A DNA stretch of 63,654 bases, filler included, from Octopus bimaculoides (lineage: Eukaryota), in the NCBI RefSeq assembly GCF_001194135.2. It is 6 parts of 5 records of this genome, joined end to end, with 100 filler letters (N's around TTAATTAATTAA, not from the genome) between each part and the next. Parts side by side here need not be neighbours in the genome. Positions count along the whole stretch, not along the records: positions 1 to 17,963 come from NC_068981.1; 5 more parts are not named here. One strand, 5' to 3'. Positions 1 through 63,654 of the stretch are shown piece after piece. Position 1 is the stretch's first letter. Every line of letters begins with the position of its first letter. The notes below the pieces were generated by a model. The model did not search any database. It saw only the letters and a list, made by a program, of their open reading frames with translations, and had not been told where the DNA came from. Both the position numbers and the translations under genes were made by a program.

Positions 1-409
1 ATTTTAATTTTGTGAGATTTTTTTCCAAATTTGTTCCTGTTGTGTTTTTAAATTCACCTGATGAATCCAGTAATGTGCACAACTCTTCTGTAGTAAAATT
101 TTGTTGTATACCCAATTGAATATTAGCTAATAACTCATTTTCTATAGCGATGTTTGAACAAAAATTTAAATAATTTTATATTTTGTTGAATTCACCTGTA
201 ATTAGAGTCACTTTGTGACAAAAATTATGGTATAGAATTGGTTGAGAACCTTTCGTTAAATTATCTTCCAAACATCACATTGATATGTTGATAAATAAAA
301 ATGTCTGAGTTGTTTAATGAAACCAGACTAAATTTATGATTATGTTAGAAATTAATTGAAACACATAAGGGGTGTATTTTGGTTAGAAATATGGTAATGA
401 AAGGGTTAA
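1..409. mobile_element. Right part of a piggyBac-like (TTAA) MITE, family P2; left end lies outside the window
   Basis: Ends GTAATGAAAGGG|TTAA (TTAA at 406-409), nearly the same terminus as the complete element at 18885-19105. Subterminal sequence is also similar (AATTAATTGAAA, ATCTTCCA). Confidence 0.65.
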
Positions 410-863
410 ACCTTTTAAAAAATTTAAATTTAAAAAAACAGTGAGAACTTAGTTGCCAACCTAATATTTCACTCTCCCTGTTATCGAGAAAAACCTTATA
501 CTTCAAGAAAGTAAGAGCCACACTAAATTAAAACTGAAAATACAATCAATAGTTCCCAATACTTTATCAAACAGCTCAACTAGTATACCCAGCATATAGA
601 AAAGGAAATTACACTCCTGTACAATGTTTCAAATGCTTTCTAGATACAATTGCCAGTTGCATTGACAGAGTTAAGTCTATAAGGATGATTTGCAAGTTAA
701 ATCATATTCAAGAGAGAGACAATGTATTCATAAAAACTGCTCTAAAATTCATTAAAACTGGAGATCCTTTCAAATACCTTGTGCTACTGTTTTAGAAGTG
801 ACTACTAAAAAACACACTATGTTGCTACAAATATGATACTAAAGGAACTGATGCTTAACATCT

Positions 864-1078
864 TTAACCCTTTAACATTTAAACTGGCTATATCCAGCCC
901 ATATATTCTACCTAATTTATCTTCAGACTGGCCAGATCCAGCCTCTAACACAAACCCTGCAATGTCATTCTAAAAATAAACACTCGTAACTTCAAAATTT
1001 CAAAGCTACAAGATTAATTCAAAAGAATGTGAATAAATGAGCATGACATTTGACAAAGTAATCTGAATGCTAAAGGAT
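864..1078 (+). mobile_element. piggyBac-like MITE, family P1
   Basis: Starts TTAA CCCTTTAACATT and ends in a degenerate AATGCTAAAGGATT. Internal sequence aligns by eye with the copies at 1774, 13924, 19116, 21046 and 27552. Confidence 0.75.
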
Positions 1079-1124
1079 TGGGCCACACAAATAAGATCAG
1101 GCAGGACAGAAACAAAAACTAAAA

Positions 1125-1172
1125 AGAGCAAATAGATACAGTGTATTTTAATACACTGTATCTATTTGCTCT
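1125..1172. repeat. Perfect 23-bp inverted repeat with a 2-nt loop
   Basis: AGAGCAAATAGATACAGTGTATT (1125-1147), TT, AATACACTGTATCTATTTGCTCT (1150-1172). Confidence 0.95.
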
Positions 1173-1773
1173 CTTTGGAGAGACTATCAATCAGGTAGAA
1201 ATGAAATTTATATGCAATGTTTAGTTTTTCAGAAATAAATGGTAAAAATTAACTGGAGAAAATGAAGCAATAATTTCTGAAGTTTACAATAAAGATTTAG
1301 CTTATGATGTAATAAAATACAAAATATAATAGTAACACCATCCCCACTTGTCCCTCTTCATCTCCTGCCACTTAACCATTTAAGACTGTGCCGCCTTATA
1401 TTTTCAAAATACTAACTTATGGTAATGACTTTCCTCATGCTATCTCATAATAATAGTAACTGTCACTCATGAGTATGATTTGATAGCATGAAACATGTAT
1501 TCACCAACTGTATTATGTGGCTATGTAGTTTCAAGAAGACACAGACACCCTCTCAAACCTCCTACTCTGGATCCAATGCAACAGTAAGGATGTGATAGCT
1601 GGGAGGAGAAAGGACTGCACTAGCACTCTGCTGGTAATCATTTCCAGCCAAGCTGGAGCAATGAGAAATGAAGTGCCTTTTCTAGCACTCAAACCCCAAA
1701 CCACATGATCATGGGCCAAATACTTTAATCAGTAAGTTACACACCTTCACATTACAAAAGCATCTATTAAACT

Positions 1774-1996
1774 TTACCCTTTAGCATTTAAACCGATCAT
1801 ATCCAGTCAAAATAGTCTACTTGTTTTATGTTCAAATTAGCCTGATCCAGCCTCTTACAGCTACTCTACAATGTCATTCTAGAACTAAAACACATCATTG
1901 AAAATCAAAGCTTTGTGACAATGCATGATTAATTCAAGACAATGTGAAGAAATAAGCATTACATGTGATAGAGTAATCTGAATGCAAAAGGGTTAA
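1774..1996 (+). mobile_element. piggyBac-like MITE, family P1
   Basis: TTACCCTTTAGCATTT ... AATGCAAAAGGG|TTAA termini; body matches 864-1078. Confidence 0.75.
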
Positions 1997-2889
1997 GGTC
2001 TTATTTCATATTTCATGATTCTTCATGCCTTAATGACAAGTCAGAACATCATCACCATTTTAACATCCACTTTTCCATGCTTTCATTTTACCTAATTTAT
2101 CTTCAGACAGAATTCACTGAGGTAGATTTTCTATGGTTGAAAACACTTCTTGTTGCCACCGCTAATTTGTTTCTAAGCAAGGTAATATTTCCCCATGATT
2201 GGACATGTTTCCATAGAAGATTGGAAAATGATCTACTCAAGTGACAGTAACACTTGTCTAGAACAATCATGCAATGCCTTGATAAGGAGGTTACAAATGT
2301 ATCAACATTTAACATCCATCCTCCAAACTAGCATGGACTGAATAGTTTGACGGGATCCAACAAGCCCAAGGATTGCATCATGCTTCAATATCTGCTTTAC
2401 GGCACATACTGAGTATTCTTTTCTTTTTTTGTGGCACTGACAGGTGAGGTTACCATGCAACTCACAAGACTAAGATCCCCTTCAAATGAGTACAGTTATA
2501 ATAAGGAGGGGTTAAAATACAAGAAAAGGGAACAGAAAAGAAAAGTTTCCCAAAATGCATGAGTGATTCTCAACCAGGGTCCTATAAGATTTTTGGGGAT
2601 CTACACTAGCAAAATAGTAAACTGGGAATCTACAATAGTATATTGCTTCACTGTCATCAATACCACAAAAAGCAACTTTCACAAAAGAATGAGAATGACA
2701 CTACAATAGATTTCCTGAAGGATTCTAATACAAATTATCATCTTAATGTTCCTGGTTACTAAGATTCCCTATACATTTAGATTTCAAGAGTAATGTAAAC
2801 GCATGTTTCCCACTGAAATACAAGCGTTTGAAGCTGACAAAAATGTGAAGGAAAAAAAGAAGACTTCTTATGCATGAAGCTCAATAAAT

Positions 2890-3290
2890 ATAAACAGCAT
2901 CCATGTGGTCGCTCGAACGTCTAAAAGAAGCAGATGAATCCCGCTCAGAATTACACCCTACAATCTTGAAAGCGAAGGGACGCATTGGATAATGCAGTCC
3001 TAAATTTACAATGATATACAATGCCAGAGGAAGCAGGATAGTTATAGGTGTACTTGTTCGTTTAGAACTGACCAGCGGTTAAGCAACACTCTGCCCACAA
3101 TCCAACTAGGGCGCCTCTACGTTGTCATTCGACTTGTTACGCTACAAAAGGCAAACAAACGTCTTTTAAATCTAACCCTACCAGAGTAGACAATGTACCT
3201 TGATACTCAAAAGAACGGTTGTGTTCACAGCTGAAACATCTTTTCACCATACGTCCGTGCCATCAGGGCTGACATAAAACAAACCATGAA
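2890..3290. repeat. Unclassified dispersed repeat (related copy at about 26510-26640)
   Basis: Shared blocks ACACCCTACAATCTT / GGATAATGCAGTCCTAAA versus ACACTAGCATCTT / GGATGGTGTAGTCCTAAA. Confidence 0.45.
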
Positions 3291-3592
3291 CTTGGCCATT
3301 CTTAAAAGTTATATTAAGTTGTTTACTGGAAACAGAGCCTCGTGAAAACGAAACGAATTGTCATGGTCTGCTTTCATAATGGAAAGTGACACTCAATGAA
3401 ATATTGGCGGGGGTATGCATTTGTGGCATGACACGGGAAAAGAGTGGGGCAGCCCAAAAGATCTATAGCAGCAGAAAAAAATAAGTTGCAGATCACTTAA
3501 GCCTGCACTAAAATTAGCGGGCGTTAAACCGATATCTACAAGCAGCATGGTTACAGAAATGCGGTTAAACCCAATAGATATACATGAAAAAT

Positions 3593-3607
3593 AATAAAAT
3601 TGCAATG

Positions 3608-3642
<35 letters not shown>
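3593..3642 (+). other. AATAAA followed 9 nt later by a 35-nt poly(A) tract (possible retroposed 3' end)
   Basis: AATAAA at 3593-3598, pure A tract at 3608-3642. No convincing TSD found. Confidence 0.45.
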
Positions 3643-3644
<2 letters not shown>

Positions 3645-5319
3645 AACTGACTTAGCTTCAAATTATGAGAGGAACGGGTACTTAAAGGTTTGAAATGTTT
3701 TCAGTGGACAATTAAATTTTTTTTTTTTTTTAATTCTAAATAATCTGTTGTCATTGATTGCTTATATTTTAGAAGTTGTCTATATAATAAAAAAAAAATT
3801 GCTAAATCAAAATTCGAACTTACTAATTAATGTTATTATTGATTGAAACATTTATTGTCCTGAATGAAATTTGAAAATAGACAAAAGAGAAAGAGCAAAG
3901 ATTGATCAGTGCAGTTTACAGCACAACCGAACAGAGAAATGTCATCGAGCTGACTGGACAAGTAATTCGAATGGGTGTATGAAAATACTTTGTTAAACTT
4001 GATCAATGATCAAACAAAAAAATCATACATGTTCAAATAATATTTTATATATATATATATGAATACAATCATTAAGATAAGCACTTTTCAAATAGCTTTT
4101 TCGGTTTTGTGTTAGTGTTTCTATAGTATTCTTTTTTTTTTTAGGGGCTGTAATTAACCGGCTTATTTTGTATTCGTGATTTCTAGATAATTAAATTTAG
4201 ATTTCTTTTTATTTTAAACATACAGCCCGCCTATTCGAAAATGGTTATGAAGTCTGGCTCAAAAGCTATTTAAAAAAAACACTTAGGAGACACGTGCTAC
4301 ATTGCACAAGATCGGAGAAAAACCGACACAATTGTTGTATAAATTCGTGACAGCAGAACATACTGACACAAACGCACTCTATACATATACATTCATATAT
4401 ATTTAAAAACGAAAACTACAAATAACTTCATTTGTTTCATTTTTAAAAAATTGTCTAAAATGAAACAAATCCGCTATTTGTACAAAGTCTCCCATATATA
4501 TATATATTGAACAGTGTATTCAACACCTGCGATAAGAAACGACTTTACCCAGGAAAAACACACCGGTCGGTATAAAGAGGGCATATAATTCACCGATTTC
4601 CGACAAGCTTCAACTACAACATTTTTTCAGAGTTTTCTTCAATTTTGAACATCTTATGGCCTAAGTATATATGTACGATATATAAACAATGTCGTAAAAT
4701 ATTTAAAGCTTATTATTTATTATTAATATTGCAAGAACCACTAGAAATATAATTTTTTTTTTACGTGTATTTTTCGTAGGTGTCTATGTTAATAGAAATA
4801 TATATATATATATTAAAAAAGACAAATAGTTAATCGATGAAATATTTATGTAAATGTGTTGTTTTTTTTTGTGTGTGTGTGTGTGTGTGTTTGCTTCACA
4901 AAGTAATAAAACATTTGGCTTCAACGACATTGAGAAAGAAATAGAGAAATATCCATAATAGTAACATATAAATGTAGGAAGACAAAAGAGCTAATACAGT
5001 TTCTTCCAAGTAAAGCCTGCTTTCATAATCTTAACGAACATTGACGCCAAGAGAGAGGACGAAGGAGGGAGAGACGGAAACACCGGGTGTTATAAAGGAT
5101 CAAACAAACAAGCAAAAACAGCCACATTTCTCGCAAGTGATATTAATAACTTGTATTGTTTAAGGCTTAGAAAAGGAGGGTTTTTAAACAATACATCATT
5201 ACGTAAGAGAAATTCAAACATTCAAAATGGTTCGATATTATATATATTTTTTTATATATATACGATAGATAGATAGATATAAATGACTACAAAAAAAGGA
5301 AGTAACTCGTATAACTTAC

Positions 5320-5325
5320 CGCCAT
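5320..5325 (-). CDS. Putative first coding exon (Met-Ala) of an unidentified host gene transcribed leftwards; 5' UTR probably about 5400-5326
   Basis: Minus strand reads ...CCCCATA ATG GCG|GTAAGTTA: A at -3, G at +4, consensus donor at 5319-5314, in CpG-rich unique sequence. Downstream exons were not identified. Confidence 0.55.
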
Positions 5326-5329
5326 TATG

Positions 5330-5800
5330 GGGACGACTACAAATCTAGCGCCAGCTAGTGAATCAGGGGGAGACAACCGTAACACCGGATATGATAAGAA
5401 CTCTTCTTACATTTCCAAACACACAGAATGAGATTCATTAATTCCTTTTTTTTTTTTTTGTGAAACCCGATGTGTATTTTACGTAATTGTTTAGTTTATA
5501 TTTTAAAGATAGTTATAGATTTCTCTGTGTAGATGGTTGTATGTTGTTTATTATTTACCTTTTCAATTAAAAAAAAATATGTATTAGAAAGAGAGTTGTA
5601 ATGTCCAATGTCATAAAAGTGTTAGTCAAACGAATTAGCTTCGCATGAGCTTTAAAACGAGTTGCCGCCTTGACTTCCCCGGAAGTTTACGTCTCGGTGT
5701 ACGGTGTTCACATAAGAAATATGCAGTGTTAAGAACGACTCGGGTATTAAAAATGGGTAAAATACCGGCGTAATTAGCTATGTTTTCAATCATTCTCAGT
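5330..5800. promoter_or_regulatory. CpG-rich candidate (bidirectional) promoter with a palindromic double ETS/GABP-type site
   Basis: ACTTCCCCGGAAGT at 5673-5686 (two inverted GGAAGT cores). High CpG content. A plus-strand AAAATGG|GTAAAA at 5753-5758 could be a divergent first exon. Confidence 0.5.
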
Positions 5801-6719
5801 TCGGTAAAACAATTAACAGGATATAGCGCTTTCTTTTGTAGAATAGGTTCATCCATTACTTCTACTTGACAACATATTCAAAAACAAAGCAAGTTTTGTG
5901 AGAATATGAAAAGAATATAATACGTTAATTGTTGTATTTGGGGACGGTAATGTTGCCAGTTTAGCCAATAAAAACACGCAGTGTATATTTGGTGTTAATT
6001 TGCTTCAGCTTTATATTACATTATGTTATATTTTAGATGTAAAACACCAAGCGCAAGTAAACCCTGCTATTGTGAAATAAAGAGGTTCCCGACATATTTC
6101 ACCATAAGTATGCTAGTTTAAAGAAGTTAAACGGCTCCCTCCCTTTCAACATATATTTGTTTGTGTTCTGTTAAGTTAACATTAGTAATAAGTGATTTCT
6201 CATATTTTACAATGGATTGTTTTTGTTTCTTTTTCTACTGTGACAATGTTTATGAAGAATAGGTGTAACATTAGCAGAAAAATAGATTTGCTGCATTTCT
6301 CAGTGGAATGGTTTTCTCCTAGTTACCCTTTCATTATAGTCATTTCTTACGATTGACAGTTACAACATTACCGTACTGGGTCTCAGAATTTGCTTTTGTC
6401 AACTCTTTAACAATAATATGTTAATTCATTTCCAGATTTCTCTTACTCTAATTAGGCTTCTTGGCGTTACAGAACTTAACTATAATTAATTTTCATTAGA
6501 TCAGTGATTCCTAACGTGGAACCTGGGAAAATTGTGGTAGGGCATGGGATCCATTTTTTTTTTCTTTTTAGTGGGATATGGAATTGTAAAAAAAATTTTC
6601 ACAGCAAACATACACTTATACTCTGCCTAGCCAAACCAATCCCTCCAGCCAAGCATATTGTGTGAAGATTGTTTGTTACAGTATAGCGTGATTCAAATGC
6701 CCTAATGTGGATATTCATT

Positions 6720-8754
6720 TATAGGAAAGATGGTTAGACATCATTAGATGTATACCTGACTTTCCTATATAATATTAAGAATTAACGGAACGCTGAACTC
6801 CAGACTATCAACACAAACAACATTTATTTAAGGTGGAATATATATACATCTTTAGCTCTTGTTTGTTGTTACAGCTTCTGTGTGTGTGAGCATGGTTGTT
6901 GGTATGTAGATGTAAGCGAGCTGTCGAGCGGAAGTTCGAAAGATGGAGAGAGACAGCTAAACACGTCCTTGCTCAATCGCTGGCCAGCAAGAAAGAGACA
7001 GAATGAAGCGGGAAAGCTTGGTTGTTGAATTCCACGCATGCGTGAGACTACGCATGCGCACAGCGTTACTACAGGGCTCCCTTGCCAGTGCGGAACGCAC
7101 GATAATATAAAATAAAATTCTGTTGGNNNNNNNNNNNNNNNNNNNNNNNNNNNNNNNNNNNNNNNNNNNNNNNNNNNNNNNNNNNNNNNNNNNNNNNNNN
7201 NNNNNNNNNNNNNNNNNNNNNNNNNNNNNNNNNNNNNNNNNNNNNNNNNNNNNNNNNNNNNNNNNNNNNNNNNNNNNNNNNNNNNNNNNNNNNNNNNNNN
7301 NNNNNNNNNNNNNNNNNNNNNNNNNNNNNNNNNNNNNNNNNNNNNNACAAGATGTAGCACAAACACACACAAAGAAAAATGAAAGAAATGAATGTGCACT
7401 CGTGAGATACATGCATGCAATGTACAAATTGAAGGAATGAAAGAAAAACATGCAATATGGGCAGTAAATGCCACCTAGTAAAAAACAAATGAGACAATGA
7501 TTAAACAAATCGTGATGACTCCTGTCCAGGAACTGGAATCACGGAATGTGAAAGTCTGAGTGTTTGGTTTTACTGAAAGGAAAGAAAATGTATGAGTGCA
7601 CAAGTGTGTGTGTGAGAAAAAACACAGAACATATTAAAGTGTCTGTAGAGACAAAANNNNNNNNNNNNNNNNNNNNNNNNNNNNNNNNNNNNNNNNNNNN
7701 NNNNNNNNNNNNNNNNNNNNNNNNNNNNNNNNNNNNNNNNNNNNNNNNNNNNNNNNNNNNNNNNNNNNNNNNNNNNNNNNNNNNNNNNNNNNNNNNNNNN
7801 NNNNNNNNNNNNNNNNNNNNNNNNNNNNNNNNNNNNNNNNNNNNNNNNNNNNNNNNNNNNNNNNNNNNNNNNNNNNNNNNNNNNNNNNNNNNNNNNNNNN
7901 NNNNNNNNNNNNNNNNNNNNNNNNNNNNNNNNTGTATGTGAGAGAGTGAATGCGACATATAAGAACATAATAAAAGACTATATGTATGTGAGATATCACA
8001 GCAGATAGAAAGTCAGTACACGTGAGAGTTTTATACCAAGTTCTTGAGTACACAATTGAAAGTATCGCAGGCTGTAATTCTTGTCTGTTTATTATCGTGG
8101 TGAAGCTAAGTCACCTAACAGAATCGAAGAGAGAGATTTGCCGCGGTGGTTTAGTTTGGTGTACATAGTAAGTCGTGTTGACTATGGTTGGAGATGCTGG
8201 TGGTCATCGTTGCTTGGTAGTTCAGTCTCCATGGCCGCATTTGTTCTTTAGTCGGGTTCACCAGTTATAGGTTGGTAGTCCTGAATCCATGCTGCGTTTG
8301 TTTCACGTCGGGGTCACCACTTTATACGAAAGTGGGTTATACATCATTAGATGTATCCCTGACTTTCCTATATAAAATTAAGAATATAACGGAACGCTGA
8401 ACTCCAGACTATCAACACAAACAACATTTATTTAAGGTGGAATNNNNNNNNNNTATAACGGAACGCTGAACTCCAGACTATCAACACAAACAACATTTAT
8501 TTAAGGTGGAATATATATACATCTTTAGCTCTTGTTTGTTGTTACAGCTTCTGTGTGTGTGAGCATGGTTATTGGGACGTTGGTATGTAGATGTAAGCGA
8601 GCTGTCGAGCGGAAGTTCGAAAGATGGAGAGAGACAGCTAAACACGTCCTTGCTCAATCGCTGGCCAGCAAGAAAGAGACAGAATGAAGCGGGAAAGCTT
8701 GGTTGTTGAATTCCACGCATGCGTGAGACTACGCATGCGCACAGCGTTACTACA
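6720..8754 (-). mobile_element. Non-autonomous LTR retrotransposon (TRIM/LARD-like) with two LTRs and a tRNA-Trp PBS
   Basis: Near-identical direct repeats at 6720-7073 and 8323-8754 (the second is inflated by a 10-N gap overlap). Minus-strand LTR starts TGTAGT. PBS TGGTGACCCCGACGTGA (8319-8303) lies 3 nt inside the right LTR. Weak purine tract (AAGGGAG) precedes the left LTR. Imperfect TSD CATT/CCTT. No gag/pol ORF in the visible internal part. Confidence 0.85.
8303..8319 (-). other. Primer-binding site complementary to the tRNA-Trp 3' end
   Basis: Plus strand TCACGTCGGGGTCACCA equals the conserved 3' 17 nt of eukaryotic tRNA-Trp including CCA. Confidence 0.9.
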
Positions 8755-8929
8755 CCTTTAAGGAAAGTATATAATTATAAAATATTAAAAATAAAGTTTT
8801 TTCATATCACCTGTGGGGCATACATCTTTCTGAAAAGTTATAGTGGGGTCTGGGGTAAAATAGATTGGGAAACACTGCACTAGAACATCATCATTATCAT
8901 TTTCTATGTTAGCATGAGTTGGACAGTTT

Positions 8930-9720
8930 GAACGAACCCAATGAACCACGGCTACATTGTGTTCCATGTCAGATTTGTCATGGTTGCTACAGTTGGATGC
9001 CCTTCCTAATGCCAACCACTTTACAGAGTGTAGACGGTCTTTTTTTTTTATACCACCAGCTGAATCAAATTTCGTCAGGCCCCCTGACTTTCCTTGCTCC
9101 TGGAGTGGTTGTTCCTAAGCAACATACTGTTTCAATTTGAACAACAATAAGCCCTTGTAGCTTTGTACAAATGTAAGAAATAAATATTTAAACAAGCCAA
9201 CAAAAGAGCTTTCATACAGTTGCTCATCTCCTCAAGCACTAGACAACCAATCCCTACATCATCATCATCAACATTTAATGTCCATTTTCCATGTTGGCAT
9301 TGATTGGATGGCTTGACAAGAACTGGCAAGGCCAGAGACCACACCAGATTCCATAGTCTGTTTTGGTTTGATTTCTACAGCTGGATGCCCTTCCTAATGC
9401 TAATCCCTTTACAGAGTGTACTGGGTGCTTTTTATGTGGCCCATCATCAATAGCACCTTGGTTTTAAAATCTCAATTCTGTTGTCGTGGGTGGGTCTTCT
9501 CAAGTACAGCAATGCATCACATATCTTGGTCATCTGTGATCTCTTTCATAAGGGTCTGAATTTTGAGATTGACCTTCATACTTCATCCCATGTCTTCCTG
9601 GGTCTCCCTCTTCCACAACTTCCCTCCACTCTAAGTGATCGACACTTCTTTATGCAACTGTCCTCATCCATCCACATCACATGACCAAACCAGTGCAGTC
9701 TCCTTTCTTGCACACTGCAT
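8930..9720 (-). mobile_element. Cluster of decayed RTE-LINE 3'-end fragments
   Basis: CATCATCATC...TTTAATGTCCATTTTCCATG and CTACAGCTGGATGCCCTTCCTAA motifs, reverse complement of the 3' UTR at 16895-17127. Confidence 0.7.
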
Positions 9721-9789
9721 ACAATTCCTCTTATTCCCAGCTTCTCTCTCAATACACCAATGCTTTATTGCACATGCACAAAAGGAAGG

Positions 9790-11820
9790 AATACATACAT
9801 GTACTGCAGAAATTGATTCTCAAAGCAGTGTGCCCCAGAACAAAATTGTATACCATAACTGTAATGGCAACTGAAGTCACACAGAAATTTGGCCAGCTTC
9901 TTTCATGCAATACATCTTTTCAAGGAGGGTTGGCCAGAGGTTACTCAAGAACAATGAACCATTTTGAGTGCAAACCAATTGCTTAAAATATACATTACTA
10001 AGATATTGCTCTGGATCTTGTTGATGTCAACAAACTGGAGCAATATATCAGTGTATTACTTTTGGGTAACTTCAGCTTCTTCAATGTGGGATGACTTTTA
10101 GAAATGACATACTACCAACAAGCACAGGTGGAGTCTCTGCTCAATCTTATCAATGCTTTATTTATGGAGCAAATTGTGCTCCAATCAGCCAAGGCAAATA
10201 TACTGGACCTTTGCTTCACAAACACATTCATAATGTAAAAGTGACACCGGCACTAAACTTGTATCACAACATGAGAGAGCTGTCTATGTACAGACCAAAA
10301 GCACCTGCAGACATACAGTCAATATGAAGCACCCAAAATTTTTCCAGTCTGAACTGTCATAAGGCAAACTCAAAATTGATTGAAAAAGAGATCCTCAAAC
10401 AGGAGTGTCCTAAATATCTCTACACAAGACATTGACATTAAGCTCAAGCATTTCATGTCCATAATGCAAGCCATATGCAACAAATCTGTCCTAGAGCACA
10501 AGGTCAACACATGAAAGAATGAGATCCCTAGGAAGAGGAAAATTCTTATGAAATAATAGACAAAGATTGCAAACTGCCTAAACAAATATCTCAAAAGTAG
10601 TAAAAAATCCTGCCTCAAAACCATACTGTTGGAGATTAAGAAAATCTTGCAGCAATCCCATGAAAAAGAGAAAGCAGACAAGGAGGCCTGGATTATAAAA
10701 CATGAAGTCAAATCCTAAAGCTTTCTTTAACTTTGCCTAAGAAATGGTCAGTGCACTACAAGATAGGGCTCCTCTTCAAAAAGGATGGCTCCTTCACTGG
10801 AAGTCCAATAAGGATTACTGAAATACTGAATGAACAGTTCAAAAGTGTTTTCACAACCCTTTGGGACGCAGCAATACAGTAAGTGAGCAAAGCAGCAGAG
10901 TTCTTTGCCACTTCACCTATAACCAGGGTTATACATTGATTACATTGACATTAAAGAAGATGTAATACTGCTCATAGGTGAGGGAGACACAAATTCAGTG
11001 GCTGGCCCTGGATTCCTTGAAATCCTTCTCAAATCATGCAAACATACCCTTGCAAAACCACTGCAGCTTCTTTTTCATAGCTTTCTTGCAAGTGGTAAGC
11101 TCCCAGGCAAATTGAAGGAGGGAATGATATGCTCTATCCACAAAGGAGGAAGCAGAACAGATGTTAAAAATTATAGGCATATTTCTTTGACCTCACATAT
11201 CAGCAAAATCATGGAATGAATAGTCTGAAGGCAACTAGTTGTGTTCCTTGAAGAGAATGACTTACTGATTGACAACTTGCATGGTTATCAACCAGGTAGA
11301 AGCTGCCTGACACAGTTCTTACAGCACTACGACTGGGTGTTAAAGCAGCTGCTCGGTAACTCAAATATGGACATGATATATCTTAACTTAACAAAAGCCT
11401 TTAATAAGGCTGACCAGGGTATGAAATGTCACAAGCTGCATGATTTTGGCATAGTTAGAAAACTTGGAGAGTAACCAAATAACTTTTTGCAAAATAGAAG
11501 TCAGGCAGTAGTGACCAATGGAGTCACCTCCAAGGAAACACAATTAGTGAGTAGTATTCCACAGGGCACCATATTAAGGCCACAGCTACTTATATTGGTC
11601 CTCTCAGATATGCCCTGTGCTTTTAGCACACAAAGCTGAATGAAATGCCAACAGGATATACTGGCCCAGGAGAAACTGCAGTTCCTGAATCAAAATCAGT
11701 GCACAACCTGAGCATTGACGTAAGTAATGATGTGTACTTTCAGGTGCACATTACTAAGTTGGCAATAATGCAAAGAGTTAGCTGAATGGATCCTCCAAAA
11801 TTTCAGAACAAGAAACCATG
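9790..11820 (+). mobile_element. Degenerate CR1/Jockey-group LINE ORF2 (endonuclease to reverse transcriptase)
   Basis: RT motifs in broken frames: GPGFLEILLKSCKHTLAKPL...IHKGGSRTDVKNYRHISLTSHISKIME; LHGYQPGRSCLTQFL...IYLNLTKAFNKAD; SIPQGTIL (PQG at 11559-11567). Stops and frameshifts present. Confidence 0.9.
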
Positions 11821-11830
11821 ATATGTCCTG

Positions 11831-12031
11831 GTTAGGGTTCGGGTTTTAGAGTTAGGGTTAGGGTTTTAGGGTTAGGGCTCGGGTTTTAGAGTTAGGGTTC
11901 GGGTTTTAGAGTTAGGGTTAGGGTTTGGCAAAAATACTCATAGCCCTAACCCTAACCCTAACCCTAAAACCCTAACCCTAACCCTAACTCTAAAACCCAA
12001 ACCCTAACCCGAAAACCCTAAAGCTAAAACC
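11831..12031. repeat. Head-to-head interstitial telomere-like arrays: (TTAGGG-variant)n, 17-bp spacer, (CCCTAA-variant)n
   Basis: G-rich arm 11831-11926 with a 20-bp higher-order unit GTTAGGGTT(A/C)GGGTTTTAG(A/G). Spacer GGCAAAAATACTCATAG. C-rich arm 11944-12031 contains the reverse complement of the same unit. Confidence 0.95.
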
Positions 12032-12372
12032 AGTACAAATGCACGAACGGTGTCATAAATAACTGTACCGCCGATAGTTGTTGTTGACAAACAACAGCAC
12101 TAATTTTATTCAAGGGAAAAGATCACATTACACCGCTAGAATGTCTTGTTTACATTCCACAGCAGTAATTGTTTCCACCTCAATAGACGTCAGTGATTGG
12201 TTGAAATTACCGAAATATGACAACTTTTAACATGAAATAACTTCGAATATAAAAATTTTTCTTTGTTCTATAAGACAAAATATACAAGTATATGAAGTTT
12301 TAAAGTGTTTCGGTAGAAAACACACTAAATAAAACATAAATAAAAAGTGGCGCCCGCCAAATCAGAAGATCC
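12032..12372. mobile_element. Unclassified element attached to the CCCTAA arm (possibly Helentron/HINE-like)
   Basis: CpG-retaining block with a sharp end (GGCGCCCGCCAAATCAGAAGATCC) wedged between two decayed LINE fragments. Class is inference only. Confidence 0.4.
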
Positions 12373-13060
12373 AAATGTAGTCAATCTGGCTTGTGTTCCC
12401 ACCAATCTGATAGGTGAGCAGGTGACTGGATGGTTTCCTGAAGTTAGTATTGCAGATCATTAAGTCATGTGCATCACAGAATTCAAGTAGCCTTGTTCCC
12501 TCCTCATTGTGGGCAACAGCTCCATAAGCCCCAATGCACCATAGAGGCCACTTAGATGCTGCTCAGCATGTCCATTAAAGTCACCAGCCATAAAGATACG
12601 GTCACTGTCATTTGTCATCAAGGCAATCTGCAAAAGGATGCCATAAAATGAAGTTCTTGTTCTTTTGGTAGTAGTCCCTGCTGTGGAGTGAAGGCAGAAA
12701 TAATAGTTGCTGAATTACTTTGCAGAACTAGTCTAATCATAAGTATCCTAACACTCACTCTGACTACCTCAGTCACCTTATCCACCAATTTCTTAGCAAG
12801 AAGTATACCCACACCACCAACCACATCACTATTGCCAACCCAGAAGATTTTATACCTATGCTCTTTGTCTGTGAGGAACCTAGCAGAAGCTCCCCTTCAC
12901 CTTATTTCTTATGGGTTTCCATTCTAGCATCTCACCAGTTACACCAAACCTACCTTTCAATTTGCCTATACTGAGTGTGTCAACTCTAAGTGTGTAGAAG
13001 AGGTGGCAAGAGAGAACAGGGAGATGGGGATGAAAAGAGACCGGTTTGCATGGATGTTTG
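12373..13060 (-). mobile_element. Degenerate RTE LINE 5' part (AP endonuclease)
   Basis: TLRVDTLSIGKLKGRFGVTGEMLEW and VGGVGILLAKKLVDKVTEVVRVSVRILMIRLVLQSNSATIISAFTPQ, typical RTE APE motifs, with frameshifts. Confidence 0.88.
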
Positions 13061-13128
13061 TCAACAGGTATATCATAGTAGTTTGTCTCTGCATCTAATT
13101 TATCTTTATTCATTTGCTTCACACTTGT

Positions 13129-13316
13129 TGCATCTACCAGAAGAGTGTGTGGTATAAAACCACTGTTCATACTTCCTGCATCTACCAGAATAGTGTGTGG
13201 TATACAACCACTGTTCATACTTCCTGCATCTACCAGAATAGTGTGTGGTATAAAACCACTGTTCATACTTCCTGCATCTACCAGAATAGTGTGTGGTATA
13301 CAACCACTGTTCATAC
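13129..13316. repeat. 48-bp minisatellite, 3.9 copies, alternating variants
   Basis: Units start at 13129, 13177, 13225 and 13273 (TGCATCTACCAGAATAGTGTGTGGTATA(A/C)AACCACTGTTCATACTTCC). The variable site alternates A,C,A,C. Confidence 0.97.
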
Positions 13317-13408
13317 AAAGGCAAATAATACTGATTAATTCACTGGTAAGTATATGTGTCTTTTTATCTGATGCAAATGTTCTAGCAATGCTTGTATATA
13401 TGCTTTTA

Positions 13409-13535
13409 TGCATGTATGCATGTATGTATGTATGTATGTATGTATGTATGTATGCATGTATGCATGCATGTATGTGTGTGTCTGTCTGTTTGCATGTATG
13501 TATATATGTATGTATGCATGTGTGTGTGTGTGTAT
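13409..13535. repeat. Compound (TATG)n/(TG)n microsatellite
   Basis: Direct reading of the sequence. Confidence 0.95.
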
Positions 13536-14028
13536 GCCATTCTTGTTTGCATGTATTATAGGATTTTTATCTTCATGTTTCCAAGACATAGGTTGCAATT
13601 AACTACAAAAGGTATTGTGATCTGCTTGTATTTTATTTCATATTTTTCTTTTTCTGTCTGGAAAGAAGTTCCCATGACCACTTTAGAGGCTCTCTGGGAC
13701 CCATAGATGGGAGGGAATGGAATATTTTCAAACTAGAGATCTGGCTTGAATGCTTGTAACAGAGTGAATTCCACTAAAGGTAACTAAGGATCACGCATTA
13801 CACTGAGAGGTGGATTAGATATAACGGTCATGTAGGCCAAAGTAGAATTTGAAATCAGAATGCCAAGAGCCATAACAAATATCATGAGGCATCTTCACCA
13901 ACATTTCAGCTAGTGTGGCACCCTCAACCTTTTAGCATTCAGATTTCTTTGTCAAATGTATTGCTTATTTATTCGTATTGTTTTGAATTACTCATGCATT
14001 ATCTTGTAGCTTCAAGATTCTACTAGTA

Positions 14029-14305
14029 TACTCTTTTACTCTCTTTTACTTGTTTCAGTCATTTGATTGTGGCCATGCTGGAACACCGCCTTTAGTCGAG
14101 CAAATCGACCCCAAGACTTATTCTTTGTAAGCCTAGTACTTATCCTATCAACTTCTTTCAGTTTCCATCTACCAAATCCACTCACAAGGCTTTGGTCGGC
14201 CCGAGGCTATAGTAGAAGACACTTGCCCAAGGTGCCACGCAGTGGGAATGAACCCGGAACCATGTGGTTGGTAAGCAAGCTACTTACCACACAGCCACTC
14301 CTACG
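14029..14305 (-). mobile_element. tRNA-derived SINE family A, internally deleted
   Basis: Matches the family A copies at 23031, 23921, 31265 and 59325 but lacks the central CA/TA region. Confidence 0.9.
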
Positions 14306-14310
14306 TGTAT

Positions 14311-14412
14311 CATCATCATCGTTTAACGTCCGCTTTCCATGCTAGCATGGGTTGGACGACTTGACTGAGGACTGGTGAAACCGGATGGCAACACCAGGCT
14401 CCAATCTAAATT
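14311..14412 (-). mobile_element. 5'-truncated RTE 3' end with (GAT)n tail
   Basis: Near-identical to the reverse complement of about 17020-17120. GTGTAT direct repeat at 14305-14310 and 14413-14418. Confidence 0.85.
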
Positions 14413-15730
14413 GTGTATGTTTATATATTTTTAGAATGACATATTAGAATAGGTGTGAAAGGTTGGATCTGGCCAGTTTTAACATGAAACAGACAGTCTG
14501 TTTAGGCCTGACATGGCCAGGTTAAATGCTAAAGGTTTAAATTTAATTTACTGAACTTGGAAGGTTGAATGGAAGGTAATATTTACTTCAGTGAGATTTG
14601 AACTCAGAATACAAGGTACCAGAATAAATGCTACAAGGCATTTTTGCCCAATACCCCAATGACTCTGTCAATTTGCTTAACTTTGTGTTGCTCATTGATA
14701 ATCTAGCTGCTCTAGATCATGTTAACTTAGTCTTCCATATGCTGTAGATATCTGCAAGACCTGTCTTTTCTTAAAGTTCATCAATTTTCTATAACTTGAT
14801 GTTTTGTGCCATTGAGACTGTTATAAAGGAAGGAAGTTTGAGGAAATTTCATCAATAAAAAATTTTGATGAATGCCTCTCTAACACCAGATGTCAAGTGA
14901 CGGAAAAGTACTATATCTTACGGCTTAAAAGACACATGAGTACCCCATTTCAGAAGTGCATATTCAGGAAAAAAAAGTTTTAGTGCATTAAAGAATGTGA
15001 TATTTAAAGCAGTTTAGTAGTGTATTACAAAACTTTACAAAAGTACTTAGCTATAACAGAAATAATACTGTATATAAAAGTGAACAGTGCAGCTGAACAT
15101 AGAGTATAAAATTACAATAGTGAAAATATCCTACACTAGCTTAAAAGCCACATTCTGTGTGAACTTTTAAAGTAGCTCCTGCAGAGGGCTAAATGAATCT
15201 GTGGCCCAAAACTAAAGAGAGCAATAATAATAAAGTATTTCTTATCCTACCAATATGGTATAACCGTACCAATATGCTATTACTTTAAATTCATTTAAAA
15301 TGAAAAACTTGTAAGTTGACAAATTTTTGTAGTTCTTTAAAATTAGAATTTTCAAACTGTTAGCAGATAACAAATCCTCATCCAGATCTGATCCCAATGC
15401 TGGATGTTCAAGAACCAAATGAAGGGAAGATTTTCAATCCTAGGATCCTCCTGATTCCAAAAAGGTATAATATGTCTATGTTGAGCAAATGTAGACTGCG
15501 ATACAAGGGTCCCAGATGGATGGGCAGACCAAATTTTGCATTTATTATTATTGATGATTACAGCAATAAAACATGAACATGAAAGAACAAAGCAGGTTAC
15601 ATTTTATGAAAAACAAGACTGCGCTAAAGTTGGGCATAAATCAAAACACAGTTACAAAAGCTTTAATCATCTTCAAAGCCAGAAAAAATCCTTATCATCA
15701 AATCCTATAAATTTGTCATCAATATTGTTG

Positions 15731-17125
15731 CGGAGTCACTATCAGAACTAGAGGAGAAGTTTCAGGTGTGGAAGCAAGGTCTAGAATTGAAGGGCCTTAG
15801 AGTCAACCCAGCTAAAACCAAAATCCTAATAAGTAGGAAGGTAGATAAAACACAAACCCCTTCAGGTAGATGGCCCTGCTCAGTATGTAGAAAAGGAGTA
15901 GGTAGTAACTCTATAAGATGTACCCGGTGCAAGCTACGGACACATAAGAGGTGCAGCAACATCAAAGGCAGGTTAACTAGCAAGTTAGTTTTTGTTTGTG
16001 GCAGATGTTCAGGTGCAATAAAGACTGTAAACAAACAGGAAACAACTTCTATCTCATTCCAGGNNNNNNNNNNNNNNNNNNNNNNNNNNNNNNNNNNNNN
16101 NNNNNNNNNNNNNNNNNNNNNNNNNNNNNNNNNNNNNNNNNNNNNNNNNNNNNNNNNNNNNNNNNNNNNNNNNNNNNNNNNNNNNNNNNNNNNNNNNNNN
16201 NNNNNNNNNNNNNNNNNNNNNNNNNNNNNNNNNNNNNNNNNNNNNNNNNNNNNNNNNNNNNNNNNNNNNNNNNNNNNNNNNNNNNNNNNNNNNNNNNNNN
16301 NNNNNNNNNNNNNNNNNNNNNNNNNNNNNNNNNNNNNNNNNNNNNNNNNNNNNNNNNNNNNNNNNNNNNNNNNNNNNNNNNNNNNNNNNNNNNNNNNNNN
16401 NNNNNNNNNNNNNNNNNNNNNNNNNNNNNNNNNNNNNNNNNNNNNNNNNNNNNNNNNNNNNNNNNNNNNNNNNNNNNNNNNNNNNNNNNNNNNNNNNNNN
16501 NNNNNNNNNNNNNNNNNNNNNNNNNNNNNNNNNNNNNNNNNNNNNNNNNNNNNNNNNNNNNNNNNNNNNNNNNNNNNNNNNNNNNNNNNNNNNNNNNNNN
16601 NNNNNNNNNNNNNNNNNNNNNNNNNNNNNNNNNNNNNNNNNNNNNNNNNNNNNNNNNNNNNNNNNNNNNNNNNNNNNNNNNNNNNNNNNNNNNNNNNNNN
16701 NNNNNNNNNNNNNNNNNNNNNNNNNNNNNNNNNNNNNNNNNNNNNNNNNNNNNNNNNNNNNNNNNNNNNNNNNNNNNNNNNNNNNNNNNNNNNNNNNNNN
16801 NNNNNNNNNNNNNNNNNNNNNNNNNNNNNNNNNNNNNNNNNNNNNNNNNNNNNNNNNNNNNNNNNNNNNNNNNNNNNNNNNNNNNNNNNNNNNNGGCACA
16901 TAATAGACACCATTTCGAGCGTCGCCGTTTTCGTGCGGGTGACACGTAAAAGCACCCACTACACTCTCTGAGTGGTTGGCGTTAGGAAGGGCATCCAGCT
17001 GTAGAAACTCTGCCAAATTAGATTGGAGCCTGGTGTTGCCATCCGGTTTCACCAGTCCTCAGTCAAATCGTCCAACCCATGCTAGCATGGAAAGCGGATG
17101 TTAAACGATGATGATGATGATGATG
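15731..17125 (+). mobile_element. Young 5'-truncated RTE LINE (RT C-terminus with C4HC3 finger, 3' UTR, (GAT)n tail), interrupted by a gap
   Basis: Open frame ESLSELEEKFQVWKQGLELKGLRVNPAKTKIL...CSVC...CTRC...HKRC...CGRC. The 3' UTR ends AACGATGATGAT. Candidate TSD ATTGTTG at 15724-15730 and 17126-17132. Confidence 0.92.
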
Positions 17126-17304
17126 ATTGTTGGTATCACTGGGCTAAATTTGATAGTTTGTATCAAAGGAAAAGAAAACAGAATAACCCATCCAAAAATA
17201 AAAGTATTTTAAAAAGACAATATCAACTAGATTCTGCTAGGAGACACTATTGCTTCAGGATGGCTCCAGAACCTGGTGCATGCATTCCATACTGTATCCC
17301 CTTA

Positions 17305-17687
17305 GAAGATCTTTGAACACTTCTTTGATCTTGGCCACTAACTCAGCTTAGGTGTTGCAGGCAGAGCACAGTTGGTGTCTTTTTCAACTGCATTCCTCAC
17401 ATAGTTATCCATTGGAATTCAATCAAGGGAATTAGGGAGCCAGGTATTGGAGACTGAAGTTATAGAAATTCTCTGATAACCACTTCTGACTCTTTCTGGA
17501 AGTATGGCAAGTAGCTGAATTCTGCTGTCACACACATGGCCTTCCAGCAGCAGAACTATGCAGCTCATGTTTGACCACAAACCCCACCAGCTTCACATAG
17601 CCATCTGAATTGAGCCTAAGGCCCTATTCAAAGGTGTGGTGTGGAATGACATCACCCTCACTGGAGACACATCGAAAGACCATCACA
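17305..17687 (-). pseudogene. Tc1/mariner-superfamily transposase catalytic-domain remnant
   Basis: Minus-strand translation VMVFRCVSSEGDVIPHHTFE*GLRLNSDGYVKL...AAGRPCV*QQNSATCHTSRKSQKWLSENF, then after a frameshift WLPNSLD*IPMDNY. These are decayed QQDxAPCH and WPPNSPDLNP motifs. Confidence 0.85.
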
Positions 17688-17692
17688 GTTTG

Positions 17693-17957
17693 TGTTATAT
17701 GGACTGTTAGATATGTAATTCGTCTGACGTTCCGTGTGTCATGTGGTTCGTCTGAGTTCATTGTTTCATTGTTGTTGTCTTGTGGGACTGTCGTAGTAAA
17801 ATGTCATTGATATATATATGGCGGACATGACTTTTGTTTATTCATAACGAACATTGGGTGAGTGCGTTCTTTGTATGTAATTGAACAATAAATGTAATAA
17901 TTAAATTGTATAACTCGTTATGTTATCTCTGCGAGTCAGTCCGAGGGAAACATAACA
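17693..17957 (+). mobile_element. Solo LTR (265 bp)
   Basis: TGTTAT...ATAACA inverted termini, perfect 5-bp TSD GTTTG (17688-17692 and 17958-17962), internal AATAAA near 17886. Confidence 0.88.
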
Positions 17958-17963
17958 GTTTGG

Positions 17964-18063
17964 NNNNNNNNNNNNNNNNNNNNNNNNNNNNNNNNNNNNN
18001 NNNNNNNTTAATTAATTAANNNNNNNNNNNNNNNNNNNNNNNNNNNNNNNNNNNNNNNNNNNN
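17964..18063. other. Synthetic assembly linker 44N-TTAATTAATTAA-44N
   Basis: Identical 100-bp structure recurs at 32020-32119, 37026-37125, 41703-41802 and 57729-57828. Confidence 0.95.
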
Positions 18064-18884
18064 ATATATATATATATATGCATAGCCACATGCATACATA
18101 CACACACGTTGCTCAACTATAAGAATGACACATGACGACTCCTTACTGAATTGAAAATTTTATTTTATTTATATTTTAGTTTTTTTCTCAGTTTCTTTCT
18201 CCTTCCACTGCCACCACCCCATCTAACAGTTGCTAAACAGTGTTTCAGTTTATAAGTGCTATGAAAACATGGTGATGGCTCAGTGATAGAGAATAAAATT
18301 TAAAGAACATTAAGACGGTGCATTGTTTGTGAGTTCTCCAAGCATTGAATTCAGAATGGAAAAGCTTCTCCTATTTGTGTTATGGAAGGCAATAAGTAAA
18401 ATAAGGATGGGTTGTGTGATGACTATTTCCTAAAACCACTCATTTATTGGCATTTGAAAGTGAAAAGAAGGAATATTTGGTTTTTTTAAAAATATTTTTC
18501 TTTTTTTTTTTTTGTAAAACACTTTATTGATGATTGGCTTAACCATCTTATGACGAGATATCTGATTAAATACACTACCCAATGTGTTTTAATTAATTTT
18601 CAAAATAATCAAAAAATTTGGCAGGATTTCATAAAATAACAATCCCACACATTGTTATCCTGAGACAGGACAGTCAATTGGCAGCATCATTAGAACATCA
18701 GAGAATGTTTTCCACTGTATTTCTTCCAGCTCTCTATGCCCTGAGTTCAAATTCCATGAATGTCAATTTTTCTGAGGTAAAAGAAAATTAAGTACCAGTC
18801 AAGTACTGATTAGATATAATCAGCAAACTCCCTCCATTCAAATTTATGGTTTGGCATAGGATGGTGAATTAGCAGTACGGTTAA

Positions 18885-19105
18885 CCCTTTCGTTACCAAC
18901 CTGGTTGAAACCAGCTCTGGCTCTTTAGTACAAATGTCTTGTTTTCATAAGTTTTGAATTAAAATCTTCCACAAACCTTAGTCACAATTTATGTTCCTAA
19001 CACAAGCTGAATGATAACTAAGTTATTTTACTAAATTCTTTGTTATATTTAAAATTAATTGAAAGAAACACAGAGCATCTCAAAATAAATACAGTAACGA
19101 AAGGG
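18885..19105. mobile_element. Complete piggyBac-like MITE, family P2
   Basis: Perfect TIR CCCTTTCGTTAC / GTAACGAAAGGG with TTAA at 18881-18884 and 19106-19109. Confidence 0.9.
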
Positions 19106-19115
19106 TTAAAGCACT

Positions 19116-19627
19116 TTAACCCTTCAGCATTTCAACCAACCATACCCAGCCAAAACATTCCATTTGTTTTATGTCCAAATTGACCAAATGCAGTCTCTTA
19201 CACCTGTCCTACAATGTCATACTGAAAGTAAACAATCCCATAATTAAAATCTCAAAGCTACAAGATAATACATGATTCATTGTAAACAATGTGAATAAAT
19301 AATAAATAAATGTGCCCTTTTAAAGCCTAGCCAGGCTCATGGGCCCGGTTTCCCGGTTTCAATGGCGTATGTGTTCCCCAGCTGGACGGGATGCCAGTCC
19401 ATCACAGCATTACTCATTTTTGCCAGCTGAGTGGACTGGAGCAACGTGAAATGAAGTGTTTTGTTCAAGAACACAATGCGTCGCCCGGTCCAGGAATCGA
19501 AATCACAATCTTATGATCATGGTGCTGACACCCTAACCACTAAGCCATGCACCTCCACATAAACAATGTGAATACATAAGCTTTATATTTGACAGAGTAA
19601 TCTGAATGTTGAATGCTAAAGGGTTAA
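19116..19627 (+). mobile_element. P1 piggyBac-like MITE containing a SINE insertion
   Basis: TTAACCCTTCAGCATT ... AATGCTAAAGGGTTAA termini, split at 19298-19559. Confidence 0.85.
19298..19559 (-). mobile_element. tRNA-derived SINE (B-type head, alternative body)
   Basis: Minus-strand head GTGGAGGTGCATGGCTTAGTGGTTAGG...GATTTCGATTCC. Perfect 15-bp TSD TAAACAATGTGAATA (19283-19297, 19560-19574). Confidence 0.92.
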
Positions 19628-20629
19628 GTTTCAATTTCAAATCCCATTGAGGACAACCTGGACTTTCATCCTTCTAGGGTTGATAAAATAACATACAAGA
19701 TAGATATTGTGGCCATGTGGTTCAGAAGTTCACCTTCCGATTGCATAGTTTCAGGTTCAGTTTCACAGCACAACACCTTGGGCAAGTAGTTTCTTGCGTA
19801 GTTCAGGGCCAGTCAGTGCCTTGTGAATAAATGTTAGATGGAAACTGTGTGGTAACCTCTTGTATATGTATGTATGTATGTATATATGTATGTATGTGTT
19901 TCTTCTCCCCACTCCTTGACAGCTAGTGTTGGTTTGCTTATGTCAATGTAACTTAGCAGTTCAGCAAAAGAAACTGATGGAATAAATATTAGACTTAAAA
20001 AGCAAGTACTGGTGTTGATTTGTTTGACTTAAATCCTTCACGGAAGTATCTCAGCATGGCCACAGTTCCATGACTGAAACAAGTAAATGCTAGAAGAAAA
20101 CACAGCCCATCACATTTCTAACCTTGTGCCTACATCTAGAACAATTATCAATCTGAGGGAAGTGAAGTGGATTAGCAATATTCTTAAATCTTCAAACCAC
20201 ATGCTTTGTAATATTCATTCCAGCACAAGGTTGTGAGTTGGCAGAATTGTTACCACACTGGACAAAATGCTTAGCAGTATTTCATGTCTTTGCATTCTGA
20301 GTTCAAATTCCACTGAGGTCAACTTTGCCTTTCATTCTTTCAGGGTCAATAAATTCCAGTTGAGCACTGGGAATGATATAATCAACTTACTCCTTCCTCT
20401 GAATTTGCTGGCCTTGTGCCATAATTTGAAACTAATATTTATTCCAGCACTTTATATTCTTAGATTAAATCTCGCAGAAATCAACTTGGCTTTCCATTTT
20501 TTTAAGTTTGTGTCCTTGAGACACTTATGTTGATTTGTTTGACTTAAATCTTAAATCTTAATCTAATGCAGGGGGTGATTAATTGGGTGTTATTAGAGTA
20601 TTAGATAAAATGTGTTGTAGTATTCATTT

Positions 20630-20946
20630 GTGGAGGCGCAATGGCCCAATGATTAGGGCAGCGGACTCGCAGTCGGAGGATCGCGGTTTTGATTCCCAGA
20701 CTGAGCGTTGTGAATGTTTATTGAGCGAAAACACCCAAAGCTCCATGAGACTCCGGCAGGGGGTGGTGGCGACCCCTCTTGTACTCTTTTGCTCCGACTT
20801 TCTCTCACTCTTTCTTCCTGTTTCTTGAGTAATGCTGCGATGGACTGGCGTCCCATCCAGCTGGAGGGAACACATACGCTATAGAAACTGAGAAACTGGG
20901 CCCATGACCTTGGCTAGGCTTTAAAAAGGGTGCATAAAAAATAAAA
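20630..20946 (+). mobile_element. Mosaic SINE: family B 5' half joined to the 3' half seen in 19298-19559
   Basis: Head matches 26703 and 42677. Tail GATGGACTGGCGTCCCATCCAGCT...GGCTAGGCTTTAAAAAGGG matches the reverse complement of about 19310-19410. TSD TAGTATTC(A/G)TT at 20618-20628 and 20947-20957. Confidence 0.88.
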
Positions 20947-21045
20947 TAGTATTCGTTCTAGTTCTTTTAATTTCTCAGTTCAAACCTTAACTTTTTTTTA
21001 TGCTTTCAGGGTCAATAGAATAAAGGTACATGTACCAGGGTTGAT

Positions 21046-21493
21046 TTAACTCTTTAGCATCCAGATTATTCTCACAAATATAGTGCTTATTTATTCACAT
21101 TATTTTGTATTAATCAAAGATGGTAAGCTGGCAGAATCATTAGCATGCCAGGCATAATGCTTAGTGGCATTTCGTCCATCCTTATGTTCTGAGTTCAAAT
21201 GCCACCGGGGTTGACTTTGCCTTTCATCCTTTTGGGGTTGATAAATTAAGTACCAGTAACACACTGGGTAGATGTAATCGGCTTACTCCTCCCCCAACAT
21301 TTCAGGCCTTGTGCCTGGAATAGAAAGGATTATTTTGTATTAATCATGCATTATTTTGAAATTTCAAGATTTGGATGTTTACTTTTAGAATAACATTGTA
21401 GAATAATTGTAAGAGGCCAGATCTGGTCAGTTTGACCATAAAACAGGTAGATACTTTGGCTGGATATGGCTGGTTTCAATGCTAAAGGGTTAA
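21046..21493 (-). mobile_element. P1 piggyBac-like MITE containing a family C SINE
   Basis: TTAACTCTTTAGCAT ... ATGCTAAAGGGTTAA termini, split at 21117-21328. Confidence 0.85.
21117..21328 (+). mobile_element. SINE family C
   Basis: GCTGGCAGAATC...CTTTGCCTTTCATCCTTT...GATAAATTAAGTACCAG body. Perfect 18-bp TSD ATTATTTTGTATTAATCA (21099-21116, 21329-21346). Confidence 0.92.
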
Positions 21494-21955
21494 CTGACTT
21501 TTCTCTTCTGCTAAATTTCTAACCTCATATTCTTTCTGTTAAAAATGATTATTAATCTGGTGTTTTGGAACTTAAAAAGAAATTCTTATATTAAAACCAA
21601 AAACCAAGACAAATGACTTTTATGAAATTTAAATTCTTATAACTTTTATCTTTTACTTGTTTCAGTCATTGGATTGCAGTCATGCTGGGGCACTGCTTTC
21701 AAGGGGTATATTTGACTAAAATCAATCCCAGCACTTATTTTTAAAGTCTGGTGCTTATTTTGTCAGTCTGTTTTGCCAAACTGTTAAGTTACAAGAATGT
21801 GAACAATCCTGTACCAGTTGTCAAAGTAATAAGACAAACACAAAGATGCACATATACAAAGAAACACTCATATATACACACACTCGCACACATACACACT
21901 CAAGCACATATCCACATACACACAAACATAAATACCAACACACACATATATATAC

Positions 21956-22026
<71 letters not shown>

Positions 22027-22029
22027 CAT

Positions 22030-22345
22030 ATATATATATAGCCTCAGGTCAACCAAAGCCTTGTGAGTGGATTTGGTAGATGGAAACTGAAAGAAGCCTG
22101 TCGTATATATGTATATATATATATGTGTGTGTGTATATGTTTATGTGTCTGTGTTTGTCCCCCCAACATCACTTGACAACCGATGGTGATGTGTTTACAT
22201 CCCCATAACTTAGCAGTTCGGCAAAAGATACCGATAGAATAAGTACTAGGCTTACAAAGAATAAATCCTGGGGTTGATTTACTCGACTAAAGGCGGTGCT
22301 CCAGCATGGCCACAGTCAAATGACTGAAACAAGTAAAAGAGAGTA
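22030..22345 (+). mobile_element. SINE family A, 5'-truncated
   Basis: Matches the body and tail of 23031-23438. Confidence 0.88.
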
Positions 22346-23030
22346 TATATATANNNNNNNNNNNNNNNNNNNNNNNNNNNNNNNNNNNNNNNNNNNNNNN
22401 NNNNNNNNNNNNNNNNNNNNNNNNNNNNNNNNNNNNNNNNNNNNNNNNNNNNNNNNNNNNNNNNNNNNNNNNNNNNNNNNNNNNNNNNNNNNNNNNNNNN
22501 NNNNACTTCCATACAGTTTCCATCTACCATATTCACTAACATAGGCCAGTTTGGGGTTAATGTAGAAGGTACTTGCCCAAGGTGCCATACAGTGGGACTG
22601 AACTCAATATCACATTTTGCAAAGCAAGCCTCTTAACCATGCCTGCAATTTAACTCCTCATAGTTTTGTATCTTAGAACCAGAAGCGGTCTGAGAAAGGT
22701 TGGCATACCATATCTATTCATGGATAGATCGCACATTTTTATCAAAATTTTCAATGAAAATCAGGGGTGTGACCTATCCACTCAACATCATAGGGATCTG
22801 AAGTAGACAGTGGTGTATCAGTAGTCCAGGTATGTACCCTGGACTCAAGCATAGACTGGGCCTGGGCTTTTGAATTTCCAAGTTGTTATGGAAGTATTTT
22901 TGTGATGTCTGTTTACTAGAAAGTGGAAACCGGAAGTTTGCACATTGGTCTTTTTGACAACATCGATTCAACCAGAATTTTAGTTTAAAAATTTTAATAA
23001 TCGCAAACCTTAATCATGAATCAAAGAAAG

Positions 23031-36637: not shown

Positions 36638-36673
<36 letters not shown>

Positions 36674-37699
36674 CTATGGACGGACGGTAGACGTGTCGGC
36701 TCCGTAAGTTTTGCCTTTTTCATGTTTTAAAAAGTTTGTTTGTAAAGTTTATTTTATATACAAAGTTGTATAACAACTTGTAGACTCTCTGGTGCAAGTT
36801 TTTTGCAGCGGAAATCTGCCCTGTGTGGCACATTTCCAGGATATAAAAACCAATTTCGGCTTTCTAGCCATTTGTTTTTGAGACGATGGCGTCTTGTAGC
36901 CATGAAAATCTTTGTGACACGAACGCTGCATTTTGCAGTGTTTCGTTCGAAAAAGAATTTCCTAGTCTTCCTTCCTCACAGTTAAACGAGAGAATGGAGA
37001 AAAAGAAAAAAGAATTTACACACACNNNNNNNNNNNNNNNNNNNNNNNNNNNNNNNNNNNNNNNNNNNNTTAATTAATTAANNNNNNNNNNNNNNNNNNN
37101 NNNNNNNNNNNNNNNNNNNNNNNNNTATATATATATGACAGACCATGCCTTTCTTGTACTGGGCCTAAAATTCATATGCGGATCCATGAAAAACGAACCT
37201 TCACCAACTACTCTACCTATCTGTCAGTGCATACCTGTCACTGCCATGTATGCCATAAGATCTGCAAATCTAACGGAGGGTTCATGATATTTTAAGACCC
37301 ACAAGTATCAGAACTTAACTGCAATTCTTCGTTAACCGAATCAGATATGCAATCTATGTGGGTGTCTTTTCAAAACATTGTCTGGTTTAGAAAGCTACAT
37401 CAGCTGTCATGCTGGTTCTAAGGTGTAGGTACAGGAGGTGGCCAAACACTGCATAAGGAGTAGACAACCACCACATATATATATATATATATATATATTG
37501 TCCATAAGCACCCACTAATTATTCCTGCTACTAATTCCTTCCACTACGTCTCACACACACACACACACACAAACACACACATACACACTAACAGATAAAC
37601 CACCAAACCACGCACACACACATACATACGCACACACACGTTCTGTTATTACACACGCACTTGCAGACTCTCGCGCACGCAGATATTCACCTCCCTTTT

Positions 37700-37930
37700 T
37701 CACTCTCCTGTCTTAGAAAGAACTCTTCCTCCACCACCTCCTCTTCCGGTCCTTCCACAATGTAACCTCGTGGGCATCGGTGCCGATTTTCTCTTCCTCC
37801 GTTTTTCCATTCTTTGAACTTTCCGTCTTTCCGACGAAGGGCTCCGCCCGAAACGTCGTACTCTCTCTCTTTCCTTTCCCGAGCGTCCAATAACACTATC
37901 TGTATCACGTCCTCACTTTGTTGTTTTTTT
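37700..37930 (+). mobile_element. Penelope-like element 3'/pseudo-LTR remnant with a hammerhead-like core
   Basis: CCGACGAAGGGCTCCGCCCGAAACGTC at 37831-37857, preceded by decayed PRGI-x-ADF codons resembling the PLE ORF C-terminus. Confidence 0.6.
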
Positions 37931-38239
37931 GTTATTGTTTTTTGTGTTTTTTTGAACTTATATATATATATATATATATCATCATCATCATCATCATCAT
38001 TATCATCGTTTAACGTCCGCTTTCCATGCTAGCATGGGTTGGACGAATTGACTGGGGACTGGCGANNNNNNNNNNNNNNNNNNNNNNNNNNNNNNNNNNN
38101 NNNNNNNNNNNNNNNNNNNNNNNNNNNNNNNNNNNNNNNNNNNNNNNNNNNNNNNNNNNNNTTACGTGCCGCCTGCACAGGAGTCAGTCCAATATATAAT
38201 GTGTATGTGTGTGTATTTATATTTTTTCTCTCACTTTCC

Positions 38240-38328
<89 letters not shown>

Positions 38329-38549
38329 AGATGTTTTCCGATCAAGCGGTTTTAGCAATACAAAATTAAAGAAAGTCGCGCGCTATACACACGTGCATGT
38401 ACGTAAGTGCAACTATGTATGTATGTATGTATGTATGTATGTGTGTATATATAATACAGATATGTATACATATATTTATATACATCATATATAAACGCAT
38501 ACCAACTTGTAAGTATATATAATTACACACACGCAGACAGACACACATG

Positions 38550-38597
<48 letters not shown>

Positions 38598-39784
38598 CAT
38601 ACAAATATACATGGTCTTCATATTTATATACATGCATGCATACATACATACAAACATACATACGTATAGACAAACATACGCACACACACACATGCTTTTA
38701 TATATATTTATATATGCATATATAGATAGAAAGATAGATAGATAGATATAGATATATAAACACACATACACGCAGATAATAGATTTTTCAATGTCGACGT
38801 CATCATCATTATTAGATCGGCGTCGACTATTTTCAGCTCAGACAAAAAAAAAAAAATCACAAAAAAAAAAAACAAAAAAACAAAAACAAAAACAAAAATC
38901 AAAAGAACAATACGTACACAAGCAACAACAACAACAACAGCAACAATAACAGACACCCCATCAACTGGCCCCCGTCCACTAAATACAACTGTACTTATAC
39001 TGCTGGCTCATCTCCACCAATACATACATATATACATACATACATACAAGCATAGTAAGTATGCATTATGTAGCCAATGTGTGGCTGATGTGCAACCAAT
39101 GTGCAGTCAGTGTGCAGTTCAGACAATGCACCAAAATAATAGTAAGAATAATACCTACAAAATACTCGAATGTATCGACTCGAATGTAAAACCACCGCAC
39201 TCCCGACGGAGACTTAAGTACAAAGTGAAAGGCCGCCTGCGCGCGTGTGTATGTTCTTTAATTCGAATCAATCATGCGGCTGCGGTCATGCTGGTGCTGC
39301 ACCGTGATTTCTCACCTTTTAATTATGATTCTCCTTCGGCTGGTTTCCCCAGGGTGGAGGGGTTTCACACCACCACTCCTCTATGTTGCTTTTGTCCCCG
39401 GCTTTTGGCCCATTTGGTCTATAAGGGAGTTTGACTCCGCTGTCCTCGCCTCTACCTCATGCCGGAATGTTCTTATGCACCCCCCCACACACACACACGT
39501 AGCCGTACCCGTACCCCAGCTATTAGCTGTCAGTTATATTTATAATGTTTAGACACAATTGTTAGTCTAAATATGGTGTTTGCACACCGCATCTCTCTTC
39601 ACCCACCTTAGAGAACACTAGTGCATGTGTGTGCGTAGGGGAGGGGAGCATTTGGAGATGGAGGTTGCGTATTTATACATATATACATATATACATATAT
39701 ACATACATACCTACATGCATTCATACATACATACATACATACATACATACATGTGTACATACATACTATGTATATTGTATATTA

Positions 39785-39911
39785 CAGGGTGTCCACAAAG
39801 TCTGGGTACATGGGGTTTAACACATACTTTAAGAAATTATTATTTCTTATATTTAATTGTTTATGTTATGGTTTTATCTACTCCATGTACCCAGACCTTG
39901 TGGGCACCCTG
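39785..39911. mobile_element. 127-bp Tc1/mariner-type MITE
   Basis: 32-bp TIRs CAGGGTG(T/C)CCACAA(A/G)GTCTGGGTACATGG(G/A)GT with 3 mismatches; TA at 39783-39784 and 39912-39913. Confidence 0.92.
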
Positions 39912-39932
39912 TATATAAGTATATTGATATAT

Positions 39933-40095
39933 AAAGGGGCACTGAAAAGTTCCTGGCTTTAAGGGTCTCGCAAAATCCTGGTTTCGAAGCCCAACCTTCC
40001 AAGTTCTTTTACAGGACTTGGAAAAAATTGCAGGACTGCTGCAATAAGTGTGTGAATCTAAGAGGGGAATATGTTGAATAAAATCATAATTAACC
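39933..40095. mobile_element. Mariner-like terminal fragment
   Basis: AAGGGGCACTGAAAAGTTCCTGGC resembles a mariner (CGAGGG...AAAAGT) TIR after TA. Confidence 0.45.
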
Positions 40096-40152
40096 GATCC
40101 TCCTCTATTTTCTTTTACGGAACCCAGGACCTTTTCTGTACCCTGTCGTTTG

Positions 40153-40476
40153 CACTAGCGTAGCTAGAGTGTGTGCCGCCCGGGGCGGCCCTTCTGTTTG
40201 CCTCCCCCAGACCCTTTTGTGATATATTTTCAAAATCAAATGATTTGAATAAGTAATTGCAAGGAAACACAGAAACTCCCGTTGATTGTAAATCATTTAT
40301 TACTACTTTCATTTCGAAATTGGTGTTGTACAAGACTAACATTTCAAAACGTCAATTCCATCAATTTCCACATCTTGATTCTTTAAAAACACATATTGCC
40401 TACAGCAGACCCAAAAGAGGTGCCCCTTTAAAAATGCCGTCCAGGACCGTCCTTACCGCCCCCAGCTACACTAGTA
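40153..40476. mobile_element. hAT-like non-autonomous element
   Basis: TIR CACTAGCGTAGCT / AGCTACACTAGTA (11/13), GC-rich subterminal repeats, imperfect 8-bp TSD GTCGTTTG / ATCGTATG. Confidence 0.7.
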
Positions 40477-40687
40477 ATCGTATGTATATAGTATATATAG
40501 TTTATAGCAGAGACTCCATCGAAGAATATCTGAAGAAGGAATTGTATTCCGAAATATCATTGGACTATAGATAACTAAATTACAACAAGTATATAGTCCT
40601 TTTTTTTTTTGTATTATAGTGCATTTGTTGTACCATTCAAAACATTTTATTCTTTACAATATATATACTATATACATAAGATTACTA

Positions 40688-40759
<72 letters not shown>

Positions 40760-41670
40760 AACACTTTTCCAGTGCGCTAACCGAGATATTACATAATATT
40801 ACATAATATATTTATATATCACGCACGCACACGCTCATCAACACCAGCAATAATTCGGTTAGCGCTCTAGAAACGTTTCTAAAACAAGCCCCCAAGAAAC
40901 ATTCCACCGCTATACGGGGGTCATTCTAACATAACATCACAATATAATATAAATAGCGGTAGGAGTTTGTCAGTCTATTTTTAGCCGTGATACTAACCGC
41001 ACAAAGGAAGATGATAAGGCATCGGTTGAATAACTGAGTAACACAGACTAGATGCTGCACCCGGCAGGCATTTAGAGAAGTTCGGATAGAACTACTCTAC
41101 GTCATGGGTAGGTTATATATTGTGTTCTAAAACTGTAATAGATATATCTACACGAACTAGTTGGAAGAAAGCGGTATTAAACATCAGGAAGTGGAACGGA
41201 GAATTGTGACAGGAGACGATCACTTCTGCCCTGTATTCTGGACATGACACTTAAAAAGAAAATAAAAAGAAACATACGAATACAAGCGTGCCCACCTCCA
41301 CAGATTTTGTTTCCTTTTGACTTTCAGAAAATTAGACGTATTTTAATGAATTTTTTTTTCCCCGGCGTGTGGTAAGAAGTTCGTTTCCCAGCTACATGGT
41401 TCCGAGTTCTGTTCTACAGCGTTGCAACTTGGGCAAGTGTCTTCTACTCTAGCTCAGGGCCGACCAAAACCTCTTGAATGGATTTGGTAGATCGTATATA
41501 TATTAAAAAAGTGGAAATGTGTGGATTAGTTAGGGATGTTGGACTTATAATCGTAAGATTGTGGTTTCAGTTACTCCACCACACTATTGCAGCCGCCGGA
41601 AAATATACGTAGCGTATCCATTACGTATATGTTGTTAATAATATCTATTATACTAGAGCTGCTTTTGTTT

Positions 41671-41702
<32 letters not shown>

Positions 41703-41806
41703 NNNNNNNNNNNNNNNNNNNNNNNNNNNNNNNNNNNNNNNNNNNNTTAATTAATTAANNNNNNNNNNNNNNNNNNNNNNNNNNNNNNNNNNNNNNNNNN
41801 NNTATA

Positions 41807-41839
<33 letters not shown>

Positions 41840-42284
41840 AAGTTTGTGTGTGTATGTGTGTGTGTCTGTGTGTCTGTGAATGATGTGTCTTATTTATGTG
41901 TGTGTATGTGTATGTGTGCGTATGTATGTATGCTTTTATGTATGTGTGTGGGGGGGGGGTGTATGCATGTATGTATATAATTTAAAAAAAACGTAATATA
42001 TAAGTGACAACGAGTCATATTGGATATTCTACTACTTACAATTATCATTAATTGTATTTCGGAAATTTCTACAATTTACTGGATCTTGCCTCCATTTGAA
42101 CTTGAAAAGCAACGAAATCAACTAGCGATTCTCGTAAGACCCTTAATTGCATAAAGGCATAAGTTTCTATTCATGGGTCATTGGCTCGAAAGTTACTCGT
42201 AAGCCTAATTAGGAATTTTGTTTAGGTTTATAACCTTCTTTCTCAAACGTTTACTATTAATAAAATGGCTGCTTTCGTTAATGT

Positions 42285-42677
42285 GTTCTTGTTGTTGGCA
42301 CTCCGTCGCTTACGACGTCGAGGGTTCCAGTTGATCCGATCAACGGAACAGCCTGCTCGTGAAATTAACGTGCAAGTGGCTGAGCATTCCACAGCCACGT
42401 GTACCCTTAACGTAGTTCTCGGGGGATATTCATCGTGACACAGAGTGTGACAAGTCTGACCCTTTGAAATACAGTTACAACAGAAACAGGAAGTAAGAGT
42501 GAGAGAAAGTTGTGGTGGAAGAGTACAGCAGGGTTCGCCACCATCCCCTGCCAGAGCCTCGTGGAGCTTTAGGTGTTTTCGCTCAATAAACACTCACAAC
42601 GCCCGGTCTGGGAATCGAAACCGCGATCCTATGACCACGAGTCCGCTGCCCTAACCACTGGGCCATTGCGCCTCCAC
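42285..42677 (-). mobile_element. Full-length young SINE family B
   Basis: Complete tRNA-like head with CpGs intact, (AAC)n tail, 12-bp TSD TTTCGTTAATGT (42273-42284, 42678-42689). Confidence 0.95.
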
Positions 42678-43071
42678 TTTCGTTAATGTATATAGCTATA
42701 TACATGACAGATATCATTAAGTTAAAATTCCAAGTGGACACCCTATGTTCAAGTAAATACAAGTACCAACATAAAAAAGTGGTCATCAAACAGCTGTGAT
42801 TTATCTAATCTAAAAGCATTATTTGTTTTAATTTTTATTATAAAGGCGTGCCTTTTGGCCGCCATAGCTACACTTAACTGCTTTGGCACCGAACCAAATA
42901 ACTTTATAACGATATGATTCCACATAGCACAATACCAGCCTCTATCTTGCAATAGTAAACCTTAAGATATCATCACGCGCTGCGTTTTTTTTTTTTTTAT
43001 AAGAAACAATACCATTTTCCTAGGCATCCGTTTATATCTTACTGTGATGAAGATAGAAAAGCAAAAAGTGG

Positions 43072-43110
<39 letters not shown>

Positions 43111-43279
43111 TAAATGAAAATAAGGAAATGTAATTATATTTAAAATTTTAGTAAGTCTAAGCTGGTATATAGAGTTACAGACATATACACATAAGTATAT
43201 ACGAACGCTGCGCTATACAAACATTTACTGAAAGCCATATAAATATAATGGTTATAATGAGTTTACTGTTGCATGTTTT

Positions 43280-43620
43280 TATAGACCGAGAGGTGCGCAT
43301 GCGCTTGCAGAAGTGAAACACGGAGGTAATTAAATACGTATCTTCTCATCTGTTTAACAAATTAGCGGATGAACAATAAAAATCTACAGGTTGGACTTTA
43401 ACCAAAAGATTCTGTTTATGAATTCCGCCCAACTTTTCAAACACTTAATTTCATTTCTTGCGTCATGATCATAATAATAGTTTGCGCCCGGTGTTATTTT
43501 ATCCGTATAATGCCGTTGTCTTATGAGACTTCATTGCAGACCGGCTTGAGAGCGTTAACGCGTCATTTTCTATCGTTAGGTTCCTGTTTATAAGATAAGC
43601 GTTCGCAATTATTATTATTT
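43280..43620 (+). promoter_or_regulatory. Candidate promoter / non-coding first exon with an NRF1-type motif
   Basis: TGCGCATGCGC at 43294-43304, candidate donor GAG|GTAATT at 43326, CCGCCC box and CpG-rich unique sequence downstream. Confidence 0.45.
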
Positions 43621-43819
43621 CAATTCTAATTTAGTAAACAAAACTACTTGATTTCATATTGTTTATTATATTCTGCCAAAATGCTTATTTCCTAACAGGA
43701 ATTAAACAAAATATTATAAGAAATAAAGGAGAACTGAATTACTTATTGAAAATAAAGTTTCAAATTTAATACGATAAGAAAAACGACACGAAAATACAGT
43801 GCCGAATTATTAGAATTTA

Positions 43820-44240
43820 CGGTAGTAAATTGGCTTCAAATTTTGCCACAATGTAAGCAATTTCGGGAAGATGTTAAGTCGAGTACATCGACTCCAGTGC
43901 TCAATTGGGACTTATTTTATCGACCCTGAAGAGATGAAAGGCAAAGTCGACCCTGGTGGCATTTGAACTCAGGATGTAAAGTCAGAAGAAATGCCACTAA
44001 GCATTTATTTCTCTATTGCCCACTGGGGGCTAAACATAGAGGGGACAAACAAGGACAGACAAAGTTAAGTCGATTACATCGTCCCCTGTGCGTAACTGGC
44101 ACTTATTTAATCGACCCCCGAAAGGATGAAAGGCAAAGTCGACCGCCGTGGAGTTTGAACTCAGAACGTAACGGCACACGAAATACCGCTAAGCATTTTG
44201 TCCAGCGCGGTAACGATTCTGCTAGCTTGCCGCCTTCGAC
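43820..44240 (-). mobile_element. Two tandem family C SINEs
   Basis: Two reverse-complement copies of the GATGAAAGGCAAAGTCGAC...GAACTCAG...GCTAAGCATT block. Confidence 0.85.
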
Positions 44241-44855
44241 CGATTCGGTAAATTAATTGACGGTGGTAGAAGGTGATATTCGCATGAAGCAATATCAGAA
44301 AAATACGGAAAATACGTACACTTATCATGTCAATCAATTAATTATAACTTCATGAAACTGAGGGAGCTTTTAGACTCGATCGAGAATAGGATAAAGTGTC
44401 TTATGGTGTTATTTAGTTATGACTCTCATTACATTCTGAATCATTACAACCTGCTGAGGTTGACTTGATCTTTCAGACTTCTGGAGGTCGATAATATAAG
44501 TACAAAATCAACTTTATCAATCTACAAAAGATTCTGGCGTTCTGCCTAGATTAGAAACCAACACTGTTGACTGGAAACCACGTGTTTTTTTAGAGACGTA
44601 GCTTAAACAGAAATGTTTAGTAGAATTTAATGTTTACATTGACCATTAATGTTGTAACATGTACTGTAATATATATAGCATTTTTTTTTTACTTATCACT
44701 CATGTATACAGAGGAGGAGAGGGAAGAGAGAAGGATAGAAAGAGAGAGAAACATATGGCGGGTTCTTCGTTGGTGTTGACGACGAGCATTTATCCGTTGG
44801 GCTAAGTGAACTCCTACACCTGGAATAAATATGTAAATGGCGTCGAGGATTTAAG

Positions 44856-45170
44856 TATCATGGCTCAGTGGTTAAAGCGTCGAGCTAACAATCATGAGGT
44901 AGTGAGATAGATTCCTGGATACAGGGCTAAGTGGCCTGTTCTGGAGCAAGGCACTTTATTTCACGTTGCTCCAGTTCACTTAGCTGTAGAAATCAGTTAC
45001 GATGTCATTGGTGCCAAGCTGTGTCGCCGTTTGCCCTTCCCTTGGATAACATCAGTGGCTTGGAGATGGCAGACTGGTATGTAGGGGCAGTTGCTGGTCT
45101 TCTTGTGCTTCGGGGGGGAACCTTCTAGGTGCAATCCCATAGTCATTCATGACCGAAGGAGGTCTTTATT
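44856..45170 (+). mobile_element. SINE family D (tRNA-like head)
   Basis: ATGGCTCAGTGGTTAAAGCGTCGAGCT head, similar to 50721-50425. Confidence 0.8.
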
Positions 45171-46043
45171 TAAATATTATACAGAAACGTGTAACGCTTA
45201 ATGTGACTTTCAGACGGAACCAGTGTGATACAATATGGCAAGGCTGAACCTTTGAGTGACAGGTACAATCGAGAGTTAAAGAATGAAGTAGAGGGTAGTA
45301 TTGATCCTAGGACTGAACTGGTAAGTTGTTTATCGATTCTGAAAGATGAAAGCGGTGTTGATCTTGGCAGGACTTGGACTTAGATATCAGAGAACCTGAA
45401 TGAATATCATAGATGGATTTGGTATTAGTTTTTATTCCGTACGACGATCGACCCGTTTTGTAATTGCCCTTTATGGGTGGGATTTTCTGCATCATGTTGC
45501 GTTGCCCCGCTAAAAATACTTTTAGCAAGACACCACTTTATGTATGCATGTACCTGATGTGACCCAGACTGCAAAATTGATACAACACAATAGGATGCAG
45601 AACATCCCGCCCACAAAGGACAGTCATAAGACGGTTCGAAACAACCATTGTACGGAATAAAAATCAATACCAAATCCATCGTCTGTTTCCTAAATCGAAT
45701 ATATATACATATATAAAGCCTTCTGAATGGATTTGGCAGACGGAAACTGAAAGAAGCTCGTCGAAAATATATATATATGTATNNNNNNNNNNTTGTTCGG
45801 TACCATGTGGTTGGGAAACAAGCTTCTTACCATACAGCCACGCCTGCGCTTATATATATACTGTATATATATCGTGACATATAATTACCATCCAAGTGTG
45901 GTGTCCTATACAGGACAGTGCTACTGACGTTTATAGCCTCAGGAAGACATCTCCTCCAGCTGGCAAACAACACATTTTGTGTCCAATTAGTATTTGCGAG
46001 GAGAGGTCATCGCTCCCATCTTTAGCCTTACGTGATACACACG

Positions 46044-46116
<73 letters not shown>

Positions 46117-46123
46117 TGTGTGC

Positions 46124-46476
46124 ATAGCAATAAGAAAATGGAGGAGAATATGTGGTACTCATCAACTTGCAGACATTGTATTATGTCAAGTTACCTGTTT
46201 ATTTTTCAACTAAAATGACAATAAAACTAATATACAAACACATATGACATATTATGTCATATCAGTAATTAAAAATTAAAAAGGACATCTAGTGACTCCC
46301 TTCGGTCACTAGATGTCTTTTTAAATTTTTATTACTGATATGACATAATATGTCATATGTGTTTGTATATTGTTTTTATTGTCCTCTTGGTTGAAAAATA
46401 AACAGGTAAATTGACATAATACAATGTCTGCAAGTTGATGAGTACCACATATTCCCCTCCATTTTCTTATTGCTAT
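46124..46476. mobile_element. Foldback element / long inverted repeat (arms 173 and 172 bp, 8-nt loop)
   Basis: 46124-46296 is the reverse complement of 46305-46476, with about 10 differences by eye. Loop TCCCTTCG; TA at both outer ends. Confidence 0.95.
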
Positions 46477-47654
46477 ATAAATTAAGGGTAAAATTTCCCT
46501 TTTACCCGCAACCATTTATTGCACTTGGTAAAAACACTAGTGTAATAGTAATTGGGTATCCTTCCAATCCCTTAGTGGGTTGGATTCACAACCCCTAACT
46601 TTCTTGCATTNNNNNNNNNNNNNNNNNNNNNNNNNNNNNNNNNNNNNNNNNNNNNNNNNNNNNNNNNNNNNNNNNNNNNNNNNNNNNNNNNNNNNNNNNN
46701 NNNNNNNNNNNNNNNNNNNNNNNNNNNNNNNNNNNNNNNNNNNNNNNNNNNNNNNNNNNNNNNNNNNNNNNNNNNNNNNNNNNNNNNNNNNNNNNNNNNN
46801 NNNNNNNNNNNNNNNNNNNNNNNNNNNNNNNNNNNNNNNNNNNNNNNNNNNNNNNNNNNNNNNNNNNNNNNNNNNNNNNNNNNNNNNNNNNNNNNNNNNN
46901 NNNNNNNNNNNNNNNNNATATATATATATATATAAATTTATGTTAATTCACCAAGAAGCGAGAAATTACAGGACTCAATACGTAAGTGTAGAGTACCCAT
47001 TAATACATTATTATGATTGAAAACCTCATAATTTCCACAACTCCGGTATTGTTGTTTTGTGTGTGTATGTGTGCGCGCGTGTGTGTGTGTGGTATGAGAT
47101 ATAATTAATATTATTAAAGCTATTTCATGTAGTTATTAAACTCGACTCCACGCTTACAGTTACATAATGCATTGTAATAAAACATGTAAATGTTACCGGA
47201 GGTTCGTCGTTATAGGGTTATGTAGCTATTTGCTTAAAACATTTATAACAGCTATAAAAAAAAAGCTTGATAAGCTATCTGCTAAGAAATGTTTATTGTA
47301 GTTGTAAACATGGCTTAAGAATGTTATAAACTTCGTGTTAATGTACCTTGAGCATTCCATTTTCTTTGTAAATTAATGATTGCCTCGGCTAACCTAGACA
47401 ATTAGAGAATCTTAGTTGCTTCGAGAATTAAGAGGCTATTTAAAGGTGGCGAAGTGACAGAGTCACTAACGCAACTCACAAATGCTTAGTGATATTTCTT
47501 CCAGCTCTATACGCTCCGCGTTCAAATGCTGCTGATGGTGACATTGCCTTTCGTTCTTTTGTGGTCGATAAAATATAGTGCCAGACTAGTACTGGAGTTG
47601 ATGTAATCGACTTAGCCACTTACCTAAAATTTCTGGTCTTGTACCGAAATTTCA

Positions 47655-47935
47655 AACCATCATTAGTCGGCTTATTTTTTCCTTAATGGCTGTAGTGAAT
47701 GGGACAGTGCTCATGGCAGTGAGACAGGTGTGATTGATACGATTACTGCTCCTCTTGAACCATCGCAAATCAACATTTATGAGAAAGATACGACTAGGGA
47801 GAGCGGAGTTCCAGAGAGATGGTGTTCTGAGAAAGGAAAAACTTAGTGAGGTGATTAGTATGGGATCGGGTGGAGGTGGACACAACAAAGGTGCTGAAAG
47901 GAGGAGGCACGTGTGATGATCAGGACTGAGAAACA
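47655..47935 (-). mobile_element. Old CR1/Jockey-group LINE 3' coding end
   Basis: SFSFLRTPSLWNSALPSRIFLINVDLRWFKRSSNRIN resembles the SFFPRTxxLWNxLP...FK C-terminal motif. Confidence 0.7.
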
Positions 47936-48189
47936 GAGACCATCATAACATCATTATCTTTTACTTGTTCAGTCATTGGGCTGCGGTCAACGGGTTTAAT
48001 CGAATTGACCACGGTACTCTTTTGACTATCGGGTATTTATTCCATCGCTCTCTTTTACCGAACGGTTGTTACGAGAACGTAAACAAGCCAGCACCAGCTG
48101 CCACGCAGGTTGTGAATAAATATAAGCACAAAGACACCACACACGCACGCACTATTCGGGTAGTCAGGGAAAAAAGAAAGATAAAATGT

Positions 48190-48545
48190 TCACACAAAAT
48201 TGGAGATATTAAAGTTTCTAAATCTTTTAGAGATGTTCGTTTGTTTGTCCGTTCAGAGAAGACTGTAGTGTTTTCGCATAAAATTGTAGATATTAAGGTT
48301 TTAAAATTTACTGGAGATGATCTATTGTCTGTCCGACCAAAGACAACTGTAGTGTTCTTGGAATAAAGAGGATGTTTACATTTTCGAATACTCAGAGAGA
48401 AAGGAAAGGATAGGTATTCACAGAAGTTGTAGATATTAAAGGTTTTAAAGCTGATCGTTTGTGTGTTCGAAAACTGTAGATATGTAAGTTTCTTAACTTA
48501 TTTTGAGGGAAATTCAAAAGACTCACAGGTAATTGTAGATATTCT
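48190..48545. repeat. Degenerate 84-bp tandem repeat with further partial copies
   Basis: Units at about 48190-48273 and 48274-48357 share CA(C/T)AAAATTG(G/T)AGATATTAA...ACTGTAGTGTT. The TGTAGATAT motif recurs at about 48430, 48476 and 48534. Confidence 0.7.
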
Positions 48546-48674
48546 AGTCTTTGAGAGTTATTTTTCAGTTGTCCTGCTGGGTTGTATTAGTGCTTCTGTG
48601 TCTTCAGCTGCCGACATGTCAGAGCAGCGAAGAACACCATTTCTCAGAGCAGTGAAGAACACCGTCAGAGCAGC

Positions 48675-48709
<35 letters not shown>

Positions 48710-48760
48710 TTATGAAAACTCTGTTTATCTTGATGGGTATGATGGAAAGTGTCAGCTGTC

Positions 48761-48797
<37 letters not shown>

Positions 48798-49086
48798 TTT
48801 GAAGAATTAAATACATCGGATGAAATGCTTAGCAGCATCTCTGAGGCAAAAATGGTTAGGGTGAATGGAACCACTCTAAGCACGTTCTTGTACATTGGAG
48901 AACAGTTAGGAGATGACTCGTACTCTTCATGATCAGGGAAATTCGGGCTCCATGGGGTTTCTTCATTAGCCTTAGTTGAAGGCTCTCCTGTATCAGGAGG
49001 ATTTTCATCCATATTTTTTATACAATGTATATATTTTTTCTTTCTGTCTTTCCTCTCTCTTTCTTCCCATCATCTTTTTATGTAAC

Positions 49087-49122
<36 letters not shown>

Positions 49123-49224
49123 CGTGCGCACGCACGCACACACACAACACGTGCAAAAAATGTAAACTGTCCTTGTAAAGTATTCCCCATTTGATGTCCC
49201 TGCAGCAAATAAGAGAATTCAACA

Positions 49225-49262
49225 TAATCATCACCACCACCACCATCATCATCATAATCATT

Positions 49263-49293
<31 letters not shown>

Positions 49294-49306
49294 CTATCAC
49301 CACCAC

Positions 49307-49339
<33 letters not shown>

Positions 49340-49450
49340 TAGCACCACCATCATCATCATCATCATCATTAGCACCACCACCATCATCATCGTTATTATC
49401 ATTGTTGTTGTTATTATTAATGTTGTTCTTATTGTTATGACTATTATTAT
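49225..49450. repeat. Compound (ATC)/(ACC)/(ATT)/(GTT) trinucleotide tract
   Basis: Direct reading of the sequence. Confidence 0.95.
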
Positions 49451-49727
49451 TGTTACTATTTCCTGTGTTATCATCACTGCCTACAACATTTTTATCTATT
49501 GCCTCTTAAATTGTGCAATAATTTCTCTTTTGCCATACCTCTTAAGATATTAATACATGAGCTTCCAAGAGAGTGAAAGAAACAAAGAATTAAGAACTAA
49601 AAAACTAAAAAAAAAAATTTAAATAACCAAAATATTTCCAGCTGTTCAGCAATGAAGCATTTAAACGCATGTCTGGCACCATTCAAACGGTCTTCGGATA
49701 TCTGACGCAACTAATAAACAGAAATTT
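49440..49727 (+). repeat. Segment A of a local duplication (second copy at 55454-55723)
   Basis: Collinear and highly similar by eye; first 100 bp almost identical. Confidence 0.93.
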
Positions 49728-50424
49728 TACTGATGGCTAAATTATTTTCGTTATAAAAGTTATAGGAAGGTAACATTTGCTTTAAGATAAGTATAAACAG
49801 ATGCACAATTGTACGGGAATGAAAGTGATGTTAACTTTATAGAATAAATCCTTTCGACAACTTACTAACTCCACCATTAAATCTTGCCCCAGAATACTAT
49901 AAATTTCAATAATACAATCACTGAAAATTAATCAAACAATATTTGTCTATGTTGGTCTACGATACTAATCGTATACTACATCACTGTTACTGAATAGCTA
50001 GACCTTGTTCAAATTTTGAATAAATATCTTATTCAGTAAATTACCTGCACTTTATAAATACTATTTTTGTTATTCCTTTTTATATCAGACTGAGTTTCGG
50101 AATTTTGCAAATGGTTCTTAAGATCTCTTTGTTTGATCTTTTCAATATTTAACCTCGGTAGTTGATGTTCAACAATTTTTTTCCAAAAGCATCATAAAAC
50201 AGGCAGCTTTTGTAGACGTGTTTTTTTTTTTTCTGATTCACGAAGAGTGAAAAGTTCTCACATTTATTCCAGGTCTGTTCATCTCATCTGCACACATTGA
50301 GACATTGTTTGCCATTTTCCCCAGAAACATACAAATTTATATACATACATAAATTTATATGTTTGCTTGTCAAACTTCTTATACACACACACACACACAC
50401 ACACGTGTGTGTGTGTGTATATGT

Positions 50425-50721
50425 ATGCTGAGACCCACCTAGAAAGTTACCATCCCAGGCAAAAGTCCGGGAAAGGTTGATTATGGAAGACCAACAGTTG
50501 CCCATGCATACCGGCTTCCCCTCTCCATGCCACCTGTGTTATCCAAGGGAAAGGCAAAGGCCGATACAGTTTGGTACCAGTGACGTCGCAACTCATTTCT
50601 ACAGCAACGTGAAATAAAGTGTCTTGCTCAAGAACACAACACGCAGCCTGGTCCGGGATTCGAACTCACGACCTCACGATCGTAAGCTCGACGCTCTAAC
50701 CACTGAGCCATGCACCTTCAC
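50425..50721 (-). mobile_element. Full-length SINE family D
   Basis: Minus-strand head GTGAAGGTGCATGGCTCAGTGGTTAGAGCGTCGAGCTTACGATCGTGAGGTCGTGAGTTCGAATCCC with clear A and B boxes. Confidence 0.9.
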
Positions 50722-50732
50722 ATGTATGTATA

Positions 50733-50778
<46 letters not shown>

Positions 50779-51603
50779 CGTATATATATATGTATGTACG
50801 TATATATATANNNNNNNNNNNNNNNNNNNNNNNNNNNNNNNNNNNNNNNNNNNNNNNNNNNNNNNNNNNNNNNNNNNNNNNNNNNNNNNNNNNNNNNNNN
50901 NNNNNNNNNNNNNNNNNNNNNNNNNNNNNNNNNNNNNNNNNNNNNNNNNNNNNNNNNNNNNNNNNNNNNNNNNNNNNNNNNNNNNNNNNNNNNNNNNNNN
51001 NNNNNNNNNNNNNNNNNNNNNNNNNNNNNNNNNNNNNNNNNNNNNNNNNNNNNNNNNNNNNNNNNNNNNNNNNNNNNNNNNNNNNNNNNNNNNNNNNNNN
51101 NNNNNNNNNNNNNNNNNNNNNNNNNNNNNNNNNNNNNNNNNNNNNNNNNNNNNNNNNNNNNNNNNNNNNNNNNNNNNNNNNNNNNNNNNNNNNNNNNNNN
51201 NNNNNNNNNNNNNNNNNNNNNNNNNNNNNNNNNNNNNNNNNNNNNNNNNNNNNNNNNNNNNNNNNNNNNNNNNNNNNNNNNNNNNNNNNNNNNNNNNNNN
51301 NNNNNNNNNNNNNNNNNNNNNNNNNNNNNNNNNNNNNNNNNNNNNNNNNNNNNNNNNNNNNNNNNNNNNNNNNNNNNNNNNNNNNNNNNNNNNNNNNNNN
51401 NNNNNNNNNNNNNNNNNNNNNNNNNNNNNNNNNNNNNNNNNNNNNNNNNNNNNNNNNNNNNNNNNNNNNNNNNNNNNNNNNNNNNNNNNNNNNNNNNNNN
51501 NNNNNNNNNNNNNNNNNNNNNNNNNNNNNNNNNNNNNNNNNNNNNNNNNNNNNNNNNNNNNNNNNNNNNNNNNNNNNNNNNNNNNNNNNNNNNNNNNNNN
51601 NNN

Positions 51604-51662
<59 letters not shown>

Positions 51663-53231
51663 CACTCTTATTCTTAGTCTCAGTTGATCGAAGTTTTCGC
51701 CATACCATATTACATGTCCGTGACCCTACCATATATGTAATGACATTACTGACTTTTGTTATATATCTCAATGATGATAAATACCTATGGAAAGATACCA
51801 ACGCGATTTTGATGTAGTGATATAACTTAATCTTAAGAACAGAATGTGTTGGATCCACTCTCTTAAAGGTATCTTAGCTCAGAAAAACAGATTGCTTAGT
51901 CTATTTTAATCCAAACAGGCAGTGTTGAGAGAACAACATAAGCAGGTTTGGCTGACTTTTAAAGAATTTATTAGTTAATAATGTAACAATGTTGAGAATC
52001 TACCATCTTTTTATACGTAATAAAACCATGAAATTTACTAATTCAAACTATATTGGCGACGAGCTGGCAGAATCGTTAGAACGTCGGATAAAATGCTTAG
52101 CGGCATTTCTTCCGGCTCTTTATGTTATGGATTCAAGTTCTGCCGAGCTCAATTTTGCTTTCATCTCCTCCCACACAAATTAATGGCTTTGAATCCTGCA
52201 ATGGACTGGCGTTCTGTTCAAGATAATGTTATGACCTCTGTCACTTATACGGCATGAAAACCGGCTTATGGCTGAAGAAAAATCATTTAAAAAATGATAT
52301 CAAATATATAATACACCTTTTGCCAGACTCAACAATGACTCCGATAAAACTTCATGTAACATTGTGTAAAGCCATGGCATAATGATATCACTACCGTGTT
52401 ATAAAATATAGTCAAAGTATCGGTCGCTCCCTGACAGGTTTATGGTCGAGCCTGTAGCAGTGAAGACCACTGGTGTTCTTGGTCTCCTGGACTATATCCC
52501 TGCTCACCGTTATTGGGGCGGAGATGGCTAACCGCAAGTGAGAGACCCGTGAGTTAGAGTGACTGTTCCAACGCATCTTCCTCGCCATTCTCAGGAGCAA
52601 TGCCTTATCCATTTTATCTGCTGGGACCTTGAAGCAGTCTGAATAGCAGGAAACCTAAAGAATGTAAGAATTTTGTAGCTTACAACATGAACAATAAATT
52701 TATACAACACCTCACACATAAATATAGATTTTCAAACATAAATAGTCGTTTGCGCATCAAGTGTTTTCCTCATTGAAAATTACTTCTAATCAATGAATCA
52801 CCTTCTTCAATAATTATATAAAAAATAGAATCACCTCTTTTATTGTTTTAGTATATTACATAATTGCTTCTTATTAAACTACCATTATGATTTACATCAA
52901 AACAAAATAATATACTATATATATATATATATATATAGCTTGAATCCTTCATACAGAAATTACACAGTTTGGTTATGAAATTCGAAACTTTTGCCGCTTA
53001 GTTTGAAAAATAGCATTAGTGGTTGTCTACAATAAGAATTTTGGCACAAGGCCAGTAATTTTGAGGGGATGGAGCAGTCGATTACATCGATCCAGTGTTC
53101 AACTGGTACTTGTGTTAACGATTCCGTAAAGATAAAAAGAAATGTCGACCTCAGCGGAACTTGAATTCAGAATGTAAAACCGGAAGAAATACCGCTAATC
53201 ACTTCGTAACTATAGTAATTATTGCCTTAAC

Positions 53232-53436
53232 ACGGTGGCGATCGTTAGCACGCCGGGCGAAATGCTTAGCGTTATTTCGTCTGTCTTTACGTACTGCGTT
53301 CAAATTCCGTCGAGGTCGACTTTGCCTTTCATCCTTTCGGGGTCGATAAATTAAGTACCACTTGTGTACTGGGGTCGATCTAATCAACCGGACTCTCCCC
53401 CAAAATTTCGGGCCTTGTACCTAGAGTAGAAAATAA
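53232..53436 (+). mobile_element. Young SINE family C
   Basis: CpGs intact, (AAT) tail, 16-bp TSD TAATTATTG(C/T)CTTAAC (53216-53231, 53437-53452). Confidence 0.92.
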
Positions 53437-54085
53437 TAATTATTGTCTTAACGCACGCAGAATTCGTTAAGGCAGATTTTCTACGGCCAGATGCCCTTTT
53501 TGTCACCAACTATAAATATGTAGAAATTTCAGTCAACTTTAATGATGTCGTTAATTTATGTTCTGTTGACTTATCTTGGATAGTCGAAGTCATATAAACG
53601 AAACTATGTAGAATCAAAGAAATATGTTGTTATTGGTCATCTAAACTGCAATCATTTTAGATTGCTACTAAGACTGTTAGTATTTTATCCGTCAATGAAG
53701 TGATGAAGAATAATGGTTAAGTAAGAGTAATTGGAATCACGTGGAGTAAAGGAAAAATTCATTCTCGCACCTGAAACTAAGAAGGCTTAGCTCAGCAATA
53801 TATAAGCCCAGCAATATAACGCTGACTAGGTTTCAAATAATGGAATCTATTTTTACATTTACCACTGTTAGATGTAGTGCAGTTGTTTAAGTGACCGGCT
53901 CACAAAGGTACGAATGAACTTTTTGGTGATTCATAATAGACGATGTTGTTCAGAAATAAACTAAACGAATGTGAAGGCAATAGTTTCCGTGTGTTCTTGA
54001 ATTACTAATTCAATCAGTTGCAACAGATCAAGCCGCTCGCCAAACAAATATATCTCTGACATTATAAGACGTTACATGTTAAATG

Positions 54086-54146
<61 letters not shown>

Positions 54147-54689
54147 GGCCGTTGCCGTCGTCGTCATTTGTATCATCGTTTTAACGTCCACTTTTTTCTT
54201 CCTTGCATGGGTCAGACAGAGGTACGTTTTCTACGGTTTCCTATCTTTTCTGTCGCTAAATTCCACACATTTCGAAGCAAATTAATAATCTTTCAGTCTA
54301 TGAACAGCCCACACATAGTTATGGGCATTTTTTATAATTTAGTTTACAAAGATTATGCAACATGTTAAGAAGCCCTGTCAAGTTTTCGCAGTTGACTATA
54401 AACATAAAACACCGCCTCTGTTGATAGCGAGGTTGTTTTGTTAACAGGAAGAAATATGAACTCACACAAACACACGCTAACACACAGGCATACTTATTTA
54501 TATATACAATATATAACGACAAGTTCCTCCAGTTTCTGTCTATATGTTTCATCCACGAGGTATTGGTCGAACTACGGCTACAGTATAGAAGGTTAACCGA
54601 CAATGTCTACGCGGTGAGACGGATTCCCTAAACCCGTGGCTCCGAAGCGAACTTCTTAACCACACAGCCTTGTCTGCGCCTATAAATAT

Positions 54690-55270
54690 ATTGGTTTCAC
54701 TTTTTGGCACAAGGTTAGTAATTTCGTGGGACGGGTAAGTCGATTACATCGACTTCGATGCTCGACCCCGAAAGGATGAAAGGAAAAGTCGACCAAGACG
54801 GAATTTGAACTCAAAGCGTAAAGACGGACGAAATGTTAGCTTGACACGTTATAAATATATCAATACTGATGTGTCCATACGTTAAATAAAATAAGACGGA
54901 GAGCTGGCAGAATTGTTAGAATGTCGGAAAATTCTTTGCAGCATTTGTTCCCGCTCTCAAATTCCGGTTGAGATCACCTTTGCCTTTTATCGATTCGATA
55001 AAATAAGTACCAGTCAAATAATGAAGCTGATGGTATAGACTACTCCTCTTCCTTCAGATTGTCAGGGCAGCAAACTGACAAAATCACTAGAGCGTTGGAA
55101 AAATGCTGAGCGGTACTCGTTCCGGCTCTTTACACTCTGGATTCAAATTCCTTCGAGGCCGACTTTACTGTTCATCCTTTCGAGGTCGATAAAATAAATA
55201 CCAGCTAAATGCTGGACTCGACGTAATCGGCTTGCTTTTCCTCAAAATTGCTGGCTTTGTGCTAAAATTT
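54690..55270. mobile_element. Cluster of three family C SINE copies (one minus, two plus)
   Basis: Repeated GAGCTGGCAGAA/ATGC...TTCAAATTCC...CTTT...GTCGATAAAATAA blocks. Confidence 0.8.
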
Positions 55271-55899
55271 GAAACAATATTTTTAATGAAATAAATGTAT
55301 TCACGATACTTTGGTATACTGAAATTTTAAGTTTTGTTCTGTGATTGGAGTAAAGAAAAGATCATTTGAATTAGTGAACAATTTCGTAAAATAGCTGGGT
55401 TCGCATATTCGTATCTATTATGTCCCAAACACTAGAAGGAGAAAGGTGTTATAACTATTATCATTGTTACTATTTCCTGTGTTATCATCACTGCCTACAA
55501 CATTTTTATCTATTGCCTCTTAAATTGTGCAATAATTACTCTTTTGCCATACCTCTTAAGATATTAATACATAAGCTTCCTAGGGATTGAAAGAAACAAA
55601 GAACAAAAAAAAAATTTTTATACCAAAATATTTCCAGTTGTTCAGCAATGAAGCATTTAAAAGCATGTCTGGTACCATTCAATCGTTCTTCGGAAATCTG
55701 ACACAACTAGTAAAAAGAAATTTGAAACAATATTTGCGATGAAATAAATGTATTCACGATACATCGGTATACTGAAATTATAAGTTATGTTCTGTGACTG
55801 GAGTAAAGAAAAGATCGTTTTAATTAGCAAACGATCTCGCAAGATAGCTGGGTTCGCATATTCGTATTTATTGTCTCAAACAACAGAGGGAGAAAGGTG
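55265..55899 (+). repeat. B-A'-B' tandem arrangement (453-bp offset)
   Basis: B1 55265-55448 is similar to B2 55718-55899; between them lies A' (55454-55723), a copy of 49440-49727. Confidence 0.92.
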
Positions 55900-56905
55900 G
55901 CTGGAATGATATATAATGTTAATACTTTGATCCGTTCTATAGTGTAATTCTATCGTGATTCGGTGGTTATAAGGAAATAAAATGACACAATAAATGATCT
56001 TCTAAACTTCCGAGCAAATTTAGCTTTGGAATATTGCCAAATTGCAAAAACGAATAGAATTTGGAGCAGTGAAATAGGATGCGAACATGAACAGTATTTT
56101 TGACTTTTTAACACATCTTCCAGATATTTAAGTTAACAGTTGGGAATTGGTGGGTGGACTGCTAGATATGTTGCAGGAAAGAAAGCTACCAGTATCAATG
56201 TCATATCTGACGTCAATGAATACTTTACATATGATATACTAGTATCTTTACAGTAATATTTTGTTAAAACCTAATGCTTTGGTATTGCTGCCTGTAAAGA
56301 GTAGGAAATTGAAATAGTACAGGAATGTCAGTCTCATAATTGCTATTTAGTTACAGTTGGCTGTATGCATTAGGATATAACTGGATTCCGCATATCTTCA
56401 GTTAAAATAATTAAACCTGCCAATGAGAAAATGTTGGATGTAATACTTGTTTGGTTTTCTGAGTATTGGATGTGTTTTATCGTAGTTAGCTTCCTGAATC
56501 TTTACTTTAGACAGATGAGTATAAAAAATATCCAAAACCAAGTGTCCAATAAAGGTATTAATTCATCACATCAATTAATTATAAATATTCAGTAAATTAA
56601 GCTCTTTATGAAAATGTATGAGGTATTTGAGGCTAACGAGAGTAAAATGAGAAAATATGTTGAACTAATGGAGTTATGCCAAAGCGATGGATAGCAAGCA
56701 AGGGGCGATCCCATCGAGGTGAGAGGCAGAGGGTTTGCAAGCCAGTCCTTCGGCAGAGCTTGCATGCTTCACATCAGGGGGCTAATAGGCAGAAGGCCAC
56801 CAGGTTGTCTGTAGAGGTATCAGAGGTTGCCGCAAAGTAACTGTGGATGAGGTGTGAGCCTTGGAAGGGGCAGTGGAACCAGAGGTAGTGCTAACTGGAA
56901 GCTTG

Positions 56906-56939
56906 ATACCCAGGAAACCCGGTTGGGTTTCCTGGGTAT
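56906..56939. repeat. Perfect 15-bp hairpin with a 4-nt loop in a GC-rich island
   Basis: ATACCCAGGAAACCC GGTT GGGTTTCCTGGGTAT. Confidence 0.95.
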
Positions 56940-57614
56940 GGTGTCTGACGTTGAAAGACCCAAAGCACCGAATGACCCCAGGAACCATCACTGATGATGT
57001 GTTCAGGTCTTTCACAGGATGATATATGGAAGAACTATGGCACAGAAAATTCATATAAGTGTAGCTTGTACATAAGGAACTATAGAATTAATGACACAAA
57101 TAATAAATTGCAGAAGTGTTTATTTCATGTCATATTTGTTAATGAATGTTGATTTTATGCAGTTTCTATATAGATAATAAATACTGTCTAAGAAAACACA
57201 GATAATATGAAACTAGACATGAGATATTAAATATCCAAAAGTAGATATTTCAATTCTGTTAGTTTAGAAGATAATAAAAATATTATTATACAGTTGCTTT
57301 CGCAAATTCTCAGTTATGACAGTGTTCGTTTAAAGTTGAAACGGGCACAAAACAAACGCATGTGCAATAATATACATATGTTAGCCAGCCAAACGCTAGA
57401 TCAAATAAACAGTTTTCAGTTATATTTTCATTTAGTCATGTTGAAATATATATTGCAAAATACTGAATAGAGATTTCTATTTTATGTTATTTATTTATTT
57501 ATTTATTTATTTATTATTTATCTATCTATTTATTTGCATTGCATATATCACAATAGAAATTTCTTCATCTGCATTCTTGATTACACACACACACAATTAC
57601 ACACACATACACAC

Positions 57615-57615
<1 letters not shown>

Positions 57616-57696
<81 letters not shown>
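57616..57696. repeat. (GATA)20 microsatellite
   Basis: Direct reading of the sequence. Confidence 0.97.
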
Positions 57697-57859
57697 GTAT
57701 GTACATATATGTACGTATTTATATATATNNNNNNNNNNNNNNNNNNNNNNNNNNNNNNNNNNNNNNNNNNNNTTAATTAATTAANNNNNNNNNNNNNNNN
57801 NNNNNNNNNNNNNNNNNNNNNNNNNNNNATCATATTGCCTACATGCATGCATGCATACA

Positions 57860-57894
<35 letters not shown>

Positions 57895-57942
57895 GTATGT
57901 GTGTGTGTTTGTATATATATCTGTATATATATATATTTATAC

Positions 57943-57976
<34 letters not shown>

Positions 57977-58569
57977 TACGAATGAGAGCATGTATTTATA
58001 GTTCAACATATATTAATCTCTTGTTGTTTTTATCTCTCTATAAATAAATATCCATACACATAAACATTTGTATATTACATATTTAATGTTTTAGCTAAAA
58101 ATCCTCAGCTTTCGCTACCTCACAGCTCTTCGGAAATAGAATAACTCGAATCTGTTAGTACAGTTGGATTATTTTATATTATCGATTCCGGTGTTTCAAA
58201 CGAATTTTGTTTTTATTTATAACAGTTCAGACATAAGGAATCAAGGATATAGAACTTAATAGTGTAATCAAACGACATCGCTTCATATTAAGTAAAACGC
58301 ACATACTTATGTTTCGTAATTAATATTTAAATATGCATACACACAAGTATAATGAATAGGCAACTATTTAAATATATGACTAATATGCAGGAAATAAATA
58401 TCTAATTAAATAAAGAATATTCGATTATAATAAATTAGGCTTACCTTAACTCATTGCAGACACTCAAATAATAAATGTTTGTGTATATTTATGTATAAAA
58501 AACTTAACGAAATAAAGTAATATACAAGCAATTATGTAAGCATTAATTATGTTGGTGGTAGCTATAATG

Positions 58570-58675
58570 CAAATTGTATTTGCGTTAAAAGGAATAATTG
58601 TCATTTAGAAGAAAATTACCTAATCAATGACATTAAGTATAAATGTACAGTTACCACCCATGCTACTATTAAATG
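58570..58675 (+). mobile_element. Penelope-like Cys-rich / pre-GIY-YIG fragment
   Basis: NCICVKRNNCHLEENYLINDIKYKCTVTT resembles the PLE motif CxC...CPLxGxCL...VY. Confidence 0.55.
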
Positions 58676-59324
58676 ATAAGTAATTTAAACAGCAAGTAAA
58701 TTTAATTTTAACCGCAAGTAAATTTCAATGATATGTAGCTTTAACAACAAATTTAATCACGCCCAAACTCATTCCTTTCGAAACCTGGCATGAAGGAATA
58801 TAACATCACGTTCGACGTATATCTGAACTCTGAAGGACAAAACATTCGTACAACATCCAACGGAGAATTTCGTCAAAGGCAAAATCTTAATGATAGTAAT
58901 AACAAAAGCTTTTGTGATTTATGCTCGACAGACGCAATGGAGATTATTTTTGTTAAGGATTCAGTATTTACTTGAAATTCTGAACTGAGCCTATAAAGAT
59001 AAGGCGTACAAAACGTACTTATAATTTAGATTATGCCTGCATCCAAATGGATGCCATTTCTTAATTTTCAGATTCACCACACTTCGAAGTAGTAACGTTA
59101 ATGAAACGGGACAAGAAAGTCTGGAGTTGAGTCAGTTTACAATTAAAATTTTGTATATAGATGTTTAAATAGAGCATGTAGCTTTAATATAGATATTTGG
59201 GTGCTACTTTGGTGTGTGATCTACAAATTAAAGGGCGATTACTCTAGGTTAGCTTTTAGTTTCTTTACGTTGCAAAACTCGCGGGTGCCAAACTTGTGTG
59301 ATCTTTGCGCTTATTTTAATTATT

Positions 59325-59725
59325 CTTTTACTCTTTTACTTGTTTCAGTCATTTGACTGCGACCATACTGGAGCAACACCTTTATAGTGGAGCAAATCGA
59401 CCCCAGAGCTTATTCTTTGTAAGCTTAGTACTTATTCTATCGATCTCTTTTGGCGAATCGCTATGTTACGGGCACACAAACACACCAGCATCGGTTGTCA
59501 AGCGATGCTGGGGGGGACAAACAGACACACAAACGCACACACACACACGCATATATATATATATATACACGACGGGCTTCTTCCAGTTTCGTCTACCAAA
59601 TCCACTCACAATCGGCCCGAGGCTATAGTAGAAGATACTTGCCCAAGGTGCCACGCAGAGGGACTGAACCCAGGACCATGTGGTTGGTAAGCAAGCTACT
59701 TACCACACAGCCACTCCTGCGCCTG
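59325..59725 (-). mobile_element. Full-length SINE family A
   Basis: Collinear with 31265-31655. Confidence 0.93.
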
Positions 59726-60344
59726 TTTATTGTTTGTTCATGGTTTCTTATCATTATTTACTAAGACATAAATGAAACATGATTTTATAATAGAAATAGT
59801 AAAAAGTTTGAAAAAATACATTTACAAAGCTAAGTATGTGCTACCAGTCGAAAGCTCCGCATACCGGAAACCAACAAATGTATGGGGTCATCAGCAGAAA
59901 AACGCGCACCGTTTCGGGGCCTACCTCTCAACGGCATCAATGCGCACCGGCTCCTCTCACTGATGTGAGGCCCCGCTTGCTAGATCAACTGGTTATTAAA
60001 TAAAGCCCAATAATTATCTAGCCATCGCTCATCGTCTTTTTTTAACCAAATCCAATGGCTAGCGTTCTCCACTGTAGTTTAGATATAAGTCATGGTGGTA
60101 TTTACTTTACGATGAATTAGGCTTGACGGTAACAACAGTCGCCTCACACTGTGTCCAATGAATCCTCTACATCCGACTTCGATATACATACGAAATTTTG
60201 AATTTAGTTCACGTACCTCTAATATTACCTTTGCGGACCACCAGGTGTCCGCGGACCCCACGCTGGGAACCACTGGTCTAACAAGATACTAGCATGGATG
60301 CACGCAGCCATGTTACTATTTCCGGTGAGTGAATTCATCTGTTA

Positions 60345-60577
60345 TCTTTTTAATCTTTTATTGCTTTCTTGTTTCAATCATTTGACTGCGGTCATGCTGG
60401 GGCACTACATTGAAGAATTTTAGTCGAATTAATCGAACCTAGTACATTTTATTTTTTAAGCCTTGTACTTATTCTGTGGTTTTCTTTTGCCGAACTGCTT
60501 CGCTACGGTGAGGTAAACACGCCAACACCGGTTGTCAAGCGGTGGTTAGGGGAAGACACACATATATATATACATAC

Positions 60578-60615
<38 letters not shown>

Positions 60616-60688
60616 TTACGTTAAAAGGAATAATTGTCATTTAGAAGGAAATTGCCTAGTCAACGACATAAAGTATAAATGTACATCA

Positions 60689-60724
<36 letters not shown>

Positions 60725-60895
60725 ACAAGCTGTTTTTAGTTTCCATCTACCAAATCCATTCACAAGGCTTTGGTCGGTCCGAGACTACAGTAGAAGACAT
60801 TTGCCCAAGGTGTCACGCTTTGGTATTGAATACGGAACTATGTGGTTGGGAAACAAAAGTCTTACCACACAACCACGCCTGCGCCTATTCATTTT
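60345..60895 (-). mobile_element. Diverged SINE family A with a 67-bp foreign insert in its (TA)n tract
   Basis: SINE halves flank (TA)n-insert-(TA)n; insert 60619-60685 matches 58583-58649. Confidence 0.85.
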
Positions 60896-61089
60896 CAAAA
60901 TTGCGTTCATATACTTATTTGGAACTCCATGAATTCGTGTTAATGCATTCGCATACGCACATTAGCATTAAAGTAGGGATGAGCGATAAGAATGCATTGA
61001 TATTAAGTATGTACGAGTATAGTAGTATGTGCATTTGTATATGTAAGAGTGTATACATATGTATAGGCATATATATGTATATGTTCTTA

Positions 61090-61132
<43 letters not shown>

Positions 61133-61619
61133 GTGTGACGAATGAGGTCGAGTTTACCTTTCCAGAACTGGCTTCACTAGTCATATACGTAAACACAATG
61201 AAAAGTTTCAAGTTGAATGCGACCAATTTCTATGTGATTTATGTAGCAAAGAATCGTCCAGTCGATCTGGAATCAACTCAAAAGGAACATGAAGATATAT
61301 ACTCAAAGTGCTGTACAGAGTAATCAACCAATATGAATATGAATGTCGTGTCTGCAAAAAGAAAAAAAAGCAAGTTATTTGCTGGCTTTTGAAAGCCATT
61401 GTAGGTCCCATGGTCACTGGCAAGATTAGCTGTCATTTGTTAAGGAGACAATTCTGTTTCTTTCTCGAATTACTTCCGGATCAGTTTGTTGGAAACGAGT
61501 CAATACAAAGAATCATTTGTGAAGATTCGTTTTAGAACACTACCACAGTTTCTTCAGGTTGAGCAGTTCTCAATCAAGCAAAACCAGAAATCATGTGATG
61601 CACTGAAATATGTAAAGTC

Positions 61620-61830
61620 CTATTAATACGACGTAGATTATTGCGAAGCCGTATAGCTCATGCTCTTTAAACATCCAAATAAAATGGAGTAGCATGTGGA
61701 GTTACTCTTGTCTCTGGATTTGAAGAAGCTTGGATATTGACTATAACGTTCTTTATAGTCATTTGCAGTTAAATCCATATATTTTCTCTCAGTATTTTCT
61801 ATTGGTATAAAGCAACTCTTTATAAAACGT
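61620..61830 (-). mobile_element. Penelope-like GIY-YIG endonuclease remnant
   Basis: ENTERKYMDLTANDYKERYSQYPSFFKSRDKSNSTCYSILFGCLK resembles the PLE YIGxTxxxFKxRYxxH...NSTxLS..W.LK region, with catalytic residues decayed. Confidence 0.65.
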
Positions 61831-63339
61831 ACTTGGAAAAGTAGCGTCATCCAACATATATTGACGTTCTTAAGTATCTAATTATGTCTACTTATATTCG
61901 TGTGTTTTATACGCAGAATTATCTTAGGTATTATTTTTCTTCAAATTTATTATAATGAAAGAAGTTGTTTCTTTACAAGTGATAAAGTCAACAAACAACA
62001 CTACAACGACGAAAGCAATCTTGAGAACGGCAGCAAACAGTGGCAAAACAGAAGAAACAATACAATCGATCTCTTCTAAATAACGTTAGCAACAAGAAAA
62101 AAAACAAGAAAAACAATAATAATAACAGCAAAATAAACAAGAATAGGAGCCATGTGATAAGAAATATATAGAAACATTAAAATAAACTCTATGTCATGAT
62201 TAAAAATATTAAAAAACAACCCTTAAAATGTCCAGTAATATCATTTATGATGTTGAAGAACTACAAAAACGAAAAAACAATACCCATAACATAAAGAATA
62301 AAAAAATCAGGAGCTCTCGTTTTGTATTTTCTCTTCTTCCATATTCGTTTTTCCTTTCTTCCTTTTTTGAAATAGAAATTGAATCAAAAGACATAACCAT
62401 AAGAACAACAGCAGCTACAACTACAACAAGAACAACGACAATGAAAGAAACAATGAAAGATTACCCCAAAAATAACATGTAAATAAGAGAAACAAAAAAC
62501 AAAATCAACATAAAATCTTTTACCAATACCCCCCACCCCTTCACAAAAAATTCTAACAAAGAAGAAAAATAACCAAGCAGTGAACGAGTGAAAACTAATC
62601 AATTTACCATTCTTTGTAGATTGCTGCGAATACTTTATTCATATATGCTTCTTGTTGATCTTTTGTTTAAAGTTTTTATTTATTTTAGTTTATTTTTATC
62701 TATGATTGCAAAACTTTTCAAAGGTTCTTGTTTTGCCGGTAAAATTCGGTTAGTAATACTCAAGATAGTTAACTTCAATCCCAATCCATTTTATCGCAAA
62801 GCTATATAGAAAGAATTACTATTGATTAGTTTTTCTGTCTCGTTTCTTTGTTTGCTTCTTGTTTCTTATTTTTTTTTTACCAAATGGTTGACAAAAGAAA
62901 AAATTTCAAAAAAGTATAAATAAACTACTACTAACCGACGTGTAGTTTCTTTACAAATAACGTTAGTTAATTAGTTAAAGAAAAGTTAAGAAAAAAGATG
63001 ACAACCTCGGTAATAAAAAAAACCCAGCAATAATGACAAAGTTAAGCAACCAAAGCTTTCGGATTATACTTCTTTAAATGTTTTGATAAAAATAATGATA
63101 AAGAAATTTGAGTCTTTTAAATTTTCTCAGTGTGACCTACTTTGAAAAATAAATTAAAAATTGCAGTTGAGTGCTATAAACAGATTTAGAAGGCATCTGA
63201 TTTTAAGTAATGCAGTTAAAAGAGTAATAAATCAGTATGTGAGAGCTAAGCATGCGTACATATATACATATGTACATACACACACCCACCCATATAGAAA
63301 TTGTTGACATTATAAGAATTCCAAAGTTCAAAAAAAAAT

Positions 63340-63422
63340 ATAAGGATATATGTATATACATATGTATGCATGTATATATATATATGTATGCATATATATA
63401 TATATGTATATATATGTATGTA

Positions 63423-63453
<31 letters not shown>

Positions 63454-63580
63454 CATATATGTAAGTATATATATATGTATGTATATCTATATATATGTAT
63501 GTATATATGTATATATGTATGTATATATATATTATTTATATATGCATATATATATTATCTATATATACATATATATTATT

Positions 63581-63654
<74 letters not shown>
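63340..63654. repeat. Compound (TATG)/(TA)/(CA) microsatellite
   Basis: Direct reading of the sequence. Confidence 0.95.

What the first reader, a model, noticed from the sequence alone, without database searches (positions are those of the whole stretch)
11831..12031. Head-to-head TTAGGG/CCCTAA arrays with fusion-like geometry and a 20-bp higher-order repeat
Seen: a G-rich arm pointing inward, a 17-bp spacer, then a C-rich arm, forming an imperfect inverted repeat of about 90 bp per arm. The left arm has a strict 6+6+8 period. Established: TTAGGG is the ancestral metazoan telomere repeat, and 5'-TTAGGG...CCCTAA-3' is the geometry of end-to-end fusions. However, the structure sits at the end of a decayed LINE and abuts a CpG-intact 340-bp block with a sharp end. 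Inference: more likely a mobile element carrying inverted telomere-mimic arms (G-quadruplex plus hairpin potential), which could recruit telomere proteins or seed breaks.
Basis: partly seen in the sequence, partly recalled or inferred. Interest (0 to 1): 0.8.

Follow-up and report, generated by a model that had tools for sequence, protein, structure and literature searches.

The report
Head-to-head telomere-like repeat patch
Two short, degenerate telomere-type repeat arrays that face each other, plus 340 bp of unusually CpG-rich DNA, form a compositionally young patch between two broken old LINE fragments in an octopus-like genome; this looks most like a break-repair scar or a small repeat-tailed insert, not a chromosome-fusion point.

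Summary
A G-strand array (11832-11928, strict 6+6+8 = 20-bp higher-order unit), a 15-17 bp spacer and a C-strand array (11944-12029) form an 86%-matched inverted repeat. It has strong hairpin potential and holds the only G-quadruplex motifs in the window.

The host is octopod-like. The left flank is a CR1/L2-like LINE reverse transcriptase on the + strand, cut inside the RT. Beyond the 341-bp block, the right flank is an RTE-like LINE endonuclease on the - strand, cut inside the EN. So the two old LINE fragments converge and both lack their 3' ends.

The block keeps its CpGs (o/e 1.18) and the arms keep four, while 4.2 kb of flanks have lost about 93% of theirs (o/e 0.07-0.08). The boundaries are sharp. 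The arms share variant units (TTCGGG/TTTGGG, TTTTAGRG) in the same phase, so they are copies of a pre-existing array type, not fresh telomerase product.

I found no target-site duplication, no flank continuity and no second copy in any reachable collection. The host genome itself could not be searched.

Best reading (about 0.4): a complex short interstitial telomeric sequence, that is, a patch at a break or rearrangement junction. A repeat-tailed mobile element remains possible (about 0.25). A fusion relic is unlikely (about 0.05).

The parts
10727..11831 (+). Left flank: decayed CR1/L2-like LINE ('LINE-A'), RT region, cut inside the RT thumb (...NFRTRNHDMSW). It is strongly CpG-depleted.
   Evidence: Pfam RVT_1, E = 5.8e-10, profile 1-142/205. 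73.5% DNA identity over 10727-11343 to an RT-bearing contig, L001. RT homologues P0001-P0004. Stops and frameshifts. No continuation of this RT downstream. CpG o/e 0.07.
11821..11831 (+). Outer 11 nt, ATATGTCCTGG. It matches the reverse complement of 12030-12040 (ATTTGTACTGG) at 9/11. This may be an extension of the inverted repeat, or chance within the LINE-A reading frame (D M S W).
   Evidence: P about 1e-4 to 4e-4 for 9/11, but only 0.013 for the 7 nt outside the shared CTGG. The frame is read.
11832..11928 (+). G-strand telomere-like array: 4.8 copies of the 20-bp higher-order unit TTAGGG-TTCGGG-TTTTAGAG. It holds three CpG-bearing variant units and a G4 motif.
11929..11943 (.). Non-telomeric spacer CAAAAATACTCATAG, the loop of the hairpin. 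It is unique in the window and in the collections scanned.
11944..12029 (-). C-strand array on the + strand (G-strand on the - strand): 13 units. The inner part has a 26-bp period (3 x TTAGGG + TTTTAGGG). The outer part carries TTTTAGAG, TTTGGG and TTTTCGGG variants. It has a G4 motif on the - strand.
12030..12372 (.). Unique block: 33% GC, CpG-intact, contiguous with the C-arm. It has no ORF and no Rfam family, and only modest RNA structure. By eye it contains CCAAT, TGACGTC, TATAAAA and TTTGGCGGGCGCC motifs.
   Evidence: CpG o/e 1.18. Six-frame stops. RNA fold z about -2 on either strand. No Rfam match. No relatives. The motifs were read and are inference only.
12366..13000 (-). Right flank: decayed RTE-like LINE ('LINE-B') endonuclease fragment. 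It is cut at ...SQIDYIW(IF), which is profile position 92 of 117, so it lacks the end of the EN and the whole RT. It is CpG-depleted.
   Evidence: Pfam PF14529 Exo_endo_phos_2, E = 2.6e-5, 24.5 bits (below the 27.4 cut-off), profile 3-92/117. Frames read. CpG o/e 0.08.

Best explanation
This is a complex short interstitial telomeric sequence: a roughly 540-bp patch of comparatively young DNA at a break or rearrangement junction in an octopod-like genome.

Two old LINE copies that pointed towards each other both lost their 3' parts. The gap is now bridged by (i) a 97-bp telomere-like array, (ii) 15 nt of filler, and (iii) a second, homologous array in the opposite orientation, still attached to 341 bp of its own unique flank.

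The arrays were not made fresh by telomerase at this site. They share a higher-order variant pattern, so they were copied or captured from pre-existing DNA of one array family, either subtelomere-type or repeat-tailed. They were joined tail-to-tail, probably by end joining with GG microhomology at the outer junctions.

What is shown: the anatomy, the two LINE truncations, the compositional island, the arm homology and the absence of a TSD. What is inferred: break repair as the process, and the source of the pieces. No function is implied. The hairpin and G4 potential would make the site a candidate fragile spot.
For: - Both flanks are internal LINE fragments on opposite strands, each missing its 3' end. 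The missing LINE-A part is not downstream. Ordinary nested insertion cannot produce this; a deletion or rearrangement is required, and the unit sits exactly on it.
- The unit has 15 CpG in 542 bp, against 12 in 4232 bp of flanks (Fisher p = 3e-8). The block has o/e 1.18 and the flanks 0.07-0.08, with TpG/CpA excess only in the flanks. So the unit is younger than the flanks or escaped their methylation.
- There is no TSD. The best flank similarities are at chance level (p = 0.4-0.7).
- The arms are 86% identical with unit-sized gaps, the same 6/8-6-8 phase from the outer junction, and shared TTCGGG/TTTGGG and TTTTAGRG variants. This points to a common source.
- Both outer junctions read CTGG followed by TT(TT)AG, giving 2 nt in register with the repeat.
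- Precedent: short ITSs are inserted at double-strand-break sites with deletions, filler and 2-3 nt microhomology. Head-to-head stretches occur at 3 of 41 TERC-ITS loci and at a rearranged horse locus (PMC8537989; PMC7215372).
Against: - Classical break-site ITSs are exact or nearly exact hexamers. Here only about half the units are canonical, and a 20-bp higher-order repeat is present.
- The origin of the 341-bp block is unknown.
- No empty orthologous site could be examined.
- CpG retention could reflect local hypomethylation rather than youth.
- The precedent is vertebrate only.
- A multi-copy element would produce the same local picture if its insertion was accompanied by a deletion.
Confidence: 0.4

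Rival explanations
1. Mobile element. One version is a non-LTR retroposon (LINE 3' end or SINE) whose 3' UTR is the reverse complement of the block and whose tail is the telomere-like 20-bp repeat, present here as two 5'-truncated copies inserted tail-to-tail (the left copy being 11 nt + tail, the right copy 341 nt + tail). The other version is a foldback-type element with arms made of tandem repeats.
For: - The arms are homologous, including 9/11 of the non-telomeric bases outside them, and share the same repeat phase.
- The unequal outward extension looks like variable 5' truncation.
- The unit is compositionally young and sharply bounded.
- Arms built of higher-order tandem repeats around a short loop are the anatomy of foldback elements (my own knowledge).
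Against: - There is no TSD for the whole unit, the palindrome alone or either half.
- The flanks are not contiguous, so an extra deletion or a coincidence is needed.
- The left 11 nt also fit the LINE-A reading frame.
- No further copy turned up in the window or in any collection searched, though the host genome was not among them.
- I found no LINE or SINE with such a tail; the octopus RTE/SINE tails in this window are (GAT)n.
Confidence: 0.25
2. Local origin. An older interstitial telomeric array at this site evolved the 20-bp higher-order repeat by slippage. It was then duplicated in inverted orientation by fold-back or template switching during replication or repair, and the arms diverged afterwards.
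For: - A short spacer between the arms is typical of fold-back inverted duplications (my own knowledge).
- The arms share variants and phase.
- One TTTGGG in the right arm sits where the left arm has TTCGGG, as expected from CpG decay.
Against: - The homology stops within 11 nt outside the arrays, although a fold-back duplication should also copy flanking DNA.
- 14% arm divergence sits uneasily with four of about five repeat CpGs still intact in a region that lost 93% of its CpGs.
- It does not explain the block or the two LINE truncations.
Confidence: 0.1
3. Relic of an end-to-end fusion of two chromosomes. Each arm would be the proximal, variant-rich remnant of one telomere, and the block a subtelomeric sequence.
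For: - The 5'-(TTAGGG)n-(CCCTAA)n-3' orientation is the fusion geometry, as at human 2q13 (PMC7215372; PMC6410037).
- The repeats are degenerate.
- The block lies where a subtelomere would be.
Against: - The arrays are tiny (15 and 13 units) and separated by non-telomeric filler.
- The left array abuts the middle of a LINE RT with no subtelomeric transition.
- The block is CpG-intact and the arms keep four CpGs while the surrounding 4 kb is about 93% CpG-depleted. So the junction is younger than its flanks, whereas I am not aware of any recent octopod chromosome fusion.
- The window is ordinary interspersed-repeat DNA.
Confidence: 0.05
4. Assembly artefact: a chimeric join of two telomere-adjacent sequences in a short-read draft assembly.
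For: - The piece is a gapped draft scaffold with four N runs and duplicated gap flanks.
- The joins lie next to repeated LINE families.
Against: - The region lies inside a 7.6-kb gap-free contig (8454-16063).
- The two arms differ from each other.
- The junction carries a unique 15-nt spacer that resembles no adapter I know. Graph ambiguity alone would not create it.
Confidence: 0.07
5. TERC-type ITS. The block would be a reverse-transcribed copy of the (unknown) cephalopod telomerase RNA from just 3' of its template, followed by repeat addition. Telomerase would also have acted on the other break end, as proposed for the Xenopus head-to-head TERC-ITS.
For: - The geometry [rc block]-(TTAGGG)n-(CCCTAA)n matches the Xenopus 'type C' locus (PMC8537989).
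- The block length (about 310-340 nt) is in the range of mollusc telomerase RNAs (330-410 nt; PMC8480181).
- ACA triplets followed by an A-rich run lie near the block's far end.
Against: - The arrays are not telomerase-pure.
- There is no Rfam telomerase or H/ACA match, even at E <= 10.
- Fold stability is only marginal (z = -1.9).
- The block is AT-rich.
- No cephalopod telomerase RNA is available for comparison.
Confidence: 0.04
6. Expressed hairpin locus. The block would act as a promoter driving transcription through the inverted arrays, giving a roughly 95-bp telomere-repeat dsRNA stem (a small-RNA precursor, or a TERRA-like transcript).
For: - The RNA hairpin is -131.8 kcal/mol, z = -12.8.
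- CCAAT, CRE-like and E2F-like motifs lie in the block, and its CpGs are retained.
- There are sub-threshold Rfam hairpin matches.
Against: - The motifs were spotted by eye in AT-rich DNA with no statistics.
- The Rfam hits are structure-only, far below the gathering scores (58 vs 135, 52 vs 95), and occur on both strands.
- There are no expression data.
Confidence: 0.03

Closest known systems
Short interstitial telomeric sequences inserted at double-strand-break repair sites, including complex head-to-head cases and TERC-ITS (vertebrates; PMC7215372, PMC8537989)
   Same: - Short internal arrays.
- Association with deletion of flanking DNA and with filler sequence.
- 2-nt microhomology in register at the junctions.
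- Head-to-head stretches, documented at a minority of loci.
- A non-telomeric fragment adjacent to the arrays.
   Different: - Those arrays are exact or nearly exact hexamers attributed to telomerase. Here half the units are variants, organised in a 20-bp higher-order repeat shared by both arms.
- The adjacent block is not shown to derive from telomerase RNA.
- The host is an invertebrate.
- No empty site was examined.
Fusion ITS (human 2q13 type)
   Same: Head-to-head 5'-(TTAGGG)n-(CCCTAA)n-3' orientation with degenerate units.
   Different: - About 30 units in total.
- A 15-nt non-telomeric spacer.
- LINE fragments rather than recognisable subtelomeres on the left side.
- The junction is compositionally younger than its flanks.
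- There is no synteny evidence.
Foldback-type transposons (Drosophila FB, sea-urchin TU elements): long inverted arms built of short tandem repeats (my own knowledge)
   Same: - Inverted arms made of higher-order tandem repeats.
- A short loop.
- Strong hairpin potential.
   Different: - No TSD.
- No second copy seen.
- The arms are telomere-like.
- The arm homology ends within 11 nt of the arrays, and only one side continues into the unique block.
Non-LTR retrotransposon or SINE 3' ends with tandem-repeat tails, and telomere-repeat-specific LINEs (TRAS/SART; PMC7265360 listed, not read)
   Same: - A unique 3' region followed by a short tandem-repeat tail.
- Variable 5' truncation.
- An association of LINEs with telomere-type repeats.
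   Different: - No TSD.
- The tail-to-tail pair sits at a junction of two unrelated, older LINE fragments.
- The flanking LINEs are cut internally and are not the source of the tails.
- No family is known with this tail.
Subtelomeric degenerate telomere-like arrays
   Same: Variant-rich repeats next to a unique, non-depleted sequence.
   Different: The location is internal, within ordinary interspersed repeats, and the arrays are inverted and very short.

Membership tests
Fusion ITS | Two telomere-repeat arrays in head-to-head (G-strand then C-strand) orientation | tested here: met
Fusion ITS | Each arm continues into the subtelomere of a different ancestral chromosome, with a synteny break at the site | not testable with these tools
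   No cephalopod genomes are reachable. The left arm abuts the middle of a LINE RT, which does not look subtelomeric, but octopus subtelomeres are not characterised here.
Short ITS made by telomerase at a break | Exact or nearly exact (TTAGGG)n | tested here: not met
   7 of 15 units in the left arm and 8 of 13 in the right are canonical. A 20-bp higher-order repeat is shared by both arms.
Short ITS made by telomerase at a break | Microhomology to the repeat at the break end; deletion or filler at the site | tested here: met
   Both outer junctions read ...CTGG|TT(TT)AG. Both LINE flanks lack their 3' parts. There is a 15-nt spacer and a 341-bp block of other DNA.
Short ITS made by telomerase at a break | An orthologous empty site in relatives or other individuals | not testable with these tools
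   Exact-ORF look-ups of four window ORFs found no other assembly of the locus.
TERC-ITS | The adjacent fragment is homologous to the species' telomerase RNA | not testable with these tools
   No cephalopod telomerase RNA appears in PMC8480181 or its supplement. Rfam gives no telomerase or H/ACA match at E <= 10.
DNA transposon / MITE / foldback element | Terminal inverted repeats | tested here: met
   Inverted repeat of 86% over 95 aligned nt, plus 9/11 outside the arrays.
DNA transposon / MITE / foldback element | A target-site duplication flanking the element | tested here: not met
   A systematic scan of boundary pairs gave only chance-level matches.
DNA transposon / MITE / foldback element | Multiple dispersed copies with the same ends | tested here: inconclusive
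   No copies were found in the window, in viral, metagenome or prokaryote DNA scans, or in two protein universes. None of these holds the host genome.
Non-LTR retroposon (LINE 3' end / SINE) | A unique 3' region ending in a simple or tandem-repeat tail, with 5' truncation | tested here: inconclusive
   The anatomy is compatible on the - strand (rc block + tail), and a second tail with 11 nt of matching pre-tail sequence exists. Those 11 nt also fit the LINE-A frame.
Non-LTR retroposon (LINE 3' end / SINE) | A TSD, and flanks that are contiguous once the insert is removed | tested here: not met
microRNA / hairpin RNA families (Rfam) | A score at or above the family gathering threshold | tested here: not met
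   MIR8643 scores 58.3 against 135 and MIR8706 scores 52.1 against 95. The alignments show pairing only, on both strands.

The most novel reading that the evidence does not exclude
The 341-bp block is a retro-copied piece of the still unidentified cephalopod telomerase RNA, from just 3' of the template to its H/ACA end. It would have been laid down together with telomere-type repeats at a repaired break. That would make this the first invertebrate TERC-ITS and a direct sequence lead to the cephalopod telomerase RNA.
Probability: 0.04. Interest if true: 0.7.

Novelty: new member of a known kind. Interest (0 to 1): 0.3.

Why it matters
If the repair-scar reading holds, it extends to a cephalopod a phenomenon documented so far in vertebrates: telomere-type repeats left at repaired breaks, here in the rarer head-to-head form. 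It would also show that such patches can be built from pre-existing variant arrays rather than from fresh telomerase product.

If the block plus array instead proves to be multi-copy, it would define an octopus repeat family with a telomere-like higher-order tail. That would be worth knowing for repeat annotation and for interpreting interstitial telomere FISH signals.

Either way, the site combines a roughly 95-bp-stem hairpin with G4 motifs on both strands, and so is a plausible fragile or replication-stalling spot. None of this is established here, and the finding does not bear on karyotype evolution unless synteny data say so.

Tried and rejected
- **Other copies by DNA pattern.** The spacer plus C-arm start and a 26-mer of the block gave 0 hits in viral contigs and in 185,579 prokaryote genomes.
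- **The higher-order unit TTAGGGYTCGGGTTTTAGRGTTAGGG.** It gave 0 viral hits and 4 metagenome contigs (L003-L006). These come from unrelated organisms: they share no other DNA with the window, and L003-L006 have 43-65% GC. The string therefore recurs in degenerate telomere arrays generally and is not diagnostic.
- **Other copies by protein.** Six-frame peptides of the block, and the peptide that spans the spacer, gave no hit at E <= 10 among 5.8e9 proteins and no hit at E <= 0.001 among 1.84e9 representatives.
- **The same locus in other assemblies.** Exact look-ups of four window ORFs found nothing on record.
- **Block as mitochondrial or coding DNA.** There are stops in all frames under codes 1 and 5.
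- **Block as a structured RNA.** z is about -2 on either strand, and there is no Rfam family, telomerase RNA or hammerhead.
- **tRNA genes.** None.
- **TSD search.** Chance level only; a 16/19 direct similarity I noticed by eye has p = 0.73.
- **One LINE-B copy on both sides of the unit.** This would have excluded a fusion. It was rejected: there is no RT on the - strand at 9440-10800. The fragment at 9257-9790(-) appears to be a separate 5'-truncated RTE-like 3' end; I read that from the translation and sequence by eye.
- **PBS-like TGGCGCCCGCC and promoter-like motifs in the block.** I noted them by eye and did not rely on them.
- **LINE-A endonuclease upstream.** Not confirmed by Pfam.
- **First LINE-B Pfam and PDB attempts.** These used a wrongly stitched frame and found nothing. 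The corrected stitch gave the EN match.
- **Literature string search for the variant units.** It returned only unrelated PCR primers.
Full report
**What is there**

On the + strand a G-rich telomere-like array runs from 11832 to 11928. It consists of 4.8 copies of a 20-bp higher-order unit, TTAGGG-TTCGGG-TTTTAGAG. Tandem Repeats Finder gives period 20, 90% matches, no indels and score 164.

A non-telomeric spacer follows: CAAAAATACTCATAG, 11929-11943. Then comes a C-rich array at 11944-12029. Its 13 units, read on the - strand from the outer end inward, are TTTTAGCT, TTAGGG, TTTTCGGG, TTAGGG, TTTGGG, TTTTAGAG, 3 x TTAGGG, TTTTAGGG, 3 x TTAGGG.

The pattern TTAGGGTTAGGG with at most one mismatch occurs 16 times, all within this interval, against 0.06 expected from shuffles. 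The two arms form an inverted repeat of 78% ungapped and 86% (82/95) with one 14-nt and one 2-nt gap.

As single-stranded DNA the region folds into one long hairpin of -70.5 kcal/mol (z = -11.5). As RNA it reaches -131.8 kcal/mol (z = -12.8). The only two G-quadruplex motifs in the 18-kb piece are the two arms, one on each strand.

**Host and neighbourhood**

The piece is a gapped draft scaffold with N runs at 7127-7346, 7657-7932, 8444-8453 and 16064-16894. It is full of interspersed repeats. An RTE-like ORF2 C-terminus with a PHD finger (15766-16063) is 72% identical to an Octopus bimaculoides UniRef protein. SINE/RTE-3'-end modules with (GAT)n tails are frequent. The host is therefore octopod-like, although a transposon protein match does not fix the species.

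The left flank up to 11831 is a decayed CR1/L2-like LINE on the + strand ('LINE-A'). It matches Pfam RVT_1 with E = 5.8e-10, has RT homologues and is 73.5% identical in DNA to an RT-bearing contig. Its frame ends in ...NFRTRNHDMSW, inside the RT thumb region. The rest of this RT is nowhere downstream in the piece.

To the right of the C-arm lies a 341-bp block (12032-12372). Beyond it is a decayed RTE-like endonuclease on the - strand ('LINE-B'). It matches Pfam PF14529 with E = 2.6e-5 at 24.5 bits, just under the 27.4-bit cut-off, over profile positions 3-92 of 117. It stops at ...SQIDYIW(IF), so the end of the EN and the whole RT are missing.

The structure thus lies between two different, old LINE fragments that point towards each other, each lacking its 3' part. 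TPRT insertions are normally 5'-truncated (my own knowledge), so simple nested insertion cannot produce this arrangement. A deletion or rearrangement is needed, and the arrays plus block sit exactly on it.

**Composition**

The flanks 9208-11830 and 12373-13981 have CpG o/e of 0.07 and 0.08, with 12 CpG observed against 166 expected and a TpG/CpA excess of about 1.5. The block has o/e 1.18 with no TpG/CpA excess. The arms retain four CpGs inside TTCGGG, CTCGGG and TTTTCGGG units. CpG density in the 542-bp unit is ten-fold that of the flanks (Fisher p = 3e-8). The transitions are sharp: the last flank CpG is at 11719, the unit's CpGs run from 11840 to 12355, and the next is at 12599.

So the block is CpG-intact and the arms have kept four CpGs, where the flanks have lost nearly all of theirs. 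Arms and block together have either been at this site for much less time than the flanks or have escaped the methylation that eroded them.

**Relation between the arms**

The arms are not merely both telomere-like. They share the same unusual variants: an 8-mer TTTTAGRG that punctuates pairs or triplets of hexamers, and TTCGGG or its deamination product TTTGGG at the second position. They keep the same 6/8-6-8 phase counted from the outer junction.

The 11 non-telomeric bases outside each array also match at 9/11: ATATGTCCTGG against ATTTGTACTGG. This has P of about 1e-4 to 4e-4, but only 0.013 once the shared CTGG is set aside. The left 11 nt also read as codons of LINE-A, so I treat this extension as suggestive only.

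Shared variants in a unit that has kept its CpGs mean the arrays were not synthesised as pure TTAGGG by telomerase at this site and then decayed. They were copied from DNA that already had this pattern.

A search for the unit TTAGGG-YTCGGG-TTTTAGRG-TTAGGG found four metagenome contigs from clearly different organisms. The variant string itself therefore recurs in degenerate telomere arrays and is not a family signature.

**The block**

The block is 33% GC. It has stops in all frames under the standard and invertebrate-mitochondrial codes, no tRNA and no Rfam family, including telomerase RNA, H/ACA and hammerhead models, even at E <= 10. Fold stability is marginal, with z of -1.9 and -2.1. It has no repeat elsewhere in the window or in the fetched loci.

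By eye it contains CCAAT, TGACGTC, TATAAAA, a TTTGGCGGGCGCC motif and a PBS-like TGGCGCCCGCC. I give these no weight without statistics.

**Tests of the mobile-element idea**

A scan of all plausible boundary pairs found no target-site duplication. This covered the whole unit, the palindrome alone and each half. The best similarities are at chance level, p = 0.4-0.7. The flanks are not two halves of one sequence.

The substitutes were all negative:
- DNA pattern scans of viral, metagenome and prokaryote collections.
- Block and spacer peptides against 5.8e9 proteins and 1.84e9 representatives.
- Exact look-ups of four window ORFs.

These negatives are weak evidence. I also tried to show that one LINE-B copy lies on both sides of the unit, which would have excluded a fusion. 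It does not: the - strand at 9440-10800 carries no RT. The fragment at 9257-9790, read by eye from its translation and sequence, looks like a separate 5'-truncated RTE-like 3' end.

**What it most likely is**

The literature held here describes three relevant kinds:
- Fusion ITSs, which are head-to-head (human 2q13).
- Subtelomeric degenerate ITSs.
- Short ITSs inserted during double-strand-break repair.

The third kind often comes with deletion of flanking DNA, random filler and 2-3 nt of microhomology in register with the repeat. Head-to-head stretches occur at a rearranged horse locus and at 3 of 41 TERC-ITS loci (PMC7215372, PMC8537989).

The present locus shares several features of that third kind:
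- An internal position.
- Two truncated flanks.
- Filler DNA.
- A GG in register at both outer junctions (...CTGG|TTAGGG and ...CTGG|TTTTAG).
- The head-to-head form.

It differs in that its arrays are variant-rich copies of a pre-existing array type and one of them brings 341 bp of foreign flank.

I therefore commit, at about 0.4, to this reading: a young patch at a break or rearrangement junction. It was assembled from two pieces of one telomere-like array family joined tail-to-tail across 15 nt of filler. The anatomy, truncations, composition and arm homology are shown. The repair process and the source of the pieces are inferred.

**Rivals**

- **Multi-copy element, about 0.25.** This would be a retroposon whose 3' UTR is the reverse complement of the block and whose tail is the 20-bp repeat, present as two 5'-truncated tail-to-tail copies, or a foldback-type element. 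It explains the arm homology, the asymmetry and the youth of the unit. It needs an extra deletion or a coincidence to explain the flanks, and it lacks a TSD.
- **In-situ inverted duplication of an older array, about 0.1.** It fails to explain the block, and why homology stops at the array ends.
- **Fusion relic, about 0.05.** It fits only the orientation. The arrays are tiny, are separated by filler and abut the middle of a LINE, and the unit looks younger than flanks that have lost 93% of their CpGs.
- **Assembly artefact, about 0.07.** It is disfavoured by the unique spacer and the non-identical arms inside a 7.6-kb gap-free contig.
- **TERC-ITS, about 0.04.** The block would be retro-copied cephalopod telomerase RNA. 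Geometry and size match the Xenopus case and mollusc telomerase RNAs, but nothing else supports it.
- **Promoter-driven hairpin RNA locus, about 0.03.** This rests on motifs seen by eye and on sub-threshold, structure-only Rfam matches.

**Novelty and verdict**

This is a real, well-delimited and somewhat unusual interstitial telomere-like structure. It belongs to a known kind (complex short ITS), here seen in a cephalopod. Its twist is a shared higher-order variant pattern and an attached CpG-intact block.

It is not evidence for a chromosome fusion, and it is not yet evidence for a telomere-mimic transposon. One BLAST of the block and junctions against a complete octopus assembly, plus a look at the orthologous site in a second species, would settle the matter. 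Interest is 0.3.

Noticed in passing
window 1-17963 (domains 2729-9207 vs 1-2728 and 9208-17732): CpG o/e is bimodal along the piece. It is about 0.7-1.5 across 2729-9207 and mostly <= 0.3 elsewhere. This suggests a boundary between germline-unmethylated and methylated domains, or between sequences of very different age.
   Followed up: partly
window 6781-7073 vs 8385-8754, next to N runs 7127-7346, 7657-7932, 8444-8453: Direct duplicates of 97-100% identity flank the assembly gaps. This looks like assembly redundancy (haplotype or gap-closing duplication) rather than biology.
   Followed up: no
window 13118-13316 and 13388-13536: A 48-bp minisatellite (4.1 copies, 95% matches) is followed by a (TATG)n/(ATGCATGTATGT)n microsatellite, just beyond the 5' end of the LINE-B fragment.
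   Followed up: no
window ~8890-9060, 9257-9450, 14309-14413, 16950-17127: There are several copies of an octopus SINE / RTE-3'-end-like module ending in (GAT)n or (ATC)n. The stretches 14309-14413 and 17014-17118 are 97% complementary, i.e. young copies in opposite orientation.
   Followed up: partly
window 9257-9790 (- strand): A 5'-truncated RTE-like LINE 3' end: ORF2 C-terminus ...REKLGI...RLHWFGHV...GRGRPRKTW, followed by the SINE-like module and a (GAT)n tail. It is separate from the LINE-B endonuclease fragment. I read this from the translation and sequence by eye; Pfam found no RT on that strand.
   Followed up: yes
window 15766-16063 (+ strand): An intact-looking RTE-like ORF2 C-terminus with a PHD-type zinc finger (Pfam PF00628, E = 1.3e-5) runs into the 831-N gap. 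It is 72% identical to an Octopus bimaculoides UniRef protein.
   Followed up: partly
window 1121-1176: A 27-nt near-perfect palindrome with a 2-nt loop. It gives a sub-threshold Rfam match to mir-46/mir-281 (34 bits against the 44.7 gathering score), equal on both strands, so it is probably a generic hairpin.
   Followed up: no
window 863-1080, 1766-1998 (direct) and 13922-14547 (inverted): An unclassified dispersed repeat of about 220 bp or more is present three times at 74-85% identity.
   Followed up: no
window 3608-3642 and 3717-3731: A35 and T15 runs lie 74 nt apart and form a weak inverted repeat. They may be two poly(A) tails of retroposons in opposite orientation.
   Followed up: no
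L006:3789-4053; L005:35-1240; L003:6160-6700; L004:370-600: These metagenome contigs from unrelated eukaryotes carry the same TTAGGG-TTCGGG-TTTTAGGG string. In L006 the short array sits in the loop of a 43-nt inverted repeat. L005 (65% GC) has four short arrays in both orientations within 1.5 kb. L003 has a long array with regularly interspersed CCCTAAAA. L004's array ends in a short inverted piece.
   Followed up: partly
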